Shown piece after piece: positions 1 through 64,000 of a DNA stretch of 64,000 nt; positions within the stretch are counted from its first letter, which is position 1; each line of letters begins with the position of its first letter. The stretch is taken from contig JBAZSC010000001.1 of the NCBI GenBank assembly GCA_041662665.1, positions 1,511 through 65,510 of the forward strand, given 5' to 3'. The stretch is from Patescibacteria group bacterium. GTDB taxonomy: Bacteria > Patescibacteriota > JABMPQ01 > JAQVVF01. The position numbers and the translations under genes were made by a program. The notes beneath the pieces were generated by a model. The model saw only the letters and a program-made list of their open reading frames with translations, was not told the DNA's origin and did not search any database.

Positions 1-346
1 TTTGGCAGATTCTGATTTTTTTAGAACAAAATCTGGAATTCCATCATCGCAAGTTTGTTGTTGCTCAATTTGAGTTGGTGCTTGTTGAGTTTCTGTTTTT
101 GCCAAATCAAAAGGAATATTTAATGCTAGAATCTTAGAAGGCGGATTATCTTTGATGTACTCATAGCTTCCTAGAAAAATAATTGCCAGAACCACAAAAG
201 AATAAATCATAAGATGAGTTTTTCTTTCCATTCTCTTTTTCTCCTTGTAGTTTTAAGGGTGCGCGAAGAATTTTAGCTCTTTATAATAATAAAATTTTAC
301 AATTTTGTCAATAAAAAAATCCTCATAGAGGATTAAACAAGGTACA

Positions 347-1252
347 TTATTTTGTCGAAAAGGGATTGCAAATTGGCTTGACCAAAAGAATTTGATCAAC
401 CAGATCTACTCGTGACTTCCTTCTCAGATTATGAATTCCATCAACACTATAGATTTTCCAATCAGTAATTTCATCAAATCCATTATGACTAACTTTTGAT
501 CTAAAATACATTCTGAATCCTTTGTCATTTACAGTTGATGCAAAAGAAACATCACAGAAATTCTCATACTGCCAACAATTCACTTCAACACCTTCATTAT
601 AATATCCAAAACAAAGATAGCGCATTTGCGAGAGCTCAGCTTTCCAGCGTTTCAAGGTTTCTTTATCTATCGAATTCCCTCTTTTACCACCTTGCATCAG
701 CAAAACTTTCCATGAAGGGTCAGCATTTTCACCTAAAACATGATCTTTCTTGCTTGGACCAAATTTCAAATAACTAACTTTGGGAACATTATCTTTTGGA
801 TCAATGACAATATTTCTTTTCAAACTAGCATCGCCTTTTTGAATCAAAGGTGTAGTCTGAGTCGCCTGAGTAGTAGTCTTTGCAGTTTTATGTCCATTAC
901 ACTCAAAGAAGTGCATCTGCAGTTTCCAATCAAAGAACCAGGCAACCAAGATCAGCAAAAAAGTAATAATAGCAAAAGCAACCAATAGTCTCATCACAGT
1001 CTTAAATCGTTGCTTCAATCTATGATAGGCTCTTCCAATTGCTATTATTTTTTTTACAGGAACTGCAATGACTAAGAACAATACTGATATTATGCCCAAA
1101 ATACTTTTCAGTTTTCCACCTGCAACTGGCAATATCTTTCTCTTAAATACGTCTTTAATTTCGAGCCACTTGAATTTCAATTCATTTTTCAATGAACTAA
1201 CCATTGTTTTGATGCTCATCTTTTTCCTCCTATGAAAAGGACGTGAAAACAA
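347..1252 (-). CDS. hypothetical membrane-anchored protein (two N-terminal TM segments, soluble C-terminal domain)
   Basis: 301-aa ORF; hydrophobic stretches near the N-terminus; no recognisable catalytic motif. Confidence 0.45.
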   Translation of the reverse strand: MFSRPFHRRKKMSIKTMVSSLKNELKFKWLEIKDVFKRKILPVAGGKLKSILGIISVLFLVIAVPVKKIIAIGRAYHRLKQRFKTVMRLLVAFAIITFLLILVAWFFDWKLQMHFFECNGHKTAKTTTQATQTTPLIQKGDASLKRNIVIDPKDNVPKVSYLKFGPSKKDHVLGENADPSWKVLLMQGGKRGNSIDKETLKRWKAELSQMRYLCFGYYNEGVEVNCWQYENFCDVSFASTVNDKGFRMYFRSKVSHNGFDEITDWKIYSVDGIHNLRRKSRVDLVDQILLVKPICNPFSTK

Positions 1253-1385
1253 GAATAATTGAGTATATATCTTTTACAACATTTTGTCAAGATTTAAGAA
1301 TTGAATATTTATGTTTCGCTTGCTAAAAATAAGCAATTTGATTATACTAACTTAAGCTCTTTATCAACTGACAAGGAGGAAGGAA

Positions 1386-1909
1386 TGAAGCCTGAAGCAA
1401 ACGACGCTTTTAACAAAATTGTTGCAAATATTAAAGCAATGCATCAAAATACTGGCGGCAAGTTTAAGGATTTGCGTATTGCAGTTAGAACATATTCTGA
1501 TGAAAAATTTCAGGTAACATATTTTTATTTGCCAACAAAAGAGCCATTAGTTTTTTCTTGGCCACGTGAATTTGAACCAAAAGAAAATGAAAAAGTTGAA
1601 AAAGTCGCTTTTATCGGTTTTACAGAGCAAGGCAAAGAAGCGCCAGTTACTGATTTTAGCAAAATGGTTTTTATGGTTTATAGAAAGTATCTTGAACGTG
1701 GCGGACAAAAAGAAAAGTTTATTGTGCGAGTGATCGTTAGCCATGATATTTTCACAATTAGTGTTTTTGACAGGCAAGAAGATTTGAATCAAATTGCAAT
1801 GTGCGGAATGCGAAAAAATGATGAAACTTTCTTGCCTATTGGCGATGGAGATTATCTTGTTCATATCAGAAATGGCAATCTCTATATTACGAATTTTGAT
1901 TTGCCATAG
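1386..1909 (+). CDS. hypothetical protein
   Basis: ORF 1301..1909; start moved to the ATG preceded by AAGGAGGAAGGA RBS; promoter-like TTGCTA-N17-TATACT upstream; own hairpin terminator downstream. Confidence 0.5.
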
Positions 1910-1924
1910 TGTTCTTTACTTTTT

Positions 1925-1947
1925 ACAGCATAATGTGCTGTTTTTTC
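1925..1947 (+). terminator. rho-independent terminator (acagc-N-gctgt hairpin + T-run)
   Basis: acagcataatgtgctgt followed by tttttt; same hairpin design recurs after the next two genes. Confidence 0.55.
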
Positions 1948-1951
1948 TTTG

Positions 1952-2030
1952 TCCGCCGACTTGTCCTCCGAAGCTTAGCGAAGGAGGAAGTCCCAGCCTT
2001 TTCGCAAAAAGTGCTGGACGAAGGAGGATT
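1952..2030. repeat. GC-rich palindromic intergenic repeat (ccgccgacttgtcc...cgaaggagg family)
   Basis: related copies at 12284-12372 and inside the element at 62452-62602. Confidence 0.5.
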
Positions 2031-2108
2031 CAAATAATATTGCCAAGAATAACAAAATAATATATAGTTTAGCTTGCTCTTTTAGCAATCAGCAAAGGAG
2101 GAAAAAAG

Positions 2109-2564
2109 ATGCCCAGACCGCCGATTTCCTGTGCAGTTGCTTCTCTTCGAGAATATTATTTGTCACAAGGCGAAAAACTCGCAGATCTTCGTTTTCAGAT
2201 GACAACAATAGAAGACGGATCTTTTGAAATCGTTCGCGTTGATGAAAAAGGCAGAGTATTAGATTTTCATACTGAGGTAGGTATCGCCACAGTTGAAGAT
2301 CCAGCCTGGCGAAATCAAGGCGTCTATTATCTTCGTCCAGATAATCTTGGTCAATTTCATTTGGAAACAACAGTTGAAAAATCTTTCTTAGCAATGGAAC
2401 GACATTTGGCAAAATATTCTCTTGATTATAGCAATCTTGTTTATCGAGACGAAGATCAAAATACTTATGTTTTGCGAATTGACGTAAATCGTGGATTAAA
2501 TATCTTGTTTTCCGAAACATTCGCCAAAACTCCAGCTTGGAGATCAGGACAAATCGAAGCCTAA
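2109..2564 (+). CDS. hypothetical protein, tandem paralog A (N-terminal M-x-x-PPIS-x-A-x-ASLRE-x-Y)
   Basis: 151 aa; clear similarity over the full length to ORF 2739..3209; GGAGG RBS. Confidence 0.6.
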   Translation: MPRPPISCAVASLREYYLSQGEKLADLRFQMTTIEDGSFEIVRVDEKGRVLDFHTEVGIATVEDPAWRNQGVYYLRPDNLGQFHLETTVEKSFLAMERHLAKYSLDYSNLVYRDEDQNTYVLRIDVNRGLNILFSETFAKTPAWRSGQIEA

Positions 2565-2585
2565 TCAAATTTAATCGTACTTTTT

Positions 2586-2608
2586 ACAGCTTTATCGCTG
2601 TTTTTTTA
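2586..2608 (+). terminator. rho-independent terminator (acagc-N-gctgt + T-run)
   Basis: acagctttatcgctgt + ttttttt. Confidence 0.55.
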
Positions 2609-2738
2609 TTTCTGCTATTTCTGCGTTAACTTCCGCGTATTTCTGCGCTAAGAGTTAAAAAGCCTTGTTCAAATCGCAAAAATAATATATATTAATCTTG
2701 CTCTTTCGGGACCGCAACAGGAGAGGAGGAGGAAAAAG

Positions 2739-3209
2739 ATGGCAAAGCCACCGATTTCTGCAGCAATAGCTTCTTTGAGAGAACATTATGTTGCAAGTGG
2801 AGTTCAACTCTCGGATCTTCGTTTTCGAATGATAATTTTCGAAGAAGGAAAATTTGAAATTGTTCGAGTCGATGAAACAGGAATGGTTTCATATTTTCGT
2901 TTAGAAGAAGGAGTTTCAACTATCGATGATCCCGCTTGTGCAACTCCAGGTGTTTACTACCTTCGTCCAGATTCACTTGGCAAGTTTCATCAGGAAATAG
3001 CAATGGCAGACGCTTTGCTGATTGTTCAAAATAGGATCGAAAGAGAAAAGATCACAGGACACACAATCGTTCCAACTGATGATGGAAATACTTTTAAATT
3101 TACTGTTCGAAGCAAAGACAGAGAATTTTTCTCTCTGACCTTCGCAAAATCGCCAGTTTTAAGAGCGTACTCTCAAGCGAATCCTCTTCATGTACCAACC
3201 GCACCTTAG
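2739..3209 (+). CDS. hypothetical protein, tandem paralog B
   Basis: 156 aa; paralogous to 2109..2564; GAGGAGGAGG RBS; duplicated upstream module. Confidence 0.6.
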   Translation: MAKPPISAAIASLREHYVASGVQLSDLRFRMIIFEEGKFEIVRVDETGMVSYFRLEEGVSTIDDPACATPGVYYLRPDSLGKFHQEIAMADALLIVQNRIEREKITGHTIVPTDDGNTFKFTVRSKDREFFSLTFAKSPVLRAYSQANPLHVPTAP

Positions 3210-3212
3210 TCA

Positions 3213-3235
3213 ACAGCTTTCACGCTGTTTTTTAT
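3213..3235 (+). terminator. rho-independent terminator (acagc-N-gctgt + T-run)
   Basis: acagctttcacgctgt + tttttt. Confidence 0.55.
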
Positions 3236-3282
3236 TTGGGACCGTTAGAAATGGGAAATGAGAATTGGGAAAGCTTTATAAA

Positions 3283-3633
3283 TCATTTATATTTTTTCCA
3301 CCTGTTTCTCAAACAATAAATTTGTTTTCCAACAATATTATATTTTTCAATTAATTTTTCCGCAGTATCTTTTCTTATATACCCAGACATTAAAGCATCT
3401 TCTATATGACTTATTAATTCATTACATGAACCTAAAGCAGAAGTTAGATATCTTTTAAATTCAGCTTCTGATCTGCCGAATCCTTCTGCTATGTTAGCAT
3501 GAATTGAATTTGCAGCTCTTAAAATTTGGTTAACCAAATATTTTCCTTCATAAGGAAATTTTCTGACAATTTTTATTAATACTGAGAATAAAAGTTTAGA
3601 ATTTTTATAAACAATCAAATCATTATATTTCAT
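3283..3633 (-). CDS. four-helix-bundle protein (23S rRNA intervening-sequence protein family)
   Basis: 116 aa; motif ...LRAANSIHANIAEGFGRSEAEFKRYL...SCNELISHIEDA... typical of this family. Confidence 0.75.
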   Translation of the reverse strand: MKYNDLIVYKNSKLLFSVLIKIVRKFPYEGKYLVNQILRAANSIHANIAEGFGRSEAEFKRYLTSALGSCNELISHIEDALMSGYIRKDTAEKLIEKYNIVGKQIYCLRNRWKKYK

Positions 3634-3745
3634 GAATTAATAATATAATAAAAAACCAGAAACATTAAATTTCTGGTTTAAATTTTTTTAATTTTCAGTT
3701 CTCATTTCTCACTTCCCATTTCCCAAGTTCCCATTTCCCACGCTC

Positions 3746-5728
3746 CTATCCAAAAATATGATATTGAGCCACAAGAAACGCAATAATTACGGCAATCGTA
3801 TTGATAACCTTAATCAAAGAATTCAACGCTGGTCCAGCTGTATCTTTAAATGGATCTCCAACTGTATCGCCAACAACTGCAGCTTTATGAGCATTTGATC
3901 CTTTTCCACCCAAATTTCCATCTTCAATATATTTCTTGGCATTATCCCAAGCAGCACCGCCAGTTGTCATTTGAATTGCTAATAATAGTCCTGTAATAAT
4001 AAGACCAATCAATAATCCGCCAAGAGCCTTAGGACCTAATACAAATCCAACAAATATTGGTGATAATACTGCTAATAAAGCAGGAGCAATCATTTCTTTT
4101 TGAGCTGCTTTTGTAACAATATCAACGCATTGTCCATAATCAGGCTTATCAATACCTTCCATAATTTTCTTTTCTCTGAATTGTTTTCGAACATTATCAA
4201 CGACTTTGAAAGCAGCTTTTCCTACAGCTTGCATTGCAAATGAGCTGAAAACAAATGGTAATACTCCACCAATTAATAAGCCAACTAAAACATAAACATT
4301 ATCAACTTGTAAAACAGTGTCTAAATTAAGATTGAATTTTTTAACTGCGTTTGCAATTTCATCAGTATATGCTGCAAATAATGCTAATGCAGCCAAAGCA
4401 GCAGATCCAATGGCATAGCCTTTTGTAACTGCTTTAGTTGTATTTCCAACTGCATCTAAAGCATCAGTAATTTTTCTTGTTTGTTCAGGTAATCCTGACA
4501 TTTCTGCGATACCGCCAGCATTATCAGTAATTGGTCCATAAGCATCAATTGCAACTACAATTCCAGCCATTGATAACATTGCGCATGCAGCAATTGCAAT
4601 TCCATAGACACCGCCAAGAGAAAAGGAAGCTAAGATACCAACAATAATTGTTAATACAATTGGCCAAGTACTTTGCAATCCAACTGCCAATCCAGTAATG
4701 ATGTTTGTTCCTGCACCTGTTTCTGAAGCTTTAGCAATTGATTTAACTGGTTTATTTTTACCTGTGTAATATTCAGTAATTACAGTAATAATAATTGTTA
4801 CAGCTAATCCAACTAATGCTGCAAAATATAAATTTAAATCAATTCTCAAAATTCTAACAACAACCAAAAATCCAATTGCTGAAAAAATTGCTGAAGCAAT
4901 TGTACCTTTGTACAAAGCCTTCATAATATTTTCGTCAGTCAATTTTACAAAGAATGTACCAAGAATTGATGCGATAATAGCGACACCACCCAAAGCTAAT
5001 GGGAAAATAACGCCATTTGAAACCGCAACGCCTAAAAGCATTGCTGCAATTAATGTGACAGCATAAGTTTCAAATAAATCAGCAGCCATGCCAACATCAT
5101 CGCCAACATTATCACCAACATTATCAGCAATAACAGCAGGATTTCTTGGATCATCTTCTGGAATTCCAGCTTCAACCTTGCCTACTAGATCAGCGCCAAC
5201 ATCAGCAGCTTTTGTGTAAATTCCTCCGCCAACTCTAGCGAATAAAGAAACTAATGAAGCGCCAAAACCAAATCCAATCAATAAAATTGGATCTCTAAAA
5301 ATTAAATAAAATATTGTTACGCCTAAAAGGCTTGTTCCAACAACAGCCATGCCAGTAACAGCTCCGCCTTTGAAAGCTACATCCAAAGCTTTTGATAATC
5401 CTCTTGTTGCAGCTTGAGCAGTTTTTACGTTAGCTCTAACTGAAACGCTCATTCCAATAAATCCAGCCAAAGCTGACAAGAAAGCGCCAACCAAGAAGCC
5501 GATTGCAGTTTGAAAATTTGTTGCAACCCATAGGACTACAAACAAAATTACTGCAAAGATAGCAATTGCCCTATATTGTCTTTTTAAATAGGCCATTGCT
5601 CCTTCTCTAATCGCTTTTGAGATTTCCTCCATTTTTTGGTTGCCTTTTTCTGCTTTGTTAATTTGCATGACCAAATAGCCTGCAAAAAACAACGCGATAA
5701 TCGCGGATACCAATGCGAAAATTGTCAT
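3746..5728 (-). CDS. hppA: membrane-bound proton/sodium-translocating pyrophosphatase
   Basis: 660 aa polytopic; [10 protein letters not shown] and [11 protein letters not shown] motifs characteristic of H+-PPase. Confidence 0.92.
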
Positions 5729-5948
5729 AACGTTTTATTTAATTGTTATATTTAAACTTAAAATATTCGGAAATTATATTATTACACGCATATCTATTTC
5801 AATACACTAATATCCTAATATCTTAATATCCGAATATCTAAACGATTTAATATTCGGAAATTATATTCAAAACGTAAATCTTTTTCTACAAGTCAATATC
5901 CGAATTTCTTAGTATCTGAATATCTACACGATTTTGATATTACGGATA
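5729..5948. repeat. AT-rich word repeats (aatattcggaaattatatt / atccgaatatct) forming inverted repeats
   Basis: aatattcggaaattatatt twice; related ccgaat/attcgg words recur at 7984-8030 and 17195-17215. Confidence 0.5.
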
Positions 5949-7187
5949 TTATTTCTTCTCGGCTTTTTCTTTCTTTTCAGATTTATCTTCCTTTTTTGAT
6001 TCTTCTTTTTTAGTTTCAACTTTTTCTTCCTTAGCCTCAGGTTTTTTATCAGTTTTTTCTGTTTTCTCTTTACTGTTTTCTGTTTTTACATCCTTCTTCT
6101 CTTCAGCCTTAGTTTTATCGTCAGTCTTTTCATCATTGCCAGAACTTTCATCCTTGAGCACGTCGATTTTCCAACCCGTCAATTTCACAGCCAAGCGTAC
6201 ATTTTGTCCATGTTTACCAATAGCTAATGATAATTGATCTTCAACAACTTCAACTTTTGCTGTTTTTTCTTCTTCATTTAATTGAACAGAAATAGCTTTT
6301 GCTGGAGATAATGCATTTGTAATAAATTTAACTGGATTTTCATCCCAAGAAATAATGTCAATCTTTTCTCCGCCTAATTCATTAATAATTGTTTGAACTC
6401 TAGTACCTCGCTGGCCTACGCAAGCGCCAATTGGATCAATTTCTTCTTTTGTTGACATAACTGCGATCTTTGTTCTTGCACCAGCTTCTCTGGCAACAGC
6501 TTTAATTACAACAGCGCCAGCTGCGATTTCTGGTACTTCTAATTCAAACATTCTTCTGACAATATCAGGATGAGATCTAGATAAAATAATTTCTGGTCCT
6601 TTTGCTGATTCTTTTACTTCGACTAAAAACACTTTTAATCTTTGTCCAATAGAATATTCTTCGCCTCTGATTTGTTCAGTTGGAAATAATAATCCAGTTG
6701 CTTGGCCAAGATCAACAAACATAGTTTGACCTTCCATCCTTTGGATTGTGCCATTTAATACTTCGCCTTCTTTATCTTTATAAGCATCAAAGATTGTATT
6801 TCTTTCTGCTTCTCTGATTTTTTGGATAATAACTTGTTTTGCAGTTTGAGCAGCAATTCTACCAAATGAAATTTCTTTTGGTGTAATTTCTGTTTTGATA
6901 ATATCGCCTACTTTTGCGCCCTTTTTTAATTTTTGACCTTCTTCTACTGTTACTTGTCTTTCAGCCTTGTCTTCCTCTTCTTTTTCTTCAACAACTTCTT
7001 TGACATCAAAAACTAATGTCTTGCCAGTCTTTGGATCAAATTCAGTTTCAATCAATTGACCTTTTTTGCCATAATCTTTACGAAAAGCAGCAGCCAAAGC
7101 AGCCTCAATTGTTGAGATTACATCTTCTTTTTTTAAATTTTTTTCTTCACAAATTTGTTCAATAGCGAGTTCAAATTCAGTAGCCAT
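5949..7187 (-). CDS. nusA: transcription termination/antitermination factor NusA with K/E-rich C-terminal tail
   Basis: 412 aa; NusA N-domain, S1 and tandem KH regions recognisable; low-complexity lysine/glutamate tail. Confidence 0.9.
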   Translation of the reverse strand: MATEFELAIEQICEEKNLKKEDVISTIEAALAAAFRKDYGKKGQLIETEFDPKTGKTLVFDVKEVVEEKEEEDKAERQVTVEEGQKLKKGAKVGDIIKTEITPKEISFGRIAAQTAKQVIIQKIREAERNTIFDAYKDKEGEVLNGTIQRMEGQTMFVDLGQATGLLFPTEQIRGEEYSIGQRLKVFLVEVKESAKGPEIILSRSHPDIVRRMFELEVPEIAAGAVVIKAVAREAGARTKIAVMSTKEEIDPIGACVGQRGTRVQTIINELGGEKIDIISWDENPVKFITNALSPAKAISVQLNEEEKTAKVEVVEDQLSLAIGKHGQNVRLAVKLTGWKIDVLKDESSGNDEKTDDKTKAEEKKDVKTENSKEKTEKTDKKPEAKEEKVETKKEESKKEDKSEKKEKAEKK

Positions 7188-7214
7188 AAGTTTAATATTA
7201 GATAATTATTAGTT

Positions 7215-7345
7215 AAATTAATTTTACCAAATTTCACAGGAAATGGGAAATGTGACTTTGAGAAATGTGATAATGAGACCTTGGGATCTTGGGATTGCGA
7301 ACTGCGTTGCGTTTCTCATTTCCCATTATCCCATTTCTCACGGTC
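7215..7345. repeat. word-built inverted repeat (gaaatgggaaatg ... catttcccattatcccatttc)
   Basis: arms complementary; same cccattt/gggaaat words at 3690-3750 and 44790-44860. Confidence 0.5.
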
Positions 7346-7443
7346 CCAATAAAAAAGAACACTAATGTGTTCTAGGATTGACTTATTCAACTTTAGATAA
7401 GTTTATCATAATGTACGAAAAATGCAAGAGAATTAGTGTTTAA

Positions 7444-7920
7444 TTAGGAAATCTTGTCACTATTTGGAAATTCAGTTTCAAATTCATCATTACACGAATT
7501 TGGCGCTGAAGCAATGACGACAACAGTTGCACCATCGGTACAAGCAATCACCTGATGGATAACGCCAGGTTCGATATAAACAGCTTGATGCTCGCTCGCA
7601 TTCAGGTTCGTAGAGTGTCTGTAACATTTTCCACATCTAATCACTTTAACAGAACCATTAGTGCAAAAAAGCATTTCGTGCTTTCTTTTGTGATAGTGGC
7701 AACCTGTCTTATTCCCCTTTGTATCCAGAGTCACACAATAAACGAATCTGCATTTGAATTTTGGAGCTAAGGGAGCACGTTTATCAAAAAGTACCTTTAA
7801 AGTACGTCCGGGCTTTTCGTCATTTCTTCTTTGAGGCAAATCAAAAGTTGTTTCCATAAATGACTGTGTTGGTTTTGAAAGAAAATCCATCGGATCATCG
7901 CCAAACTTCTTTCTCGCCAT
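7444..7920 (-). CDS. cupin-fold protein (WxcM-like sugar isomerase/epimerase C-terminal-domain type)
   Basis: ORF 7444..7983 trimmed to the ATG with GGAGGG RBS; HYHKRKHEMLFCTNGS...IHQV cupin-like His-rich motifs. Confidence 0.5.
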   Translation of the reverse strand: MARKKFGDDPMDFLSKPTQSFMETTFDLPQRRNDEKPGRTLKVLFDKRAPLAPKFKCRFVYCVTLDTKGNKTGCHYHKRKHEMLFCTNGSVKVIRCGKCYRHSTNLNASEHQAVYIEPGVIHQVIACTDGATVVVIASAPNSCNDEFETEFPNSDKIS

Positions 7921-8028
7921 CTCTCTTCCCTCCTCTTGTCCAAGGTGCTTATTACAGCTTAATCTTATGTACGTAAAAGTCAATATTTAATATTTAATAT
8001 CCGTAATATCTTAATTTCCGAATTTCCG

Positions 8029-8400
8029 TCAGCTCTCCGCCAGCGCATCCTTAAAATGCCTTAAACTTGCTCTTCTCGTTTTCATATTCAGCTCAATCGC
8101 CACAACATCAATTCTTATCGCATCACGAATATTATTTAGACTAATATAATTATAAATCGTCTTTGCCATCTTTTTTAGCTTAAAAAAATCAACCGCTTCT
8201 TGCGGTTGACCAAAATATAAATTAGTTCTTGTTTTAACTTCAACAAAGACAATTGTATTCTTATCTTTTGCAATAATATCAATCTCACCAAATCTAGAAT
8301 GATAATTTTTATCTAAAATAATATAATTTAGTTTTTTCAAATGATCACAAGCCAACTTTTCACCCAAATCACCAATTTTAAGATTAGTATTTGTCATCAA
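8029..8400 (-). CDS. YraN-family (UPF0102) endonuclease
   Basis: 123 aa; GE-x-A...GEIDIIAKD...VFVEVKTR motif pattern. Confidence 0.75.
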   Translation of the reverse strand: MMTNTNLKIGDLGEKLACDHLKKLNYIILDKNYHSRFGEIDIIAKDKNTIVFVEVKTRTNLYFGQPQEAVDFFKLKKMAKTIYNYISLNNIRDAIRIDVVAIELNMKTRRASLRHFKDALAES

Positions 8401-8422
8401 GTTACTAGTTACTAATTACAAG

Positions 8423-8983
8423 TTACTTTTTAAAAATTAAACCATAATGATATTCATCAGTCTTTATATCTTTAACAAATGAAAATCCAGCATTCTTGGC
8501 ATGTTTTAGCACAACATCATAAGCAATTCTCTCATTAACATTTGGTCCAACAGGAATTGCTTCTTTTCTCCAATCAACAACTAATAATTTTCCGCCTGGT
8601 TTGGTCATTCTATAGCTTTCCGCAAAAATCATGTCTGGTTTTTTTGATTGATAAAGATTCATAACAAGCATTACCAAATCAACGCTATCGTTTGAAATTC
8701 CAGTTGCATTTGGTACTTCAATATCTGCCCAAACAGGCTTTACATTTCTGGCACCATAAAAACTAATGTCTGATCTAATTCCAGACAAAACAGCTTTTTG
8801 CACATCAACAGCATAAACAATTCCAGAAGGTCCAACTAATTTTGATGCTGCAAATGTCATATATCCAGATCCGCAACCAAGATCAGCAACAATCATATTT
8901 TGGGCAATATCAGATTGCCTTAAAATATCTTTCGGATTCAAAAAACTTGGCGCTTTTAATGAAATTGGTTTTTGTTTTTGCAT
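8423..8983 (-). CDS. class I SAM-dependent methyltransferase
   Basis: 186 aa; VADLGCGSGYMT glycine-rich SAM-binding motif. Confidence 0.7.
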   Translation of the reverse strand: MQKQKPISLKAPSFLNPKDILRQSDIAQNMIVADLGCGSGYMTFAASKLVGPSGIVYAVDVQKAVLSGIRSDISFYGARNVKPVWADIEVPNATGISNDSVDLVMLVMNLYQSKKPDMIFAESYRMTKPGGKLLVVDWRKEAIPVGPNVNERIAYDVVLKHAKNAGFSFVKDIKTDEYHYGLIFKK

Positions 8984-9162
8984 AATATTACACTAATATT
9001 TTACTAATTACTCTAATTATCACTAATATAACATACAATTGACGAATTGTTAAAAATGAGATAAATTTAAACTAACAAATCTTACACAGATTCAAAACAG
9101 ATTTTACACAGATACACAGATTATTTTGTTATTTATAATTTAGTTATTTTGTTATTATTTCG

Positions 9163-9234
9163 GGCCTGTAGCTCAGTGGTACGAGCGGTCGGCTCATAAC
9201 CGATTGGTCGTTGGTTCGATCCCAACCAGGCCCA
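9163..9234 (+). tRNA. tRNA-Met or tRNA-Ile2 (anticodon CAT)
   Basis: gggcctgtagctcagtgg...ggctCATaacc...ggttcgatcc...caggccca cloverleaf; 7-bp acceptor. Confidence 0.85.
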
Positions 9235-9318
9235 AATCTAATTATAAATTACAAAATGAGAAATAACAAAATTTCCGATAATTTTTCATTTATAATTTAG
9301 TTATTTTGTTATTAGCTT

Positions 9319-9395
9319 GGGCGGTTAGCTCAGTTGGCTAGAGCGTTACGTTGACATCGTAAAGGTCATCTGTTCAAATCAGATACCGCCCACCA
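9319..9395 (+). tRNA. tRNA-Val (anticodon GAC), CCA encoded
   Basis: gggcggt acceptor, loop ttGACat, T-arm gttcaaatc, 3' accgcccacca. Confidence 0.85.
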
Positions 9396-9424
9396 AGAAA
9401 ATTATAAATGCAAAATTCAAAATG

Positions 9425-9536
9425 AAAAATTTCTACCCTGCCCATGGCAGGGGTTTCGTTTTAAAATGCTTAATGCTTTTTTACACGAACCCCTCCCATG
9501 GGGAGGGTAGAAACCTTTACAAAACAATATTTTCCT
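9425..9536. repeat. MITE-like palindromic element with terminal inverted repeats ttctaccctgccc...gggagggtagaa
   Basis: arms ctaccctgcccatggcagggg / cccctcccatggggagggtag; second family member at 62452-62602. Confidence 0.6.
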
Positions 9537-9585
9537 GCTAAATTAATTTATTCATAATTTTGCTCGCACCAAGGAGGAGGAACAC

Positions 9586-9840
9586 ATGCAAAAACTCGTT
9601 GGAAAAAGAGTTATTGCCATATTTGATGAAAAAAAAGGCATCGGCGAGCGCGAATATAAGGGACAAATTGAAAAAATGGAAGGTTCTCTAGTGCTACTTG
9701 TATCAGTCAAACGAGTTCTCGATTACGACCTCGATGAAAAGACCAATAAGTATAAAGAAGAAGATCATCCTGACCTTTTGATAAATATGCATTCTGCAAA
9801 ATTTATTCGCTTTGCGATCATTCCGGAAAGCAAAGCTTAG
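9586..9840 (+). CDS. hypothetical small protein
   Basis: 84 aa; AAGGAGGAGG RBS; hairpin terminator downstream. Confidence 0.45.
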   Translation: MQKLVGKRVIAIFDEKKGIGEREYKGQIEKMEGSLVLLVSVKRVLDYDLDEKTNKYKEEDHPDLLINMHSAKFIRFAIIPESKA

Positions 9841-9842
9841 AC

Positions 9843-9872
9843 CATCGTCAACGGTCTTTTTTATTTTGTTAA
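9843..9872 (+). terminator. rho-independent terminator
   Basis: gaccatcgtcaacggtc hairpin + ttttttatttt. Confidence 0.55.
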
Positions 9873-11342
9873 AATTTTCACAAATCTCTTCGGTATTTCT
9901 TCAACAAACCTAGATTCTCTATTCTTAATTGTACAAAGATAGAGAATTTTTTTTGCTCGAGTAACGCCAACATAAAAACATCTTCTCTCTTCCGACAATC
10001 TTTCTTCTAAGCTTGCATCTCTAATCACTTTCATAATTTCATAATCTTCTTTAACCTGTGGAAAGCCATGCCTGCCAGAATGAAGTCCAACCAGAAATAC
10101 AATATCGCTTTCCATACCTTTTGCGGAATGAATCGTTGTAATTGTGGGTACAGACGCGACGCTCGGCTTTTTCCGGAGAAAGCCGAGCGTCTTCTGGTTA
10201 AATCTCTCAATATATGGTGCCAGAACTTTCCAATTGCGACCTAGAATCATTATGTTTTGCTTCTTTATCTTTTTAATTTCACTCAACACAAATTCCACTT
10301 CTTCTCGTTTATCTTTTGCTTTAAAAACCAAAATCTTATTTTTAAATGGCCAAAAAGGCTTAATCTTTTTTCTATATTGCTTTTTATTTTTCCTAATAAT
10401 TTTAGAAGCAGAATTCACAATATACCCATCGCTTCTATAATTAAAAGGCAAAACAATTGATTCACAAGTCTCTTTATATTTCTTTTTAAAATCCAAAATA
10501 AAACCAATATTTCCGCCTCGCCAGCCATAAATCGCCTGCCAATCATCACCAACTACAAATAAATTATTATTCTTATTATTTAGCAAATCCAAGAATTTAA
10601 CTTGAGTAAAATTAACATCTTGGAATTCATCAACTAAAATATGTTTGAATTTATTTTGATAATGTTTTAAAACTTTTTTATCATTAACAAGCAATTCAAT
10701 CGCCTTGTTCATTAAATCTTCAAAATCAAAATAATTATGCAAAAATAGGTATTTTTGATAATAGCTAAAAATTAAAAATAATAATCTATAAAAATTCTTC
10801 GAATCGCAATCAGAAATTAATTTTGCTCTCTTGACAATGTCAGCTAAAGTCAGTGATCTTGATTTGCATTCTTTTATTATCTTAGTTACCTCTTCAAAAA
10901 ATAGATATTCAGGCCAATTATTCTCTTCTAAATAATCTTTATAAGCTAAAGCAAACTTTTTATTCTCGCATAATTTATCAATGCAAAATTTAAACATCTT
11001 ATCTTGATTTTTGTCAGTAATAATCTTAATCTTGCTCGCATTTCTAAAATTTTCACGTAATATCTTAAAAGCAGTTGCATGAAAAGTTGATACCCACATT
11101 AAATTTGCATTCACATCCATCTTTATTAATCTTTCTTTCATTTCTTTTGCTGCATTTCTTGTAAACGTTATCGCCAAAATATTTTCTGGATTAATTTTAT
11201 TATTTTTTACTAAATTAAAAACACGAGATGTTAAAACTCGTGTTTTGCCAGATCCAGCACCAGCCAAGCACAAAATATGTTTAGATTTAGAAGTTGAAGC
11301 CTGCAATTGTCCAGGATCTAATTTTTTTAAATAATCTAACAT
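9861..11342 (-). CDS. UvrD/PcrA/Rep-family ATP-dependent DNA helicase (compact, 493 aa)
   Basis: Walker A LAGAGSGKTRVLTSR near the N-terminus; helicase motifs (DEFQD, GDDWQAIYGWRG, VGVTRAK) present. Confidence 0.8.
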   Translation of the reverse strand: MLDYLKKLDPGQLQASTSKSKHILCLAGAGSGKTRVLTSRVFNLVKNNKINPENILAITFTRNAAKEMKERLIKMDVNANLMWVSTFHATAFKILRENFRNASKIKIITDKNQDKMFKFCIDKLCENKKFALAYKDYLEENNWPEYLFFEEVTKIIKECKSRSLTLADIVKRAKLISDCDSKNFYRLLFLIFSYYQKYLFLHNYFDFEDLMNKAIELLVNDKKVLKHYQNKFKHILVDEFQDVNFTQVKFLDLLNNKNNNLFVVGDDWQAIYGWRGGNIGFILDFKKKYKETCESIVLPFNYRSDGYIVNSASKIIRKNKKQYRKKIKPFWPFKNKILVFKAKDKREEVEFVLSEIKKIKKQNIMILGRNWKVLAPYIERFNQKTLGFLRKKPSVASVPTITTIHSAKGMESDIVFLVGLHSGRHGFPQVKEDYEIMKVIRDASLEERLSEERRCFYVGVTRAKKILYLCTIKNRESRFVEEIPKRFVKILTK

Positions 11343-11426
11343 AATTTATCGCTTCACTTGATTTATCTTAAATTAAATATTATTATTCAATATTCGCACT
11401 TTCACAACCAAGGAGGGAAAAAGAAA

Positions 11427-11858
11427 ATGCCAAACCATTCTCGCAAAATGAGAATCTTTAGTGCTGTCGCGCTTTATCCTCAATTCTTGATTTGGTTATC
11501 TGGATTTGTTTGGTCAATTCTATTTCTTATGTCTACACTCGTAAGTTACAATGATCTACGCTTAATTACAATCGGCAGCATAATTGTATGTATTTCATTT
11601 TGTTTTTTGATTTTTGGTTTTGAACTAAACTATCGTTTTATCAAAATTATTTTAATCATTATAAATGCAATTGCTGTTTCGCTGATTCTCTATTTTGTTT
11701 TAACTCATCCTTATTCTTTCGATGATTTTGGAGGAAAAATATTCTTCTATCCAGCATTTTTATTTCTCGGATTTGATATCTTCCTCGCAATTTCACTTTT
11801 TTTCATTCCCTTTGATCTGATCATCAATTATGTTATGACTATGCAAAAATATTTCTAA
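11427..11858 (+). CDS. hypothetical polytopic membrane protein
   Basis: ORF 11358..11858 trimmed to the ATG after AAGGAGGG RBS; four hydrophobic helices. Confidence 0.45.
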   Translation: MPNHSRKMRIFSAVALYPQFLIWLSGFVWSILFLMSTLVSYNDLRLITIGSIIVCISFCFLIFGFELNYRFIKIILIIINAIAVSLILYFVLTHPYSFDDFGGKIFFYPAFLFLGFDIFLAISLFFIPFDLIINYVMTMQKYF

Positions 11859-11873
11859 CAGGAGGGAAAGGAA

Positions 11874-12263
11874 ATGGAACCAGAATCAACAATCATCTGG
11901 CGTCAAAGAATTCAGAAGTTTTTTCTTGATATTCAAGAAATCATTTGGTTGCTTGGCTTAATCTGGTCAGAATTATGTACTATTATCATCATTCCAACTC
12001 AAGGAATTATTTCTTACTGCTTTGTTATTTGTGTGTATAGTTACATGATTCTGTCGATTTTTTCAATCTTCAAATTTTTCCACAGATATCTTAGCTTGTT
12101 TTTTATCTTAATCAGTATTTTTGCCATGCTTCCATATGCATTCATTCTTAACTCAATTCCAAAATTGCCAGTCAATGTTCCGATGTTCTATATACTTGGC
12201 TTCATTTTCTTTTTGTTTTTCGATCTTTGTATCTTCGTTTGCACGTTCAAATCAAAAGACTAA
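11874..12263 (+). CDS. hypothetical polytopic membrane protein
   Basis: 129 aa; AGGAGGGAAAGG RBS; hydrophobic. Confidence 0.45.
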   Translation: MEPESTIIWRQRIQKFFLDIQEIIWLLGLIWSELCTIIIIPTQGIISYCFVICVYSYMILSIFSIFKFFHRYLSLFFILISIFAMLPYAFILNSIPKLPVNVPMFYILGFIFFLFFDLCIFVCTFKSKD

Positions 12264-12283
12264 GCTTTTTGCCTAGTCTTTTT

Positions 12284-12372
12284 TTATCCGCCGACTTGTC
12301 CACCGACTTGTCCACCGAAGCTTTGCGGAGGCGGAAGCCTTTGCGAAGGTGGAAGCTTTAGCGAAGGCGGAT
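12284..12372. repeat. GC-rich palindromic intergenic repeat (tccgccgacttgtccaccgacttgtccaccgaag...gcgaaggcgg)
   Basis: same family as 1952-2030; internal tandem duplication of cgacttgtccacc. Confidence 0.55.
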
Positions 12373-12377
12373 TTTGT

Positions 12378-13271
12378 TTACTTTTTTAATTCTTTGAAAG
12401 TTAATGTCCAGAGATTATATTTGAAAGTAATCAATAAAGTTTTTATCGTTAGCGAAACAATTATTAACAATAATACTGCAAGAACAACGCAAATCCAAAA
12501 CAAAATTGATCCTAGAATTGCTTTAGTTAGCAAAATCAAAATAACAACTGGAACTGCAATCAAGAATATTGCCATAAAAATCGCAATTGAAACTGCCAAA
12601 TTTATGCCAATAAAAATTAATGCAACAACAATGGTCTGCCAGAAATTATTAATCAGCAAATTATAAGCTGTCTTTATTGATTCAACAATTTTATTATCTT
12701 TCAAAACAATTGCCCTCAAAGCATAATTTAAAATCAAAGACAGAAAAATTACTTCAGGCACAAAAATTAATAATGCTAGTAATAATAACAAAACTGCTCT
12801 GCCAAATAGTTGAAAATAAAATAACAATGTTACTGGCGTACCAAGAATTATAAATGACAAAAATATCGTTAGCCCAAACAGCAAAGATATTCCTAAAATT
12901 CTCCAGAAATATTTTTTGCCAATAATAAGTCCATCTTTAACATTAGTTTTAACTTGTTTATCAAGCTTATCAGCACAGCCAATCAAAGCGCCTTGTGAAA
13001 TTATTGATAAAATCCATAATGCTAGACCTATCAAAAATAAAACTGCCAAAATTACAATAATTACCCAAATAACATTTTGATCAATAAAAGATTTAAGATC
13101 TAAATTTTGAGTGTTGATTTGAGTAGTTTTAGGCATTGACCCCATATCAAATCCATTAAAATTCATTCCGCTTCCACCAGACATCAATGCAATAAATAAT
13201 CCAAAAAACCAGAGGAATTTGAATTTCCAAGTCAAACTTAAACTACGTTTAACTAAATTAATATAGTCCAT
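12378..13271 (-). CDS. hypothetical polytopic membrane protein
   Basis: 297 aa; 6-7 predicted TM helices. Confidence 0.5.
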   Translation of the reverse strand: MDYINLVKRSLSLTWKFKFLWFFGLFIALMSGGSGMNFNGFDMGSMPKTTQINTQNLDLKSFIDQNVIWVIIVILAVLFLIGLALWILSIISQGALIGCADKLDKQVKTNVKDGLIIGKKYFWRILGISLLFGLTIFLSFIILGTPVTLLFYFQLFGRAVLLLLLALLIFVPEVIFLSLILNYALRAIVLKDNKIVESIKTAYNLLINNFWQTIVVALIFIGINLAVSIAIFMAIFLIAVPVVILILLTKAILGSILFWICVVLAVLLLIIVSLTIKTLLITFKYNLWTLTFKELKK

Positions 13272-13279
13272 ATTTTTAA

Positions 13280-13455
13280 CTTAAGAATCAATTTTCTTCA
13301 GCAAATCTGCACGACTAGAACTAAAGTTCTCCGAACCCCAGCTGAAGCTGGGTCATAACCGAAATTACTACCCAACTTTAGTTGGGGTTAGTGCAACTTT
13401 AGTTGCAGAACGGCTGCGGCCTGGAAGACAATTCAAATTTATTTTTTTTGCGATT
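13280..13455. repeat. series of hairpins downstream of ftsH, including ctacccaactttagttggggtt shared with the gyrA 3' region
   Basis: cccagctgaagctggg, cccaactttagttgggg, gcaactttagttgc palindromes; cccaacttttagttgggg also at 24465-24490. Confidence 0.5.
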
Positions 13456-13459
13456 AACT

Positions 13460-15280
13460 TTATTTATCTTCCGCCATCATTTTGTTAAACTCTTCTTTCT
13501 CGATAACTTCGTGATCAATAAGTGCGTTCGCGATTTTTTCAAGTTTAGCCTTATTATCAGTAATAGTTTTAGTCGCCAAAGCATTTCCATTATTAACAAA
13601 TCCTCTGACAGCTCTATCAATTTCAGCAGCAACTGCTTCAGAATAATCTCTTTGCTCGCCAATTTCTTTACCTAAAAAGACTAATTCTTCTTTTTGACCA
13701 AAAGTCATTGGGCCAAGATCAGACATTCCATAATCAGTCACAAGTTTGCGTGCAACAGCAGTTACTTGTCTTAAATCAGATGTTGCGCCAGTAGTTACAT
13801 CGCCAAAAGTTAATTTTTCAGCAACATAACCGCCTAATAATACTGCTAAATCATCCAAAAATTCAGCTTTAGCATGAAAATGTTTTTCTTTTTCAGGTAA
13901 TTTAAGCGTATATCCTGCAGCTTGTCCTCTTGAAATAATTGAAATCTTTTGAACTGGATCAGCATTTGGCAATAAATGTGAAATCAAAGCATGACCAGCT
14001 TCATGATATGCAGCAATCTTCTTTTCTTCTTTAGACAACATAAAACTTTTTCTCTCAGGCCCTAGCATTACTTTTTCAATTGCATCAACACAATTTTTCA
14101 TGCTGACAGTCTTTTTATTTTCGCGAGCAGCAGTTATTGCAGCTTCGTTCATTAAATTTTTTAAATCAGCACCAGAAAATCCAGGAGTTCGCTGTGATAA
14201 TACTTTTATATCAACATCTTTTTCTAAAGGTTTGTTCTTTGCATGAATTTTCAAAATTGCTTCTCTTGATTCCATATCTGGCAAATCCAAAACAACTCTT
14301 CTATCAAATCTGCCTGGGCGAAGCAAAGCTGGATCCAAAACATCAGGTCTATTTGTCGCAGCAATAACTACAATTCCAGAATTAGGAATAAATCCATCCA
14401 TTTCTGACAAAATTTGATTTAGCGTTTGCTCTCTTTCATCATGAGATCCGCCTAAACCAGCACCTCTATGTCTGCCAACTGCATCAATTTCATCAATGAA
14501 AATAAGGCATGGAGCAGTCTTTTTTGCTTTATCAAATAAATCTCTAACACGTGATGCGCCAACACCAACAAACATTTCCACAAATTCAGAACCAGAAATA
14601 CTATAAAATGGCACATTTGCTTCATTTGCAACAGCTTTTGCAAGCAAAGTCTTACCAGTTCCTGGAGGTCCAATCAACAAAACGCCTTTCGGAATTTCAG
14701 CGCCAAGTTCAGAAAACTTTTTTGGGCTTTTTAAAAATTCAACAACTTCCCATAATTCTTCTTTTGCTTCTTTTGCGCCAGCAACATCTTTGAAAGTAAT
14801 TTTTTTCTTGCCTTTTTCTGGCTCATATTTTTTGGCTCTTGATTCGCCAAACATCATTGCTTTAGAATTTGATTTTTGAATTCCTCTTGCCATAAACCAA
14901 ATAAATACGCCAACAAGCAAGAAAGGCAAAACAAAAGGCAAAATATTTCCTAACCAATACATTGTGCCAGATTGTTCTGAAACTATGATATTTACTTTTG
15001 CTAATTTTTCAGGCTTTACTCCATAATTATTTAAAGAATCTGTCAAAGATGTTTCTTCTTCTTTCTTCGTCTTTACGATCTTGTCATCAGATTTTTTGAT
15101 TTCTAATTCATTGCCGTTAATCTTTATCTCTTTAACCTGCTCTTTATTTATATCAGATGTCAATTGAGTCAAAGAAATCTCTTCAGTTTTAGTTAGCGGT
15201 GTCTTATAAAATGCAAAAATAGATGCAATTATCAAAAACACCAAAATCGCCAATACAAAATTTTTAAGTATTTTTTTCAT
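13460..15280 (-). CDS. ftsH: ATP-dependent zinc metalloprotease FtsH
   Basis: 606 aa; N-terminal TM, AAA+ Walker [18 protein letters not shown] zinc site. Confidence 0.93.
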
Positions 15281-15346
15281 GAATTTATAAGTAAATTAGT
15301 AATAAGTAACTAGTAACTAGAATACAGTTTTTCTAATTACCAGTTA

Positions 15347-16390
15347 CTAATTACTAGTTGCAAGCATTTTAATTTTGTCATATTCTTTCAAGATTTGCAA
15401 CCCCTTAATTTGTCGCATTGAACCAGTTTTCGCTGTCCTCAAAACTCTCAAAGCTTCTTCCAAATCTAAAAAGCTAATATCTTTAAATTTCTCTAATTTC
15501 AATCTCAAAATCGCTCTTTGCAAAGATTTATCAAGAGCTAAAAATTCATTTAATTTCAAAGTATTTTCATCTAAGCTTAGCTCTGCCAATTTTAGTTTTG
15601 CGGTCCTTTCAATATAATCAAAATCATCTTTCAAAGTCTTTGCACTCTGGCAAATTGTTGATCTTAAATTTTTGTTATATCCTTCTTCCAAAAATGGCAC
15701 CAATTCATGCCTAATTTTGTTTCTTAAATAAATATTTTGTGAATTTGTGGAATCATTTCGATATTCCAAATGGTTTTCTTTCAAATAAAGCAAAATATCT
15801 CGCTTATAACAATTTAATAATGGCCTGATGATATTATTTTGTTCAAATTTAATTCCGCTCAATCCTTTTAATCCAGATCCTCTCAAGAAAAACATCAAAA
15901 TTGTCTCTGCATCATCATCCTTATTATGAGCAACTGCAATCTTATCTGCCTTTTCTTTAGCCAAAATTTCATTAAAATAATCATATCTAATTTTCCGGCA
16001 TTTTGCTTCCAATCCCTTATCTTTTAAATCTAAATCTTTAACCTCTTTAACATAAATTGGCAAATTATATTGTTCAGCCAGTTTTCGTGCCAAAATCATA
16101 TCCAAAAAAGAATCTTTTCCTCTCAAATTATAATTTACGTGCGCTAATACCAAATCAAAATCAAGAATATTTTGGACTTTCCTGTCTGCCGTAGTTTCAG
16201 CGAAGGCAGATAATTCATTACTTTTGACTTTAGATTTTAGACTTTTAATCTTACACAAAATATCCAGCAAGCATACGGAGTCGGGTCCAGAAGACAAACC
16301 TAAAATAACCTTCTCGCGAGGCTTAATTAAATTATAATCTGAAATTGTTTTTAATACTAGATCTTGCATAAGTAAGCGGTAGTTTAGCAT
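15347..16390 (-). CDS. tilS: tRNA(Ile)-lysidine synthetase
   Basis: 347 aa; PP-loop GLSSGPDSVCLL; TilS-type C-terminal region. Confidence 0.85.
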   Translation of the reverse strand: MLNYRLLMQDLVLKTISDYNLIKPREKVILGLSSGPDSVCLLDILCKIKSLKSKVKSNELSAFAETTADRKVQNILDFDLVLAHVNYNLRGKDSFLDMILARKLAEQYNLPIYVKEVKDLDLKDKGLEAKCRKIRYDYFNEILAKEKADKIAVAHNKDDDAETILMFFLRGSGLKGLSGIKFEQNNIIRPLLNCYKRDILLYLKENHLEYRNDSTNSQNIYLRNKIRHELVPFLEEGYNKNLRSTICQSAKTLKDDFDYIERTAKLKLAELSLDENTLKLNEFLALDKSLQRAILRLKLEKFKDISFLDLEEALRVLRTAKTGSMRQIKGLQILKEYDKIKMLATSN

Positions 16391-16401
16391 TAATTAGTGA
16401 A

Positions 16402-16548
16402 GTAATCAAGGTTTTGTGTTTCGGACCGTCGGACCGTCAGAACGTCAGAGCTTCGGACCGTCAGAACTTCGGACCGTCAGAACGTCCTACGCTCCGACGA
16501 TCTGACGCTCCGACGTTCCCACGTTCCCACGTTCTGATGCTCTAAAAT
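16402..16548. repeat. long GC-rich imperfect palindrome built from words (cgtcagaacgtc / ggaccgtc | gacgctccgacg / ttcccacgttc)
   Basis: left arm words are the reverse complement of right arm words; family also at 17044-17152, 43321-43400, 43545-43600, 43755-43850, 43895-43950, 50340-50440. Confidence 0.6.
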
Positions 16549-16611
16549 ATTTGACAAAAAATTTATATTGTGCTAATTTAGTGCTGGCTGTAAAAAAGCA
16601 CAGGAGGGAGA

Positions 16612-17006
16612 ACATGGTCGAAGAATACTTGCCATATGCAAAAATCTTGTTAATCTCTGTATCTACATTATTCGGTTCAATAGTATTTCATGAGCTTGGC
16701 CACATCATAGCCTATAAAGCATTCAAGGTAAAATTAGTAAAAATAGGTTTTGACAAAATTCCTGGTAGGTTGGAGTATGGTTTTTATGTCAGTTATCAGA
16801 AAGATGCCCAATTTTCAAACAGAAAGGACAAGATTGCAACCTTTTCTGGCCCTCTTCTGGAATTCATATTTGGAATTATTTTTCTAGCCTATTGCTTATC
16901 TGTACAAAATTCTTATGCTCTCCTCTCTATTATGCCAATTAGCAGTGCCCTTTACAATCTATCTCCATTTTGTCCAGATGGTTCACTGATCTGGAAAAAA
17001 GATTAA
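16612..17006 (+). CDS. small membrane protein with HExxH zinc-peptidase-like motif
   Basis: ORF 16551..17006 trimmed to the ATG after AGGAGGGAGAAC RBS; FHELGHIIAY motif; two or three TM helices. Confidence 0.45.
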
Positions 17007-17027
17007 TGTTCATTTTTCACGCCCATG

Positions 17028-17050
17028 CGTGATTTTTTTTATTTAGAGTA
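17028..17050 (+). terminator. rho-independent terminator
   Basis: cacgcccatgcgtg hairpin + tttttttt. Confidence 0.6.
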
Positions 17051-17152
17051 TCAGACCTTCAGACCGTCAGAGCTTCGGACCGTCGGACCGTCAGAACGTC
17101 AGAGCTTCGGACCGTCAGAACGTCCTACGCTCCGACGCTCCGACGCTCTAAA
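17044..17152. repeat. GC-rich word palindrome (same family as 16402-16548)
   Basis: cagaccgtcagagcttcggaccgtc...cgctccgacgctccgacgctc. Confidence 0.55.
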
Positions 17153-17162
17153 AACGAAAACC

Positions 17163-17195
17163 AGCGTTTTCACGCTGGCTCATAGTAATTTTTAA
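17163..17195 (-). terminator. rho-independent terminator for rpsA
   Basis: minus strand reads ccagcgtgaaaacgctgg followed by ttttcgttttt. Confidence 0.55.
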
Positions 17196-17213
17196 TTTCC
17201 GAAATTCCGAATA

Positions 17214-18437
17214 TTATTTTTTCTTCTCTTCAGTCTTTTTTTTCTTGTCAGCCTTTTTTTCAGGTTCTTCCTCTTTCTTCACGTCTTTCGTTTCATCAAG
17301 CTTTAGCGTTAATCCCAAACGGTGTTCTCCTGGTTCAATTGATAAGATTCTGAATTCTCGCTCTGTACCCATTGGTAATTCTTTTTTAGAATCAGCAATA
17401 TTGAATGGAAGTTCAGAAACATGGACTAATCCATGAATATCTTTATCAAGTTGAATGAAAATACCGAATGGCTTAACTTCTTTGACAATTCCCATAACCT
17501 TCTGTCCTACTTTATATTTCTTAACAGCTTCAATCCAAGGATCTTTTTGTAATTTCTTGATAGATAATGTAATTTTTGAATCTTCAATTCCGATGATTTC
17601 AGCTTTAATCTTATCACCAATCTTAACTAAATTTGCTGGATCATCAACTCTTTGCCAAGATAATTCAGAAATATGAACTAATCCTTCAAGACCATCAAAT
17701 TTTACAAAGATACCGAAATCAACAATTCCAGAAACTTCGCCTTCTACAACATCGCCAACTTTCACATTGCCAATTTTTTCTTTTTGCTTTGTGAATGCTG
17801 CTTCTTTTTCAGATATAATTAATTTTTCATCTTTTGGATCAGCTGTAACAATTTGAATCTTCATTTTCTTTCCAATGAAAGATTGCAATTTAGATAAAAT
17901 TTTATCTTGATCTCCGCCTTCAACCCTAGGATAATGCTCTGGAGTTAATTGAGAAACAGGCATAAAAGCAGGAATTCCAAATAATGTTGTTAATAATCCG
18001 CCTTTATTTGCGCTTTGAATTTTAACAGTAATGATTTCTCTTTTATCTCTTTTTTCATTTAATTCATCCCAAACTTCTTTCTTTGTTGCTTTTCTGAATG
18101 TTAATTCTAGAATATTTTCTTCATTTTCCATTTCCAAAATTGTTGCTTCAACTTCATCGCCAACATTTAATTCGCCATAAACATCCAAGCTTTCCCAAAG
18201 TTCTTTGCCACGTACAACGCCAATACCATATTGACCTAAGTCAATGTAAACAGCGTTTTTTGACATTTCGATAACTTTGCCAACCAAAGTATCGGAAGGC
18301 TTTGGGACTACCTGATTTTCTAATTGTTCCATAAGAGCATCCTGCTCTTTTTTTTGTTCGATCTCTGTCTCTTTGACTTTTTCACTGACAAGATTGTCAA
18401 GTGTCTTTAATTGTTTAGTGTTTTTCATATAGACCAT
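17214..18437 (-). CDS. rpsA: 30S ribosomal protein S1 (compact form, four S1 domains) with lysine-rich C-terminal tail
   Basis: 407 aa; repeated S1-domain signatures (GxV..V...GxFV.L..G..GLxH.SE). Confidence 0.8.
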   Translation of the reverse strand: MVYMKNTKQLKTLDNLVSEKVKETEIEQKKEQDALMEQLENQVVPKPSDTLVGKVIEMSKNAVYIDLGQYGIGVVRGKELWESLDVYGELNVGDEVEATILEMENEENILELTFRKATKKEVWDELNEKRDKREIITVKIQSANKGGLLTTLFGIPAFMPVSQLTPEHYPRVEGGDQDKILSKLQSFIGKKMKIQIVTADPKDEKLIISEKEAAFTKQKEKIGNVKVGDVVEGEVSGIVDFGIFVKFDGLEGLVHISELSWQRVDDPANLVKIGDKIKAEIIGIEDSKITLSIKKLQKDPWIEAVKKYKVGQKVMGIVKEVKPFGIFIQLDKDIHGLVHVSELPFNIADSKKELPMGTEREFRILSIEPGEHRLGLTLKLDETKDVKKEEEPEKKADKKKKTEEKKK

Positions 18438-18580
18438 TATAATTAGTTTTTATTACTTTGGCAAGAGATTTATATCAAATAAGTTAGACTAGTTAGACTG
18501 GTTAGAATAGTTTTGTTTTCTTGTTTTATTGCTTTATTGTTCATATGGTGTGAGGCAACAAAAAACAGGTCTAAAACCTG

Positions 18581-18856
18581 TTAAAACAAAAGTGCGTTTA
18601 CTTCATTCTCGCTCATCCATCGATGCAAACCAAATTTCCTCAAGAATCGCTCGATGATTGCGATATCAACCCTCGCCAATCTTTCCCAAAGTGAATTGTT
18701 ATTGTCAACCTTGACCAGATCAGCAATTTTCAAAATTCCTTTGCCTTTCAACACATGATTTCCATCTTCAGAAAGATTAAGTATTGTTACTTCTCTGAGT
18801 AAAGCTTCTTTTCTGTTTAATAAAGACAACGAATTCATCTGATCATCCGATCTCAT
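18581..18856 (-). CDS. hypothetical protein
   Basis: 91 aa; GAGGAGG RBS. Confidence 0.4.
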   Translation of the reverse strand: MRSDDQMNSLSLLNRKEALLREVTILNLSEDGNHVLKGKGILKIADLVKVDNNNSLWERLARVDIAIIERFLRKFGLHRWMSENEVNALLF

Positions 18857-18870
18857 CTTGTCCTCCTCTC

Positions 18871-19164
18871 TTAAAGCTCGGTCAGATGTTCAATCACTTG
18901 ATTGTAAATTCTTCGCAAATCGTATACTTGGCTTGTGATATCCTGTTCGAAATAGCCACTTGGACCATTTGCACAAAAAGTCAATTTCTGACCGTTTTCT
19001 TGCAGTCCAACGAAATAGCCTTCTTCGAATCGAATCACAAAGCCATTACCTTCAATTTTAGCAATGAAATCTACTTCTTTCAAATCATCGAAATATGTTG
19101 CATCATTGCCAGAAAGAAGAGTGATCTTGCCCGCAATCTTCTTCCAAGATGTAATTCTAGACAT
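18871..19164 (-). CDS. hypothetical protein (paralog of the next gene)
   Basis: 97 aa; shares GF[VM]IRF.(E)GY.VGL block with 19157..19474; 8-nt overlap with upstream gene. Confidence 0.45.
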   Translation of the reverse strand: MSRITSWKKIAGKITLLSGNDATYFDDLKEVDFIAKIEGNGFVIRFEEGYFVGLQENGQKLTFCANGPSGYFEQDITSQVYDLRRIYNQVIEHLTEL

Positions 19165-19474
19165 GTTCGCCTCCTCGCTGACTTTTCAAAACTCTCAATT
19201 CATTGATCGCTGTCTTGAAAAGATTGACAGCAGCCAGAGAATTCTCCAATTGCTCTTCCACTTCTCCATTAGGCTCGTAAGCTTTGTAATACAATGCAGC
19301 TTTTCTCAAGTGCAATCCAACGTTATAGCCCTTGAAACGAATCATGAATCCATCAATCAACTCCTCAGGAACAAATTCATTTTCATCGATTTGTAAAAAG
19401 AACTTTAAGTCAAAAGACGTCTTTTTGGCATAACAGACAACGCTAACTGCAATCATTTTCCAGTTCATTGCCAT
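19157..19474 (-). CDS. hypothetical protein (paralog of 18871..19164)
   Basis: ORF 19157..19510 trimmed to MAMNWK after AGGAGGG RBS. Confidence 0.45.
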   Translation of the reverse strand: MAMNWKMIAVSVVCYAKKTSFDLKFFLQIDENEFVPEELIDGFMIRFKGYNVGLHLRKAALYYKAYEPNGEVEEQLENSLAAVNLFKTAINELRVLKSQRGGEHV

Positions 19475-19510
19475 CTTTCCCTCCTGTGGCTCGAGTCTCT
19501 TGAACACCAA

Positions 19511-19539
19511 ATACTACCACAAACAAAAATTACTGTCAA
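19511..19539 (-). promoter_or_regulatory. sigma70-like promoter TTGACA-N17-TAGTAT (copy 1 of a duplicated module)
   Basis: minus-strand ttgacagtaatttttgtttgtggtagtat; near-identical copy at 20528-20555. Confidence 0.5.
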
Positions 19540-19568
19540 ATGAAATAAAAAAACGTATCAAAGATACG
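19540..19568 (-). terminator. rho-independent terminator
   Basis: minus strand acgtatctttgatacgt hairpin + ttttttt immediately after the 305-aa gene. Confidence 0.5.
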
Positions 19569-20486
19569 TCAGTTCAAAGACCGATCAGAATTTGCTCTCA
19601 AATATCGCACAGGATCAAGGTCCATCTTCGGCAAATCTGGATCAACAAAAGGAACATCGGAATGAACATGAATAGAGCACAAAGATTCGTTAGTTCCATA
19701 GAATACTATTTCCATAAACATGCCTTCAATAAGATCTTCAAACTTGAAATCAACAGCATGGTCGTTGAAATATGGCCTAGCAATCTGGTACGAGCATACT
19801 TCAAATTTCATGAAATCAAGCAAATCGCCATTTGTTCCAGCAATCAGATATGCAGTGTTGCCTTCAATTCTGCAAATTTGTCCGGCATACCATGAATAAT
19901 ACTCTCGATCATATTTCATTTTTGGCGCCAAATGAGGACCTTTCCACCAATCGTCACAATGGATATTGATAGGAAAAACACACATTTCCCTTTGAGCTGC
20001 GAGCAATGCATACAGCATATTCTTTAGTGACAAGAATGTTTTTTCCTTCTTGATTTCTTCAGGAACAGTTTCAAAAATCTCGCGCGCCCAATCAAGCTGT
20101 GCTCGATGAAGCAACAATGTCATGACTTTTGTGTGCAAGATCATGAAGACAGATCTTTTCTTGTCAGAAAGACTCATATACTTTTCCCATTCAAGTTTTG
20201 CTTCCTTGATTCTGCCAAGTGTAATCAAGAAGCATACCAAGTAAGCCATGTACTCTGGATTTTTCGGTTCAACAAGAGTTGCCAGACGGTAATATCCCTC
20301 TGCCAATTCTCTATTAACAGCCAATCCATCAATGCAAAAAGCGTTCAAAAAACAAAATTCTGCATTTTTCGAAGTTTCGCGTTCAGGATCTTCCAGGAAA
20401 TACTCTTCAAGGAGTCTTCTCATTTCAAGAAAATTGTTTGTCGCCTGCAAAGTTCTACAATGAACGATCAGTTTGTCTCTTTCCAC
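19569..20486 (-). CDS. hypothetical protein with TPR-like N-terminal helical region
   Basis: 305 aa; helical-repeat-like N-half; no catalytic motif recognised. Confidence 0.45.
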   Translation of the reverse strand: MERDKLIVHCRTLQATNNFLEMRRLLEEYFLEDPERETSKNAEFCFLNAFCIDGLAVNRELAEGYYRLATLVEPKNPEYMAYLVCFLITLGRIKEAKLEWEKYMSLSDKKRSVFMILHTKVMTLLLHRAQLDWAREIFETVPEEIKKEKTFLSLKNMLYALLAAQREMCVFPINIHCDDWWKGPHLAPKMKYDREYYSWYAGQICRIEGNTAYLIAGTNGDLLDFMKFEVCSYQIARPYFNDHAVDFKFEDLIEGMFMEIVFYGTNESLCSIHVHSDVPFVDPDLPKMDLDPVRYLRANSDRSLN

Positions 20487-20527
20487 CTTTTCCTCCTTCT
20501 CCCTCGCTGTCTAATTCAAGACATAAA

Positions 20528-20555
20528 ATACTACCACAAACAAAAATATTGTCAA
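20528..20555 (-). promoter_or_regulatory. sigma70-like promoter TTGACA-N16-TAGTAT (copy 2)
   Basis: minus-strand ttgacaatatttttgtttgtggtagtat. Confidence 0.5.
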
Positions 20556-20707
20556 ATGTAAAACAACGAGAACAACAAAACAATAAAACATGAAAAATGT
20601 TGAGCAATGTAACAATTTAACAATTTAGCAATCTAACAACAAAGATTTTTCTTGCCTCAAATCAGCGGATATGCTATTCTTAAAGAGTAAAAAATTAATT
20701 TACGATT

Positions 20708-21346
20708 ATGAATATCCAATGGTATGGACAATCTTGTTTTAAAATTGTCAGCAAAGAATTAACAATTTTCACCGATCCTTATGATAAGGAAACAGGCTTA
20801 AGACCAGCTCGAACTCATGCTGATATTGTTACTGTTAGCCACAATCATCATGACCACAATAATGTCGCTGAATTAAAAGACAATCCTTTTGTTATCAATA
20901 CTCCTGGTGAATATGAGATCAAATCTGTCTTTGTCAAAGGCATCTCATCATTTCATGATGCAAAAAATGGTGCTGAACGTGGTGAAAACACAATTTACAC
21001 AATTACAGTAGAAGATATTACAATTTGCCATCTTGGTGATTTAGGAACAGAATTATCAGAAAAACAAATAGATCGAATTGGCGAGGTTGATATTCTTATG
21101 ATTCCAGTTGGCGAAAAATATACAATTTCAGTTGAGGAAGCAACAAAAATTATCAATCAAATTGAGCCAAGAGTAATTATGCCAATGCATTATGCCCTAC
21201 CTAGTCAGAAAACTGATATGTCAAAAGTAGACAAATTCTTAAAAGAAATGGGCGCAAAAAAACAAACTCTTGAAAAATACGTTATTAAAAAGAAAGATCT
21301 AGCTCCTGACCAATCAGACGTTATTGTCTTCAAAAATTTAGGATAA
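20708..21346 (+). CDS. MBL-fold metal-dependent hydrolase (UPF0173 type)
   Basis: 212 aa; VSHNHHDHN metallo-beta-lactamase motif; conserved downstream Asp/His. Confidence 0.75.
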   Translation: MNIQWYGQSCFKIVSKELTIFTDPYDKETGLRPARTHADIVTVSHNHHDHNNVAELKDNPFVINTPGEYEIKSVFVKGISSFHDAKNGAERGENTIYTITVEDITICHLGDLGTELSEKQIDRIGEVDILMIPVGEKYTISVEEATKIINQIEPRVIMPMHYALPSQKTDMSKVDKFLKEMGAKKQTLEKYVIKKKDLAPDQSDVIVFKNLG

Positions 21347-21354
21347 TTGCGAGT

Positions 21355-21440
21355 TAAATAAGTTAGACTAGTTAGATTTGTTAGACTAGTTAGACGATTC
21401 GTCGTAACCAATTTAACTTATCTAACAAGTCTAACAAAAA
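21355..21440. repeat. word-built inverted repeat (aagttagactagttagac ... gtctaacaa)
   Basis: arms complementary; same words at 18470-18510 and 47960-47995. Confidence 0.5.
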
Positions 21441-21446
21441 TTAATT

Positions 21447-21926
21447 ATGCTCGAAAATCGAACTGAATCAGAAAGAAAACGAATTTTCTGGATTCTATTA
21501 ATTGGCACAGGTTTAATTATTTTTTTTATTTGGTTAATCCTTTTAATAAAAGGCTTTGTTCTTGATTCTGTAAAATTAGCAGAAACAAAAAAACAGGATG
21601 CAGTTCAACAAAATACTAATTCATTCGGCGATCAATTTAAAGAAGCCATTAATGGTTTTAAAAAACTTGATGTTCAAGGCAAAATATTAAATATTAAAGA
21701 TGGCATAAAGAATTTAAATATCAATGAAAATATCGAAAATAATAATTTGAACCAAAACGAAGAACAAGCTTTGAATTCAAATGAAAATGTTAATCAAGAA
21801 CAAGTCCAAGTTAACGAACAAGAAAAAACAGAAGAGCCAGTTAGTCAGGAAAATCCAGAAAACTTAAATCAAGAAGAAAATTTAAATACACCATCAATAC
21901 CTCGTTTGCCAGTTGAAAACGAGTAA
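21447..21926 (+). CDS. membrane-anchored low-complexity (N/Q/E-rich) protein
   Basis: 159 aa; single N-terminal TM then N/E/Q-rich repeats. Confidence 0.4.
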   Translation: MLENRTESERKRIFWILLIGTGLIIFFIWLILLIKGFVLDSVKLAETKKQDAVQQNTNSFGDQFKEAINGFKKLDVQGKILNIKDGIKNLNINENIENNNLNQNEEQALNSNENVNQEQVQVNEQEKTEEPVSQENPENLNQEENLNTPSIPRLPVENE

Positions 21927-21929
21927 TAA

Positions 21930-21990
21930 GTAACAAGTAACTTGTAACAAGTAAACGTTTTTACTAATTACTAGTTACTTATTACTAATT
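21930..21990. repeat. word-built inverted repeat (gtaacaagtaac / gtaactagtaac family)
   Basis: taagtaacaagtaacttgtaacaagtaaac...ttactaattactagttacttattac; family recurs at 15290-15360, 29140-29190, 48125-48160, 50500-50545, 60760-60825. Confidence 0.5.
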
Positions 21991-22008
21991 AACTAATTAC
22001 TTACACAT

Positions 22009-24444
22009 ATGGAAATAGGTTTAATTAGAGATCGCAAAATTATCGACGAAATGCAGGAATCATATCTTGATTATGCAATGTCAGTTATCGTTTCACGTGC
22101 TTTGCCTGATGTTCGTGATGGTTTAAAACCAGTTCATCGCCGTATTTTATACGCGATGTGGGATATTGGTTTGCGTGCAAATGCAAAATTTAGAAAATCT
22201 GCGACAGTCGTCGGTGAAGTTTTGGGTAAATATCATCCTCATGGCGATACAGCTGTTTATGATTCCTTAGTTCGCTTGGCTCAAGAATTCTCAATGCGAG
22301 ATCCTCTTGTCAACGGTCAAGGTAACTTTGGTTCAGTTGATGGCGATTCAGCAGCTGCGATGCGTTATACAGAATGTAAATTAACAAAAATAGCTGAAGA
22401 AATGCTATTTGATATTGATAAAGAAACAGTAAATTTTATTGACAATTATGATGGCTCGCATAAAGAGCCTCAGATTTTGCCAGCCAAGTTACCAAATACT
22501 TTAATCAATGGCACAATGGGTATTGCAGTTGGCATGGCAACAAACATCCCTCCTCATAATTTAATTGAAATTGCTGATGCTATTAATTGTTTAATTGAAA
22601 ATAAAGATGCTGGAATTGAAGATTTGATGCAATTTGTCAAAGGTCCAGATTTTCCAACTGGCGGAGTAATCTTTAATAAAAAAGAAATTCTACAAGTTTA
22701 TGCAACAGGCAAAGGTGGAATCGTCATGCGAGGCGTTGCCGATATTGAAGAAACAAAAAAGGGCGCATTTAGAATCATAATTACTGCAATTCCTTATCAA
22801 GTTAATAAAGCAACATTAATTGAAAAAATTGCTGATCTAGTCAAGAACAAAAAAATTGATGGCATTAGAGATATTCGCGATGAATCTAATAAAGATGGAA
22901 TCAGAGTCGTTATCGAATTAAAAAAAGAAGCATTTCCAAAGAAAGTTTTAAACAGATTATATAGCCTTACACAATTACAGGAGAAATTTCATGTTAACAT
23001 GCTTGCTCTAGTTGATGGAATTAAGCCAATGGTTCTGAATTTAAAAATGATGCTTGAAGAATATATTAAGCATCGAGTCGAAATTGTAACAAGACGTGCT
23101 CAATATGATTTGCGAAAAGCAAAAGAACGAGAACACATTTTGGAAGGCTTAAGCACTGCATTAGATCATATTGATGAGATCATCAGAATAATCAAAAAAT
23201 CACCAAGCCGAGAAGTTGCTCACCAGAACTTAATGAAACGCTTCAAGTTCAGTGATCTGCAAACCGAAGCAATTCTTGAAATGAGATTATCGCAACTAGC
23301 TGCTTTGGAAAGAATCAAAATAGAAGATGAATTAAAAGAAAAAAGAAGAATAATCAAAGAATTGGAAGAATTATTAGGAAGCAGAAAAAAAATCTTAGGC
23401 GTTGTCAAAACAGAAGTTGCTGAATTGAAAGAAAAATATGGAACAGAAAGAAATACAAAAGTCATTGCCGGCGGTATGGAAGAATTCAAGCCAGAAGATT
23501 TAATTCCAAAAGAAGACATTGTTATTAGTCTAACTCGAGGCGGTTATATCAAGAGTTTGCCAGAAGCAACCTATCATGCGCAAAAGCGTGGCGGTAAAGG
23601 AGTTATGGGCATGGCAACTAAAGAAGAAGACGTCGTAGATCACTTCTTTATGACTGATACTCACGCTGATATCCTCTTCTTTACAAATTCAGGCAAGGTC
23701 TTTCAATTAAAGGCATATGAAATTCCAAAAGCAACAAGACAAGCCAAAGGCCAATCAATTGTGAACTTTTTACAATTATCATCAGAGGAAAAAGTAACAG
23801 CCTTAATTTCACTTGATAAGACAATAGTTGCAAAATACTTAGTCATGGTAACAAAGCAAGGCGTTATTAAAAAAGTAACTATCGAAGATTTCAATAATGT
23901 CAGACGTTCAGGATTAATAGCGATCAAGATTAAGCCAGGTGATGAACTAGAATGGGTTAAGCTCACAACTGGTTCTGATCAAGTCGTTCTTATCACTCAA
24001 AAAGGCCAATCAATCAGATTCAAAGAAAAAGATGTTCGTGCTATGGGTCGTACAGCTTCTGGTGTTCGCGGAATGAAATTAAAAAATGGCGATTTGATAG
24101 TCAGTATGGATGTCATTTCTGAAAAAGTTAATAAAGATCAAAAGATGTTCGTTATTACAGAAAAAGGTTACGGCAAAACAACAAAAGTCAGTGCCTACAA
24201 AATTCAAGGACGTGGCGGAAGCGGAGTCAAGACAGCAAAAATCACTTCCAAGAATGGACCAATTGTTGCTGCAGGAGCTATTGATCATACTATTGAAGAA
24301 TTAATTATTATCTCTTCAAAAGGCGCAGTCATCAGAATTTCTGCTGATGCAGTTCCAGAACATGGCCGAGCAACACAAGGCGTTCGCGTCATGCGCTTAG
24401 AGGCCGGCGACAAAGTTGCCAGCGTTGCGTATATAAAAGTTTAA
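22009..24444 (+). CDS. gyrA: DNA gyrase subunit A
   Basis: 811 aa; [34 protein letters not shown], catalytic Tyr region, C-terminal beta-pinwheel repeats. Confidence 0.93.
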
Positions 24445-24512
24445 AAAAGCGACAGAGGCTTCTACCCAACTTTTAGTTGGGGTTCGTATGGCTTTAGCCA
24501 TAGGCGACGTAG

Positions 24513-24543
24513 GGCGGAGTTTAAGAATCTCCGCCTTTTTTGT
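24513..24543 (+). terminator. rho-independent terminator after gyrA
   Basis: ggcggagtttaagaatctccgcc + tttttt; preceded by cccaacttttagttgggg and atggctttagccat hairpins. Confidence 0.65.
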
Positions 24544-24709
24544 CATAAAAAAACATCCATTAAGGATGTAGTAAAAAAGTTCAAACAATTGCTAGGACAT
24601 TGTCCAAAAAATCAAACTGATAAAAATCATCGCACCATGAAGAAAAAGGATTATCAGAACTAGCCTAGAAAACAAGATATCCTCCTCCCTTTACATCAAA
24701 AAAAATCAA

Positions 24710-25060
24710 TCAAGTAATCGGTACAGCCACAAACCACAAGCCTAGCCATGAAAATTCCGCTGAATCACCACCATAAAAATCAGTAAAATACCAATTGCCA
24801 TTTTTGGCTTTATATATGCCCGAATATGTTTGTCCAGCAAAATTCCCACCTCTGCATTCAGGTGCTGTAGCAGCAATTTTACACATTTCTTCAATTTCTT
24901 GACGATGGTTTGCTAAAAGAGCATTTAATTCTGCACTGCCCCCGCCTTTCAAACCTCTTTCTTTCATGAAATTATGATGACTATACTCTCCATGCTTTTG
25001 AGGATCAAGACGAAACAATGTCATATTTTCTATTTCCTTCGTTTCAACTATCCAATCCAT
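24710..25060 (-). CDS. hypothetical protein
   Basis: 116 aa; AAGGAGGAAACG RBS; slightly higher GC than surroundings. Confidence 0.4.
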   Translation of the reverse strand: MDWIVETKEIENMTLFRLDPQKHGEYSHHNFMKERGLKGGGSAELNALLANHRQEIEEMCKIAATAPECRGGNFAGQTYSGIYKAKNGNWYFTDFYGGDSAEFSWLGLWFVAVPIT

Positions 25061-25269
25061 TTTCGTTTCCTCCTTTTCGTTGCCAAGCTACACGTATTTT
25101 AAAGCACACAAATATTAAAGTCAAGATTAATATAAAATCCAAACAAAAAAGCGATTTTAAAAATATTGTTTTTTAGTATCTATTATTTCTCCTCCCTGTT
25201 TTTAAGGTACGAATTTGAAAATAAAGTTTACAATTATAAAAATAAAAAGTCATTCAATTAAATTTTTAT

Positions 25270-25296
25270 GTATAAAAAAAAGACCAAAAATGGTCT
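25270..25296 (-). terminator. rho-independent terminator
   Basis: minus strand agaccatttttggtct + tttttttt overlapping the stop of 25295..25654. Confidence 0.5.
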
Positions 25297-25654
25297 AATC
25301 AACAAGTGTGCGCGAAAAATCATAAATCAATTTTGAAAGATCATTTGGCTTTATGCCCCATAGCGCAGAGAATTCAAGAAATACTTTTTGCTGAGCAAGA
25401 CTATTTTCATTATACTTATTCAGCGAATAAATAACTTCTCTGCCTGAAAGAGGGTCATTTATGTTGCAGTCTCGAAGTACAACCAAGAGACCAGAACGCA
25501 TCTGAGAGAAAATCAAGACTGCTCTAAATCTAACATTGCGACAAACATCTGAAATATTCCAAACTTGCAGTGCGATAAGAATCGGATGAGAAGGATCCGA
25601 AGAATCCTTAATGCCAAATCCAATTCTCTCAAGATATGTGATTCTGCTTGGCAT
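25295..25654 (-). CDS. hypothetical protein
   Basis: 119 aa; GAAGGAGGCA RBS. Confidence 0.4.
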   Translation of the reverse strand: MPSRITYLERIGFGIKDSSDPSHPILIALQVWNISDVCRNVRFRAVLIFSQMRSGLLVVLRDCNINDPLSGREVIYSLNKYNENSLAQQKVFLEFSALWGIKPNDLSKLIYDFSRTLVD

Positions 25655-25774
25655 AACGTGCCTCCTTCTGCTTGCCTTGGCAAGCTATGCAATATAAGTT
25701 AACTGCAAAAAAAATTTTTTGTCAACAAAAAAGCACCCAATATGGGAGCTATGAATCAAAGAACGAAATCAATA

Positions 25775-25975
25775 TCATCTCCAATGAGCAATAGTTTTAT
25801 TAACATTTTTTCGGTAAGTTTCATATTCAGATTCAGTCAAATAAACTCCAAGCATTGCAACAAATATTCTTTTTTCGGTAGATGCATCATTCTGTTTTGA
25901 TTTTTGAGAATGTGATGGATGTGAATCACAGTGATCATATGGGCAATCAGAATAATCACAACTTCCTCCGCACAT
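25775..25975 (-). CDS. hypothetical small Cys/His-rich protein
   Basis: 66 aa; MCGGSCDYSDCPYDHCDSH; GAAGGAGGCA RBS identical in context to the neighbour. Confidence 0.35.
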   Translation of the reverse strand: MCGGSCDYSDCPYDHCDSHPSHSQKSKQNDASTEKRIFVAMLGVYLTESEYETYRKNVNKTIAHWR

Positions 25976-26131
25976 CTTTGCCTCCTTTCTTCTTCCTGAC
26001 CCAGTGTACTTTAAATTTTTTCAAGCTCATTAATTTTGACCTAAACCAAAATTACAACTAAAATCAAAAAAAGTCAACAAAAAAACGGCCCATGCCGATT
26101 ATGTTAAATTAAAATTTTTGACAAATAAAAA

Positions 26132-26214
26132 TGCCCAGGGAGGGACTCGAACCCTCAAGACCTTGCGGTCACAGGATTTTAAGTCCTGCGTGTATACCAT
26201 TCCACCACCTGGGC
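26132..26214 (-). tRNA. tRNA-Leu (anticodon TAA), long variable arm
   Basis: minus strand gcccaggtggtggaatgg...ctTAAaa...long variable stem...ggttcgagtcc...cctgggca. Confidence 0.85.
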
Positions 26215-26254
26215 GTATTCAAATTATAAATAACTAAATTATAAATGCAAAATT

Positions 26255-26311
26255 ATCGGCATCAGATCTGCGTTCGATCAGCGTTAGAAATCAGCGTCAT
26301 ATCAGCTTCTA
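26255..26311. repeat. 3'-end-associated direct repeat (GCTGAT-word element), copy overlapping trmL stop
   Basis: ...atcagcgtcatatcagcttcta; 22-bp core identical to 26826-26847; related copy at 44699-44745. Confidence 0.55.
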
Positions 26312-26766
26312 TTCATACTGATCTCGTAAGCCACAATCCCACATGCAACAGAAACATTCAAAGATTCTTTTTTACCTTTCATCGGAATCTCTATAAATTC
26401 ATCACAATATTTTAAAATATCTTTTGATAAACCTGTTACTTCATTGCCTAATACTAATGCAACTGGAAATTTGGGTTTATATTCAAAATAATTAATACTT
26501 TTTTTAGTTTGTTCAAGAGCTACTATATTATAACCACTTTCTTTAAGTTTTTTCAAGATCCGCCAAGTTATTTTAACACTTTCAAACGGTACAAACTTTT
26601 CAGCACCTAATGCAACCTTTGCAATTTTAGAATGAGGTGGTGCAGGTGTAATTCCGCATAAATAGATTTTGTCTATTCCTGCTCCATCAGCAGTTCTAAA
26701 TATAGATCCAACATTGAATCTACTTCTTACATTATCAAGAACTAAAATAAAACTGTCATTTTTCAT
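26302..26766 (-). CDS. trmL: SpoU-family tRNA (cytidine/uridine-2'-O)-methyltransferase (TrmL-like)
   Basis: 154 aa; SpoU motifs NVGSIFRTADGAG, LVLGNEVTGL, ESLNVSVACGIV. Confidence 0.8.
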   Translation of the reverse strand: MKNDSFILVLDNVRSRFNVGSIFRTADGAGIDKIYLCGITPAPPHSKIAKVALGAEKFVPFESVKITWRILKKLKESGYNIVALEQTKKSINYFEYKPKFPVALVLGNEVTGLSKDILKYCDEFIEIPMKGKKESLNVSVACGIVAYEISMNRS

Positions 26767-26800
26767 TCAAAATCTTTACAAAATTATAAGAAAAAATGCT

Positions 26801-26847
26801 AATCAGAGTCAAATCAGCGTTCGATATCAGCGTCATATCAGCTTCTA
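26801..26847. repeat. 3'-end-associated direct repeat, copy overlapping NUDIX stop codon
   Basis: aatcagagtcaaatcagcgttcgatatcagcgtcatatcagcttcta. Confidence 0.55.
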
Positions 26848-27276
26848 CATCTTCCATTTCAAAATTCCTCGCTTAATTAAATCTGGAAAAATCTTATTCT
26901 TAATAATTGGTGATAATTCATTCCTGTCACTTCCTTGAGTAAACCAGACAATTTCTTTAATTTCACTCGTCGGTCTTGCTTCGTGAGCTATATTTCCTTG
27001 GTATAATTTAATTCTAACAATTTTATTTTCTGATTCGTCATCAGAAGCAGCTTTATCAATATATGTTCCGATATAAGATGGGTCACCAACTATTTTATTA
27101 TCAGATCCGAGCTCTTCTTTAATTTCGCGTCTTAAACAAGTTATATCATCCTCGCCTGCTTCAATTTTACCTCCAGGCAAAATTAATTTAGAAGTATAAT
27201 CTTTCTTGCGACAAAATAAAATTTTATCATTAAGCACAACTAATAAACCTATTTTGTCGAAATCGATATTTTTCAT
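26845..27276 (-). CDS. NUDIX hydrolase
   Basis: 143 aa; Nudix box GGKIEAGEDDITCLRREIKEELG. Confidence 0.8.
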   Translation of the reverse strand: MKNIDFDKIGLLVVLNDKILFCRKKDYTSKLILPGGKIEAGEDDITCLRREIKEELGSDNKIVGDPSYIGTYIDKAASDDESENKIVRIKLYQGNIAHEARPTSEIKEIVWFTQGSDRNELSPIIKNKIFPDLIKRGILKWKM

Positions 27277-27305
27277 TTTTAATTTTGAATTTTTAATTCG
27301 AAATG

Positions 27306-27376
27306 AGGCCTGGACCGGATTTGAACCGATGTACGCAGTTTTGCAAACTGCTGCCTAGCCACTCGGCCACCAGGCC
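27306..27376 (-). tRNA. tRNA-Cys (anticodon GCA)
   Basis: minus strand ggcctggtggccgagtgg...ttGCAaa...ggttcaaatcc...ccaggcct (U73). Confidence 0.85.
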
Positions 27377-27396
27377 AGTATAAATTAAATAAAACA

Positions 27397-27468
27397 AGCG
27401 GGTGAGCGGAATCGAACCGCCGTATCGAACTTGGCAAGCTCGCATAATAGCCATTATATTACACCCGC
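27397..27468 (-). tRNA. tRNA-Gly (anticodon GCC), AT-rich D-arm
   Basis: minus strand gcgggtgtaatataatggctat...cgagc ttGCCaa gttcg...ggcggttcgattccgct cacccgc t; first 10 nt overlap the 3' end of the upstream CDS. Confidence 0.75.
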
Positions 27469-28130
27469 ATATTATTTATTTCTTTTGACATTAATTTAAT
27501 CCAAACAAGAACTTTTTCTTTTAAAAAATGACTGTCGTTAACTCTTATGAGACAAATTCCATTCATAAGCCTTGCTGTTGGATGTTTACCATAGATTGTG
27601 CTGCTTTTATCAAAATTTTTAATCGAAATCCCAGTTTTTGAACACCAATATTTTTTACATTCGAAGTCATCTAGATCTGGATATAAAACAAGAGATATAC
27701 GAATTTTTCCTAAATCAACATTACAAATTTTTATAAGAAAATTATAAAATAATTTAATCATTTCTGCATCTGTATTTGATAATCTAAGGGGATATTTCAA
27801 GACTCTATCACCTTCACCCCAATAGAGCATTAAACCAGCAACAAAAAGTAAATTATTTTTTAATACGTGAAATTGGTTTATGGCTTCAACTCTACATTTC
27901 TTAATCTTCGTTAATCTTAGAGCGCCTTGCCTCTTTCTTATAGTTTTAAGATTCTCAATAGAATCAATTTTAGCCTTGTTTATCAAAGATTTTTTAATCA
28001 CGTTTGACCAGCTACAATTTTTGAACCAATAGTGCATCGTGCTTTTTGGAATACCTAATTTATTACTTATTTCATTATAACTAGCACCCTTTTTTCTGAG
28101 TAAAATTGCAGAATGTTTATCATTCCTCAT
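27459..28130 (-). CDS. HTH-domain protein with LAGLIDADG-like motif (putative free-standing homing-endonuclease-like gene), paralog 1
   Basis: 223 aa; N-terminal HTH (GASYNEISNKLGIPKSTMHYWFK); VAGLMLYWGEGD motif; C-terminal ...INNMRV* encoded by atgcgggtgtaa = tRNA-Gly acceptor stem; paralog at 50894..51577. Confidence 0.5.
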   Translation of the reverse strand: MRNDKHSAILLRKKGASYNEISNKLGIPKSTMHYWFKNCSWSNVIKKSLINKAKIDSIENLKTIRKRQGALRLTKIKKCRVEAINQFHVLKNNLLFVAGLMLYWGEGDRVLKYPLRLSNTDAEMIKLFYNFLIKICNVDLGKIRISLVLYPDLDDFECKKYWCSKTGISIKNFDKSSTIYGKHPTARLMNGICLIRVNDSHFLKEKVLVWIKLMSKEINNMRV

Positions 28131-28197
28131 AAATTGAACTTATTAATGTATCAACATTATTATAGCATAATAGTTCAAAGTTGTTAAAGATCAAATT

Positions 28198-28269
28198 TGC
28201 CGAAGGGCAGAATCGGACTGCCGACACAACGGTTTTCAGCCGTTTGCTCTACCACTGAGCTACTTCGGC
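28198..28269 (-). tRNA. tRNA-Phe (anticodon GAA)
   Basis: minus strand gccgaagtagctcagtggtagagc...ctGAAaa...ggcagtccgattctgcc cttcggca. Confidence 0.85.
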
Positions 28270-28272
28270 TCA

Positions 28273-28345
28273 TGGGCGGTACTGGGCTCGAACCAATGAC
28301 CTACTCGGTGTAAACGAGTTGCTCTACCAACTGAGCTAACCGCCC
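28273..28345 (-). tRNA. tRNA-Val (anticodon TAC)
   Basis: minus strand gggcggttagctcagttggtagagc...ttTACac...ggttcgagccc...accgccca. Confidence 0.85.
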
Positions 28346-28436
28346 AATAATAACAAAATTATAAATCAAAAATTACTTTAGCGATTGTAATAGTTAGTAA
28401 TTTTGTTATTTATCATTTAGTTATTTATAATTATAT

Positions 28437-28521
28437 TGGTGCCGCGGGGGAGACTCGAACTCCCAAGCCTTACGGCACATGCACCTCAAGCATGCCTGTA
28501 TGCCAATTCCAGCACCGCGGC
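28437..28521 (-). tRNA. tRNA-Leu (anticodon GAG), long variable arm, CCA encoded
   Basis: minus strand gccgcggtgctggaattgg...ttGAGgt...gccgtaaggc...ggagttcgagtctccc ccgcggcacca. Confidence 0.85.
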
Positions 28522-28533
28522 TAGACAACAAAA

Positions 28534-29118
28534 TTATTTCTTCTCTTCTTTTTTAGTTTTATCTTCTACTTTCTTATCTTCAACTTTTTTAGTATCTTTT
28601 TTAACTTCTTCAGTTTTAACAGCTTCTGGTTTTCCTTCTCTCTTTGCATCTTTAGCTACTTCAGCAGCTTGAGCTTCAGCTTTTTTCTTATTTTCTTCTT
28701 CTTGTTTTAATCTAATAGCTTCTTTTTCTTTTACTTCATCAAAACCCATTGCTTCTAGATCAGCAGGAGTCATTTCTTTTTCTTTTAGCTTAGATTTTTT
28801 CTTTTGCAAATTTCTTAAATAATATAATTTAGCACGTCTAACATCGCCTTTCTTGATAACTTCAAGCTTAACAATAGTTGGCAAATGAAAAGGAAATATT
28901 TTTTCTACTCCAACACCAGAAGCAATTTTTCGAACAGTAAAAGATCCATTCATTCCGCGACCGCTATTAATTCTAATAACAGTTCCTTGAAAAAACTGGA
29001 CTCTTTCTTTATCGCCTTCTTTAATTTTTTGGTATACTTTTACAGTATCGCCAGGCTCAATTGCTGGCATTTTTCTTTTGATTTGATCTTTCTCAAATTT
29101 CTTGATTAATTCTTGCAT
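28534..29118 (-). CDS. rplS: 50S ribosomal protein L19 with lysine-rich C-terminal extension
   Basis: L19 core PAIEPGDTVKVYQKIKEGDKERVQFFQGTVIRINSGRG...RRAKLYYLR; start set to MQELIKK. Confidence 0.85.
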   Translation of the reverse strand: MQELIKKFEKDQIKRKMPAIEPGDTVKVYQKIKEGDKERVQFFQGTVIRINSGRGMNGSFTVRKIASGVGVEKIFPFHLPTIVKLEVIKKGDVRRAKLYYLRNLQKKKSKLKEKEMTPADLEAMGFDEVKEKEAIRLKQEEENKKKAEAQAAEVAKDAKREGKPEAVKTEEVKKDTKKVEDKKVEDKTKKEEKK

Positions 29119-29188
29119 ACACACGAAGTTAATTAGTAATTAGTAACTAGTAACTAGCGACGTCGTCGGTCTAATTACTAATTACTAA

Positions 29189-29749
29189 TTACTTATTTTC
29201 AGTAGATATTTCAAGACCTCGTTTTTCTAATTCACTTAACACAAATTCAAGCGTCTCGCCTGGCTCTTTATCACTTGTCTCAACTACTAAATCATATATG
29301 GAAAGATTAGAAATGTCAATGCCATATATCGATTTATATCGTTTTGCTTCGCTCTTTTCTCGCATCTCTACTTTTTTTGAAGTTACATCTAATGTTTCAT
29401 TTTCGCGATGAGCAATTCTCTCTAATCTAATATCAATTGGAGCAGTCACCCATATCTTTACAAAATCATTATTCTGTTCGCGATGTGCAAACCAGCCAGA
29501 CAATCTTCCTTCGACAATGCAATTCTCATGAGAATCAGCAAAATTCATTACTTGTCGATCTAAATTAGTATCAATCGATGGGTCATTTTCGATTTGCTTA
29601 TTAAATTCTTCTACGCTTAATCCTCTTTTTTCAGCCATTTCTCGAAAAATTTTGCCAGCATAAATATAATCAAAGCTCAAAACTTTGTTTAAATTTTTGC
29701 ATAATGTTGTTGTACCGCTACCAGGTAGACCGCTAACCGTTATTTTCAT
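29189..29749 (-). CDS. cmk: cytidylate kinase, archaeal type
   Basis: MKITVSGLPGSGTTTLCKNL...IFRE...EGRLSGW...LVVETS pattern matches archaeal-type CMP kinase; start moved to the ATG after AGGTG RBS (the ORF-caller start was GTG). Confidence 0.8.
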   Translation of the reverse strand: MKITVSGLPGSGTTTLCKNLNKVLSFDYIYAGKIFREMAEKRGLSVEEFNKQIENDPSIDTNLDRQVMNFADSHENCIVEGRLSGWFAHREQNNDFVKIWVTAPIDIRLERIAHRENETLDVTSKKVEMREKSEAKRYKSIYGIDISNLSIYDLVVETSDKEPGETLEFVLSELEKRGLEISTENK

Positions 29750-29813
29750 TAATTGCACCTAATTTCTAATTTCCAATTTCTAATATTGTTATTTTAATAT
29801 TAGATATTAGAAA

Positions 29814-30509
29814 TTAGATATTAAACTTCGTTAATTCATTTAAGAATATTTGCAAATCATCTGACAGCTCAATTTCGAAAGTCTTATTTTCACCGCTTGG
29901 CAATTTGAATTTTAGATAATGCGCATGCAAGAACTGTCTTTTTAATTTAGTTGGATCTAATTTTCTAAACCGATATTCTTGGTCTCCAACAATTGGATGT
30001 CCAATCTTAGCCAAATGGACTCTGATTTGATGAGTTCTTCCAGTTTCTATTTTAACATCTAGTAAAGAAAATTTATCACCAAATTCTTTAATAACTTCAT
30101 ATCGAGTTACAGCAGGTTTGCTAGTTTTAGATAGTCTAGCTCTTACCTTACCTTTTTTTTCAAGAGAATAGACAATAATTCCTTTCTTTTCTTTCATTAT
30201 ACCATAAACTAATGCAAAATATTTCTTTTCAATTTGCCTATTCTTAAAAATATCAATTAAATAATCATAAGCCGATTTGTTTTTAGCCACAATTATCAAT
30301 CCTGAAGTATCTTTATCCAATCTATGTACAATTCCAGGTCTTAAAGACTGTCCAACATTTTTAATTTCTGGATAATTTTCAACAACAAAATCAGACAAAG
30401 TATTATCTTTATATGTATTGTCAGGATGAACAACTAGCCCAGCAGGTTTATTAATAATCAAAACATCATTATCTTCAAAAACAATATGTTTTTTTAGATC
30501 AAATTGCAT
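29814..30509 (-). CDS. RluA-family pseudouridine synthase
   Basis: 231 aa; catalytic HRLDKDTSGLIIVAKN motif. Confidence 0.85.
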   Translation of the reverse strand: MQFDLKKHIVFEDNDVLIINKPAGLVVHPDNTYKDNTLSDFVVENYPEIKNVGQSLRPGIVHRLDKDTSGLIIVAKNKSAYDYLIDIFKNRQIEKKYFALVYGIMKEKKGIIVYSLEKKGKVRARLSKTSKPAVTRYEVIKEFGDKFSLLDVKIETGRTHQIRVHLAKIGHPIVGDQEYRFRKLDPTKLKRQFLHAHYLKFKLPSGENKTFEIELSDDLQIFLNELTKFNI

Positions 30510-30633
30510 AAAATTATTTAAACATATTTTAACTTATATAAATAATCTTATCAAGTCTATCTACGAGATTTTATAAAACAAAAAAAATGCATCATAACGA
30601 TGCATTTGCTTTCTACATTCTACTTTCTGCTTG

Positions 30634-31632
30634 CTACATAGTCGGTAAAGTCATTTCCTGAACTTTATAATACATTACATATTTGCCATTATTTTTCCTC
30701 GTAACACTTGGATCGCAAATAATTTGATTTTGTTCGCTCGATAAAATAGATCTTTCTCCAGACCATTTTTCTGCATTCTTTGAAAGAGACATGCTGATTC
30801 CAGCTTTGCAATAATATAACGCATATTTCTTGCTCAATTTGGTAATATGAGGTGAAGCTCCATCTTGTGCCGAACCCTTTAGCTTGCCTTTTAATTTAAA
30901 AGTTGTTCCATTTGTGCTTGTTGCCCAAAAAAGTCCTTCATTATCGCCTGACACAACCATTATCCACTTATCGCCAACTTTCATAACAGTTGGATCAATA
31001 TACATTTTACCCTTCAAAGCAGTTGAATCTTCTTCTAACCAATTAATTCCATCTCTGGAAACTGCTGTTTTTATCTTGCTTGTTTCAGATGCAGTTGAAA
31101 AAGCGCTAGGCGGTGACATAAAATACATTCTATAATAATCATCAACTTTCACAACTTCTGGATCCCAAGCTTTTTTGCCAGAAAAATTATAAATTCGGCA
31201 TTTCCCAGGTTTTAACTTGCCATTCTCTTTAATTCTGCAATTCATAGTATCGTATTTTCCATCAACATAATAAACAATTTCTTTGTCATTAACAATTTGC
31301 ATATCTGGTACACTAGCATGGTCAATTAATTTTTTATTCTCTTTTGTCCATGTTTTGCCATCTTTAGAATTTGCACGCCAGACAGAATGATAATAAGGAT
31401 GACTGCAACAAGGTGGTACTCCTTGATCTATTTTGGGATTTTTGTGACCTGCTTTAGTTGGATCAAAATCAGGAGAAGTCGGATCAAGATAATCTGTTGA
31501 GTTTGTTGATAAACTTGCCTCGCAATAATTTTTCGCTAAAGCATTTTTAGTCTCACCTGCCGTAAAAACAAATAAAGCCAAATACAAACCAAAAATACCT
31601 AAAATGAGGCTAATAATTTTAACTTGTTTCAT
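30634..31632 (-). CDS. exported hypothetical protein, beta-propeller-like (GH43/BNR-like fold suspected)
   Basis: 332 aa; N-terminal signal/anchor; repeated D-x-x-V and W-containing strands; no confident family call. Confidence 0.4.
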   Translation of the reverse strand: MKQVKIISLILGIFGLYLALFVFTAGETKNALAKNYCEASLSTNSTDYLDPTSPDFDPTKAGHKNPKIDQGVPPCCSHPYYHSVWRANSKDGKTWTKENKKLIDHASVPDMQIVNDKEIVYYVDGKYDTMNCRIKENGKLKPGKCRIYNFSGKKAWDPEVVKVDDYYRMYFMSPPSAFSTASETSKIKTAVSRDGINWLEEDSTALKGKMYIDPTVMKVGDKWIMVVSGDNEGLFWATSTNGTTFKLKGKLKGSAQDGASPHITKLSKKYALYYCKAGISMSLSKNAEKWSGERSILSSEQNQIICDPSVTRKNNGKYVMYYKVQEMTLPTM

Positions 31633-31692
31633 TTTGTTTTTATTATTAATAATTTATATTAATAATATATCATATTTTTTGCAAAACAAAAA

Positions 31693-31765
31693 TGGACCCT
31701 ATCGGGATCGAACCGATTACCTTTTCCATGCCATGGAAACGCTCTACCAAGTGAGCTAAGGGCCC
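31693..31765 (-). tRNA. tRNA-Ala (anticodon GGC)
   Basis: minus strand gggcccttagctcacttggtagagc...atGGCat...G3:U70 identity pair present. Confidence 0.85.
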
Positions 31766-31850
31766 AAAAAACAATTAACAATTAACTTTTAACAATTAAC
31801 AAAATATACTAAAAGTTAACTGTTAAATGTTAATAGTTAATTGTTTAAAT

Positions 31851-31922
31851 TGCCCTCGAGAGGATTCGAACCTCTGCTGCTAGTTCCGAAGACTAGAGTG
31901 ATATCCGCTTCACTACGAGGGC
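31851..31922 (-). tRNA. tRNA-Arg (anticodon TCG)
   Basis: minus strand gccctcgtagtgaagcggatatcac...ctagt ctTCGga actag...ggttcgaatcctc tcgagggca. Confidence 0.8.
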
Positions 31923-31925
31923 GAT

Positions 31926-32020
31926 GGCAATGGCGGGCAGGAGACTAGAGTGATATCCGCCTTGTCTTCCGAAGTCCCGAATGGAATGAGGGACGAAGGA
32001 GGATTCACTATGAGGGCCAT
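31926..32020. repeat. partial duplication of tRNA-Arg internal sequence (tRNA-gene remnant)
   Basis: gactagagtgatatccgc repeated at 31893-31910 and 31945-31962; further scrambled tRNA-like words (cttgtcttccgaag, aggaggattcac, gagggcc). Confidence 0.5.
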
Positions 32021-32141
32021 TCAAAACTACTTTAATATAAAATCAAAGAATAATCAATCCAAAATATGATTAAGCTTGACTAATTTAATTCTTTCTATAA
32101 TATTTAGTACAGCACCCTCAACAAGGAGAAAGGAGAAAAAG

Positions 32142-32687
32142 ATGAGAAGAACACTTGTTTTTGTATTATGTCTAATATCTTCGGCTTGTGTTTATGTGCC
32201 TGGACCTGGTCCATATCCGTATTCCAATCAATCTACTGGCAATAATCTTGATGACAGCTCTGATTCATATCAAGATTTAAATGATGTTCCTGAAATTCCA
32301 GTTCCTGGACTTCCTGATATCGCAATTTCCAGTCTTCAGCCAAATGGCCAGCCAGTAATTTATTTCAATCCAATGCTTGTCGCACAAGCGGGTCCATATA
32401 TCACAAAATATACTAAGATGCATGAATATGGTCATATTATGCTTGGCCATCTCCAGAAACAATATTACGAGCGATATTTTATGACCAATCCATATAGCCA
32501 AATGTGGACTAATCATACCAGAGAATTGGAAGCAGATTGCTGGGCTACAGAACATTTAACAGAAGATCCAGCAGCAATTAGATCTGCAATAAATCTTTTT
32601 CAAAGCCAAGGAATGTTTCAAGCTAGTCCCAATCATCCTCCAGGAATTGCAAGAGCGCAAAAAATTATGGAATGTTCAAAAGAATAA
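32142..32687 (+). CDS. putative lipoprotein zinc metallopeptidase-like protein (HExxH)
   Basis: ORF 32076..32687 trimmed to MRRTLVFVLCLISSAC (lipobox-like) after AAGGAGAAAGGAG RBS; MHEYGHIMLGH motif. Confidence 0.5.
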   Translation: MRRTLVFVLCLISSACVYVPGPGPYPYSNQSTGNNLDDSSDSYQDLNDVPEIPVPGLPDIAISSLQPNGQPVIYFNPMLVAQAGPYITKYTKMHEYGHIMLGHLQKQYYERYFMTNPYSQMWTNHTRELEADCWATEHLTEDPAAIRSAINLFQSQGMFQASPNHPPGIARAQKIMECSKE

Positions 32688-32726
32688 ATCCGAAATTTCT
32701 GTTCAAGATCACAAGGAGGAGGAGAA

Positions 32727-33044
32727 ATGGCAGAGAAAAAAGCTGAAAAGAAACCATCTAGATTGTTTTATTTCTGGAAATGGATTCGCCATTATGCTGA
32801 CAATTCACAAATTTTCTTTTTAACCTTTACTCCTGCAATTGTTGTCTGTCTATGGTATGAATCAATCACAAATCCAAGAATTGCATTAAATGCTATTAGA
32901 GCAGTGATTTTTTCAGCATTTACAATAGTTTTAGTCATTTTGTTTATTGTGAATTACCTTAAGCTCAAGTCTTCTTGGCAATCATATGCCTATGACATGA
33001 TTGATTCTCAATCGCTAAGAAATGATACTAAGCAAAGTTCATAA
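32727..33044 (+). CDS. hypothetical small membrane protein
   Basis: 105 aa; AAGGAGGAGG RBS; two TM helices. Confidence 0.45.
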   Translation: MAEKKAEKKPSRLFYFWKWIRHYADNSQIFFLTFTPAIVVCLWYESITNPRIALNAIRAVIFSAFTIVLVILFIVNYLKLKSSWQSYAYDMIDSQSLRNDTKQSS

Positions 33045-33251
33045 AAAATCCGCACTTTTTAAAGCCTATTTAACAGGCTTTTTTTATTTTTAAATCACAT
33101 CCGCTTATATCCGCATTAGAATCCGCGCATTTCCGTATCGCAAATATATAAAAATTTATGCTATATACAATAAATGCGCCCAAAACACAACAAAACAATA
33201 ATTAATGAAATAAAAAAAGAGGCGTTAACCTCTAAAAGAAAAAAAAGAACT

Positions 33252-34997
33252 TCAGCGTGCAACCTGCAAGCTGTATCCATTCGGATCATCATGAAGACTG
33301 ACATCAAGTCCAGGAGTAGGACTTGCAACATCAGGCGTCAACAACATCCAGTTGCCAAGCGTGCTCGAGAAATTGAAGTAGACATATGCCATCGTTGTCG
33401 GCAACGGATAGGTCATCATCTTCAATGCTTCGTCATACTGACCATGCACGTAATCACGCAGATAGTATTCGTTGCTGACAGGATCGAAAGCATACTCTTC
33501 AGTCCAGAAATAAACTCCAGGCCAATTCACTGCTTCATCACCCATCAGATAGATGTTGGAAGCGTCAGCGAAGACATCCAGACCATGTGTCATCTGAGCG
33601 ATCACATGTTCGTCAGTCACACCATCGCAGTCGTTGTCGATTCCGTCAGGAAATTCGATCGCCTGCGGATGAATCTGATCGTTGTTGTCATCGCAATCAA
33701 CTGCATCCGGATAACTATCAGAATCAACATCGTCTGCATTGACGCATGCTTCTTCATCAGTCTCACCATCGCAGTCGTTGTCCAATGCATCGCAAGTTTC
33801 CGGAACCGGATTCATCGGCACAGCATTGCAATAGGTCTTGTTCGGCGAAAGCTGGTCCGGATTACAGATCATCTCGCCAAGAGTTGCGCATTCGCCAACC
33901 CCAACCATGCAAGGATCGCCAAGTCCAATGAAGTCTTCGTCAGTCTTGCCATCGCAGTTATTGTCAATGCCGTCGCAGATCTCCGGAGTTCCAGAGTTCA
34001 GAACAGCATTGCAGACCATCTGGCCATCAGCATTGCACATGAATGTTCCAACCGAAACGCAATTGCCATCGCCAACGAAGCATTCTGCACCCAAGCCAAT
34101 GAAATCATCGTCCACCAAACCATCGCAGTCATTGTCCTTGCCATCGCAGATCTCATCAGTTCCATCGATCACGGCAGCATTGCATTCCAGACCAGAGCCA
34201 TCCGCAGTGCAGATATACACGCCCTGGTTGAAACAAACGCCAACTCCGCGTTCACATGTCTGATTCAGATTCACGAAGTCCTCGTCAGTCGATCCATCGC
34301 AGTCATTGTCCTTGCCATCACAAGCTTCTGCAACTGGCGAAACCTCACCTTCACAATTCCAGTTGCCATTCGTGCAAGTGTTGATACCAGGATTGCATTC
34401 ACCTTCCGAAATCCCACAAGGCATCGTCATCTGATCAGTGACGCCATCGCAATCGTTGTCGACATTGTCACAGACTTCTTCAGAAGGCAAACCTTCAACA
34501 GCATCGCACTTCATCGTGTCCTTGCTTCCGCTGCAGATATAGAATCCAGCAGATTCACAAGCACCGATACCAACAAGGCAAGGCTGATTCAGCATCACGT
34601 AATCTTCATCAACTGCATCATCGCAATCGTTGTCCTTGTAATCGCAGAGCTCAAGAGCACCAGGATAGACATCGGAATTGCGAGGATCGCAGTCAACAGT
34701 GCAATCGTCATAGGAATCGCCATCGAAATCAGCATAGTCCACAATCTGATCGCAGTTGTTGTCAATCAAATCACCACAGATTTCTTCAGCTCCAGGCTTG
34801 ATCGACGAATTATTGTCATTGCAATCGCCTGTTTCAGGAGTGAATCCATCGCCATCCTGATCGTTTCCACAGTAATTGTAAACTTCATTCATCGGCTTTG
34901 AAATCGTGTTCAGATCCTGATTGTCATCATTGGTTGCATCGAAACATCCACAAACAGAAACCAACATCAACAATACACACAATCTCTGCTGTCTCAT
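33252..34997 (-). CDS. secreted Cys-rich repeat protein with >=9 C-D-x-x-D-N-D-C-D-G-x-x-D-E putative metal-binding repeats; visibly GC-rich (foreign-looking) gene
   Basis: 581 aa; signal peptide MRQQRLCVLLMLVSVCGC; repeats CDGKDNDCDGSTDED etc.; CAGGAGGGCGAG RBS; antisense ORF 33174..34901 judged spurious. Confidence 0.65.
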   Translation of the reverse strand: MRQQRLCVLLMLVSVCGCFDATNDDNQDLNTISKPMNEVYNYCGNDQDGDGFTPETGDCNDNNSSIKPGAEEICGDLIDNNCDQIVDYADFDGDSYDDCTVDCDPRNSDVYPGALELCDYKDNDCDDAVDEDYVMLNQPCLVGIGACESAGFYICSGSKDTMKCDAVEGLPSEEVCDNVDNDCDGVTDQMTMPCGISEGECNPGINTCTNGNWNCEGEVSPVAEACDGKDNDCDGSTDEDFVNLNQTCERGVGVCFNQGVYICTADGSGLECNAAVIDGTDEICDGKDNDCDGLVDDDFIGLGAECFVGDGNCVSVGTFMCNADGQMVCNAVLNSGTPEICDGIDNNCDGKTDEDFIGLGDPCMVGVGECATLGEMICNPDQLSPNKTYCNAVPMNPVPETCDALDNDCDGETDEEACVNADDVDSDSYPDAVDCDDNNDQIHPQAIEFPDGIDNDCDGVTDEHVIAQMTHGLDVFADASNIYLMGDEAVNWPGVYFWTEEYAFDPVSNEYYLRDYVHGQYDEALKMMTYPLPTTMAYVYFNFSSTLGNWMLLTPDVASPTPGLDVSLHDDPNGYSLQVAR

Positions 34998-35483
34998 CTT
35001 CTCGCCCTCCTGTTGTGGAGACCCGCAGGTCTCTCTGTTGTCGGACCCAATATTCCAATATATATACGTAGAAAGAGCAATACCAGAATATAATCTATTT
35101 TTTAGAATATGTCAAGCCTTTTGGCTAGAATTAGGACAAAAAAGCAAAATTTAGGAATAAATAATAAATTGCTTTTTCTAAGCCAAAATAACAGCAATTA
35201 AAACCTAAATTCAAAGATTGCTATATTTTGCTTATTTTAAGCCAAAATAACAATATTCGTAATTCGTATCATTTGCATTTATTCGTATATTTGTATTATA
35301 TTTAGGAAATACTATTGACAAAAATATAATAGTATGCTACTCTTAATAGCTGTGTTAAAAGCCTCAAAAATAAACAATAGTACCTAAAAACCTATTTTCG
35401 CCTCAAATTTGAGAGAAAGGAAGCATCAGATATTTAATATTAGTTATTCAGATCTTCTATCTTTTTCTCAATTTTGAGGCAAT

Positions 35484-35506
35484 TTCCTTCCAGTGCTGGA
35501 AGGACG
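35484..35506 (+). promoter_or_regulatory. perfect palindrome/hairpin tccttccagtgctggaagga upstream of small-peptide ORF
   Basis: ccttccag words recur in the 70-bp direct repeats at 35644-35713 and 36036-36105. Confidence 0.4.
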
Positions 35507-35521
35507 GTCAAGGAGGATTGA

Positions 35522-35608
35522 ATGGAGAACTTCGACATCGCGGTTGCTCTGGTACTCATTGCAGCGCTGTCCTTCGGGCTCGGCTACTGGCTTCGTGGAA
35601 GGCACTAG
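35522..35608 (+). CDS. small hydrophobic peptide (28 aa) MENFDIAVALVLIAALSFGLGYWLRGRH, type I toxin-like
   Basis: AAGGAGGATTG RBS 6 nt upstream; single TM helix + basic/aromatic C-terminus; GC-rich. Confidence 0.35.
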   Translation: MENFDIAVALVLIAALSFGLGYWLRGRH

Positions 35609-35643
35609 CCTTCCGCACTTTGCTACCCGCACCTTGCTACCTG

Positions 35644-35713
35644 CCGTATTCGATCTCTGATCGTCTACGGCCCTTCCAGAGTTTACAAATATCTTTTGTA
35701 GATTGTGGAAGGA
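35644..35713. repeat. 70-bp direct repeat, copy 1 (ccgtattcgatct...ggcccttccagagtttacaaat...ttgtagattgtggaagga)
   Basis: near-identical copy at 36036-36105; contains the ccttccaga...tggaagg hairpin. Confidence 0.65.
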
Positions 35714-35757
35714 TAGTTCACTACAGGAGATAGCTCCTGTCAAAAGAGGAGGACACA

Positions 35758-35988
35758 ATGTTGTCCGCAGCGTTGCTCGGGATCCTGGTGTGGGTGGCGA
35801 TCGTGGTCTTCTGCGGGATCATGGTACCCTGCGGGATGGCAATCGTCGATCGTAAGATCGACGACATCAAGCTCATCCCCGGGTTCACGATGGAGATGGC
35901 GAAGCGGACGTGGTTCGTCTTGCCCATCGTCATCGTGTGCAACATGATCTTCGTGGCTGCACTCACGTTCTACCAGACCGGTCTCTGA
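35758..35988 (+). CDS. small two-TM membrane protein (76 aa), GC-rich
   Basis: AAGAGGAGGACACA RBS; flanked on both sides by the 70-bp direct repeat. Confidence 0.45.
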   Translation: MLSAALLGILVWVAIVVFCGIMVPCGMAIVDRKIDDIKLIPGFTMEMAKRTWFVLPIVIVCNMIFVAALTFYQTGL

Positions 35989-36035
35989 TCTTCTCACGAT
36001 CTTCCTTTCGCTTCTTCACAGCTCTTTGCTACTAG

Positions 36036-36105
36036 CCGTATTCGATCTTCGATCGTTTTACGGCCCTTCCAGAGTTTACAAATCATTTTGTAGATTGTGG
36101 AAGGA
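36036..36105. repeat. 70-bp direct repeat, copy 2
   Basis: ccgtattcgatcttcgatcgttttacggcccttccagagtttacaaatcattttgtagattgtggaagga. Confidence 0.65.
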
Positions 36106-36416
36106 AAAAATAATTAACTTCAATGTTACAAAACATTATAAAAGCAAAGATTTATGATCTTTATACAAGATTCATAACATCTCCAATTGGTTTATATCTA
36201 GTTTTCAAAAAATAACAAACGTCCCCCATTGTCCGCCAAAGTCTCAAGACGAAGGCGGATAATTGGGGGATTTTTGTTTTCAATAAAATCTGTTAAAATC
36301 AAAGTAGTTATAAAGTCCTTAAAGTTATAAAGTTTATAAAGTCTACGACTTTCCGAACTTTATAACTTTAAAAACTTTACAAACTTTGTGAACTTCGTGA
36401 TTTAAAGATTTCTATA

Positions 36417-37505
36417 ATGAAAAAAAATAAAATAATAATTATAATAAGTGTTATTATATTGGCGATAATTCTGTCTCTTGTTTTTGTCAAATTCAAAACT
36501 GCCAAGCCTAATCCTCTGAAAAACTGGACTCTCAAACAAAAAGTCGGTCAATTGATGATAGTCAACTTCAATGGAACAGAACCAGATTATTATATTAACA
36601 AAATGATTTTGGAGCGAAATGTCGGCGGTGTGATTTTGATGGGAGCAAATATCAAAGACAATGATCAAATCAAAACTTTGACCAATGCTTTGCAATATAA
36701 TACGACTATAAATGAAAAGCAAATTCCTCTTTTTATTTCAATTGATCAAGAGGGAGGAATAGTTACGAGATTGCAAGATGTCGAACATACAGCAGAGAAA
36801 GATATTAAGACTGAAGAACAAGCAATAAAAGTTGCTAAAACAAGAGGAGAACAACTATTATCTTTGGGCATTAATATTAATCTAGCTCCTGTCTTAGATT
36901 TTTCAACTGACAAAAATTCATTTATTTATTCTCGAACTTTCGAAAATAATTTAGCAGAAACATCAAAATTAGCAGTTGCAACTGCTAAAGGTTATAACCA
37001 AGCTAAAATTATTTATGTTCCAAAACATTTTCCAGGTCATTTTAATTCTGTGATTGATTCACATCAAGAATTACCAATGATTTTAGAATCAGAAAAAGAA
37101 ATGTTAAATAATACAAAGCCATTTCAAGAAGTTATCAACAATCAAGACCCAAAAATCATCATGACCTCTCACACACTTTATCCAAAAATTGATCCAAAAT
37201 ATCCAGCTACATTATCCAAAAAAATATTAACTGATATTCTAAGGAAAAAATTAAAATATAATGGACTAATCATGACTGACGATTTAAGCATGAAAGCTTT
37301 AACAAAAAAGTACACTCTTGAAGAAATAGCAATCAAAGCTTTGCAAGCTTCCAATGATATTCTTCTCTTCATTGGCGAGCCAGAAGAACAAGTCAACGTT
37401 TACAATGCCATTATTAAAGCAGTTGAAGACAAAAAAATATCAGAAAAAGAGATAGATGAAAAAGTTATCAAGATTCTAGAACTCAAAAATCAGATGCAAG
37501 AATAA
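36417..37505 (+). CDS. glycoside hydrolase family 3 beta-N-acetylhexosaminidase (NagZ-like), membrane anchored
   Basis: 362 aa; GH3 N-domain pattern ...KHFPGHF...D...MTSH.. and catalytic Asp region LIMTDDLSM. Confidence 0.75.
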   Translation: MKKNKIIIIISVIILAIILSLVFVKFKTAKPNPLKNWTLKQKVGQLMIVNFNGTEPDYYINKMILERNVGGVILMGANIKDNDQIKTLTNALQYNTTINEKQIPLFISIDQEGGIVTRLQDVEHTAEKDIKTEEQAIKVAKTRGEQLLSLGININLAPVLDFSTDKNSFIYSRTFENNLAETSKLAVATAKGYNQAKIIYVPKHFPGHFNSVIDSHQELPMILESEKEMLNNTKPFQEVINNQDPKIIMTSHTLYPKIDPKYPATLSKKILTDILRKKLKYNGLIMTDDLSMKALTKKYTLEEIAIKALQASNDILLFIGEPEEQVNVYNAIIKAVEDKKISEKEIDEKVIKILELKNQMQE

Positions 37506-37508
37506 ATT

Positions 37509-37536
37509 TTTACAAAAATTAAAAAAATGTTATAAT
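37509..37536 (+). promoter_or_regulatory. promoter with extended -10 (TTTACA-N16-TGtTATAAT)
   Basis: tttacaaaaattaaaaaaatgttataat directly upstream of the 59-aa ORF. Confidence 0.5.
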
Positions 37537-37556
37537 ATTTATATAAAAAGAATAAT

Positions 37557-37736
37557 ATGACATACGAAGAATACAAAAATCTAAAACCTCATTTTTCTCA
37601 CGCAAAACCATCAAAAAGGATACCAAAGCATGACCCTAAGTTAATTCAGGAATTACTTGAACTTGCAAAAAAAAATCATGAAATAAGAGAAAAATGGGAA
37701 GCAAAGCATGGAATAAGTAATGAGTACTATATCTAA
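37557..37736 (+). CDS. hypothetical small protein (59 aa), possible antitoxin-like partner
   Basis: below the ORF-track cut-off; ATG at 37557; stop TAA overlaps the start of the next ORF (taATATG). Confidence 0.3.
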   Translation: MTYEEYKNLKPHFSHAKPSKRIPKHDPKLIQELLELAKKNHEIREKWEAKHGISNEYYI

Positions 37737-37737
37737 T

Positions 37738-38289
37738 ATGAGTCAAGTCTTAGGAATTGAAGGAAAATATATTTATTTAGACAGTGATTTTTTAAAAGTA
37801 CTTTCAGAAGATATTAATTTTGCTCAAAATATATACAAAATATTAATAAAAAATTATTTAGTTATTGACAATTTAATCAGACTTGAATTTTTAAGGGATA
37901 TATTTATTCCAGAACAAAAAGCTGATAAAGAAAAATTCATTAATAGTAATTTCTTTCAGCAATCTATATTGCATCCTGAAGTATTCACAAAGCAACAGGA
38001 AAATGCACTTTTACTATCAAAAATTTACAAACAGCAAATTAGAAATACTAAAAAGAATACAGCCTGCCATTCTAGTCCTGTAGATTTACTTCTGGCTGCA
38101 AGATTGATGTTGAATTATGTACGAGAACTTTTAATTACTGGCAACAAAAAGGATTTTCCATCGTGTATATTTGATATAATCCATATTTTTCCCTATGAAT
38201 TAAAACAAGGCAATATAATTCCATTTTGTCTGATAAAATTTAATAAAGATAAATTCGATAAATATCATAAAGAATTAAAAGAAATTTAA
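37738..38289 (+). CDS. hypothetical protein, weak PIN-like N-terminal signature (IYLDSDFL)
   Basis: ORF 37720..38289; translationally coupled ATG at 37738; assignment tentative. Confidence 0.35.
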   Translation: MSQVLGIEGKYIYLDSDFLKVLSEDINFAQNIYKILIKNYLVIDNLIRLEFLRDIFIPEQKADKEKFINSNFFQQSILHPEVFTKQQENALLLSKIYKQQIRNTKKNTACHSSPVDLLLAARLMLNYVRELLITGNKKDFPSCIFDIIHIFPYELKQGNIIPFCLIKFNKDKFDKYHKELKEI

Positions 38290-38334
38290 GTAAAACAAAA
38301 ACAGCTTCAAAGCTGTTTTTTAATTTCACAAAAT

Positions 38335-38559
38335 TTACTCAGTTTCAGCGCCATTAATGCAATAGTACAATTTTTTCAATCCATATTGGCTGGCAACTGG
38401 GCATTCTCCGCAAATACAGCCTTGTTTTTTTGGATTGCATTCTGTTTTGCCTACAGCACAGAATAATTTTTGATTTTTTTCTTTCATACAATCAATATAT
38501 GTTGGACAGCCAGTGCAAATGCATTTTGCAAAATTCTCTTTATTGTTCTCTACAATCAT
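38335..38559 (-). CDS. small cysteine-rich protein (multiple CxxC; DUF2769-like)
   Basis: 74 aa; CICTGCPTYIDC...CICGECPV. Confidence 0.45.
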   Translation of the reverse strand: MIVENNKENFAKCICTGCPTYIDCMKEKNQKLFCAVGKTECNPKKQGCICGECPVASQYGLKKLYYCINGAETE

Positions 38560-38584
38560 AATTTATATATTAATTAATAAAAAT

Positions 38585-39703
38585 TTATTTAGTCTGTTTA
38601 ATACAGAAAATATTTCCTTTTGGCTCTCCTTTTTCATTTTTTTCGCCATGTAAATCAGTAAAATATAATCCATCAGGTCCAAACGCCAATCCGCAAGGGC
38701 TAGCTGGACCATTGCCATTATATTGTAAGAAATCAGTGTATGATAAAACATTGTCATTTTCCTTATCAATTTCTAACATTACCATTTTCTTACCTTTAAC
38801 AGTTTTTCCTTCAAAATATGAAGTTCCAAAAAGATTTAAAAACAAAAAATCATTATATTCTTCAGAAAATATATTATCTTGATTAAAAGCCATTGCTGTT
38901 GGTGCTTGAGTTATATACCAATCAAAAATAATATTTTGCCTTATATTATCTGGCCAGCCATAATTTTCGCCTGCCTTTATTCTCATAATCCTATCATTTC
39001 GATCAGGTCCATTATCTGATACATATAATGATTGATTACTTTTTCTAAACGTTCCGCCAAAAGGATTTCTGACGCCTTTGGCAAATACCGGACTTTTTGG
39101 ATTTGGATTATCAGAAGGAATTGAGCCATCAAGATTTAATCTCAAAATTTTTCCTCTCAAATCATTATCATCTTGAGCAACACTTGAGTCTAACATTCCA
39201 TCGCCTAAATTAATGTATAATTTATTGTCAGGACCAATATTCAAAGCTTGAATCTGATGAGCTGCATGAACAGATGGAATATTTTCAATAATAATTTTTG
39301 AACTTTCCATTTTAAATCCGTCAATACTTGTTGTTCTAATTACTCTTGATTTAAATTTTCCATTATCAATATAAGTCATTGATAAAAATAGATCGCCCGT
39401 TTCCTTTTCAATACAAATTCCAGTCAATCCGCACTCGCCTTTTCCAGGAATATCTTCTCTTTGCTGTTTAAAATTCAAAAGATCTTCAGCATAAGTAAAA
39501 ATCTCAAATTTATCATTAAAAACTTTTACTTTGCCATAAAGCTCATTTACATAGCATAATGGCTTGTCTTCTCCTCTTTTTTCTTTTTCGACAAAGGCAA
39601 TATTTACAGGTAAATCAAGATTTGTAGCAACATTTTTAATCTCAAAACCAGCTGTTGTTAACCAGTTTTTTGTTAAACTATTATTCATAAATTTTATTTC
39701 CAA
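38585..39703 (-). CDS. PQQ-dependent sugar (glucose/sorbosone) dehydrogenase-like beta-propeller protein
   Basis: 372 aa; GKILRLNLDGSIPSDNPNP and GLAFGPDGLYFTD blades typical of the sGDH/YliI family. Confidence 0.65.
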   Translation of the reverse strand: MEIKFMNNSLTKNWLTTAGFEIKNVATNLDLPVNIAFVEKEKRGEDKPLCYVNELYGKVKVFNDKFEIFTYAEDLLNFKQQREDIPGKGECGLTGICIEKETGDLFLSMTYIDNGKFKSRVIRTTSIDGFKMESSKIIIENIPSVHAAHQIQALNIGPDNKLYINLGDGMLDSSVAQDDNDLRGKILRLNLDGSIPSDNPNPKSPVFAKGVRNPFGGTFRKSNQSLYVSDNGPDRNDRIMRIKAGENYGWPDNIRQNIIFDWYITQAPTAMAFNQDNIFSEEYNDFLFLNLFGTSYFEGKTVKGKKMVMLEIDKENDNVLSYTDFLQYNGNGPASPCGLAFGPDGLYFTDLHGEKNEKGEPKGNIFCIKQTK

Positions 39704-40182
39704 AAATTGATATAACTTTTTTGTTTTTTAATTATCGGCATTATATATGTATATAGAAGCCAAGCAACAAGCAAAGAAATAATCATACTGGCAATAATAT
39801 CAATTGTATGATGAACTCCTGACAGAACTCTTGAAATTCCAACAAGAACAGTCAGAATCCATAATACAATCCCAACCTTTTTATCATAAAAAATAATTAC
39901 TGAAGCAATCGCAGCTGAAATCAAGGTATGATCAGATGGAAATCCGTTATCTGGAGCATGCGGAATTAATGGCGCAAAATTTCCAACTACAAATGGACGT
40001 TCATTAAAATAAAAAAGACTGATAATCTTGGCAAATACATAAATCAAAGGCAAAGCCATTAAAAAAAAGACGATTAAATCTTTTTGACGCTCTCTCTTTG
40101 AGAATATAATAAAACCTAATGCAATAATTATAATTGCCAAAAATAAATATTTCGCACCAAAAATTATTAATGTATTTATCAT
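39694..40182 (-). CDS. PAP2-family phosphatase (undecaprenyl-diphosphatase/phosphatidic acid phosphatase type)
   Basis: 162 aa; KxxxxxxRP, PSDH and SRVLSGVHHTID motifs. Confidence 0.8.
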   Translation of the reverse strand: MINTLIIFGAKYLFLAIIIIALGFIIFSKRERQKDLIVFFLMALPLIYVFAKIISLFYFNERPFVVGNFAPLIPHAPDNGFPSDHTLISAAIASVIIFYDKKVGIVLWILTVLVGISRVLSGVHHTIDIIASMIISLLVAWLLYTYIMPIIKKQKSYINFWK

Positions 40183-40264
40183 ATTAATTTTAATATACTA
40201 TATTTTTAAAAATAAAAAAATAGCAGAAAGCTATTTAGTTATTTTGAATTTCTAATTTAGTTAT

Positions 40265-40337
40265 TATTTTAAAGGGGTGGCTAAAGGGAATCGAACCCTT
40301 GTAGCTGCTGCCACAGAGCAGTGCTCTGCCATTGAGC
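40265..40337 (-). tRNA. tRNA-His (anticodon GTG) with encoded G-1
   Basis: minus strand g-gtggcta tagctcaatggcagagc...ctGTGgc...ggttcgattccc tagccac c. Confidence 0.8.
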
Positions 40338-40437
40338 TATAGCCACCACATTTCGAATTATAAATTCCAAATGAAAAATGAAAAATTTTTAATTATCGTA
40401 ATTTATAATTTTTCATTTAAAATTTATAATTCGTATC

Positions 40438-40509
40438 TGCCCCCAGCACGAATTGAACGCGCATCTCTCCCTTAGGACGGGATAGCTCTATCCGTTGAGC
40501 TATGGGGGC
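40438..40509 (-). tRNA. tRNA-Arg (anticodon CCT)
   Basis: minus strand gcccccatagctcaacggatagagc...gtCCTaa...gcgcgttcaattcgtgc tgggggca. Confidence 0.75.
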
Positions 40510-40650
40510 CGGATAGAATCTAATCAAATCAACCATAACAATACAATTATATATGAAAAATAACACTTGGTCAATTCATTTTCTTGCCAAAATTAATATA
40601 TTATGCTACTTTACGTTGAACGTTCTTTCACAACCAGAGGGAGGAAAACA

Positions 40651-41352
40651 ATGGCAAGACAACAAGTTTTAGTTGAAGATTTGATTCGTCAAGAAGAGGC
40701 AAGATTTATTGATACAATGGGAGATCTGGAAGCGCAAAGATCAGCAGAAAGAAATGCTGAACAAGAAATCGATAGCGCAATTACAAGAATGCGCGATACA
40801 GTGTCAACTGCTTATCCAAGTATTTCCACTGATGAACTTAATCGGCGTTTGACTGAAACTCGCTTGACTCTTCGTCGCCAAGTCGGACTTGAACCAGCAT
40901 CTTCAAGACAAAGTCAAATACAGCGATCACCTAGCGAAGAAAGCTTTTCAAGCAAAAATATAAATGCCATCATAGTAATGGTTCTTGCTTTACTCGCAAT
41001 TTGTGTAGGTGGCTTACTCTTTGGAGCGTATATCGCTGATGACTGGTTAACAACAACAGATCAGCCAGCTGAAACTGAAAGTGATGTGATTGTCTCCATT
41101 CTTGCAACGCCATTATTTAATAATATTGAAGCAGATATAACAATCGCTGTAGATAGAGATGTCGATGAGGTTATTCTTTACCGTAATACAAGCGTAGTCA
41201 ATAAATGGAACAAAGGAACTATTTTTAGTAGCCGTGAAGTTCATACAAGCGGCACCTATGTCTATTTCGCCGAAGTGTTCAAGGACAACAGAAAGACTAC
41301 CAGCAATCAAGTCCAGGTAGTCTACGGACAACCAAAAGAGGAGGCAAAGTAA
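40651..41352 (+). CDS. hypothetical membrane-anchored protein
   Basis: ORF 40603..41352 trimmed to MARQQ after AGAGGGAGGAAAACA RBS; one TM helix mid-protein. Confidence 0.45.
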   Translation: MARQQVLVEDLIRQEEARFIDTMGDLEAQRSAERNAEQEIDSAITRMRDTVSTAYPSISTDELNRRLTETRLTLRRQVGLEPASSRQSQIQRSPSEESFSSKNINAIIVMVLALLAICVGGLLFGAYIADDWLTTTDQPAETESDVIVSILATPLFNNIEADITIAVDRDVDEVILYRNTSVVNKWNKGTIFSSREVHTSGTYVYFAEVFKDNRKTTSNQVQVVYGQPKEEAK

Positions 41353-41353
41353 A

Positions 41354-43270
41354 ATGACGTTTCTCTGGGCTTTGATCGTAAGTTTGTTTGGCGCACAGAG
41401 CCTTGTAATTGACAATCGAAAGACAAGCTACATTTTCCACGCAGTCATTCGTTGCGTTGTTTACTTGGTTTTGATATGGCTCATCCAGTATAAAGTTTTG
41501 ATCACTTTTGATGGCATCAGAACATTTACGGTAATTCTATGTCTGTTTTTGATCAGCAACGGCTATGATCTATTTATCAATAGTGATTGTGGTGATGGAG
41601 AAGTCAGTAATTCAGGACTTGTAACAATGGTTATCGGAATTCTAGTCTTAATTGCTCTGCCAATTTGTACTAGCGATTGTGGCCATGCAGACACGCTTTA
41701 CCAAAAAGCAGCTTCAATGCAAGTTGATGCAAGCAAGTTCAATCAAAATCCAGTTGATGAAAATCATATTCGAGTTGTGCCAAGAGAAACAGCTTTGAGA
41801 ATTGCTCGTGAAAAGATTTCTTCAAGCGGTCAAAACTATGGCGCCTATTACCAGTTTGAAGATGCGACAATGACTATTCAGAAGGTTAATGACAGATTGT
41901 ATTGGGTCGCGCCAATGGAATTTGGCGGATTCTTCAAATCAATGAATGCAGGAAAAACATCACCAGGCTACATCATGATTTCAGCTGAAGATGAGACAGA
42001 AAAGCCTCGATTGATTACCAAAAAAGCTGACAAATCAGAAATGAAAATGCTATATCTAATGTCAGCATATTTTGGGAACGCGCTAGATAGATATTTGTAT
42101 AATGAGCATCCAGATTGGTACCTCGCTGATTTCTCGTTTGAAATTGATGAGCAGTTGAATCCATGGCAAGTGGTTACAGTTCTTGATTGTTTCAAGGGTT
42201 ACGATTATTACACTATAAAGGGTGTCTTGGTTGTCAATCCGGAAACAGGTGCAGAGAAATTCTACAAAGTAAATGATATTCCAAACTGGGTTGATCGAGC
42301 TGTACCTCAAGAATTGGCAATTGATTATTTCAAATGGTGGGGCACTTACAAGCATGGTTGGATGAACAATGTGAATGCCAATCCAGACTTGAAAAAGCCA
42401 ACAGAAATTGGTGAAAAGAGCGCTGTTGAAATGGTTTGGGGATCTGACGGTGAGCCGTATTGGTTCACAGGCTTTACCTCAATGAATGACAATGATCAAT
42501 CGCTAGTCGGCAAAGCTTTCATGGATTCAAGGACTGGCAAGTTCTTCTTTCTTCCTGCAAGTGGTGCAACTGAAGAGCGAATTGAAAGCGATATCTTGGC
42601 AGCACTTGGCAAGCAAGTTGTTGAGCAATCACCAACTGAGCCTATTCCTTACAATATGTATGGTCAGCCAAACTGCTGGGTTGCACAAGTGATTTCAATG
42701 TCAGGAAAGAGTCATTCCGGAGGAGCTCTTGTTAAAATTGCAATCGTAAATGGTGATACATCTTCACCACCAATTCTGGCTGATAGCAAAAAGGAAGCAC
42801 TGACACTATTCAAAAAGACTTTGTCACAACGAGGAATTCAGGCAACAGTCAGTGACACAAGCGAAGTCAAAGAATACAAGGGTAAGATTGACCGCCTTAG
42901 CATTATCCCGCAAGAAAAATCAACCAGCATTCGCTTCAGTCTCGAAGGAATGCCATTGGAATTTGCTTGTGATGTCATGAAGTCTGATCAAAGCAAGACA
43001 TCTTTGACACTAGCCAAGCCTGGTGATGTTGTCAGTGTCAAATACTTTGAAACCAAAGAGCGAGTCGTGACAGTTGATGATTACACAGTAGAAGGACAAT
43101 CCCCAATTATCTCGCCAAATCAAGAAAGATCTGACGAAATGATGAGACAACAAGAAGAGTTAGAGCAAGAGCAAGATCCACATAGAGTTCTTCCAGGCCT
43201 AGAGGGACTAGAAGAAATAGTCAATCCAAATAGTAGAAAGCCAGATTGGCGAGGTCTTATTCTCTACTAA
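41354..43270 (+). CDS. large hypothetical protein with N-terminal TM helices (638 aa), translationally coupled to upstream gene
   Basis: GAGGAGGCAAAG RBS inside the end of the upstream gene; ATG 1 nt after its stop; no family recognised. Confidence 0.5.
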   Translation: MTFLWALIVSLFGAQSLVIDNRKTSYIFHAVIRCVVYLVLIWLIQYKVLITFDGIRTFTVILCLFLISNGYDLFINSDCGDGEVSNSGLVTMVIGILVLIALPICTSDCGHADTLYQKAASMQVDASKFNQNPVDENHIRVVPRETALRIAREKISSSGQNYGAYYQFEDATMTIQKVNDRLYWVAPMEFGGFFKSMNAGKTSPGYIMISAEDETEKPRLITKKADKSEMKMLYLMSAYFGNALDRYLYNEHPDWYLADFSFEIDEQLNPWQVVTVLDCFKGYDYYTIKGVLVVNPETGAEKFYKVNDIPNWVDRAVPQELAIDYFKWWGTYKHGWMNNVNANPDLKKPTEIGEKSAVEMVWGSDGEPYWFTGFTSMNDNDQSLVGKAFMDSRTGKFFFLPASGATEERIESDILAALGKQVVEQSPTEPIPYNMYGQPNCWVAQVISMSGKSHSGGALVKIAIVNGDTSSPPILADSKKEALTLFKKTLSQRGIQATVSDTSEVKEYKGKIDRLSIIPQEKSTSIRFSLEGMPLEFACDVMKSDQSKTSLTLAKPGDVVSVKYFETKERVVTVDDYTVEGQSPIISPNQERSDEMMRQQEELEQEQDPHRVLPGLEGLEEIVNPNSRKPDWRGLILY

Positions 43271-43296
43271 TATTTAATATCTTTGTACCTTATTTA

Positions 43297-43318
43297 ACCG
43301 CAATCGCGGTTTTTTTAT
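43297..43318 (+). terminator. rho-independent terminator
   Basis: accgcaatcgcggt hairpin + tttttttatttt. Confidence 0.6.
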
Positions 43319-43320
43319 TT

Positions 43321-43400
43321 TCAGAGCGTCAGAACGTCAGACCGTAGGACCGTCAGACCGTCTGAGCTTCGGAACGTCGGAACGTCAGATCGTCAGACAT
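43321..43400. repeat. GC-rich word repeat (cgtcagaacgtcagaccgtaggaccgtcagaccgtc...)
   Basis: same family as 16402-16548; complementary arms at 43545-43600, 43755-43850 and 43895-43950. Confidence 0.55.
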
Positions 43401-43732
43401 TAGAACTTAAAATTTATAAGTTTAAAAGTTTAGATTTTGGATTGCTTAGCCTCGAAATATTAAAGATTAAAGCTGTCGGAACTCTCCGACTAATTTTCTA
43501 TAGTCCAGCCCTCAAACAAGATACTCCGAAATCCGACGTTCTCACATTCTGATTTCCTACGCTCCGAAGCTCCTACGCTCTGTTCTTATCCTGTGCATAA
43601 CTATAGGATAACCTGTGTTTTAGTGCCTTTTAGCTGTTGGCAATTTAATTGAATAAGTGTTACAATTATGTCGGAAGTGTCGGACATTTCCGACAGTAGC
43701 TTAAATAAGGCAAAAAGTCTGTTTCTGCTCAA

Positions 43733-43752
43733 AATGTTCCACGTGGAACATT
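43733..43752. promoter_or_regulatory. perfect 20-bp palindrome AATGTTCCACGTGGAACATT (operator-like site 1)
   Basis: read directly; a 24-bp perfect version recurs at 44771-44794 on the other side of the TrmB-family gene. Confidence 0.6.
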
Positions 43753-43951
43753 CGTGGAGCGTCGGAACGTCAGAACGTAAGAGCGTCAGATCGTCAGTTC
43801 GTCGGACGGTCGGACCGTCGGACCGTCGGAAAATCCTAACTCAGGATTATAATCCAATGCCTAGAAATTCCACGTCCAACGCTCAAACATTCATACGATC
43901 TTCCGTTCTGACGTTCCGACGCTCCGACGCTCCGACGCTCATCACACAAAT

Positions 43952-44701
43952 ATGGACATCCGCGAATCGTTACAACAATTTGGTCTAAAACTCAGCGAGT
44001 CAAATCTTTACCTCGCTGGTTTAAAGTTGGGCAAAGCAACAGTTAATGCCCTGTCAAAAGAAGCCAATGTAAAAAGAACAACAGCTTATGACAGTTTAGA
44101 GAAGCTAAAAAAAATCAAACTTACAAAAGAGTACAAAAAGGGGAGATCTACAATCTATGAAATGAGTTCTCCTGAAAGTCTTCGCGATACATTAAAAATG
44201 CAAAGAGAAAAATTAATAGAACAAGAAGTCCTACTCACCGACCTTATTCCTAATATCAATGACTTTTTGAAATCAGAAACAAAGGTTGAAAATATTAAAA
44301 AGTGTGATAAGATTGAAGACATCAAGCAGATTTTGTTCGATCTTTTCTTATCTAAAGACAAATTGCTAATCATGGGATCCGACAAATACTTAAGCGAATA
44401 TTTAGATAAAATGAAATTCCTAGATAAATTTTTAAGTCAAAGAATCTCTAAGAACAACAATATCTATATCGTTACTGATGCAAAAGACATTGTTACTGGT
44501 AAATACCCTGCTGATCAATCATCTCCTCATTACAAATTTACGCCTAATCAGATTGACTTCAAATCATTAATTTTAATTTCGGGAAATCGTTTCTTGCAAA
44601 TTCATTTCAACGCAAAAGTTACAGCACTATATATAGAAGACAAACATTTTATTTCAGCAATGAGATATTTCTTTCAATTCTTGTGGAATTCATTGAAATA
44701 G
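43952..44701 (+). CDS. TrmB-family transcriptional regulator
   Basis: 249 aa; N-terminal winged-HTH GLKLSESNLYLAGLKLGKATVNALSKEANVKRTTAYDSLEKL matches the TrmB HTH pattern. Confidence 0.6.
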   Translation: MDIRESLQQFGLKLSESNLYLAGLKLGKATVNALSKEANVKRTTAYDSLEKLKKIKLTKEYKKGRSTIYEMSSPESLRDTLKMQREKLIEQEVLLTDLIPNINDFLKSETKVENIKKCDKIEDIKQILFDLFLSKDKLLIMGSDKYLSEYLDKMKFLDKFLSQRISKNNNIYIVTDAKDIVTGKYPADQSSPHYKFTPNQIDFKSLILISGNRFLQIHFNAKVTALYIEDKHFISAMRYFFQFLWNSLK

Positions 44702-44745
44702 AAGCAGATCTGGCGCTGATTTCGAACGCAGATGCGACGCTGATA
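44699..44745. repeat. 3'-end-associated GCTGAT-word element beginning at the regulator's TAG stop
   Basis: tagaagcagatctggcgctgatttcgaacgcagatgcgacgctgataac; same family as the repeats at the 3' ends of trmL and NUDIX genes. Confidence 0.5.
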
Positions 44746-44770
44746 ACTCTAAATTTAGTTTTGCGAGTAT

Positions 44771-44794
44771 AAAATGTTCCACGTGGAACATTTT
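44771..44794. promoter_or_regulatory. perfect 24-bp palindrome AAAATGTTCCACGTGGAACATTTT (operator-like site 2)
   Basis: read directly; preceded by TATAAA; followed by acgtgggaa x2. Confidence 0.6.
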
Positions 44795-44871
44795 GGGAAC
44801 GTGGGAAATGAGAGATGAGAAATGGGAAGTTGTTCCCACATCCCACTTCTCACGTTCACGCTTCACATTTT

Positions 44872-44942
44872 CGGGACATAGTATACCGGTAGTACGCGTC
44901 CTTCGGGAGGATGTAGACTGAGTTCGATTCTCAGTGTCCCGA
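44872..44942 (+). tRNA. tRNA-Pro (anticodon CGG)
   Basis: cgggaca tagtataccggtagtac...ttCGGga...gagttcgattctc tgtcccg a. Confidence 0.8.
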
Positions 44943-45070
44943 TAATCGAATAACAAAATAACAAAATTCTAAATAACAAAATTGCCGACGTCGTAATTTA
45001 GTTATTTAGCATTTAGCCCGCCTGCATCGCTATGCGAAGCATTGCGGGCAGGTTATTTATAATTCACGCT

Positions 45071-45141
45071 GGGCCTATATTATAGTGGTAATATATCGCA
45101 TTCGCATTGCGGGGACGCGAGTTCGATTCTCGCTAGGTCCA
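45071..45141 (+). tRNA. tRNA-Ala (anticodon CGC), AT-rich D-arm
   Basis: gggccta...tcgca ttCGCat tgcgg...gcgagttcgattctcgc taggtcc a; G3:U70 present. Confidence 0.7.
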
Positions 45142-45224
45142 AATCAACTTTTAACAATTAACAGTTAACATTTAACAATCGCAAAAAGTGTTAATTGTTA
45201 AAAGTTAATGGTTAAATGTTAAAA

Positions 45225-45296
45225 GGGCAATTAGCTCAGTGGTAGAGCGTTCCGTTCACATCGGAGAGGCCAGTGGTTCGATACCACTATTGCCCA
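45225..45296 (+). tRNA. tRNA-Val (anticodon CAC)
   Basis: gggcaattagctcagtggtagagc...ttCACat...gtggttcgataccac attgccc a. Confidence 0.85.
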
Positions 45297-45363
45297 TTCA
45301 AAATAATTTTCAATTACCAATTTACAATAAATTTCCAATATTTAATTTTCAATATAAAACAAA

Positions 45364-46815
45364 ATGTTCAAAAAAATCATCAAGAATTCATATTTATACT
45401 TATTTTACGCCTTTCTATTTACAATTCCTTTTCAAAAGCGTCATATATTCAATTTAGCGACTGCAAAAATAGGTGATATCTTTGTTGAATGGCAAACAAT
45501 CACTATTTATGCGTCAGATATTTTGTTTGCATTATGCTTGATTTTTTGGGTAATTAATTTAATTCTTGTCAAAACAAAAAAGCAAGAAAATCACCCTACG
45601 GGTGACCACTCGAAGGGTGGCAATAAAACAAACCCTTTCATATTCATATTGCCGATAGCAATCTTCTTTTTCAGCTTAATAAGTGTTTTTGTCAACTATA
45701 ATAACTATTTAGATCACAATGTTGCGATCTTCAGAATGATCAAGCTAGCAGAATTCATTCTGCTTATTATTTTTATAATCTTAAATTTAAACACAAAAAA
45801 GAGGCTTATTTCAGCCATTTATGTTCTAATTACATCAGGTGTGTTATCTTCAATCTTAGTCATTATTCAGTATTTAAAACAACAGACTCTAGGATTAACA
45901 ATATTAGGCGAGCCATTAGTATTACCAGTACTTCAAAATGTTGCCAAAATAGTCCTAGACAATGGCAATGTGATTATGCGAGCTTATGGCACTTTTCCAC
46001 ATCCGAATGTTCTAGCAGGCTTTTTGCTAGCAAGTATGGTAATTCTGATAGGATTAATGATTTATCAGCTCAATAATTATGGCTTAGATAAGCCAAAATA
46101 TAGAATATTGACAATTTTGCTAAGTTTTGGTCTAATTTTAGAATTCATTGCTTTCATCTTTACATTTTCAAGAACAGCTTGGATTGCCTTTGTTATAGCT
46201 TTAGCAATCTTAGTTATTAGTTTAAGAAAGAAAATAGTCATTGCTCTAAATAATATCAAAACAAACAGCTTTTATCACCCATTTATCATTATAATTTTGG
46301 CAATTATATTCATCATTGTTGCGCAATGGCCACAAATTACTGCACGAGCAGCAATCGCTGATCAAAATGGCGACAAAGCTGTTTCAAATCGCGCTTTTTA
46401 CAATCAGATTTCATTTAACATGATTAAGTCTCATCCATTTTTTGGAATTGGCTACAATAACTTCACTAGCCAAATGTCAAAATATACAAATCAAAAAATT
46501 GAATGGTGGCAATACCAGCCGGCACACAATATCTATTTGCTGATTTTTGCAGAATCTGGAATTTTCAGTTTGTTGTCATTTTTAGGGCTAATTATTGTTA
46601 TTAGTTATCAGTTATCCGCCTTTGCTTTCGCTTCGGCGGACAAGCAAGTTAACAGTTCGATATTTAATTTTGTTTGTTTTAGTATTCTCGTTGCTTTTCT
46701 TTTTATCGCATTATTCGATCATTATTTATGGACGATTCAACAAGGTCAACTATTATTTTGGCTGGTACTTGGTTTAACAGCAACAAAAATTAATCAACAA
46801 AAAATCGAGAAATAA
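45364..46815 (+). CDS. O-antigen ligase/polymerase-family (Wzy_C-type) polytopic membrane protein
   Basis: 483 aa; ~10 TM helices; HPFFGIGYNNF...AHNIYL...ESG motif typical of O-antigen ligase domain. Confidence 0.65.
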   Translation: MFKKIIKNSYLYLFYAFLFTIPFQKRHIFNLATAKIGDIFVEWQTITIYASDILFALCLIFWVINLILVKTKKQENHPTGDHSKGGNKTNPFIFILPIAIFFFSLISVFVNYNNYLDHNVAIFRMIKLAEFILLIIFIILNLNTKKRLISAIYVLITSGVLSSILVIIQYLKQQTLGLTILGEPLVLPVLQNVAKIVLDNGNVIMRAYGTFPHPNVLAGFLLASMVILIGLMIYQLNNYGLDKPKYRILTILLSFGLILEFIAFIFTFSRTAWIAFVIALAILVISLRKKIVIALNNIKTNSFYHPFIIIILAIIFIIVAQWPQITARAAIADQNGDKAVSNRAFYNQISFNMIKSHPFFGIGYNNFTSQMSKYTNQKIEWWQYQPAHNIYLLIFAESGIFSLLSFLGLIIVISYQLSAFAFASADKQVNSSIFNFVCFSILVAFLFIALFDHYLWTIQQGQLLFWLVLGLTATKINQQKIEK

Positions 46816-46844
46816 TCTCGATTTTTTTAAATTAATTTTTATAA

Positions 46845-47144
46845 TTATTTTACAATTCCATTTAGCATGTTGCTAGCAATATTTCCTAAGAAATTTGTAC
46901 TTAGATCATAATAATACATTGCAACAGAGATTCCAATCAAAACAAGAGTCAAAATAATCAAATTTCTTAAATCTTTGTTAATGTAACTTGTCTTAAGGGA
47001 CAAAGAATTTGTTTCAGCACTTGTTTTATCGCCATTTAAAATAGCAGTATAAGATTCTTTTTCAGATTTTTGATTTTTGTACAAATTCTTAATGTAATCA
47101 AGATTCTTTTGTCTTCTTTCTTCTTTCTTATTATTCTTTGACAT
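46845..47144 (-). CDS. hypothetical small protein (basic N-terminus, one TM helix)
   Basis: 99 aa. Confidence 0.4.
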   Translation of the reverse strand: MSKNNKKEERRQKNLDYIKNLYKNQKSEKESYTAILNGDKTSAETNSLSLKTSYINKDLRNLIILTLVLIGISVAMYYYDLSTNFLGNIASNMLNGIVK

Positions 47145-47393
47145 AAAATTAGATTAATTTATTTAAAGATATAATAGCAACAATTAAAAATAATTTCTAT
47201 AGAAAAACAAAAAGCCCAGGAAAAACCTGGGCAATTTGTTTAGAATGGAAAGAGCAAATATTATTTCAAATCTAATTATATTGAAAAATAAAAATTAGTC
47301 AAGATAATTATCAACAGCAAAAAATTTTAAAATTTTAAAAAAGCATGCTATATTAAATTAACAAAATTATTTACTAATTATTTAATAAAAAAC

Positions 47394-47954
47394 ATGGAAA
47401 ACAAAGCTCGAAAAGCAGCGATCGTTTTGTCAGCTGTTGCTTTTGCACTTGTGCTCACTGGAGCAGGTTGCAAAAAAAGTTCAACAGAGACTGCTACAAC
47501 AACAGAAAAAAATTGGACATCATCAACTGAAAAAGGCTCAATTCCAGACAAAGCAATTTCTGGAAAAATCAATGGCAAGAATGTTACAATCGCAAATGTA
47601 GCAATTACTAAATTTGACGGTAAGTATGATTGGGCTTTTTCAAATCAGGCTCCATCAGAAGCATGCGGAGTAGTAACAGGCAATGATGCAGTAAATATTA
47701 GCATGAAGACATTACAAAAAGGCACATTTGAAAAAACTGTTAGCGAAGAATTACCTTTCAATGATTACAGCTCATACTATTATTACAACCAAGAAAATGG
47801 CACACCAATGAGCATTAACACAAATTGGGATGCAAAAGTTGTAATCACAAATATTGATGAAGCAGCAAAGAAAGTAACAGGCTTTGCAAAAATCAGCTAT
47901 GATGATACAAAGACAGAAATTTCTGGCGCATTTACTGCTGACCTTTGCGAGTAA
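47394..47954 (+). CDS. putative lipoprotein
   Basis: 186 aa; signal peptide ...LVLTGAGC lipobox-like. Confidence 0.5.
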   Translation: MENKARKAAIVLSAVAFALVLTGAGCKKSSTETATTTEKNWTSSTEKGSIPDKAISGKINGKNVTIANVAITKFDGKYDWAFSNQAPSEACGVVTGNDAVNISMKTLQKGTFEKTVSEELPFNDYSSYYYYNQENGTPMSINTNWDAKVVITNIDEAAKKVTGFAKISYDDTKTEISGAFTADLCE

Positions 47955-48165
47955 AAAAAGTTAAATAAGTTAGACTAGTTAGACTAGTTAAATAAAAAAG
48001 GCGAGCAATTTTGCTCGTCTTTTCGTTTATGTTTGCTAGAATCGGCTAAGGTTGGAGTGAGATTTAATGAAAAATCTTTTTAAAGATCAATCATTTAAAC
48101 CTTAGCCAGTTTTAGAAAACGAGTTTACCAGTAACTAGTAATTAGTAACTAGTAACTCGAATTAC

Positions 48166-48208
48166 GATTCTCACAATCTTGAAATTTCTTTCAAGACTCT
48201 GAGAATCC
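48166..48208. repeat. degenerate TIR element (gattctcacaatcttgaaa...tttcaagactctgagaatc)
   Basis: diverged member of the gatcctcacaattttggaa...ttccaaagctgtgaggatc family. Confidence 0.45.
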
Positions 48209-48295
48209 GCCAGCATAATATAATAAAAATATGAATAATCGCTAGCGGAATAATGTGCTTCTTAGGGAACAAAATATTAGGGAACAAAATTCTTT

Positions 48296-48556
48296 CTAGG
48301 AATGGTAAACGTACCCCTTTCCATCCATATCCCAGACGTAGATCTTCCAGCCGTCAACGTTGTCCTTAGCCGTCGACACCATCGGGTAGGAGCTGTTCAG
48401 GATGGTCATCTCGAGCATCCCGTACAGAACGATCGCCATCGGGTAGTTCTTGTGGTAGCACGAGGGCACGTACCCGACCTCCTGGACACACGCGATGGCT
48501 TTCTGGTAGAGAACAAATCCAAGCGCGTCCAGTCCGTTCACCTGGTTCGTGATCAT
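48296..48556 (-). CDS. hypothetical protein (86 aa), GC-rich cargo gene
   Basis: GGAGAGG RBS; palindromic operator-like agcatcatg...catgatgct upstream; bounded by TIR elements. Confidence 0.45.
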   Translation of the reverse strand: MITNQVNGLDALGFVLYQKAIACVQEVGYVPSCYHKNYPMAIVLYGMLEMTILNSSYPMVSTAKDNVDGWKIYVWDMDGKGYVYHS

Positions 48557-48655
48557 CTGCCTCTCCGTTGCCTGTTCTCACAGGCTCAAGTGGCTGCACT
48601 TGCAGCATCATGATGACATTTTATCAGCATGATGCTACAAGTCAGATGTTTTAAA

Positions 48656-48719
48656 GATCCTCACAATTTTGGAAACTAGTAGAGAGTAATACACTCATGT
48701 TCCAAAGCTGTGGGGATCC
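48656..48719. repeat. MITE-like element with terminal inverted repeats gatcctcacaattttggaa / ttccaaagctgtggggatc
   Basis: 64 bp; longer family members at 48920-49016, 49674-49790, 50026-50100. Confidence 0.65.
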
Positions 48720-48809
48720 TGCAAAACTTACGTCTTACAGGAAAGGTACAATCGCCGAGAGAGGATCTCGACTTCCCGTTGCCCTATTCGTAGAATCAGG
48801 CATTGGGCA
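48720..48809. repeat. 90-bp repeat 'B' (tgcaaaacttacgtcttacaggaaaggtacaatcgccgagagaggatctcgacttcccgttgccctattcgtagaatcaggcattgggca), copy 1
   Basis: identical copy at 49791-49880; each abuts the 3' end of a minus-strand small-peptide ORF. Confidence 0.7.
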
Positions 48810-48817
48810 ATCAATGT

Positions 48818-48901
48818 TCAGGCGAGTAAACCGTACAAGCACGCAGAAGCAATGATGAGGGCGAAAAGAAATACACCATCAAGCACCAGATTCTTGATCA
48901 T
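48818..48901 (-). CDS. small hydrophobic peptide (27 aa) MIKNLVLDGVFLFALIIASACLYGLLA, type I toxin-like
   Basis: CAGGAGGAACGACAA RBS; single TM helix; stop immediately adjacent to repeat B. Confidence 0.35.
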   Translation of the reverse strand: MIKNLVLDGVFLFALIIASACLYGLLA

Positions 48902-48919
48902 TTGTCGTTCCTCCTGAAA

Positions 48920-49016
48920 GATCCTCACAATTTTGGAACAAGAGATTTCAGAAGGGGAAGGGATTTCCTTCCGACCTCCGACATCCGATTTCCGATTTCC
49001 AAAGCTGTGAGAATCC
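48920..49016. repeat. MITE-like TIR element (long form with internal ccgacctccgacatccgatttccgatttcc word block)
   Basis: same termini as 48656-48719. Confidence 0.65.
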
Positions 49017-49273
49017 GCCAGAAAAAATAATTGAATATTTTACTAGCGGAGAAAGTACCAACAATAATAATGAGCACAGGTGGTCCATTCTTCCGAGTCC
49101 TCCGCCTTCTGCTACAACTCAAGCTCTGCTTGGTCGTCGTATGCAGATTAAGGCTGAACCTTGAGGACGAACAAAGCCTTACAGCTTTGCCCTTCTCGGA
49201 CCGCGGGTTTTGCAGGGAACCCATGGTTAAACCCTCCAGCAAGTCTTAACGCTCTTGCTGGTAGCGTGACACA

Positions 49274-49534
49274 CTACTTTTCGTCCATCTTGAACGAAAA
49301 GTCGTGGACTCCACCAAGCTTATCCTGCACCCTGACGTACAGAGTGCCGTAAGTGGGGATCCGACCCGCCGTGCACGCGTATGTGCGGCTCTCGACGTTT
49401 CCCGAGGCGAACAGACTCGCCTCGCGGATGATGTTCCTTCCCTCCTCCGCCAGGAACCAGGTCCTGGCGATCTCGCCCGTCCAACCGGGCATTGGTCCAC
49501 CGACCAACGCCAAACACTCATCCATCCTCGTCAT
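49274..49534 (-). CDS. hypothetical protein (86 aa), GC-rich cargo gene
   Basis: GAAGGAGAG RBS + ATG; imperfect 45-bp palindrome aatcaccatcataatgattattgagtaatcaacataatggtgatt upstream; overlapping alternative-frame ORFs judged spurious. Confidence 0.45.
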   Translation of the reverse strand: MTRMDECLALVGGPMPGWTGEIARTWFLAEEGRNIIREASLFASGNVESRTYACTAGRIPTYGTLYVRVQDKLGGVHDFSFKMDEK

Positions 49535-49673
49535 AAAACTCTCCTTCGCCCTTTTTTAGGGCGGCTTGCCTCCAGATTGACACCGAGTGAAATCTCGGTA
49601 TGGTCACTCTGTCGGCTCTTTTCAATCACCATCATAATGATTATTGAGTAATCAACATAATGGTGATTAAAAA

Positions 49674-49790
49674 ATATTTTAAAGATCCTCACAATTTTGG
49701 AAACTAGTAGAACAAGGGATTTCAGAAGGGGAAGGGATTTCCTTCCGACTTCCGACATCCGATTTCCGATTTCCAAAGCTGTGGGGATCC
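49674..49790. repeat. MITE-like TIR element (long form)
   Basis: gatcctcacaattttggaaactagtagaacaagggatttcagaaggggaagggatttccttccgacttccgacatccgatttccgatttccaaagctgtggggatcc. Confidence 0.65.
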
Positions 49791-49880
49791 TGCAAAACTT
49801 ACGTCTTACAGGAAAGGTACAATCGCCGAGAGAGGATCTCGACTTCCCGTTGCCCTATTCGTAGAATCAGGCATTGGGCA
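49791..49880. repeat. 90-bp repeat 'B', copy 2 (identical to 48720-48809)
   Basis: read directly. Confidence 0.7.
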
Positions 49881-49889
49881 GGAGTTAGC

Positions 49890-50009
49890 TCAGTGATTGA
49901 TGAAATACCACATGAGGTAGGAGACGACCATCCCAACGCCTACGCCGGCGAGGAATGTGACTGCGAGTTTTGCCTTCAAGGGCAACAGATCCCATTCGCT
50001 CTGTGGCAT
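49890..50009 (-). CDS. small hydrophobic peptide (39 aa) MPQSEWDLLPLKAKLAVTFLAGVGVGMVVSYLMWYFINH, type I toxin-like
   Basis: TAGGAGGGCGTC RBS; one TM helix with aromatic C-terminus; stop abuts repeat B. Confidence 0.35.
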   Translation of the reverse strand: MPQSEWDLLPLKAKLAVTFLAGVGVGMVVSYLMWYFINH

Positions 50010-50025
50010 GACGCCCTCCTAGTTT

Positions 50026-50100
50026 GAATCCTCACAATTTTGGAATAGTTTCCGACTTCCGAAGCTCTAAAGCTCCGACGTTCCAAAGCTGTGAGGATCC
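50026..50100. repeat. MITE-like TIR element
   Basis: gaatcctcacaattttggaatagtttccgacttccgaagctctaaagctccgacgttccaaagctgtgaggatcc. Confidence 0.6.
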
Positions 50101-50339
50101 GGCAAAATATAAATAACAAAGTATTAAATAGATTGCCGAAAAAGAAAGGGTGCCCTATTTCAATACCGCTTGCGCAGTAAAGAAACAAAGCGTCCTAGAG
50201 TATATGCCATTTCACTGGCTAGCTAGTCAAAAACAAGGCGTTTTTGACGGATGCGCTAGCGAAGTGAAAAGTTCATAAAGTCCATAAAGCTATAAAGTAC
50301 GGAAAGCTGGCAAGCATCAGAATCAGTTCGTGGAAGAAT

Positions 50340-50440
50340 CAGATATCAGAGTTCAACGCTCTGACGTTCAGACGCTCCGAAGTCCCGACGTTCCGAAGCT
50401 CCCACGCTCCCACGCTCCCACGTCCAACCTCCCAGGTTTT
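50340..50440. repeat. GC-rich word repeat (gttcaacgctctgacgttcagacgctccgaagtcccgacgttccgaagctcccacgctcccacgctcccacg)
   Basis: same word family as 16402-16548. Confidence 0.5.
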
Positions 50441-50804
50441 GTCCCAAAAAAATAGGACAAGCCAATATTTGAAAGAGTGATCAAATACTGACTTGTCCGA
50501 ATTTAGCTTCTTCAAGTTACTAGTTACTAGTAACTAGTAACTAGCTCGCTTGGATCTCACTCCAATATTTTGCTTTTTGCCACATTTCGTGACAATAAGC
50601 TATATTCACTTTTAAATAACAATTTTTATTGTATAATCTATTATACGCTAGTATTGTTATTTTGTCAAGGGTATTTCCAAAATATCAATTGTTTTTGGCT
50701 TATTTAAAGCAAATTAAAAATTAGATTTCTTATATATTTTACATAATAAATTATATACAATATATGCTTGATTTATTTTTGAAATGTATTAAAATAAGAA
50801 CTGA

Positions 50805-50875
50805 CGGGGTGTAGTATACCGGTAGTACACGTGCTTTGGGAGCATGTAGACAGGGTTCAATTCCCTGCACCCCGA
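50805..50875 (+). tRNA. tRNA-Pro (anticodon TGG)
   Basis: cggggtg tagtataccggtagtac...ttTGGga...agggttcaattccct caccccg a. Confidence 0.8.
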
Positions 50876-50893
50876 AAATAATAACTAAATAAA

Positions 50894-51577
50894 ATGAAGT
50901 CTCTAAGCCTTCGGCAAGAAATAATTACTTACCGAAAAAGTGGCTATTCCTACGGGATGATTAGCAAAAAATTTGGTTTATCAAAAAGTACCCTTAGTAC
51001 CTGGCTTAAAGAGATTCCATATACACCTAATAAAGAAGTTATTGATAGAATTGGAAATGCTCGTATGCAATCTGCCACATCGAAGCACAATCAGATGATG
51101 GCTGATATACAAAAAATGAGAAAAGTTGCAAAGGATGAATTAGGAAAATTATCAAAAAGAGATTTATGGATGCTTGGAATCGGTCTTTACATAGGTGAAG
51201 GCAATAAAGCATATGAACAAATAAGATTAACCAATTCCGATCCAAAAATCATACTATTAGCATTAGAATGGTTTAGAACGTTTTGCAATCTTAAAGAAGA
51301 AAATTTTAGAATTAGAATACATATTTATCCAGACATAGTTCCTGATGAAGCACTTAAATATTGGTCAAAAATAACAGGTCTCGCTGAAAAAAATTTTGAT
51401 AAAATTCAAATTGATAGACGTACTAATAAAGTAGCCAAAAAAAGAAGAACGCTTCCATTCGGCACAATTCAAATAGTTATAAAAAGTAATGGTAAGAAAG
51501 AATTCGGAAAAAGTCTTCATCGAAGAATCATGGGTTGGATTGATAATTCTTTAGAACAAATAAATGTGCGGGTGTAA
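50894..51577 (+). CDS. HTH-domain protein with LAGLIDADG-like motif, paralog 2; 3' end embedded in tRNA-Gly
   Basis: 227 aa; HTH GYSYGMISKKFGLSKSTLSTWLK; LGIGLYIGEGNK motif; C-terminal ...QINVRV* = aatgtgcgggtgtaa overlapping the tRNA-Gly(TCC) acceptor stem; homologous over the full length to 27459..28130. Confidence 0.5.
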   Translation: MKSLSLRQEIITYRKSGYSYGMISKKFGLSKSTLSTWLKEIPYTPNKEVIDRIGNARMQSATSKHNQMMADIQKMRKVAKDELGKLSKRDLWMLGIGLYIGEGNKAYEQIRLTNSDPKIILLALEWFRTFCNLKEENFRIRIHIYPDIVPDEALKYWSKITGLAEKNFDKIQIDRRTNKVAKKRRTLPFGTIQIVIKSNGKKEFGKSLHRRIMGWIDNSLEQINVRV

Positions 51578-51638
51578 TTTAATGGTAAAATATCTCTTTT
51601 CCAAAGAGATTACAGGAGTTCGATTCTCCTTACCCGCT
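51568..51638 (+). tRNA. tRNA-Gly (anticodon TCC)
   Basis: gcgggtg taatttaatggtaaaata tctct ttTCCaa agaga...aggagttcgattctcct tacccgc t. Confidence 0.75.
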
Positions 51639-51779
51639 TATTAAATATTAAAAATTTCAAATTTTAAAACAGCATTTAACTCGCTGTTTTTTATTAACAA
51701 AAAACATAATTAATAACATTTTCCATAAAATAATTATTATGTTATAATAATTCAAAAGACTACCATATCAAAAACAAAA

Positions 51780-53513
51780 ATGAATTTAACAAAAGAACAG
51801 CTTGTCCATATTCTAGTTGAGACTAAGATGATTGAGGAAACAAAGTTAGACGAGCTGATTGCAACAGCAAAAAAAGAAAATCAAAAAATTGAAAACGTTT
51901 TAATTTCATCTGGAATTATCAATGAAACTCTTTTATCGCAAAAATATGCTGAAAGTATCGGTGTGCCTTATGTAGATTTAACAAAGATTTCAGTTAGAAA
52001 AGATTTATTATTCCAAATTCCAGAAAGAATTGCTATCGCGAATAATGTTGTTATTTTTGATGAGTCAGAAGAAGGCATAAAAATCGCCATGACAGATCCA
52101 GAAGACTTGCAAACTATTGAATTTATCAAAAAACAAATTCCTGGAAAAAGACTTCAAGTTTATCTTGCTACAAAACAAGGAATGCTTTCAGTTTTAAAAC
52201 AATACAAAAAAGGTTTACAAGCTGAATTTAATGAAATAATTGATCAAAGTTTAGCAGCAACAAAAACTTCAGAAAAAGATTTAAAAAAAATGGCTGCCAA
52301 TCTTCCAATCGTTAGAATTGTTGATACTTTGTTAGAACATGCTGTTTTACAAAATGCCAGCGATATACATATTGAGCCATTAGAAAAAAAGGCAATAGTT
52401 CGTTATCGAATTGATGGCATTCTTCATGATGTTATCGTCTTGCCAAAAGAAATCATGCCAGGCATTGTTGCTAGAATAAAAATATTAGCTAATTTAAAAA
52501 TTGATGAACATCGTCTTCCTCAAGATGGACGTTTCAAAGTAGAAAAAGAAGGCTACAAATTTTCTTTTCGTGTTTCTATCTTGCCAGTCTTTGATGGTGA
52601 AAAAATAGTCATGCGTTTATTATCAGAATCTACTGAAGTTTTAACATTAGAACAACTTGGCTTGCAACACGATGCCTTAAAAAAAGTAAAACTCAACATT
52701 CAAAAACCATATGGAATGGTTTTGATCACAGGTCCAACAGGTTCAGGAAAGACTACTACTCTTTACGCCATTATGGGAATTTTAAATACTCCAGAAGTAA
52801 ATATTTCAACAATCGAAGATCCAATTGAATATCGAATGCCAAGAATTAGTCAAAGCCAAGTCAAACCAAAAATTGGCTTCACTTTTGCCAATGGACTTCG
52901 CGCTCTTCTTCGTCAAGATCCAGATATTATTATGGTTGGAGAAATCAGAGATACTGAAACAGCAGGAATGGCAATCAATTCTGCTTTAACTGGTCATCTT
53001 GTATTATCAACACTTCACACTAACGATGCCTCAAGTGCTCCAACTAGACTTATTGATATGGGTGCAAAACCATTTTTAGTTACTTCAACTTTGAATGTCG
53101 TCATTGCCCAACGTTTAGTCAGAAAAATTTGCACTAATTGTATTGAAAAATACAAACTAGACAAATCAATTATCAAGGTTTTAGATAAAGAATTTGGAAT
53201 TGACCATCTAATGGAAGCACTACTAAAAAGCAAAATTACCACAAAACCAAAACCAATTGAAGAAATAGAATTTTCCAGAGGCAAAGGCTGTGATCAATGC
53301 AATCAAGAAGGCTACAAAGGCAGAATCGGAATTTACGAAGTCTTCGAAACTTCTCCAAAGATCAATGAACTCATTTTAGCAGATGCTGAAACCTCCAAAA
53401 TAAGCAAACAAGCTCAAGATGAGGGAATGTTGACAATGGCTCAAGACGGTTTTGTCAAAGCAGTTACTGGGATCACTTCAATTGATGAAATACTCAAGGT
53501 TACTAAGGATTAA
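51780..53513 (+). CDS. pilB: type IV pilus assembly ATPase PilB (GspE family)
   Basis: 577 aa; N-terminal GspII domains; Walker A GPTGSGKTTTLYA; Asp and His boxes; tetracysteine CTNC...CDQC. Confidence 0.9.
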   Translation: MNLTKEQLVHILVETKMIEETKLDELIATAKKENQKIENVLISSGIINETLLSQKYAESIGVPYVDLTKISVRKDLLFQIPERIAIANNVVIFDESEEGIKIAMTDPEDLQTIEFIKKQIPGKRLQVYLATKQGMLSVLKQYKKGLQAEFNEIIDQSLAATKTSEKDLKKMAANLPIVRIVDTLLEHAVLQNASDIHIEPLEKKAIVRYRIDGILHDVIVLPKEIMPGIVARIKILANLKIDEHRLPQDGRFKVEKEGYKFSFRVSILPVFDGEKIVMRLLSESTEVLTLEQLGLQHDALKKVKLNIQKPYGMVLITGPTGSGKTTTLYAIMGILNTPEVNISTIEDPIEYRMPRISQSQVKPKIGFTFANGLRALLRQDPDIIMVGEIRDTETAGMAINSALTGHLVLSTLHTNDASSAPTRLIDMGAKPFLVTSTLNVVIAQRLVRKICTNCIEKYKLDKSIIKVLDKEFGIDHLMEALLKSKITTKPKPIEEIEFSRGKGCDQCNQEGYKGRIGIYEVFETSPKINELILADAETSKISKQAQDEGMLTMAQDGFVKAVTGITSIDEILKVTKD

Positions 53514-53669
53514 AATCCTAAATCCTAAATCCTAAATAAATACAAATGACCAAAAATTAAAGGTCCAAAAGGTTTTGAAAATTTGGAATTTAGATTTTGA
53601 ATTTGTTTAGAAGTTAAAAGCGACCTTAGAAGCTTTTAACGAAATTAGTGCTTAGAATTTATTGAAGTT

Positions 53670-54887
53670 ATGCCAAAGTTTAGCTATCTAGCCAGAGATA
53701 ATCAAGGTAATATTAAAAGAGGCGAATTAATTGCGCCTAATGAAACATCCTTAGCAAAAGTTTTAAGAAGCAAAGGTCTTCTTTTAACGCACGCCGAAAG
53801 CGAACAAGCAAAAAAAGCCTTTTTTAATAAGAATATTTCAGGTTTTCTTGGAAAAATTACTATAACCGACAAAATTCTTTTCACTAGAAACATGCAAGTC
53901 ATGATTAAGGCTGGCTTGCCAATTTCTAAAGCACTAGAAATTCTTGTGAAACAGACATCCAAAAAAAATTTTAAAGCAATAATTTCTGATATCTCAAATA
54001 ATGTTCAAAAAGGTCGAAGTTTTGCAGATAGTTTAGCTCTTTATCCAAAAGTTTTTCCGCCATTATATGTTAATATGATTAAAGTTGGAGAAATTGGTGG
54101 AGAATTGGAAAAAGTATTAGACCAGCTTGCAACACAAATGAAAAAAGACAGCGATCTTTTATCTAACATAAAATCAGCAATGATCTATCCAGTAATTATC
54201 TTAACTTTAATGATTGCAGTAATTATTATCATGATTATCTTTGTATTGCCTGAACTTGCTAATGTTTTTCGAGATATCCAAGCTGATTTACCTCTTACAA
54301 CAAGAATGATTATTGGCTTCTCTGATTTTATCAGTAAATATGGAATTTATGTCGCTATCGGCATTGTCGCTTTAGGTTTTACAATCTATATAATTCTAAG
54401 AACAAAAGAAGGACACAGAAATTTTCACAAATTAATATTGATTATTCCAGTTTTGGGACCAAACGTAAAAAAAGTTAATCTTGCTCGTTTTGCTAGAACT
54501 ACTAGTACGTTGTTAACAAGTGGTGTTCCAATTATTAACACTTTAAATATTACTGGTGAAGTCTTAGGTAATGCTATGTATAAAGAAGCCGTACTTGCTG
54601 CTGGTTCTGAAGTTAAAAAAGGTTTGCGTTTAGTTGAAGTTTTAGACCAAAATAAAAAATTATTTCCTCCTCTTATTACACAAATGGTTGCTGTTGGCGA
54701 GGAAACAGGCAATTTAGACAATATTTTAAAAGACGTTGCTGATTTCTACGAAACTGATGTTACTCGCACTACAGAAAATTTATCTTCAATTATCGAACCT
54801 ATTTTAATGATAACTTTAGGAATCGGTGTCGCTGTCATGGCTGTTGCTATAGTTTCACCAATTTACTCGATGATGGAAAAGATCTAA
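53670..54887 (+). CDS. pilC: type IV pilus assembly platform protein PilC (GspF family)
   Basis: 405 aa; duplicated GspF domains with 3 TM helices. Confidence 0.88.
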   Translation: MPKFSYLARDNQGNIKRGELIAPNETSLAKVLRSKGLLLTHAESEQAKKAFFNKNISGFLGKITITDKILFTRNMQVMIKAGLPISKALEILVKQTSKKNFKAIISDISNNVQKGRSFADSLALYPKVFPPLYVNMIKVGEIGGELEKVLDQLATQMKKDSDLLSNIKSAMIYPVIILTLMIAVIIIMIIFVLPELANVFRDIQADLPLTTRMIIGFSDFISKYGIYVAIGIVALGFTIYIILRTKEGHRNFHKLILIIPVLGPNVKKVNLARFARTTSTLLTSGVPIINTLNITGEVLGNAMYKEAVLAAGSEVKKGLRLVEVLDQNKKLFPPLITQMVAVGEETGNLDNILKDVADFYETDVTRTTENLSSIIEPILMITLGIGVAVMAVAIVSPIYSMMEKI

Positions 54888-54986
54888 CGCTAATTCCTAA
54901 TTTCTAAACACTTTAGGGTTAACGATGTTTTAAAATTAAAGCATTAAAAATTTAATAAAAATTAGAAATTATAAATTGAAAATTAG

Positions 54987-57338
54987 TTGCAAAAAGACAA
55001 AAAATACAAAAAATTTGAGAAAGGATTCACATTAGTAGAAACATTAATCGCTCTCGCCATACTTGCTATTATTTCAGCAGGAATTTTTGGTATTTTTCAA
55101 GCTGTTAGCAAAAGTTCAAATATTTATGAAACAAGGACAGTTGCTACTGGATTAGCCAATGAACAAATGGAATTGATAAGAAATTTACCTTATCTTCAAG
55201 TTGGTACAACAGAAGGCTGGCCACAAGGTAATATTCCTTCAACTAGTCCTGCACGAAATATTAATAATGTTAATTATACTGTTCATACTGATGTTCAATA
55301 TGTTGATGATCAATTTGATGAATTAGCTCCAAATGATCCATATAATGCTGATTATAAAAAAGCTCGCGTTTGGGTGACTTGGGACACATATCCAAGTACA
55401 AATCCAGTAACACTTGTTACAACTATTGTTCCAAAAGGACAAGAATCAATTGAAAATGGCGGAACATTATCTTTACAAGTTTTTGATAATGTTGTTGCTC
55501 CTGTTTCTCAGGTTAGCGTACATATCGAAAACAAAAGTTTAATACCAAATATCGATATTAATACTCAAACAAATAGTCAAGGCGAGCTTGTTGTTCCAGC
55601 TTTGCCCGTTGATACTGGAAATAACTACTATATTAGAGTTAGCAAAACTGGTTACACTTCTGATTATACAGTTCCAATCACACAAGAGGATCCAAGTCCA
55701 ACATTGCCAAATCAATCAATTCAGCAAGGCACAATTACTGAAGTCAGCTTTACAATTGATAAAGTCAGCCGTTTGACAATCAATGCTACAGGTACGCAAG
55801 GCGGAGGAAGTTGGTGGGACGTTGGCTATCAATACCGAAAACAAATTACAGTTCACAATAATAGCGCAAATATTCTTCCAGCTCATTCAACAGTTGCCTT
55901 GAATTTAGACCATTATTCTTTAGTCCAAGCAAATAAATCATTAAGTAATGGCAATGATATCAGAATCGTATATTTTGATGGTTCAACTTGGCATGATTTA
56001 GATCGAATAAATTCAACAGATTGGAATCAGAATGGTACTGAAACAAAAATTTGGTTTGCAACTCAACAAGATATACAAGCTTCAGCATTATCTGACACTT
56101 ATTTCCTATATTATGATAATAGTTCAGCTTCAAATCCGAACACAAATTTAACTTCAATCTTCACACCAGAACGTGATAGTGATACAGCAGGATTATACTA
56201 TTTTGAAAATTCAGATGGTACAATAATTACGGATTCATCAGGAAATAATAACAATGGAACAGTAACAAATCCAAACTGGACAGCTGGTTTTAGCGGACAT
56301 TCATTATTATACGATTTACCATCAGCATATGCCGAAGTTTCTGTTGCTGATAATTCTTCATTAGATATAGAAGGCCAATTAACTTTAGAAGCTTGGGTCA
56401 ACCCAACATCAATCGCTGGAAATCAAACAATTATCGATCGTTTAAATGATTATGCCTTATGGTTAGACAATGGAATACCTTCATTTGGCGTTTTTGATCA
56501 AGTCGCTGGTTTAAAAAGCATTCAAGCAACAGATCCTGTCCCAACAGACACATGGTCATATGTCTCAGGCACTTATCTTCCAGGAAACATGAAAATTTTT
56601 GTAAACGGAGAAGAGAAAAATTCTAAAAGTGAAACAGTTACATATCTAGCAGTAAATTCATCGCCTTTGACAATAGGCAATGGCAATAACTTTGGTGAAA
56701 AATCTTCTCAATTTATCGGAAAAATTGATAGCGCTAGAATTTCCGATATTATCAGAGTTAATTTTCCATTTAGTTCTATTCCAGATACAAATTTAACTTT
56801 GGGTGAAGAAGAAAGCGTGATTGGCGCCAATCCAGTTGCTGGAATCAGCTTAAATATAGTAGGCGAAAGACCAATTGGACATGACGGAGAGGGCAATCCA
56901 ATCATCAGAAATAATTTTTTAAACCAAACAACTAATGCCTCAGGTCAATTAATCCTAACTGATATTGAATGGGATAAATATACAATTACTTTAGCTAGTG
57001 ATGGTTACGATTTAGCTGAAATTTCTCCTCCAAATCCAGTCAATATTACACCAAATGAAAATCAAGTTGTAACTTTAGTTTTGGTTCCTCACACTGACAA
57101 CAGTTTAAAGGTTACAGTTGTTGATAGTTCTAAAGATCCAATCAATCAAGCAACAGTTCATGTAACAAATAATGGATTTGATCAAACAAAAGCTACAGGC
57201 TCTGCAGGACAAGTATTTTTTAGCGCTTTAAATCCAGGCACATATAATATAGAAGTTACTAAAGATGGTTTTGAAACAATCACTACAACACAAGACGTTT
57301 CAGGTCAATCAAGCCGTGAAATAATTTTAGCACCGTAG
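54987..57338 (+). CDS. large type IV pilin-like protein (783 aa) with prepilin leader and C-terminal beta-sandwich (carboxypeptidase-regulatory-like / LamG-like) domains
   Basis: KKFEKG|FTLVETLIALAILAIISAGI class III signal (Gly-1, Phe+1, Glu+5); only in-frame start is TTG at 54987. Confidence 0.6.
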   Translation: MQKDKKYKKFEKGFTLVETLIALAILAIISAGIFGIFQAVSKSSNIYETRTVATGLANEQMELIRNLPYLQVGTTEGWPQGNIPSTSPARNINNVNYTVHTDVQYVDDQFDELAPNDPYNADYKKARVWVTWDTYPSTNPVTLVTTIVPKGQESIENGGTLSLQVFDNVVAPVSQVSVHIENKSLIPNIDINTQTNSQGELVVPALPVDTGNNYYIRVSKTGYTSDYTVPITQEDPSPTLPNQSIQQGTITEVSFTIDKVSRLTINATGTQGGGSWWDVGYQYRKQITVHNNSANILPAHSTVALNLDHYSLVQANKSLSNGNDIRIVYFDGSTWHDLDRINSTDWNQNGTETKIWFATQQDIQASALSDTYFLYYDNSSASNPNTNLTSIFTPERDSDTAGLYYFENSDGTIITDSSGNNNNGTVTNPNWTAGFSGHSLLYDLPSAYAEVSVADNSSLDIEGQLTLEAWVNPTSIAGNQTIIDRLNDYALWLDNGIPSFGVFDQVAGLKSIQATDPVPTDTWSYVSGTYLPGNMKIFVNGEEKNSKSETVTYLAVNSSPLTIGNGNNFGEKSSQFIGKIDSARISDIIRVNFPFSSIPDTNLTLGEEESVIGANPVAGISLNIVGERPIGHDGEGNPIIRNNFLNQTTNASGQLILTDIEWDKYTITLASDGYDLAEISPPNPVNITPNENQVVTLVLVPHTDNSLKVTVVDSSKDPINQATVHVTNNGFDQTKATGSAGQVFFSALNPGTYNIEVTKDGFETITTTQDVSGQSSREIILAP

Positions 57339-57438
57339 ATCTAATTAATTGTTAGATTTACATATTTTGCATACTATTTGTAAATTCCTGCCTATTGGCA
57401 GGCAGGCGTGCAAAATTAGTGAAAATTCGAGAAATTTT

Positions 57439-58050
57439 ATGTTTAAAATATTTAAAAAAGAAGCAGGCTTAACAGCTCTTGAAGTAGTCATTACTATCGG
57501 AATAATGGCATTAATTTCCGGAGCACTCTATGGCTTTGTTAGAGTTACCTTAAAAGCACAGCAAAAAAGTTTCGCTGATATCAAAGCAGGCGATGAAGCA
57601 AGAAAAGCAATTCTCTCACTTGCTGATAATCTTCGTGATACAATACAATCGTCAAGTGGTAGTTATCCAATACAAAACGCCGCAAATCAATCAATTACTT
57701 TTTTTTCAAATGTTGATCAAGATGACGAAGTTGAAAGAGTTCGATACTTTTTAGACGGAACTGATTTAAAAATTGGAACGATTGAACCACAAGGTGTTCC
57801 AGTAACTTATCCTGTTAATCAAGAAAAAATTAGAACAGTTGCACATTACATTCAAAATGGCGCTAATCCAATTTTTTATTATTTTGACAAAAATTATACT
57901 GGCACTCAAGCTGCAATAAATCCAAATAACGTTGGCGAAATTAGATTAATAAAAATCGTTGTCATCGTTGATGCCAACCCAAACAGTGCTCCTCCTGCTA
58001 CAACAATGGAAACAGAAGTTGGATTGAGGAATTTAAAAGACAATCTCTGA
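57439..58050 (+). CDS. type IV pilin-like / pseudopilin protein
   Basis: ORF 57349..58050 trimmed to MFKIFKKEAG|LTALEVVITIGIMALI prepilin-type N-terminus. Confidence 0.55.
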   Translation: MFKIFKKEAGLTALEVVITIGIMALISGALYGFVRVTLKAQQKSFADIKAGDEARKAILSLADNLRDTIQSSSGSYPIQNAANQSITFFSNVDQDDEVERVRYFLDGTDLKIGTIEPQGVPVTYPVNQEKIRTVAHYIQNGANPIFYYFDKNYTGTQAAINPNNVGEIRLIKIVVIVDANPNSAPPATTMETEVGLRNLKDNL

Positions 58051-58158
58051 AAAATTTTTAATTTCTAATTACTAATTTTTATTAAATTTATAATATCTAA
58101 TTATTAAACAACTGCGACAAGATAGTTTTGAAAATTTTAGCATTGAAAATTTAAAATT

Positions 58159-59559
58159 ATGAAAAGTAACAATCATAATCAAAAAGGCCAAGCCCTAGTC
58201 GTAGTCCTTGTCTTCACAAGTGTTTTTATGATTGTCGCAATTGGTTTATTACAACTTGTTGCTACTTTATACAAAACAGCTGTCAAAAAACAAAGTTCTT
58301 TGCGTGCCTTGCAGATTGCCGAAGCTGGAGCAAATTATTACAAATGGCGACTTTCTCATTCACCAGAAGATTATTCTGGATCTGGAGATTACGATTATAC
58401 AGACCCTTATGGAGGTATAATTGGTCATTATAATCTACAAATTACGCCTCCAATTTTAGGTTCTACAATAGTTACAATTAGATCTACTGGTTATTTAAAT
58501 GATGATCCAAACGTTCATCGCACTATAGAGGTAAAATTTGGAAAAAGGTCATTATCAGATTATAGTTTTTTTACTCATAGCAATGTTTGGTTTGGTGAAG
58601 ATGAAGAAGTAAAAGGTAAAGTCCATTCAAATGGTGGTATTCGGATGGATGGAGAAGGCGATTCTGTTGTCGAAAGCTCAAGAGAAAAATATATCTGTGG
58701 ACCAGAACATGGTTGCAATTATGTTGAACATGATGGAGTCTGGGGTACTGGAAAAATCCAAGAATTATGGCATTTTCCTCCAATTTATCAAGTACCAACA
58801 ATTGATTTTAATTCAATAAGTGTTGATCTTGGCGGTGCAGGCGGGCTTAAAGAAAAAGCACAATCAGCAGACGGAGATTATATCGGTTACTCAGGTAGTT
58901 TTGGTTATCGAATAAAATTTAATACGAATCCAGCGACATATGATCTTTATCGAGTTACAAGTACAATACCTACATATGGATATGATTTTAGTGATGGTTG
59001 GAAATGGAGATACATTGACATCCGTAATCAAACCTACGTAGCTACATATCCAGTTCCTGAGAATGGCATAATCTTTGTTGAGGATCAAGTCTGGGTTGAT
59101 GGCACTGTCGAAGGTAGAATTACTTTAGCTGCAGCAAATTTTTTGGCAACTGGCTCGGATCGTAGTATAATAATAAATAATAACATTGATTATCTAGAAA
59201 AAGATGGTAATCACGCGTTAGGCCTTATTGCTCAAAAAGATATTTTAGTTCCATTGTATAGTCCAGAAAGATTAGAAATCGATGCTGCTATGATTGCACA
59301 GAAAGGACATGTTTTTATTTATAATTATCAAGCTTCTAGATATGGGGCAAATACAGTAGTAAAGGACTATATAGAAGTTTATGGCAGTATCGGATCATAT
59401 AATATCTGGACTTGGTCATGGGTTAACGCGCAAAATACAGTTATTTCAGGTTATAAACAAACAGAAACATTATATGATAATAATCTGACGTATGCAGCTC
59501 CGCCAGATTTCCCTCAAAAAGAAGAATATGAACAAATTAGCTGGAAAGAAATCCACTAA
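58159..59559 (+). CDS. PilX-like minor pilin / pilus-associated protein
   Basis: 466 aa; N-terminus NQKGQALVVVLVFTSVFMIVAIGLLQLV resembles PilX_N domain. Confidence 0.5.
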   Translation: MKSNNHNQKGQALVVVLVFTSVFMIVAIGLLQLVATLYKTAVKKQSSLRALQIAEAGANYYKWRLSHSPEDYSGSGDYDYTDPYGGIIGHYNLQITPPILGSTIVTIRSTGYLNDDPNVHRTIEVKFGKRSLSDYSFFTHSNVWFGEDEEVKGKVHSNGGIRMDGEGDSVVESSREKYICGPEHGCNYVEHDGVWGTGKIQELWHFPPIYQVPTIDFNSISVDLGGAGGLKEKAQSADGDYIGYSGSFGYRIKFNTNPATYDLYRVTSTIPTYGYDFSDGWKWRYIDIRNQTYVATYPVPENGIIFVEDQVWVDGTVEGRITLAAANFLATGSDRSIIINNNIDYLEKDGNHALGLIAQKDILVPLYSPERLEIDAAMIAQKGHVFIYNYQASRYGANTVVKDYIEVYGSIGSYNIWTWSWVNAQNTVISGYKQTETLYDNNLTYAAPPDFPQKEEYEQISWKEIH

Positions 59560-59688
59560 AACAAAATTTACAAATCCCAAATCTCGATGGCAAACAAACT
59601 ACAAACCACAAATCACAAACTTTTAGCTATTTTTTGTAATTTGTCATTTGTATTTTGTTTGTAATTTGGAATTTGGAATTTCAACACT

Positions 59689-60756
59689 ATGTCAATTTTC
59701 ACTCCAAAAAAACAAGCCTTTGGCATCGAAATCAGCGATGCTTCAATAAAAGTTCTCCAATTAAAAAAGGGAGGCAAGTTTTATAAACTCGTAGGTTACA
59801 ATGTTTTAAAAATTCCTCAAGGAATAGTCGTTTCTGGTGAAATAAAAGATTCTAAACTCCTAGCTTCATATATTCAAAAAGCAACAAATAGTGCAAAACC
59901 AAAAAAAATTTTTATTTCAAATGTAGTTTGTTCTCTTCCAGAAAACAAAACCTTTGTTAGAATACTAGAAATTCCTCAAATGAGCAAAGAAGAATTAAGC
60001 GAAGGAATAAAATGGCAAGCAGAGCAGTATATTCCATTGCCAATTGATACAGTATATCTTGATTGGCAAATTATCGAAACAATAGATAGCAGACAAAGGA
60101 TATTAGTTGCTGCAGCTCCAAAAAAAATTGTTGATAGTTATATCAATGTTTTGAAGATCGCTAGATTAAAACCACAGGTTTTAGATCTTGAAGAAGCAGC
60201 TGAAGCAAGAGCTTTGATTCCAGAAAATCAAAAAGAGGCGAGTCTCATTGTTGATATTGGTGCCACAAAAACAGTTTTCTTTGTTCAAGATCGAAAAATT
60301 GTTCCATTCGCTTCAAATACTCAAGAAGTTTGCGGTAATAAGTTCACCGAAAATATCAGCAAAGCTTTAAAAATAAATATCGAAAATGCCGAAGCAAAAA
60401 AAGCAGCTTGTTGCAGTCCAGATCTTTCAAATGAAGAAAAAACGTTATTGCAATCAATTTATCCATTGTTTGACTCACTTGCAACTCAGATTATTAAAAT
60501 AATTGGCTATTACCAAAATCATTTCAAATCCGCAAATCCAATTAACAACATAATTTTATGCGGTGGAGGAGCCAATATCTCCGGAATAGTTCCTCATCTT
60601 ACTTTGAAATTAAAAATGAAAATCTCAATAGCGAATCCACTAACTAATTTACCAGTCAAAAAAAGCTTGCCAATCAATAATCAAGACTTGCTTAGCTTAA
60701 CAACAGTTATTGGTCTTGGAATAAGAGGCGCAGAGATCGTGAAGTATAGTAAATAG
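59689..60756 (+). CDS. pilM: type IV pilus assembly protein PilM (actin-like ATPase fold)
   Basis: 355 aa; N-terminal GIEISDASIKVLQL and VDIGATKT actin-fold phosphate motifs. Confidence 0.8.
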   Translation: MSIFTPKKQAFGIEISDASIKVLQLKKGGKFYKLVGYNVLKIPQGIVVSGEIKDSKLLASYIQKATNSAKPKKIFISNVVCSLPENKTFVRILEIPQMSKEELSEGIKWQAEQYIPLPIDTVYLDWQIIETIDSRQRILVAAAPKKIVDSYINVLKIARLKPQVLDLEEAAEARALIPENQKEASLIVDIGATKTVFFVQDRKIVPFASNTQEVCGNKFTENISKALKINIENAEAKKAACCSPDLSNEEKTLLQSIYPLFDSLATQIIKIIGYYQNHFKSANPINNIILCGGGANISGIVPHLTLKLKMKISIANPLTNLPVKKSLPINNQDLLSLTTVIGLGIRGAEIVKYSK

Positions 60757-60836
60757 TAATTAGTAACTAGTAACTAGACTTTCGTTTCGTCAGTTTCTAG
60801 TTACTGATTACTAATTACAAGTTACAGCAAAACACA

Positions 60837-61388
60837 ATGATCACAATCAATCTATTATCATCAGAAGAAAAGAAGGATATTTCCTATGAAAAAAACAACA
60901 TTTCTTTAATAGGCTCTTTTGTGATACTTGGTTTTATTATTGCATTATTAACTTTTGTTATTATAACAATTGAGGATGTTCAAACAGGTAATCTAGATGC
61001 ATTAACTTCTGAAACAAAAAATATTGAAAAATTTTTAAATCAAACTGGAAATCAGCAAATTGAATCAAAGATGAGGCAAATTAATTATTATTTAAGTACG
61101 ATTAAAACAATTAAAGGCGATCGAACAAATTTTTCGAAAACAATTGTCGAAATTGCAAATCAAACTCCAAATGGTATTAGACTATTTGACATAAAGCTTA
61201 ATAAGACAGACAAAAATTTTGAAATTTCCGGAAATGCAGGAACAAGAGACGAATTAATATTATTTACGAGCAATCTTGAAAAAACAGGTTACTTCGAAAA
61301 TATAGAATCACCATCCTCAAATTTGATCAGTCCAACAAATGTTAGTTTTAAAATAACAGGAAAATTAACCGATAAAGCTTTAAAATGA
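60837..61388 (+). CDS. pilN: type IV pilus assembly protein PilN-like
   Basis: 183 aa; N-terminal INLLSSEEKK (PilN INLLP-type motif) then single TM helix. Confidence 0.6.
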   Translation: MITINLLSSEEKKDISYEKNNISLIGSFVILGFIIALLTFVIITIEDVQTGNLDALTSETKNIEKFLNQTGNQQIESKMRQINYYLSTIKTIKGDRTNFSKTIVEIANQTPNGIRLFDIKLNKTDKNFEISGNAGTRDELILFTSNLEKTGYFENIESPSSNLISPTNVSFKITGKLTDKALK

Positions 61389-61498
61389 CTAGCAAGTCAT
61401 TCTGAGTTAGATTTATTGATATCAATAAATCTAACAAATGAAGAATCTCGTGAATATATTAGGGATAATCATTGCCAACAGAATAACAAAAACTAAAA

Positions 61499-62176
61499 AT
61501 GCAAAAATTGCAAAAAACATGGCTTACGATCGGAATCAGTCTTGGAATAGTTTTACTATACACAGGACTTATTATCTATCCTCAAACTTCAAACATTCTT
61601 GATCTCAACAATAAAATTTATCAAGAAAAAATCAGGCAAGAAGGATTGAAGATCCAAGAAAATGATATTAAGCAAGCCAAAGACAAAGAACAGAATATTG
61701 ATACAATCTTAGATCAGCTTTCAATCCATTTGACTACAAAAGATGATATTGTCAATTTTATAGTTGATCTCGAAAATATCGCCAAACAGACAAATAACGA
61801 GCAAACAATAAACATTCTAGAACAAACAAATGCTCCTCAAATCAAAAAAACAGAAAAAGAAGATACAACAAATACAGACACGAGTACAAATACTTCAGTT
61901 ACCACAAATCCAACTCAGGCCAATCCAACTAACAATTTCATCGAAGTAGAAGTTAAATTGCAAGGCTCGTTCGAAGACTTAGTTGCCTATCTTAACGAGT
62001 TAAAAAAAGCGACTACTCTAACTGATGAAACTTCCTTAGACAGCCAACTTGCAGAGCTTGCTACAACAAAAACTAGTACTCAAGTTGTTCAAAACGAAGC
62101 TATGCCAACAACAAGTGAGCTTTCAACAACTCTTAATCTTAAAGTATTTATAAAAGACCAAAATGCCACAAAATAG
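61499..62176 (+). CDS. PilO-like pilus assembly protein (tentative)
   Basis: 225 aa; N-terminal TM then coiled-coil; position after pilM-pilN. Confidence 0.4.
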   Translation: MQKLQKTWLTIGISLGIVLLYTGLIIYPQTSNILDLNNKIYQEKIRQEGLKIQENDIKQAKDKEQNIDTILDQLSIHLTTKDDIVNFIVDLENIAKQTNNEQTINILEQTNAPQIKKTEKEDTTNTDTSTNTSVTTNPTQANPTNNFIEVEVKLQGSFEDLVAYLNELKKATTLTDETSLDSQLAELATTKTSTQVVQNEAMPTTSELSTTLNLKVFIKDQNATK

Positions 62177-62447
62177 TCCAAAAAAAAGCCAAAATATTAG
62201 CGATTATTTTCAAAACAATAACAATAAAATGATCATTTTAGGTGTTTTTATAATATCCCTATTATTTATTATCTTTGGAACATGGATTTACTTCGTTACT
62301 TTTATTATTCCACAAGAACCAGTAGTAAGCGATATCACTCAAAAAAGACTAAAAATCGATACTGAGCAATATCAAGACGTGATCCAAAGCCTAACTAATG
62401 ACCAAGAATCAATAACACTTACGCCAAACAAAAACCCGTATAAATAG
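62163..62447 (+). CDS. hypothetical small membrane protein at the end of the pilus cluster
   Basis: 94 aa; one TM helix; 14-nt overlap with upstream gene. Confidence 0.4.
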   Translation: MPQNSPKKSQNISDYFQNNNNKMIILGVFIISLLFIIFGTWIYFVTFIIPQEPVVSDITQKRLKIDTEQYQDVIQSLTNDQESITLTPNKNPYK

Positions 62448-62451
62448 AACC

Positions 62452-62602
62452 TTCTACCCTGCCCGTGCCTGCCCGCCGATTTATCTGCCGCAGTTTTTAA
62501 CGAAGGCAGAAGTTCGACGAAGGCGGGGCAGGGGGTCATCAATGCACAAAACAAGGTTTTACAATAGCCACGCACCTCCCCTGCCGTGGGCAGGGTAGAA
62601 TT
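62452..62602. repeat. MITE-like palindromic element (ctaccctgccc...gggcagggtagaa) with nested ccgccga...cgaaggcgg core
   Basis: family member of 9425-9536; inner part resembles the 1952-2030/12284-12372 family. Confidence 0.6.
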
Positions 62603-62763
62603 CTGTCTTATTAAGTATGAAAAAAGACTTATTTAAGATAATGCCTATTTTAAGCCAAAATCACAAAAAACAGTTAATATCTGGTGTATAAAAAAAGATC
62701 TTTTTTATGACAAACTAGTTATTTTGCCTTAAAAAAGCCTAAATAATCCTTCAAAAAAAGGCT

Positions 62764-62830
62764 TGACATGCTTTTTAGCTAGTATAGTATATATATTAAG
62801 ACCGAACTTAAATGATATCTTCGGTTTTTT
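62764..62830 (+). promoter_or_regulatory. promoter (TTGACA-N18-TATATA) followed by leader hairpin accgaa...ttcggt + TTTTT (attenuator-like)
   Basis: read directly upstream of the LysM-CHAP gene region. Confidence 0.4.
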
Positions 62831-62922
62831 AGTCCCTAAAATTAACTTATCTAATCTAGCTTTCTTTAAAGCTGGATGACCAAAATTGACTGGATATCGA
62901 TTGCCATTCTGTCATCACTTGA

Positions 62923-64000
62923 ACTGGTCACCAATCAATTTCCAAGGAACATTATAAGCCTATTACTAGGACAAAACAAATCTTTGTTCATCTAATACCC
63001 AAAATTAAAACTGGGCTGAACAAGATTTACAACTACATTACAAAAACAAAAGAAAAAATTCAAAAACATCTAAAAATATTAGAACCTTTAAAAAACGTTG
63101 CTAAAAAATATAGCAAATATTACCTACACGCTGCTGTCATTATTATTGCTATTACTGTTGCCACATTTAATGTGTTAGCAAAAGAAGAAACAGTAACAGT
63201 TAAAGACAGTAGCATCTTAGCTAACTTAGCATTTCCAGAATCTAAAAAATACGAGATTGTTAAGAATGCCAACAAAAAACCAGCTAAGACAAATTATTTA
63301 TCTATTATCTCAATCGCTTCTGCTTCACCAACAGGTGGAGCAATGAACACAAGCAAAAATGCTGTTGGTGCAACTTCAATTGCAACATTAGCTAAAGCTA
63401 CAAAAAGCTTGCCAATGTTCAATAGCGATACATTAGTTAAAAATAGTTCAGTTAAAACAATCAAAACTAAACCAGAATCTGAAAAAAGAAACGAACCTTT
63501 CAAATATTTCGTAAAAGATGGTGATACAATCACAAGTATTGCATACAATTTTGCTGTTGATCCAGCTACTATATTAGTAGAAAACGATTTGTATGCTGAT
63601 GATGTAATCAAACCTGGTATGGAATTAAATATCCTTCCTGTTCCTGGTACTACAAAAAAAGTAGAAGCAGGCGACACTTTGGATCAAATTGCTGCTGATT
63701 CTGAAGCTGATCTTGAAAAAATTATTAAATTCAATAAATTAGCTAAAGCAGACAGCATTAAAGAAGGTCAAATCTTAATTATTCCTGATGGAAAACGTTC
63801 TATCAAGGAAAGACCTATTCCAACTCCAGAAGAACAAGAAGTCTTAATTGCAAATTACAACGAAACAAACGATACATACGATACACCACAAGACGTTTAC
63901 CAATCTCCAGTTGTACATATTCAAGGTAGAGTTGCAAACAACTTTCCTTGGGGACAATGTACTTGGTACGTTGCTGAAAGACGCGGAGATGTTACATGGA
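62923..64000 (+). CDS. membrane-anchored LysM-LysM-CHAP peptidoglycan hydrolase (partial, runs off window end; start codon unresolved)
   Basis: frame-1 ORF open from 62923 to the window end; TM helix LHAAVIIIAITVATFNVLA; two LysM repeats (DGDTITSIAYNF..., AGDTLDQIAADS...); CHAP-type NFPWGQCTWYVAERRG; no in-frame ATG before the TM helix. Confidence 0.6.

Follow-up and report, generated by a model that had tools for sequence, protein, structure and literature searches.

The window, that is, the whole 64,000-nucleotide stretch analysed here, belongs to a Patescibacteria (CPR) genome of approximately 645 kb, has a GC content of 0.344 and carries 17 scattered tRNA genes. On its minus strand lies a gene for a 581-amino acid protein, whose ORF is present in the ORF list as the initial annotation of this DNA had proposed. 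The following features were assigned in and around this gene:

35087..35115, minus strand: sigma-70-type promoter, TTGACA-17-TATATT, with 11 of 12 positions matching (sequence; near-invariant in the ortholog locus L003)
35071..35080, minus strand: leader element TTGCTCTTTC near the predicted 5' end of the transcript (MFE folds)
35018..35033, minus strand: 5'-UTR hairpin, GAGACC-UGCG-GGUCUC in the mRNA (sequence; conserved in relatives)
33252..34997, minus strand: coding sequence of a PF11617-repeat, probable surface lipoprotein, a 581-amino acid precursor, stop codon included (ORF list, Pfam)
34944..34997, minus strand: putative signal peptide with lipobox, residues 1–18, MRQQRLCVLLMLVSVCG followed by Cys (read from the sequence)
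33609..34871, minus strand: repeat region, residues 43–463, with eight DNDCDG-type PF11617 cores (Pfam, regular expression, AF2 model)
33255..33608, minus strand: C-terminal beta-rich domain of about 118 amino acids, residues 464–581, clade-specific (HMMER, AF2 model)
33210..33233, minus strand: intrinsic terminator-like hairpin AGAGGTTAACGCCTCT, then a T-run (sequence, folding)
33174..34901, plus strand: 575-amino acid antisense ORF, a non-gene and by-product of sense codon usage (resampling, ortholog comparison)

An identical protein (P0001) was found in two other assemblies, so that the gene is known from three; a 645,164-bp Patescibacteria contig encodes P0001 together with P0028 and P0136. 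Since L001 (Logan) and L002 (JGI), which were assembled independently, reproduce the same gene and its flanks, an assembly artefact is excluded. Comparison with the ortholog gave a dN/dS of 0.17, and the gene is real and functional. A literature search found no description of PF11617-repeat proteins in Patescibacteria.

By its sequence, the gene forms a transcription unit of its own, with a near-consensus promoter, which would drive its expression, a leader and a terminator. Equivalent promoters precede homologous genes (TTGACA-17-TATTAT in L070 and TTGACA-17-CATAAT in L151). In MFE folds of the leaders of the window gene, L003, and L070, the (G)CUCUUU pairs with the SD region and encloses the hairpin. 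The TTGCTCTTTC decamer recurs at 2698 (+) and, with one mismatch, at 2074 (+), in each case after a -10-like box. The hairpin, whose letters are gagacc-cgca-ggtctc, ends 7 nt ahead of the SD (GGAGGG, 35005–35010) and 20 nt ahead of the ATG. Its counterpart in L003, GGGGCC-AUGA-GGCUCC, differs by two pairs in which both partners are altered and by one G-C pair that has become G-U, and a GC hairpin is located at the equivalent leader position in L070 and L151. The direct ctgttgt repeats initially described as flanking the hairpin are present, at 35010–35016 and 35035–35041; the hairpin itself and the SD-proximal copy are conserved, but the upstream copy is not. The -55..-1 leader of this gene is the most stable among the 44 ORFs of the window; leader fold energies were no better than those of shuffles, and individual fold z-scores were not significant. 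Rfam gave nothing credible on the region upstream of the gene or on the 48–51 kb island. It is possible that the structured leader (5' CUCUUU element, GC hairpin, and SD) gates translation initiation.

The N-terminus of the protein begins with positive charges, which are followed by a hydrophobic core and by VCGC, a lipobox-like sequence. At the lipobox position the ortholog P0002 has MRQRWLSMMLMVFCG followed by Cys (FCGC), and P0050 has LILSA followed by Cys (LSAC). Compared with the lipobox [LVI][ASTVI][GAS]C, both VCG-C and the FCG-C of P0002 are atypical (Cys at -2), whereas the LSA-C of P0050 is canonical. In the AF2 model, residues 2–13 form a helix and a disordered linker (16–39) follows. 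The initial proposal of secretion via a signal peptide stands, with the refinement that the exported product is a probable lipoprotein: the N-terminal signal would export the 581-amino acid protein, for which a lipid anchor at Cys18, on the outer side of the cell membrane, is probable.

The suggested Pfam check was run and assigned the repeats to PF11617 with 177.7 bits (cut-off 27; E-value 4.1e-53) in eight stretches. A strict regular expression recovered seven C..D[ND][ND]C[DN] cores and an eighth without the first Cys (PDGIDNDCDG), giving a count of eight rather than the "at least nine" repeats originally reported. The protein contains 44 Cys and 89 Asp residues but only 5 His. Across an alignment of 36 sequences, the columns of the Cys pair and the D-N-D-C-D-G core are invariant or nearly so. 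Five of the eight cores are followed by a four-Cys module of approximately 35 amino acids, which is predicted to form a three-stranded beta unit; the AF2 model has a pLDDT of about 85–95 across residues 130–400 and a regular E-E-E pattern per module.

An exhaustive HMMER search covering 1.84 billion representatives detected the C-terminal domain in three clusters only (its own, P0135, and P0050). When metagenomes were scanned with the C-terminal alignment, the DNDCDG motif dominated the matches, and no additional carrier of the domain emerged. The domain has no Pfam or NCBIfam match, and the whole protein likewise has no NCBIfam match. Its model is beta-rich (pLDDT 58–90), with weak matches to Ig/FnIII/CBM-like folds (E-value ≥0.04); Foldseek searches of PDB with the full and C-terminal models found nothing below an E-value of 0.01, only generic hints of an Ig/FnIII/CBM-like beta-sandwich. 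The possibility that this region is the target of a diversity-generating retroelement was rejected: self-comparison of the window showed no repeat involving 33252–33650, and no RT was found among the scanned ORFs.

More than 5400 proteins match the protein at an E-value ≤1e-5, and NCBI names of the PF11617 kin are "MopE-related protein" and "putative metal-binding motif-containing protein". These repeat proteins of Myxococcota and other bacteria resemble it in the 30-residue motif (repeated eight times), in the alternating four-Cys modules, and in being secreted or surface proteins. On the other hand, the window protein belongs to a 0.34-GC Patescibacteria genome, is probably anchored as a lipoprotein and not by MYXO-CTERM or other anchors, and has a C-terminal domain known from the three clusters only. 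Moreover, unlike PF11617 members in other low-GC genomes, its gene has a codon usage far from that of its own genome.

The Pfam family name Cu-binding_MopE suggests copper handling as in MopE/CorA, in which the repeats would bind Cu and extracellular copper would be scavenged or buffered. However, the "Cu-binding" name given in the initial annotation does not transfer to this protein. The Cu(I) ligands of MopE are His132, His203, and Kyn130 in its beta domain, and residues 1–46 of MopE* are missing from the crystal model (PMC3423442). A profile search of PDB aligned the motif to residues 6–48 of MopE* (2VOV; E-value 0.21), and this was the only match in PDB sequence searches with the protein, the profile, and a two-module fragment, none of which gave a hit at an E-value ≤0.01. 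MopE/CorA of methanotrophs (PDB 2VOV, 2VOW, and 2VOX) have the same N-terminal motif and are surface-associated, but MopE contains one motif versus eight. Because the Cu(I) site of MopE lies outside the PF11617 motif, copper binding is not implied, and the family label should not be taken as function. Besides the name, the abundant Cys and Asp residues and IMAC data suggesting that the first 24 residues of MopE* bind Cu(II) weakly (PMC3423442) are in favor of a copper role, which nevertheless appears quite improbable considering that the His132/His203/Kyn130 beta domain has no counterpart in a protein with so few His residues, that the Cys residues are evenly spaced and conserved in a way that suits structural disulfides, and that EPR gave no support to Cys coordination in MopE (PMC3423442).

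Both MopE and CorA are stabilised by Ca2+ (PMC3423442, PMC3912023), and a C-rich motif of teneurin resembles the D-N-D-C-D-G core (PMC3278476). By analogy, the acidic D-N-D-C-D-G loops of the window protein are most likely Ca2+-stabilised. The calcium-binding loops of TSP3 and LDLa resemble these acidic loops, and TSP3, LDLa, and the Cys-rich region of teneurin share with them D-x-D-N-D-x-D-G-x-x-D loops bracketed by cysteines; however, there is no similarity at profile level: Pfam at an E-value ≤1 gave none of them, and a PDB sequence search up to an E-value of 10 had no match, so that the likeness is one of analogy only. In particular, profiles for TSP3 (PF02412), EGF-Ca (PF07645), and LDLa (PF00057) did not match the protein, for which Pfam at an E-value ≤1 gave PF11617 and one spurious match.

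The coding sequence has a GC content of 0.478, compared with 0.344 for the window, and a GC3 of 0.490, compared with a mean of 0.235 (sd 0.053, maximum 0.373) for 42 other ORFs (z 4.8), which agrees with the initial estimate of roughly 50% GC, far above the background. With background codon use, the GC3 expected for the amino acid composition of this gene was 0.255±0.016 (maximum 0.305 in 2000 resamplings). The excess extends over the whole gene (0.44 in the signal, 0.50 in the repeats, and 0.50 in the C-terminal domain). The codon dialect prefers AAG, CAG, and TTC, lacks TTA and ATA, and retains GAA: G/C-ending codons account for all Lys and Gln codons (AAG 10/10 and CAG 16/16), but GAG for 8/35 and GCC+GCG for 9%. 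The same dialect is repeated in L070, L151, L153, and L155, including unrelated adjoining secreted genes. P0050 is a distant homologue (BLAST identity 35% across 86% of the protein, and 39–44% in the C-terminal domain); its gene has a GC3 of 0.47–0.48 and lies beside a 0.30-GC gene (GC3 0.29). MopE genes of other low-GC genomes have the GC3 typical of their hosts (e.g., gene/host 0.15/0.20 in L005, 0.15/0.15 in L028, and 0.33/0.34 in L019); the PF11617 family is not intrinsically GC3-rich. Amino acid composition and repeat-driven GC were ruled out as causes of the excess by the resampling and by these MopE genes of low-GC hosts.

The 575-amino acid antisense ORF had been regarded as an artefact of the repeat structure. 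It is indeed not a gene, but its cause is codon usage and not the repeats: it exists because the sense frame is nearly devoid of TTA, CTA, and TCA codons (0, 0, and 1, respectively). Resampling of the sequence under the codon usage of the gene itself gave an antisense frame of at least 500 amino acids in 51% of cases, compared with none of 2000 under background usage. This last value, together with the length of the ORF and its exact codon-for-codon register with the sense frame, could be taken to mean that a second, overlapping gene on the plus strand shapes the sense codon usage. Such a gene is extremely improbable, since the ORF is interrupted twice in the 74%-identical ortholog (L003) and 14 times in L070, both of which retain the dialect, and since the dialect is also found in genes without such an ORF. 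Furthermore, the product would be of low complexity (IAVVV-type runs), and neither a promoter nor an SD was noted for it. A real antisense gene was thus ruled out by the broken frames in the orthologs and by the codon-usage resampling.

The deviant composition had initially been ascribed to a likely lateral acquisition. However, the 74%-identical ortholog, which has the same GC3 excess, occupies the same syntenic position in the related genome (L003), together with a 105-amino acid gene, pseudouridine synthase, cytidylate kinase, and L19. Between the window and L003, dS is ~1.0 for the gene and 0.4–1.5 for its neighbours. The gene has an AT-rich promoter and leader of the host type. The adjacent ORFs that were read included no integrase or transposase, and no direct repeats bracketing the gene were found. 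The best match outside the clade has 47% identity over approximately half of the protein, and the strongest by E-value has 40% over 64%. The codon-usage correlation reached a maximum r of 0.655 among the fetched loci with enough coding sequence; thus, no donor was identified. Synteny, matched dS, the host-type promoter and leader, the lack of a close donor homologue, and the clade-shared dialect do not support a recent transfer. The GC-rich codon usage is an old trait, already present before at least two species diverged, and lateral acquisition was not borne out as the explanation of the present composition, given the synteny, the co-divergence, and the shared dialect.

An ancient acquisition with incomplete amelioration is a different proposal. 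The gene, or a common ancestor of the clade's two MopE families, would have entered from a GC-rich donor (e.g., Myxococcota) before the sampled species split, and its GC3 would still be drifting to ~0.2. The deviant GC3 itself is consistent with this scenario, as is a pairwise two-state calculation, in which the window/L003 counts fit decay that starts at a GC3 of ~0.68 in the ancestor. The high-GC Myxococcota/Deltaproteobacteria are richest in PF11617 proteins, with 37 of 66 genome loci (in agreement with the mostly myxobacterial/deltaproteobacterial distribution noted at the outset), and the best nonclade match, P0003, sits in a 70%-GC genome. Nevertheless, the codon-type-dependent retention (all AAG, few GAG) is not predicted by uniform neutral G/C-to-A/T decay, the gene of the distant P0050 still keeps its high GC3, and the C-terminal domain has no relatives outside the clade. 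The host-type promoter and leader and the lack of a matching donor codon usage also argue against an ancient entry, which we consider rather unlikely.

A second MopE family of the clade (P0018/P0015/P0019/P0028), with PF11617 repeats and Laminin_G_3, bears on this question; P0028, its 68–69% ortholog, is encoded in the window's own genome. This family resembles the window protein in the repeats (~46% identity over ~390 amino acids), in the dialect (GC3 0.46–0.48 vs. ~0.2), and in the promoter-hairpin-SD layout, but its members have 949–957 amino acids and a laminin-G-type C-terminal domain and are encoded at another locus. Equilibrium was assessed by three-taxon likelihood under a simple two-state model using conserved codons only. 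Parsimony polarisation of synonymous changes was dropped in favor of likelihood because the neighbour control showed a partly saturated outgroup, and pairwise S/W exchange ratios are tautological with composition. For the second family, a stationary GC3 of 0.475 had a log-likelihood of -1030.2 and decay to 0.173 one of -1034.4 (LRT 9.6). This LRT was reached in 0 of 80 parametric bootstraps, and decay to background GC3 was rejected (P ~ 0.002), which is further evidence against an ancient acquisition. For the family of the window gene (L070 as outgroup, 192 sites), the stationary and decay models fit equally, and decay is not rejected there.

The GC3 of the second family appears to be at compositional equilibrium, which implies that a gene-specific force maintains it; this force is likely selection on codon choice or on mRNA. 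The same force may keep the GC-rich, A-ending-poor codon usage of the window gene. A broader and tentative reading is that the clade holds two codon dialects per genome, the one of surface/secreted genes being kept by selection and not inherited from a donor. The two MopE families and unrelated neighbours would use the first (GC3 ~0.45–0.5; near-exclusive AAG, CAG, and TTC; A-ending codons almost confined to G-starting codons), and the remaining genome, at ~0.2, the second. Selection could act on the pace of translation, for co-translational export and for the folding of the disulfide-rich repeats, or on mRNA stability. If true, two dialects would account for the retention of C34 tRNAs such as Pro-CGG, Ala-CGC, and Val-CAC in a 645-kb, 34%-GC genome. 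If a second dialect kept by selection were confirmed genome-wide, codon usage would differ by gene class, which would be unusual in a minimal genome, and this would provide a handle on the regulation of surface-protein expression in these organisms. For island-hunting, the locus is a caution, as the large GC3 deviation is here old, vertically inherited, and at equilibrium in the sister family.

Our preferred reading, to which we assign a probability of roughly 0.6, is that this is an old, vertically inherited GC-rich gene for an exported surface lipoprotein consisting of a Ca2+-stabilised PF11617 stalk and a clade-specific tip. The mature protein would be an elongated, disulfide-rich stalk, in which eight PF11617 modules alternate with small four-Cys beta modules and whose tip is the beta-rich C-terminal domain confined to a small clade. 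Patescibacteria rely on physical contact with other cells, and to our knowledge almost all of their surface proteins are uncharacterised. With its strong putative promoter, exported repeat stalk, and clade-specific tip domain, the gene is a clean candidate for a contact surface protein. Homologue stalks carry lectin, laminin-G, VWA, SRCR, or FGE-sulfatase-type domains (partner domains PF13385, PF00059, PF00092, PF00530, PF03781, and PF00147), which suggests that the stalk serves to hold out a binding domain at a distance from the cell surface. By this analogy, the protein most likely displays a clade-specific binding domain on a disulfide-rich stalk stabilised by Ca2+, possibly as a means of cell contact; the displayed domain may serve to adhere to, or to contact, a partner cell or substrate. 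With regard to the individual partner domains, PF03781 is carried by the homologues P0020 and P0073.

The 581-aa minus-strand ORF that the initial annotation had correctly observed is located at 33252..34997, and the following features are associated with it:

35115-35087, minus strand: promoter motif TTGACA-17-TATATT
35018-35033, minus strand: leader hairpin, flanked by ctgttgt at 35010-35016 and 35035-35041
33252..34997, minus strand: coding sequence of the MopE gene (581 aa)
33233-33218, minus strand: intrinsic terminator-like hairpin
Plus strand, in register with the sense codons: antisense ORF (575 aa)

An identical protein and its neighbors were found on a 645,164-bp contig of a Patescibacteria group bacterium. 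The window has a GC content of 0.344 and 17 scattered tRNA genes. Assembly chimerism at the MopE locus was ruled out by two other assemblies that have the same locus. The public gene call for this protein (P0001, 571 aa) places the start 10 codons downstream of the ATG of the 581-aa ORF. The upstream ATG is the better start because a GGAGGG Shine-Dalgarno (SD) sequence lies 7 nt away and the first residues are kept in the 74%-identical ortholog P0002. The product opens with MRQQRLCVLLMLVSVCGC, in which a basic start leads into a hydrophobic core and VCG|C resembles a lipobox; the N-terminus of P0002 is MRQRWLSMMLMVFCG|C, and the distant homolog P0050 has a canonical lipobox (LSA|C). We infer that the product is a lipoprotein precursor.

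As had been claimed, GC content is far above background: GC3 of the MopE gene is 0.490, compared with 0.235±0.053 in 42 other ORFs (z 4.8) and 0.255±0.016 expected for its amino acids at background codon use, and the deviance is present in all parts of the gene. This usage is a specific dialect, not a plain GC shift. Both A3 (0.117 vs. 0.269 expected) and T3 (0.393 vs. 0.476 expected) are reduced; AAG (10/10), CAG (16/16), TTC (15/16) and ATC (64%) are used, CCG, TCG and ACG are elevated, TTA, CTA and ATA never occur, and GAA, GCA/GCT and Gly codons are background-like. The antisense ORF exists because TTA/CTA/TCA, the reverse complements of stop codons, are missing from the sense frame. When the protein was resampled with its own codon usage, an antisense frame of at least 500 aa arose in 51% of trials, and with background usage it never did. 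The frame is interrupted twice at the ortholog locus (L003) and 14 times at the locus of P0050 (L070); thus, the initial annotation rightly regarded it as an artifact, but the cause is codon absence rather than the repeats.

The ~645-kb, 34%-GC genome retains the C34 isoacceptors Pro-CGG, Ala-CGC, Val-CAC and Arg-CCT, whose codons bulk genes seldom use (CCG 5%, GTG 6%). The Pro and Val codons are common in the MopE gene (CCG 43%, GTG 24%), which shows no rise in GCG (6% vs. 7%) and lacks AGG. The tRNA genes are as follows:

44871-44943; 45070-45142; 45225-45296; 40438-40509: tRNA genes cited for the C34 isoacceptors

The promoter and the first ~45 leader nucleotides are nearly invariant between the window and L003. 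In the L003 hairpin (GGGGCC-AUGA-GGCUCC), both members of two pairs are substituted, and one G-C has become G-U. The initial annotation described a hairpin flanked by ctgttgt direct repeats; both are present in the window and the hairpin persists in L003, where the upstream repeat copy is lost. L070 and L151, the latter a locus of a paralogous family, also have a GC hairpin in this position, immediately 5' of the SD. In minimum-energy folds of the window, L003 and L070 leaders, the 5'-proximal (G)CUCUUU pairs with the SD region, enclosing the hairpin. Among the 44 leaders in the window, none is as structured as that of the MopE gene. The putative leader structure is supported by conservation, not thermodynamics, because fold energies are no better than those of shuffles. 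Downstream of -10-like boxes, two further genes likewise have the decamer TTGCTCTTTC, at 2698 and, with one mismatch, at 2074; the expression signals of the MopE gene are therefore of host type. The decamer could be a leader or transcription-start element that these genes share and that can pair with the SD. Its occurrences are as follows:

2074-2083; 2698-2707; 35071-35080 (minus); 47248-47257 (minus): decamer TTGCTCTT(T/C), a few bases past -10-like TATAxT boxes

It precedes the MopE gene and two paralogous genes, 2109-2564 and 2739-3209 (DNA 70% identical over 320 nt).

A Pfam scan of the 581-aa protein detected PF11617 in eight stretches (177.7 bits vs. a cut-off of 27), so the proposed family of DNDCDG-type repeats was confirmed; the proposed copy number of at least nine was not, as the strict pattern C..D[ND][ND]C[DN] gave seven cores plus one without the first Cys. 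The family profile touched only residues 6-48 of MopE* (2VOV; E 0.21). The crystal model of MopE starts at Gly47, and its Cu(I) ligands are His132, His203 and kynurenine-130 (PMC3423442). Therefore, copper binding should not be inferred for the window protein from the Pfam name. The scan yielded no TSP3, EGF or LDLa profile at E<=1, and an NCBIfam scan of the same protein had no match. The repeat core is also like TSP3 and LDLa loops. It further resembles the teneurin C-rich motif (PMC3278476), and MopE and CorA are stabilized by Ca2+ (PMC3423442, PMC3912023); because of this stabilization and these likenesses, Ca2+-stabilized loops are our best guess, purely by analogy.

An AlphaFold2 model (36-sequence alignment; overall pLDDT 75.6, ~85-95 for aa 130-400) shows an acidic loop bracketed by Cys plus a three-stranded four-Cys module as its repeating unit, with a disordered post-signal linker and a beta-rich C-terminal domain. 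No solved structure matching the protein by sequence or fold was found. In homologs, PF11617 repeats are joined to lectin, laminin-G, VWA, SRCR, fibrinogen-C or FGE-sulfatase domains, which suggests that the repeats serve as a stalk presenting a binding domain. The C-terminal ~118 aa occur in only three clusters (self, P0135 and P0050) among 1.84 billion representatives. Among repeat proteins of this known kind, the product of the window gene is a new member whose tip domain is clade-specific.

The L003 ortholog has the same neighborhood as the window gene (a 105-aa gene, pseudouridine synthase, cytidylate kinase and L19) and is anomalous too (GC3 0.44 vs. ~0.2); dS between the two genes is 1.0 (0.4-1.5 for neighbors) and dN/dS is 0.17. 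The gene of P0050 (35% BLAST identity over 86% of the protein) has GC3 0.47-0.48 and lies next to a gene of 0.30 GC and to two further GC-rich genes for secreted proteins, with AT-rich intergenic DNA. A second MopE family, with repeats plus Laminin_G_3, has GC3 0.46-0.48 in three related genomes; together with an unrelated adjacent gene (GC3 0.41-0.43), it forms a syntenic locus with ~0.2 neighbors and the same dialect as the window gene. The window's own genome has a 68-69% ortholog of this second family (P0028). PF11617 genes in four loci of other low-GC genomes (L005, L028, L017 and L019) match their hosts in composition, and hence the family is not intrinsically GC3-rich. In related genomes, unrelated genes beside MopE genes have the same GC-rich dialect (GC3 0.41-0.60 vs. 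~0.2):

L151 5329-6435; L153 4548-5720; L155 3093-4193; L070 549-2060: secreted/membrane-protein genes

The public gene call at L070, 549-2132, crosses in-frame table 11 stop codons. Within the window, two adjoining ORFs at 40603-43270 (249 and 638 aa; GC 0.40), which have no Pfam match, show moderately raised GC3 (0.29-0.36).

Lateral acquisition, considered likely in the initial annotation, is at best an incomplete account: recent transfer is excluded by the syntenic, equally anomalous ortholog and by recurrence in the clade. Ancient transfer is possible, as the window/L003 counts are, by a pairwise calculation, also compatible with decay from GC3 ~0.68, and stationary and decay models both fit the window gene's own family, whose only outgroup is too distant. 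For the second family, a two-state (G/C vs. A/T) model was applied to third positions of conserved codons in three taxa:

Log-likelihoods of models for the second MopE family
Stationary at GC3 0.475: -1030.2
Decay toward the neighbors' 0.173, free root: -1034.4
Full: -1029.7

Decay was rejected (LRT 9.6, p~0.002; reached by 0/80 parametric bootstraps), and equilibria below ~0.27 were disfavored. A donor search identified none, which also speaks against ancient transfer. The weight of evidence, which comprises the test on the second family, the codon-specific pattern, the restriction of the C-terminal domain to this clade and a promoter of host type, favors a maintained, gene-class-specific codon usage. 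This persistent second dialect, common to other surface-protein genes of the clade, is the most interesting aspect of the window gene.

A GC-rich (0.5-0.57) island, 35480-36105, lies immediately upstream of the MopE gene in divergent orientation and has two small hydrophobic ORFs:

35522-35608: 28 aa
35758-35988: 76 aa, GC3 0.88

In a search of 5.8 billion proteins, the 76-aa protein had no match but itself. Two copies of an ~80-nt direct repeat (89% identical), one after each ORF, lie at 35634-35713 and 36026-36105; the repeat folds as two adjacent hairpins (z -7.1 and -6.5). Another GC-rich (0.44-0.50) stretch of 2.3 kb, 48150-50450, lacks ORFs longer than 115 aa and Rfam matches; it contains several short minus-strand ORFs that are rich in GC (about 27, 40, 86 and 86 aa) and an exact 110-bp direct repeat (48700-48809 = 49771-49880). 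An imperfect, bipartite hairpin with a variable tip, GATCCTCAC-AA-TTTTGGAA ... TTCCAAA-GC-TGTGAGGATC, recurs between these ORFs. The arrangement is similar to that of an integron-type cassette array with attC-like sites (CALIN), and no integrase turned up in the window. Two ~225-aa ORFs, 27459-28130 (minus) and 50894-51577 (plus), have similar N-terminal helix-turn-helix regions and each adjoins tRNA genes; the latter, the only one scanned, gave weak HTH/transposase-type Pfam matches. Finally, mutually similar, AT-rich, near-perfect palindromes of ~65-90 nt recur in intergenic regions and are probably bidirectional terminators or a dispersed repeat:

36300-36388; 40354-40433; 29131-29197; 31769-31846; 21922-21986; 60749-60825; 15287-15364: palindrome family

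What the first reader, a model, noticed from the sequence alone, without database searches (positions are those of the whole stretch)
35480..36110. Second GC-rich micro-cassette: 28-aa and 76-aa hydrophobic peptides, the latter bracketed by a 70-bp direct repeat
Two very GC-rich small ORFs lie here: a 28-aa single-TM peptide ending YWLRGRH and a 76-aa two-TM protein. Both have perfect RBSs.

The 76-aa ORF is flanked by near-identical 70-bp direct repeats (35644-35713 and 36036-36105). These contain the ccttccaga...tggaagg hairpin. A perfect palindrome tccttccagtgctggaagga sits upstream of the 28-aa ORF.

The layout is the same as in the 48-50 kb island: a small membrane peptide followed by a conserved structured repeat. 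This suggests a family of peptide + structured-RNA cassettes, either type I TA-like or recombination-site-bearing cassettes.
Basis: partly seen in the sequence, partly recalled or inferred. Interest (0 to 1): 0.65.

Follow-up and report, generated by a model that had tools for sequence, protein, structure and literature searches.

The report
Foreign small-gene cassettes with hairpin repeats
A 620-bp GC-rich insert carrying two tiny membrane-protein genes, each followed by a conserved two-hairpin repeat, occupies a promoter-driven slot that in related ultra-small bacteria is empty or holds other foreign genes, so it resembles an integron cassette array but has neither integron sites nor an integrase.

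Summary
A 28-aa ORF (35522-35608) and a 76-aa ORF (35758-35988) have strong ribosome-binding sites. A structured direct repeat of about 83 nt (35631-35713 and 36023-36105) brackets the 76-aa ORF, and a short palindrome (35485-35504) lies upstream.

Both ORFs are orphans. Their third-codon-position GC (GC3) is 0.72 and 0.88, against a host median of 0.23, so they look like real, foreign coding DNA.

The host is a Patescibacteria MAG. The insert lies in the 5' UTR of a conserved, unannotated 30-aa microprotein gene upstream of a GH3 (nagZ-like) gene.

Four related genomes share the promoter, microprotein, terminator and GH3. Between them the slot is empty (L024), holds a 19-aa remnant (L017), one lipoprotein gene (L018), or two secreted-protein genes (L021). 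Each complete gene is GC-rich and is followed by a two-hairpin module (SL1+SL2).

SL2 shows compensatory changes in 10 of 18 pairs. The window's two repeat copies differ only at unpaired positions (p=1.6e-6). A model built without it finds an SL2-type hairpin in the 48-50 kb island.

There are no canonical attC core sites, no recombinase in the 64 kb, no Rfam match and no antisense promoter.

Best reading: an integron-like but non-integron cassette slot whose hairpins act mainly in the sense transcript. Type I toxin-antitoxin is not supported.

The parts
35315..35343 (+). Conserved promoter: TTGACA, 17 nt, TACTCT, with TGC directly before the -10 element
   Evidence: The same TTGACA-17-TAnnnT arrangement occurs at the same place in L017, L018, L021 and L024. 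The -10 reads TAAGAT, TAATAT, TATAAT and TATAAT there. The window's own -10 is weak and was not flagged by the consensus scan.
35400..35480 (+). Leader hairpin of about 81 nt with a 19-bp stem. Its composition is AT-rich like the host.
   Evidence: The stem is conserved in L017, L018 and L021. It has one invariant G.U pair, and two A-U pairs become G.U in L021. The sense strand folds at -31.7 kcal/mol against -26.8 for the antisense. It is absent from L024.
35485..35504 (+). Palindrome TCCTTCCAG-TG-CTGGAAGGA. It shares the outer stem of SL2, is probably a vestigial SL2, and marks the left edge of the GC-rich block.
   Evidence: Only a weak match to the SL2 model.
35522..35608 (+). 28-aa single-TM ORF (cassette 1), SD AAGGAGG at 35510-35516
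   Evidence: GC by codon position is 0.62/0.38/0.72, against host GC3 of 0.23. There is a hydrophobic window at residues 3-24. It is too short for the homology tools. No Pfam, NCBIfam or PADLOC hit.
35609..35713 (+). 3' module 1: tandem CCGCACYTTGCTAC motif (35609-35642), SL1 (35643-35671) and SL2 (35672-35712)
   Evidence: Fold z = -7.2. SL2 model scores 57-62 bits. The motif CGCACCTTCCGCACTT recurs after the cassette stop codons in L021, and as TCGCACCTTCCGG in L018.
35723..35740 (+). Small hairpin ACAGGAG-ATAG-CTCCTGT between SL2 and the SD of the 76-aa ORF
35758..35988 (+). 76-aa two-TM ORF (cassette 2), SD GAGGAGG at 35746-35752. Annotated at NCBI as hypothetical protein MFA6295775.1.
   Evidence: GC by codon position is 0.48/0.36/0.88. 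phmmer against 1.84 billion representatives found no homologue: only itself and one spurious repetitive hit. Its cluster has one member. The Logan gene caller did not call it.
35989..36105 (+). 3' module 2: degenerate motif, SL1 (36035-36064) and SL2 (36065-36104). This is the right edge of the GC-rich block.
   Evidence: SL2 model scores 64-67 bits.
36123..36215 (+). Conserved AT-rich microprotein ORF (30 aa, MLQNIIKAKIYDLYTRFITSPIGLYLVFKK). This is the native gene of the transcription unit.
   Evidence: Present in all five genomes, including the empty one. M1, I5, K7, Y14, T19, S20, P21, Y25 and K29 are invariant. GC3 is 0.16.
36221..36277 (+). Intrinsic terminator: long GC-rich stem followed by TTTTTGTTTT
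   Evidence: Fold -38.6 kcal/mol, z = -9.0. A counterpart is present in L017, L018, L021 and L024.
36417..37505 (+). GH3 (nagZ-like) gene, used as the synteny anchor
   Evidence: Pfam PF00933, E = 2e-69. Homologues at 83%, 83%, 66% and 58% identity gave loci L017, L018, L024 and L021.
48166..48207 (-). SL2-type hairpin at the 3' end of the 48-50 kb array
   Evidence: Found by model R2, which was built without it (25.4 bits, E = 2.9e-5). Sense strand -25.0 kcal/mol against -17.5 for antisense.
48655..50100 (-). Four further related hairpins (48655-48719, 48919-49010, 49683-49790, 50026-50100) separating four GC3-rich orphan ORFs on the minus strand
   Evidence: ORF GC3 values are 0.83, 0.52, 0.78 and 0.70. 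The word-index searches of the two 86-aa ORFs found only themselves.

Best explanation
The region is one filled state of a variable gene slot in a small clade of Patescibacteria.

**Native unit.** It consists of a sigma-70-type promoter, a short 5' UTR, a conserved 30-35-aa microprotein gene and a terminator, all just upstream of a GH3 gene.

**What fills the slot.** In some genomes the 5' UTR carries an 81-nt leader hairpin followed by one or two horizontally acquired, GC3-rich genes for envelope proteins. These encode TM peptides, lipoproteins or secreted proteins. Each gene has its own strong SD. Each ends in a roughly 100-nt 3' module made of a CCGCAC-type motif plus two adjacent hairpins, SL1 and SL2.

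**Shown.**
- The slot varies between genomes.
- The cassette codon usage is foreign to the host.
- The module is structurally conserved with compensatory changes.
- Cassette boundaries and the GC-rich block end exactly at hairpin ends.

**Inferred.**
- The whole array is transcribed from the conserved promoter as one sense RNA.
- The hairpins act in that RNA as intercistronic structures. Candidate roles are processing or 3'-end protection of the kind done by RNase III sites or REP stabilisers. The CCUUCC motif after the stop codon may also pair with the next GGAGG SD, giving translational coupling.
- The repeated modules are the DNA homology through which cassettes are added or lost. This would happen by Campbell-type integration of a circular ORF-plus-module, or by unequal crossing-over. 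Whole-allele replacement between the conserved flanks is a further route.

The peptides are small envelope proteins of unknown role.
For: **Slot variation**

| Locus | GH3 identity | Content of the slot |
|---|---|---|
| L024 | 66% | promoter directly followed by microprotein; no leader hairpin, no GC-rich ORF, no SL2 |
| L017 | 83% | leader, then a 19-aa lipoprotein-signal remnant fused to SL2 |
| L018, L019 | 83% | leader, a 124-aa lipoprotein, motif + SL1 + SL2 |
| L021 | 58% | leader, then two ORFs of 120 and 129 aa, each followed by motif + SL1 + SL2 |
| window | - | two ORFs of 28 and 76 aa |

**Foreign codon usage**
- Cassette GC3 is 0.61-0.88. The flanking GH3 genes are 0.18-0.36 and the host median is 0.23.
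- The three-base periodicity supports real coding.

**Structure under selection**
- Six SL2 sequences give 18 pairs, 90.7% paired. Ten pairs show changes on both sides, and 0 of 500 shuffles reach this.
- Sliding the partner columns drops pairing to 32-55%.
- L021a, which was not in the training set, scores 46 bits.
- The window's two copies differ at 11 of 29 unpaired positions and 0 of 56 paired positions, Fisher p = 1.6e-6.

**Sense-strand preference**
- F1 and F2 fold at -23 kcal/mol on the sense strand against -14 on the antisense.
- The 48-kb hairpin folds at -25 against -17.5.
- The leader hairpins and three further hairpins of the 48-50 kb island are 4-6 kcal/mol better on the sense strand.
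- No hairpin is better on the antisense by more than 2 kcal/mol.
- G.U pairs occur in the leader stem.

**Other points**
- The predicted fold of 35609-35757 pairs CUUCC, just after the 28-aa stop, with the GGAGG SD of the 76-aa ORF.
- The unit ends in a strong terminator.
- SL2 itself has no U tail.
Against: - There are no expression data.
- There is no direct evidence of RNA cleavage.
- Strand asymmetry is absent in the L017, L018 and L021 hairpins.
- The CCUUCC:GGAGG pairing is only 5 bp and is not conserved in L021.
- The source of the GC-rich genes is unknown. No homologue was found for any window cassette ORF, and no relative of the L018 and L021 cassettes in viral contigs.
- Only five genomes could be compared.
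- Strongly GC-rich cassettes in four separate AT-rich lineages imply rapid turnover. Homologous recombination alone explains this less easily than a dedicated capture mechanism would.
- The rest of the 645-kb genome could not be searched for a recombinase.
Confidence: 0.5

Rival explanations
1. The two-hairpin module is a single-stranded-DNA recombination site of a so far unknown, non-IntI cassette-capture system. The promoter plus leader hairpin would be the expression platform. It would work like an integron: circular ORF-plus-site cassettes inserted and excised site-specifically.
For: - The layout matches an integron. A single upstream promoter drives co-oriented promoterless ORFs, each with its own SD and each followed by an imperfect hairpin site of variable length.
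- Sites are homogeneous within a genome and lineage-specific between genomes.
- Cassettes are orphans with foreign composition.
- Cassette number varies among relatives.
- Sequence similarity between units stops exactly at the 3' end of SL2.
- Highly GC-rich cassettes in four AT-rich lineages suggest frequent capture.
- JGI contigs of this organism break around the second repeat, at about 35962 and 36153.
Against: - No RYYYAAC...GTTRRRY core-site pair lies in either island on either strand.
- No tyrosine, serine or HUH recombinase domain was found in any ORF of 150 aa or more in the 64-kb window or in the L001 and L017 annotations.
- Pairing favours the coding strand through G.U pairs. Integrons use the bottom strand.
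- The L017 remnant arose by an imprecise deletion from inside an ORF to the foot of SL2, not by site-precise excision.
- The contig breaks are also what any repeat longer than the assembler's k-mer would cause.
Confidence: 0.27
2. A native operon of fast-evolving small envelope proteins. The GC-richness and the repeats would result from local duplication and unusual selection, such as selection for mRNA stability. No horizontal transfer or cassette mobility would be involved.
For: - The repeats within a genome are near-identical, which fits local duplication.
- The first cassettes of L018 and L021 share a GCGAHAP lipobox region, which could reflect common descent.
- SD-led internal genes also occur elsewhere in this genome.
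Against: - GC3 of 0.7-0.9 against 0.23 is far outside anything else in the window, including genes with strong SDs.
- Apart from the short lipobox match between L018 and L021, ORF content is unrelated between genomes whose flanking GH3 genes are 58-83% identical.
- One genome has nothing in the slot.
Confidence: 0.12
3. Type I toxin-antitoxin modules: small hydrophobic toxin peptides whose structured mRNAs are controlled by antisense RNAs.
For: - The 28-aa peptide and the 27- and 39-aa peptides of the other island are single-TM peptides of toxin-like size with strong SDs in highly structured RNA.
Against: - No promoter-like site lies on the antisense strand within 35480-36110.
- No peptide is conserved.
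- The slot holds 120-129-aa lipoproteins or secreted proteins in relatives.
- The hairpin repeat follows every cassette, whatever its product.
- No PADLOC, Pfam or NCBIfam hit.
Confidence: 0.05
4. Assembly chimera: GC-rich reads from another organism were joined into an AT-rich contig.
For: - The composition switches sharply at both ends of the block.
- JGI contigs break near the repeat.
Against: - The same junctions occur in the 645-kb MAG contig, in a Logan assembly of SRR18595301, and in JGI contig L022, which spans the left junction and the first repeat.
- The same architecture with other cassettes occurs in four further assemblies from other samples.
Confidence: 0.01

Closest known systems
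Integron cassette arrays, in particular CALIN (clusters of attC sites lacking an integron-integrase; Cury et al. 2016, PMC4889954)
   Same: - One upstream promoter drives the array.
- The ORFs are co-oriented, promoterless and mostly orphans.
- Each ORF is followed by an imperfect hairpin site with conserved stems and a variable loop.
- Sites are homogeneous within a genome.
- Cassettes are compositionally foreign.
- Cassette number varies between strains.
- No integrase is nearby, as in CALIN.
   Different: - There are no RYYYAAC/GTTRRRY core sites.
- The module is two hairpins plus an upstream motif.
- Pairing favours the coding strand.
- The array sits in the 5' UTR of a microprotein gene.
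- The host has a very small genome. [quoted passage not shown]
Intercistronic RNA hairpins that process or stabilise polycistronic mRNA, such as the phage T7 early-region RNase III sites and the REP stabilisers of E. coli operons (own knowledge)
   Same: - The stems are 17-20 bp with an internal mismatch and lie between cistrons.
- There is no U tail.
- G.U pairs occur on the sense strand.
- The structure is conserved through compensatory change.
   Different: - Cleavage or stabilisation was not tested here.
- REP elements are dispersed in hundreds of copies. These hairpins occur only inside the two arrays of the window.
Phage morons (own knowledge)
   Same: - Small added genes whose composition differs from their surroundings.
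- They often encode membrane proteins or lipoproteins.
- They end in a hairpin.
   Different: - There is no prophage context.
- The cassettes have no promoter or terminator of their own.
- No relatives were found in viral contigs.
Type I toxin-antitoxin loci such as hok/sok, ldr, ibs/sib and aapA/isoA (own knowledge)
   Same: - Small hydrophobic peptides encoded in highly structured mRNA.
- Units are sometimes tandemly repeated.
   Different: - No antisense promoter.
- No conserved peptide.
- The same slot carries lipoprotein genes in relatives.
Variable surface-lipoprotein expression sites of Mycoplasma, such as vsa and vsp (own knowledge)
   Same: - An AT-rich minimal genome.
- One expression site with exchangeable lipoprotein genes that share a signal-peptide and lipobox region. 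L018 and L021 share GCGAHAP.
   Different: - No silent gene copies, inversion sites or recombinase were seen.
- The cassettes are GC-rich and mutually unrelated.

Membership tests
Integron / CALIN | attC sites with inverted core sites R'' (RYYYAAC) and R' (GTTRRRY) | tested here: not met
   A regex scan of both strands of the window found no such pair with at least 6 of 7 complementary bases in 35.3-36.3 kb or 48-50.7 kb. The only hit in the window is an AT-rich one at 45170-45217.
Integron / CALIN | A match to the attC covariance model used by IntegronFinder | not testable with these tools
   That model is not available here and Rfam contains no attC family. Rfam gave no relevant hit.
Integron / CALIN | An integron-integrase (IntI) nearby. 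This is needed for a complete integron and is absent by definition in CALIN. | tested here: not met
   No recombinase domain in any ORF of 150 aa or more in the window or among the called genes of L001 and L017.
Integron / CALIN | At least two sites within 4 kb on one strand, separating co-oriented promoterless ORFs | tested here: met
   Two full sites and one vestigial site lie within 620 bp here, and five lie within 2 kb in the 48-50 kb island. All are co-oriented with the ORFs.
Integron / CALIN | The bottom strand is the recombinogenic folded form, with extrahelical bases and an unpaired central spacer | tested here: not met
   Where the strands differ, the coding (top) strand folds better by 4-9 kcal/mol. 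The only irregularity is a 1x1 G/G mismatch, which becomes a normal pair in L021.
Type I toxin-antitoxin | A hydrophobic toxin peptide smaller than about 60 aa | tested here: inconclusive
   The 28-aa peptide fits. The 76-aa ORF and the 120-129-aa cassette products in relatives do not.
Type I toxin-antitoxin | An antisense or overlapping sRNA gene with its own promoter | tested here: not met
   No minus-strand promoter-like site lies within 35480-36110. This is a consensus scan only, without RNA data.
Intrinsic terminator | A GC-rich hairpin followed by a U tract | tested here: not met
   SL2 is followed by ATAGTTC and by AAAAAATAA. The terminator scan flags neither copy. The real terminator is at 36221-36277.
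Dispersed intergenic repeats (REP/BIME, Correia-type MITEs) | Many copies scattered in intergenic regions of the genome | tested here: not met
   The covariance models find copies only inside the arrays, across the 64-kb window and about 270 kb of fetched loci. The whole genome was not searchable.
IS200/IS605-type elements and their PATE derivatives | Subterminal hairpins together with a TnpA (Y1) or TnpB gene, or many hairpin-only copies | tested here: not met
   No transposase domain in the window, and no dispersed copies.
Any Rfam family | A hit at or above the family's gathering score | tested here: not met
   Only tRNAs reach gathering score in the window. In 35000-36500 only sub-threshold miRNA-like hits to generic long hairpins appear.

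The most novel reading that the evidence does not exclude
Patescibacteria may have an integrase-independent, or unknown-enzyme, gene-cassette capture system. A roughly 100-nt module (motif plus two hairpins, not attC) would be the recombination site. A promoter with an 81-nt leader hairpin would be the expression platform. The system would continually sample GC-rich foreign genes for envelope proteins, possibly derived from the host bacterium. It would be a functional analogue of the integron that arose independently in ultra-small symbiotic bacteria.
Probability: 0.22. Interest if true: 0.85.

Novelty: new variant of a known kind. Interest (0 to 1): 0.6.

Why it matters
- Candidate Phyla Radiation (CPR) bacteria have tiny genomes and are thought to depend on host cells. 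How they acquire and display new surface proteins is largely unknown.
- This locus is a defined, promoter-driven slot. Closely related genomes carry different compositionally foreign genes in it for membrane, lipo- or secreted proteins. These genes are punctuated by a hairpin module under clear structural selection.
- If the module mediates capture, this would be a second, independent solution to the problem integrons solve, in a lineage where integrons are not expected.
- If it acts only in RNA, it is still a new conserved intercistronic RNA element. It is also a convenient marker for horizontally acquired genes in these genomes.
- Both readings can be tested with existing metagenome reads and metatranscriptomes.

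Tried and rejected
**Protein homology**
- phmmer of the 76-aa ORF against 1.84 billion representatives found only itself.
- Word-index searches of the two 86-aa ORFs of the other island found only themselves.
- Pfam, NCBIfam and PADLOC gave nothing for any cassette ORF. A PHROGs scan failed on a coordinate error and was not repeated.
- AlphaFold2 on one 86-aa ORF gave pLDDT 54, which is unusable, so no fold search was run.

**DNA pattern scans of public collections**
- The SL2 pattern in viral contigs gave 1 chance hit inside a CDS.
- A generalised SL2 pattern gave 1 hit in viral contigs and 12 in genome contigs. None of the 13 shows the two-stem hairpin with an outer stem, and the number is about that expected by chance.
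- The leader 20-mer in metagenome contigs returned only this organism's own contig plus one chance hit.
- The leader 20-mer and the pattern for the 48-50 kb island's hairpin type gave nothing in viral contigs.
- The CGCACCTTCCGCACTT motif in viral contigs gave 15 hits at chance level, none with an SL2.
- tblastn-confirmed scans of viral contigs for the L018 and L021 cassette proteins found nothing.

**Other checks**
- More distant GH3 homologues (46-51% identity) have lost synteny and carry no SL2.
- A look-up of one cassette protein (P0003) and a look-up meant to extend the contig to the left added nothing.
- A diversity-generating retroelement was considered and dropped. The differences between the repeat copies are not adenine-specific and no reverse transcriptase is present.
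- A terminator role for SL2 was dropped because it has no U tract.
- An alternative pairing of the leader's 3' arm with 35361-35370 was dropped because it is not conserved in L017 or L018.
- A literature search for integrons or cassettes in Patescibacteria/CPR found nothing relevant.
Full report
**1. Checking the observation**

The window has about 33% GC, with a few GC-rich blocks. One block runs from 35485 to 36105. It contains these features:
- A 28-aa ORF at 35522-35608. Its SD is AAGGAGG, 5 nt before the ATG.
- A 76-aa ORF at 35758-35988. Its SD is GAGGAGG, 5 nt before the ATG.
- A direct repeat on both sides of the 76-aa ORF.

It spans 35631-35713 versus 36023-36105, with small indels.

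Each copy folds into two adjacent hairpins:
- SL1 is GCCGTA..CGATC..GATCG..TACGGC.
- SL2 is CCTTCCA-G-AGTTTACAAA..TTTGTAGATT-G-TGGAAGG.

The plus-strand RNA energies are -38.5 and -37.0 kcal/mol, with z-scores of -7.2 and -8.3.

The palindrome at 35485-35504 has 9-nt arms around a 2-nt centre. It shares the outer stem of SL2 and looks like an SL2 that has lost its inner stem. The GC-rich block starts at this palindrome and ends at the last base of the second SL2.

The sequence is reproduced in independent assemblies: Logan SRR18595301 at 99.99% over 12 kb, and JGI 3300014208 at 100%. It is therefore not a chimera.

**2. Are the ORFs genes?**

They have no homologues:
- phmmer of the 76-aa protein against 1.84 billion representatives found only itself, plus one spurious hit to a repetitive 3015-aa protein.
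- Its cluster has one member, annotated as a hypothetical protein of a "Patescibacteria group bacterium" MAG on a 645-kb contig.
- No Pfam, NCBIfam or PADLOC family matches either ORF.

Codon-position composition nevertheless argues for real coding sequence:

| Sequence | GC at codon positions 1/2/3 |
|---|---|
| 76-aa ORF | 0.48 / 0.36 / 0.88 |
| 28-aa ORF | 0.62 / 0.38 / 0.72 |
| 31 long host ORFs | median GC3 0.23 |

The four small ORFs of the 48-50 kb island behave the same way in three cases (GC3 0.83, 0.78, 0.70) and less strongly in the fourth (0.52). They too lack any detected relative.

These are therefore coding sequences whose codon usage is foreign to this genome. The products are a single-TM peptide and a two-TM protein.

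**3. Context from related genomes**

This was the informative step. The gene downstream is a GH3 (nagZ-like) hydrolase. Its homologues at 83%, 83%, 66% and 58% identity led to syntenic loci L017, L018 (also L019 and L020), L024 and L021.

All five genomes share these elements:
- A promoter of the form TTGACA-17 nt-TAnnnT.
- An AT-rich microprotein ORF of 30-35 aa (window 36123-36215), with M1, I5, K7, Y14, T19, S20, P21, Y25 and K29 invariant.
- A strong terminator (window 36221-36277).
- The GH3 gene.

Between the promoter and the microprotein the genomes differ:

| Locus | Content between promoter and microprotein |
|---|---|
| L024 | About 50 nt of UTR and nothing else |
| L017 | An 80-nt leader hairpin, then a 19-aa ORF (MRYGIIGILFVCGSSRINN) that looks like a lipoprotein signal peptide fused by deletion to SL2 |
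| L018 | The leader, a 124-aa lipoprotein gene, then TCGCACCTTCCGG + SL1 + SL2 |
| L021 | The leader, then two genes (a 120-aa lipoprotein and a 129-aa secreted protein), each followed by CGCACCTTCCGCACTT + SL1 + SL2 |
| window | The leader (35400-35480), the vestigial SL2, and the 28-aa and 76-aa genes, each followed by motif + SL1 + SL2 |

In every genome the inserted genes are GC3-rich: 0.61 in L018 and 0.80 and 0.69 in L021. The neighbouring GH3 genes have GC3 of 0.18-0.36.

The first cassettes of L018 and L021 share only the lipobox region GCGAHAP. Apart from that short match, the cassette proteins of different genomes show no evident similarity to one another.

The ORF-plus-repeat units do delimit presence/absence and content variation among relatives.

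**4. The hairpin module is under structural selection**

- An alignment of six SL2 sequences (window x2, L017, L018, L021b and the 48-kb copy) gives 18 pairs with 90.7% of cells paired.
- Ten pairs show changes on both sides, and no shuffle in 500 reaches this.
- Pairing falls to 32-55% when the partner columns are slid.
- A covariance model recovers the sixth site, L021a, which it was not trained on, at 46 bits.
- SL1 has a completely different sequence in each lineage. It is nevertheless always a GC-rich hairpin abutting SL2.
- Within the window, the two module copies differ at 11 of 29 unpaired positions and at none of 56 paired positions, Fisher p = 1.6e-6.

**5. Link to the 48-50 kb island**

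- A model built only from the GH3-locus hairpins finds 48168-48205 on the minus strand at 25.4 bits, E = 2.9e-5. It finds nothing else convincing in 64 kb.
- Four more hairpins in that island share the CAG...AUUGUG foot and the same architecture, with longer loops. They lie at 48655-48719, 48919-49010, 49683-49790 and 50026-50100.
- They separate four minus-strand ORFs.

**6. RNA or DNA?**

- The leader stem has an invariant G.U pair, and two A-U pairs become G.U in L021.
- In the window, SL2, the 48-kb hairpin, three of the four further hairpins of the 48-50 kb island and both leaders tested fold 4-9 kcal/mol better on the ORF-sense strand.
- No hairpin favours the antisense strand by more than 2 kcal/mol. 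The L017, L018 and L021 SL2s are neutral.
- SL2 has no U tail and is not flagged as a terminator.
- The predicted fold of 35609-35757 pairs the CUUCC that directly follows the 28-aa stop codon with the GGAGG SD of the 76-aa ORF. SL1, SL2 and a third small hairpin are enclosed by that pairing.
- That arrangement would couple translation of the second ORF to the first. However, it is only 5 bp and is not conserved in L021, so I treat it as a hypothesis.

Taken together, the hairpins most likely act in the sense transcript. A role as top-strand single-stranded DNA is not excluded.

**7. Comparison with known systems**

*Integrons.* The layout is that of an integron cassette array without an integrase, a CALIN in the terms of PMC4889954. 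Several defining features are not met:
- No RYYYAAC/GTTRRRY core pair is present.
- The preferred strand is the coding one.
- No recombinase or transposase domain occurs in any ORF of 150 aa or more in the window or in the annotated relatives.

I therefore do not file it as an integron or CALIN.

*Other families.*
- Rfam has nothing relevant.
- A type I toxin-antitoxin reading fails. There is no antisense promoter, no conserved peptide, and relatives carry lipoprotein cassettes.
- Dispersed REP or MITE families are excluded, because copies occur only inside the arrays.
- A phage origin finds no support.

**8. Most likely mechanism**

*Shown:*
- A conserved promoter-driven slot with variable, compositionally foreign cassettes.
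- A conserved 3' module with compensatory evolution.
- Cassette and composition boundaries that fall at hairpin ends.

*Inferred:*
- One sense transcript runs from the promoter to the terminator at 36277.
- The hairpins serve as intercistronic RNA structures, for processing, 3'-end protection or translational insulation.
- The repeated modules supply the homology by which ORF-plus-module units are added or lost. This would be by Campbell-type integration or unequal crossing-over. Whole alleles may also be swapped between the conserved flanks.

The main rival is a dedicated hairpin-specific recombination system. Strongly GC-rich cassettes in four separate AT-rich lineages imply fast turnover, and this keeps that rival alive at roughly one chance in four.

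The L017 remnant arose by an imprecise deletion, from inside the ORF to the foot of SL2, with GGC microhomology. This shows that at least some changes at the locus are not site-specific.

**9. Limits**

- Only five genomes were available.
- The rest of the 645-kb genome could not be read.
- There are no expression data.

**Verdict**

Cassettes with structured repeats: yes. Type I toxin-antitoxin: no. Recombination sites: unproven.
- The feature is a new variant of a cassette-array theme in an unexpected host.
- Interest is 0.6.

Noticed in passing
window 36123-36215 (+): An unannotated 30-aa microprotein gene (MLQNIIKAKIYDLYTRFITSPIGLYLVFKK). It is conserved in five related genomes with an invariant TSP motif. 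It has its own promoter and terminator and always lies just upstream of the GH3 gene.
   Followed up: yes
window 16391-16560, 17029-17180, 43307-43406, 43740-43950, 50344-50433: GC-rich tandem arrays of 8-nt units (GTCAGAAC, GTCGGACC and similar), paired with arrays of complementary-like units (CGCTCCGA and similar). They form long intergenic hairpins and flank some moderately GC-rich genes.
   Followed up: no
window 8394-8427, 15291-15364, 21925-21995, 48130-48170, 50509-50542, 60748-60826: AT-rich inverted repeats built from AGTTACT/AGTAACT-type units lie between genes. They may be this genome's usual bidirectional terminator or spacer hairpins.
   Followed up: no
window 36306-36382; L017 about 9930-10000: A hairpin with 36-nt arms made of AGTTATAAAGT-like units lies directly upstream of the GH3 start codon. 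A similar structure is present in the 83%-identity relative.
   Followed up: partly
window 33252-34997 (-): A 581-aa Cys/Asp-rich protein with eight MopE-type putative metal-binding repeats (Pfam E = 4e-53). Its GC3 is 0.49 against a host median of 0.23. It is absent from this position in L017, L018 and L021, so it may be another acquired gene next to the slot.
   Followed up: partly
window 35176-35191, 35233-35248 (+), 50692-50707 (-), 62646-62661 (+); also L017, L018, L021, L024: A motif resembling TTATTTAAGCCAAAA recurs 60-140 nt upstream of the promoters of both cassette arrays and at one other place. There are 7 matches to the degenerate pattern against 0.9 expected. It may be an operator or UP-like element.
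   Followed up: partly
window 50668-50640 (-) and 50498-50455 (-): A perfect 12/12 sigma-70 consensus promoter on the minus strand is followed about 150 nt later by a terminator-like hairpin. Both lie upstream of the 48-50 kb array. This could be a short leader RNA or an attenuator controlling that array.
   Followed up: no
window 48700-48809 and 49771-49880: A 110-nt repeat that is 100% identical follows the two small TM-peptide ORFs of the 48-50 kb island. That island reads as two tandem super-units: hairpin, TM peptide, repeat, hairpin, then an 86-aa ORF.
   Followed up: partly
window about 35962 and about 36153 (ends of JGI contigs L022 and L002): The JGI assembly of the same population breaks on either side of the second repeat copy. 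This could be plain repeat-induced fragmentation, or it could reflect heterogeneity in cassette number.
   Followed up: no
window 50894-51577 (+): A 227-aa protein with a weak N-terminal HTH match to transposase-type HTH domains (E about 3e-5, below the Pfam cut-off). It lies between tRNA-Pro and tRNA-Gly, immediately beside the 48-50 kb array.
   Followed up: no
L017 9686-9745: A 19-aa ORF whose stop codon lies in the SL2 loop. It appears to be the signal-peptide remnant of a deleted lipoprotein cassette, with GGC microhomology at the deletion junction.
   Followed up: partly

Follow-up and report, generated by a model that had tools for sequence, protein, structure and literature searches.

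We find that a TrmB-like regulator gene in a Patescibacteria MAG is bracketed by two perfect palindromes that are probably chromosomal parS sites bound by ParB, a reading to which we assign a probability of roughly 0.7, with the regulator gene nested among the sites and probably under their influence. ParB is favored as the binder because the 16 bp common to both palindromes are letter-for-letter identical to parS, because their variation is parS-like (core fixed, outermost bases free), because the copies are small in number and clustered, and because a separate operator-like dyad exists at the promoter of the gene. Judged from the DNA, the palindromes are real, conserved, gene-linked protein-binding sites, most likely for ParB, and unrelated to the adjacent tRNA cluster; the sites are of a known kind, in an unusual and conserved arrangement. 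The features of the locus are given below with coordinates in the window, by which we mean the whole 64-kb stretch of DNA that was analyzed.

43579..43730, plus strand: conserved non-coding block of ~150 bp, in which a DnaA-box-like 9-mer is followed by the promoter and the dyad
43637..43666, plus strand: sigma-70 promoter predicted for the TrmB-like gene, TTGGCA-18-TACAAT, with the -10 extended by a TG 5′ of it
43669..43695, no strand: second dyad, 12+1+12, TGTCGGAAGTGTC-G-GACATTTCCGACA, at the predicted transcription start
43733-43752: upstream perfect palindrome, 20 bp, AATGTTCCACGTGGAACATT, its symmetry broken by the next pair, A43732/C43753
43735..43750, no strand: upstream site of parS type, TGTTCCACGTGGAACA, the central 16 bp of the 20-bp palindrome
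43756..43940, no strand: low-complexity inverted repeat of period-8 GGACCGTC / GACGCTCC arrays, lying between the upstream site and the ATG
43952..44701, plus strand: TrmB-like open reading frame, 249 aa, of predicted TrmB/TrmBL2 architecture (Pfam, profile, AF2 and Foldseek)
44771-44794: downstream perfect palindrome, 24 bp, AAAATGTTCCACGTGGAACATTTT, its symmetry broken by T44770/G44795
44775..44790, no strand: downstream site of parS type, TGTTCCACGTGGAACA, the central 16 bp of the 24-bp palindrome
44871..45296, plus strand: cluster of tRNA-Pro(CGG), tRNA-Ala(CGC) and tRNA-Val(CAC), the downstream neighbor in lineage A only

The 16-mer common to both palindromes is TGTTCCACGTGGAACA, and its two copies are 1,040 bp apart. 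The upstream palindrome lies 200 bp 5′ of the TrmB-like ATG and the downstream palindrome 70 bp past the stop; the lengths, positions and bracketing geometry (~200 bp upstream, ~70 bp downstream) put forward in the original prediction are thus read exactly from the coordinates of the palindromes and of the ORF at 43952-44701. A search allowing ≤3 mismatches to the 16-mer returned two matches in the 64 kb, both flanking the TrmB-like gene, whereas 100 dinucleotide shuffles of the window gave an expectation of 0.15, and none of the 100 reached two; the claim that such palindromes are improbable by chance is borne out by these numbers. The shorter 12-mer with 2 mismatches (4 found versus 2.1 expected in the window) is uninformative alone. 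Further copies of the 12-mer and 16-mer were sought across the 64-kb window, and none beyond the two sites was found for the 16-mer; the pattern search proposed for defining a regulon therefore yielded no additional copies there, and their lack over the 64 kb covered argues against a dispersed regulon.

The sequence TGTTCCACGTGGAACA is letter-for-letter that of P. aeruginosa parS2 and parS3, as given in PMC4368675, and of P. putida parS, as given in PMC7022226, and among the matches listed in a literature search with the exact 16-mer string, all concern ParB-parS. It differs by 1 mismatch, at one symmetric position, from the generic parS TGTTNCACGTGAAACA, which is described as present in most bacterial chromosomes (PMC7022226), and both window sites fit the 16-bp palindrome tGTTNCACGTGAAACa. 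The parS consensi published in that source have their outermost positions in lower case or as N, and parS copies are typically few and clustered (PMC7022226, Table 1); for P. aeruginosa, one parS close to oriC is reported to be necessary and sufficient for proper segregation (PMC4368675). The sites described here are likewise few and clustered, absent from the bulk of the sequence examined, and conserved across relatives independently of their flanks. The resemblance to parS played no part in selecting the finding. Literature searches linking TrmB with parS found nothing relevant, and searches for ParB, parS or ParABS in Patescibacteria, CPR and Saccharibacteria found no report.

The sites stay with the gene in three lineages, which span protein identities down to 39% and GC of 33-51%. 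Within lineage A, that of the window, orthologs are 92% (L005), 89% (L004), 76% (L006) and 73% (L007) identical; L004, L005 and L006 have a perfect 16-mer on either flank of the gene, and the L007 contig, which stops short of the downstream-site position, has a perfect upstream 16-mer. In the lineage A alignments, the AATGTTCCACGTGGAACA block is invariant at the sites and the flanks have freely diverged; the site-to-ATG spacing ranges between 34 and 202 bp, owing to insertions of low-complexity hairpin repeats that are lineage-specific. Lineage B (P0008; L011-L013; GC 0.46-0.49) lacks an upstream copy; its perfect 16-mer falls within the gene, at codons ~69-74, which encode VFHVEH in the wing of the winged-HTH (wHTH) domain, and a downstream site, TGTTCCACGTAGAACA, lies 37 bp past the stop. 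Lineage C is represented by P0176 (L022; GC 0.51), which is 55% identical to P0008 and has three sites: an upstream one, GGTTCCACGTGGAACA, 10 bp 5′ of the ATG and directly after the dyad; an internal one, AGTTCCACGTGGAACA, in the wing codons at the same position as in lineage B; and a downstream one, CGTTCCACGTAGAACA, 29 bp past the stop. The downstream site in lineages B and C is a G11A variant.

At the 7 loci of these three lineages, 14 sites retain the 14-bp core GTTCCACGTGGAAC, and their outermost bases vary among T, G, A and C. When 14-bp cores with ≤1 mismatch are counted at the same loci, the gene zones (gene ±300 bp) contain 14 sites in 9.2 kb, versus none in the other 108.7 kb, and ~0.0015 sites would be expected in the zones by chance. 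Every ortholog locus (7/7) has between one and three sites, and no 16-mer was found outside the gene locus in the 2 × 20 kb of relatives searched. Of all stretches of identical nucleotides between the lineage B and lineage C coding sequences, the one at the internal site, 18 nt, is the longest, with a third-position identity of 36% and 0.02 such runs expected; the internal site is therefore maintained as DNA, and the comparisons between lineages show strong purifying selection on the sites as DNA. Paralogs at 31, 28, 24 and 23% identity, representing four lineages, have no sites within the 5.7 to 21 kb examined; two of these four site-free paralogs come from similarly AT-rich genomes. The conservation in relatives that the original prediction called for is thus seen as a linkage to the gene kept down to 39% protein identity, and instead of copies scattered without relation to the gene, 14/14 sites fall in gene zones.

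The surroundings of the gene differ among the lineages. The neighbors are a 638-aa membrane protein and tRNAs in lineage A, a tRNA and a cupredoxin-like gene in lineage B, and NUDIX and riboflavin genes in lineage C; a small convergent gene of 94/98 aa is all that B and C have in common, and A has no neighbor in common with either. Control of the tRNA-Pro/Ala/Val cluster, one of the functions originally suggested for the palindromes, is not sustained, as lineages B and C are without such a cluster yet keep the downstream site; on gene order, the cluster is outside the conserved unit. The divergent repeat-rich region, also suggested as a target, is lineage-specific low-complexity hairpin DNA that is different in every relative; the inverted repeat at 43756..43940 is not conserved, being absent or different in L004-L007. 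A tblastn search of plasmids and a scan of viral contigs found no relatives, and a mobile partition cassette was rejected on these grounds. Scanning JGI metagenomes with the ortholog alignment returned the window organism only.

The original assignment of a 249-aa TrmB-like winged-HTH gene holds, with Pfam, profile and fold matches in agreement. The product is identical to NCBI protein MFA6295784.1; Pfam TrmB (PF01978) matches residues 7-75 (E 3.7e-11), and the predicted domains are a wHTH (residues ~1-72), a long helix of coiled-coil type (76-109) and, at the C-terminus, a PLD-like domain that is mixed alpha/beta in the AF2 model. A profile of the family matches TrmB 3qph (1.4e-15) and, over the full length, TrmBL2 5bqt/5box (2e-13) in the PDB; its match to AspA is only 1e-3. 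An AF2 model built with 8 sequences was poor (pLDDT 58) and was replaced by a run with a 134-sequence alignment (mean pLDDT 89.3), for which the best Foldseek matches are TrmBL2, full length at E 1e-12, followed by TrmB with the N-terminal half of its sugar-binding domain and then by PLD-fold proteins. Scores to the NCBIfam equivalogs TrmB and TrmBL1 are far under the cut-offs (27 bits versus 650), and by these sequence and model comparisons the protein has a predicted TrmB/TrmBL2 architecture and is no ortholog of a characterized member. An exhaustive HMMER search shows that the family is broad: at E≤1e-3 there are 3,473 representatives, TrmB-like proteins of ~250 aa, and the sole one between 89% and 31% identity is P0008, at 39%.

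Upstream of the gene, the conserved non-coding block is 77-79% identical to L004 and L005 over 177-287 nt, with the surrounding DNA unalignable. Rfam scans at gathering and permissive thresholds returned tRNAs only and nothing for this block, and a known RNA element was rejected accordingly. The predicted promoter has the top promoter-like score in 43200-45400 (10/12 plus TG), and its TGnTAyAAT block is conserved in L004-L007. The dyad, whose sequence in the window is TGTCGAAAGTGTCCGACACTTTCGACA, begins three bases past this promoter; its consensus over the three lineages, TGTCGrAAsTGTC-s-GACAsTTyCGACA, stands directly 3′ of the conserved promoter, and its left arm is invariant across all three. 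The arms are 90.5% symmetric, versus ≤46% with the partner slid, and two positions have changed on both arms (A-T to G-C in the window; G-C to C-G in L022). Searching the window with the dyad returned its own overlapping arms and a weaker copy at 43474-43491 (2 mismatches), with 0.10 expected. In lineage A the ~17-bp spacer that precedes the upstream 16-mer has saturated substitutions and no indels. A long promoter-proximal palindrome is present in 1/5 paralogs, and as a family trait this was considered too weak to use.

The dyad is a better candidate than the 16-mer for the regulator's own operator, although it could alternatively be a 5′ RNA stem-loop. The upstream 16-mer falls in the predicted 5′ leader, ~62 nt 3′ of the predicted transcription start, and because a different conserved dyad holds the classical operator position, autoregulation can be explained without the 16-mer; the suggestion that the palindromes autoregulate the TrmB-like gene is thus probably wrong. 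The broader proposal, that they have the shape of a dimeric regulator's operator, stands in part: they look like dimer-type protein-binding sites, non-random and gene-linked, and the binder is probably ParB.

At the other end of the gene, the downstream site is the apex of a longer hairpin in every lineage, with a lineage-specific outer stem. These hairpins have z-scores of -1.4 to -3.7, and in L011 and L022 the stem is followed by a T-run; the window copy has A4/T4 on its flanks and was not called by the terminator scan. The downstream site probably doubles as the terminator of the gene, and a position in the terminator would help keep the site attached to the gene through rearrangements.

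If the palindromes acted at the RNA level only, forming a stem-loop in the leader and an intrinsic terminator, possibly a bidirectional one, and no protein recognized their sequence, one could account for the folding of all downstream copies as hairpin tips with lineage-specific outer stems, for the T-run in lineages B and C, and for the A4/T4 flanks of the window copy. We nonetheless consider this very unlikely, since the 14-bp core is invariant in 14 sites without covariation, whereas RNA stems tolerate compensatory change and the outer stems do vary. The same sequence also lies inside the coding region, where a terminator would harm, the promoter and terminator scan gave no terminator at the window copy, and exact identity to parS would go unexplained. 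A dispersed repeat (REP- or MITE-like), or chance in AT-rich DNA, might be suspected from the nearby intergenic DNA, which is rich in hairpin-forming low-complexity repeats; however, there are just two copies in 64 kb, both at the TrmB-like gene, and the site positions are conserved in 7 loci while the neighboring repeats are different in every genome. This explanation is hardly credible, and is effectively refuted by the window copy count together with the gene-zone count, set against the expectation of ~0.0015 sites in those zones.

A rival with more in its favor is that the palindromes are the TrmB-like protein's own operators, or that the protein is a non-ParB reader that competes or cooperates with ParB or replaces it. 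The adjoining gene does encode a TrmB-type wHTH protein, and the site co-occurs with the regulator gene across genomes, in 7/7 ortholog loci and in none of the 4 paralog lineages (≤31% identity). Such an exclusive link between a site and the gene of a DNA-binding protein across unrelated contexts (all 14 sites in the 9.2 kb of gene zones and none in the remaining 108.7 kb, with lineage A having no neighbors in common with B and C) is as expected of a self-binding protein and tells against ParB. So does the absence of ParB and ParA from the 206 kb examined, and the placement of sites within the gene and on either side of it resembles that of parS in and around parB genes; the fold, moreover, is like that of TrmBL2, an archaeal chromatin protein, and the wHTH is weakly like that of AspA, an archaeal centromere binder. 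Even so, binding by the TrmB-like protein seems unlikely to us. We estimate that the 16-bp palindromic operator of an unrelated regulator would coincide letter for letter with the ParB site in only ~1 in 10,000 to 1 in 1,000 cases. The upstream site, ~62 nt past the predicted start, is off the promoter, and lineage B has none, so that the site is not at the gene's own promoter in all orthologs; a different conserved dyad is already at the operator position, and autoregulation needs no site inside the gene or past its stop. The known TrmB-family motif, TATCAC-N5-GTGATA, is also unrelated to the 16-mer. A more specific form, in which the TrmBL2-like protein and its 2-3 sites would make up a portable ~1-kb centromere cassette, the protein itself reading the parS palindrome, is if anything more doubtful; the protein would then be a centromere binder where ParB has been lost, or a competitor or partner of ParB.

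The wider region offers evidence both against and for binding by ParB. No ParB or ParA homologs were found in the window or related loci, 206 kb in total, by Pfam scans of ~50 ORFs or by six-frame tblastn with B. subtilis Spo0J and Soj, which gave noise only. Many CPR genomes carry ParB annotations. The 40 kb to the left of the sites and the 20 kb to their right contain neither dnaA nor a parAB operon, no Pfam match to DnaA was obtained among the ~50 window ORFs scanned, DnaA boxes are not significantly enriched in the window, and the cumulative GC skew flattens without turning or reaching a minimum. The window genes recognized by Pfam among these ORFs include H+-PPase, NusA, a UvrD-like helicase, FtsH, TilS, S1, GyrA, L19 and Cmk, along with type IV pilus genes, and there are 17 tRNAs. 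Genes are mostly on the minus strand up to ~40.2 kb (GC skew near -0.2) and on the plus strand from 40.6 kb (skew near 0), placing a strand switch and a change in GC-skew slope at ~40.5 kb, 3 kb from the sites. A DnaA-box-like 9-mer, TGTGCATAA (TTATGCACA on the minus strand), lies at 43592-43600, 140 bp upstream of the upstream site, and 9-mers of this kind also occur 5′ of the dyad in lineage C and in lineage A, where L006 and L007 have perfect ones. The strand switch, the skew change and these 9-mers are compatible with an origin-proximal location.

Comparison with known systems places the sites closest to chromosomal parS of the ParB/Spo0J type, with which they share the same 16 bp, few copies within ~1 kb, an invariant core with free outer bases and, in some lineages, a copy inside a coding sequence; B. 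subtilis has a parS inside spo0J. Unlike chromosomal parS, the window sites accompany a TrmB-like gene instead of parB, there is no parAB or dnaA nearby, and the host is a Patescibacteria MAG in which ParB was not found in the 206 kb examined. ParB is described as a local transcription modulator at P. aeruginosa parS3 and parS4 (PMC5521831), and in S. pneumoniae it is described as spreading into com genes (PMC4488948). By analogy with these two cases, in which parS adjoins or lies inside a transcription unit, ParB could affect expression here; unlike in either, a whole gene is enclosed and the arrangement is conserved across lineages. P. furiosus TrmB (3qph) and TrmBL2 (5box/5bpd/5bqt) have the same combination of wHTH, coiled coil and PLD-like domain as the window protein, but the latter is bacterial, is just 14-15% identical to TrmBL2 in structural alignment and scores far below the NCBIfam cut-offs. 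The AspA-ParB-ParA system of the Sulfolobus plasmid pNOB8 (PDB 5k5o, 4rs8) also has a winged-helix protein encoded beside a palindromic centromere. However, AspA has ~90 aa with no coiled-coil or PLD-like domain, comes from an archaeal plasmid and gives a marginal wHTH match (E ~1e-3), and the window locus has no adjoining ParA or ParB; by analogy, the likeness would bear only on the possibility that the TrmB-like protein reads parS.

Taking ParB as the probable binder, we propose that a ParB encoded elsewhere in the genome would bind both sites, with ParB dimers loading on the 16-bp parS as a CTP-dependent clamp that would serve chromosome organization and segregation. The TrmB-like gene would be nested in a small parS cluster, with one site in its leader and one capping a terminator-like hairpin, and with a third inside the coding sequence in other lineages (an internal copy being present in B and C). 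Loading or spreading of ParB over ~1 kb would be expected to influence transcription of the nested gene, and the regulator would use the separate dyad at the transcription start to control its own promoter. The linkage may be passive: the sites are interleaved with promoter, ORF and terminator, and rearrangements may simply carry them along, because those that keep the gene intact cannot detach sites in the leader, the coding sequence or the terminator. It may also be functional, if coupling of expression to ParB occupancy is useful.

Taken alone, the palindromes would be ordinary bacterial centromere sites, and an apparent operator is re-labelled; they are a likely landmark for the segregation center of an uncultivated Patescibacteria chromosome. 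What is not routine is the nesting of a TrmBL2-like gene among parS sites, conserved in three lineages, with one site in lineages B and C falling in the codons for the DNA-binding wing of the protein itself and preserved as DNA. Binding by the TrmB-like protein would be the more remarkable result, if true, as it would define a new class of parS reader, a non-ParB family recognizing the universal bacterial centromere sequence. If ParB binds, the gene would be a candidate ParB-controlled, cell-cycle-coupled regulator in hosts whose cell biology is barely known.

At the start of the TrmB-like gene (window 43952-44701, plus strand, 249 aa), upstream-extended ORFs are annotated in some assemblies, in which gene callers ran through the parS site, the ParB-type centromere palindrome, to give 292- and 269-aa products:

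L006 2096-2224, TrmB-like ORF over-extended upstream through the parS site
L007 718-777, TrmB-like ORF over-extended upstream through the parS site

The over-extended L006 product begins ...MFHVEH..., and these annotation artefacts arise because the parS palindrome gives the stop-free peptide MFHVEH whichever of the two strands is read.

The intergenic spacers of the window, above all those near tRNA genes, are filled by hairpins made of short-period (7-8 nt) low-complexity repeats:

43321-43397, 43756-43940, 44795-44870, imperfect long hairpins
44949-45014, 45143-45225, 49742-50434, imperfect long hairpins

The repeat 'alphabet' differs from hairpin to hairpin, as in GGACCGTC/GACGCTCC, TTAACAA/TGTTAAA and AATAACAA, and because relatives bear other repeats at corresponding positions, we regard these repeats as fast-evolving.

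Two segments set the window apart from L004 and L005, ortholog loci of the same lineage (lineage A: the window and L004-L007):

~48235-50080, GC-rich block, up to 63% GC per 200 bp against a 33% background
50894-51577, plus strand, 227-aa ORF, HTH_28/transposase-type HTH at its N-terminus

The GC-rich block is missing from L004 and L005, which are otherwise collinear with the window, and on this sequence comparison it is a strain-specific insertion; no credible ORF was found in it, and searches against Rfam, permissive thresholds included, gave no matches. The 227-aa ORF lies between tRNA-Pro(TGG) and tRNA-Gly(TCC), overlapping the start of the latter, and the absence of its segment from both loci points to a likely insertion of mobile or homing type.

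Further left, gene orientation flips sharply at ~40200-40600, being mostly minus to the left and all plus over 22 kb to the right, and the GC-skew slope changes from ~-0.2 to ~0 between tRNA-Arg (40438-40509, minus) and the ORF at 40603 (plus). This switch could mark an origin, or merely a divergent gene block; dnaA was not found within the 64-kb window. Also on this side is a repeat protein gene:

33174-34997, minus strand, 581-aa MopE-type repeat protein (Pfam E 4e-53)

It encodes at least eight MopE-type putative metal-binding repeats and lies in a locally GC-rich segment, where the opposite strand is open for 575 aa, nearly the full length of the gene.

Another AT-rich genome (locus L018) has three TrmB-like paralogs packed into 8 kb:

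L018 2600-3391, 6132-6893, 9348-10121, paralogous TrmB-like genes, ~255 aa

The first has a separate palindrome with 13-bp arms, ATATAATAGCTAT-GG-ATAGCTATTAT, over a -10-like TATAAT.

In lineages B (L011-L013) and C (L022), a small gene is convergent to the TrmB-like gene; no counterpart was found in lineage A:

L011 2012-2296, minus strand, 94 aa
L022 4017-4313, minus strand, 98 aa

The two proteins share 36% identity. Each starts with a basic N-terminus and has a single C-terminal TM helix, and neither has a match in Pfam or NCBIfam.

Upstream of the conserved dyad (12+1+12, window 43669-43695) at the TrmB-like gene's predicted transcription start are DnaA-box-like 9-mers:

window 43592-43600, TGTGCATAA
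L006 ~2017; L007 ~505 and ~533, perfect TGTGGATAA
L022 ~3019, CTATCCACA

None was found there in lineage B. In lineages A and C they lie 24-87 bp from the dyad, against a background rate of ~0.07 per 230 bp, and they could provide a DnaA input to the promoter of the TrmB-like gene.
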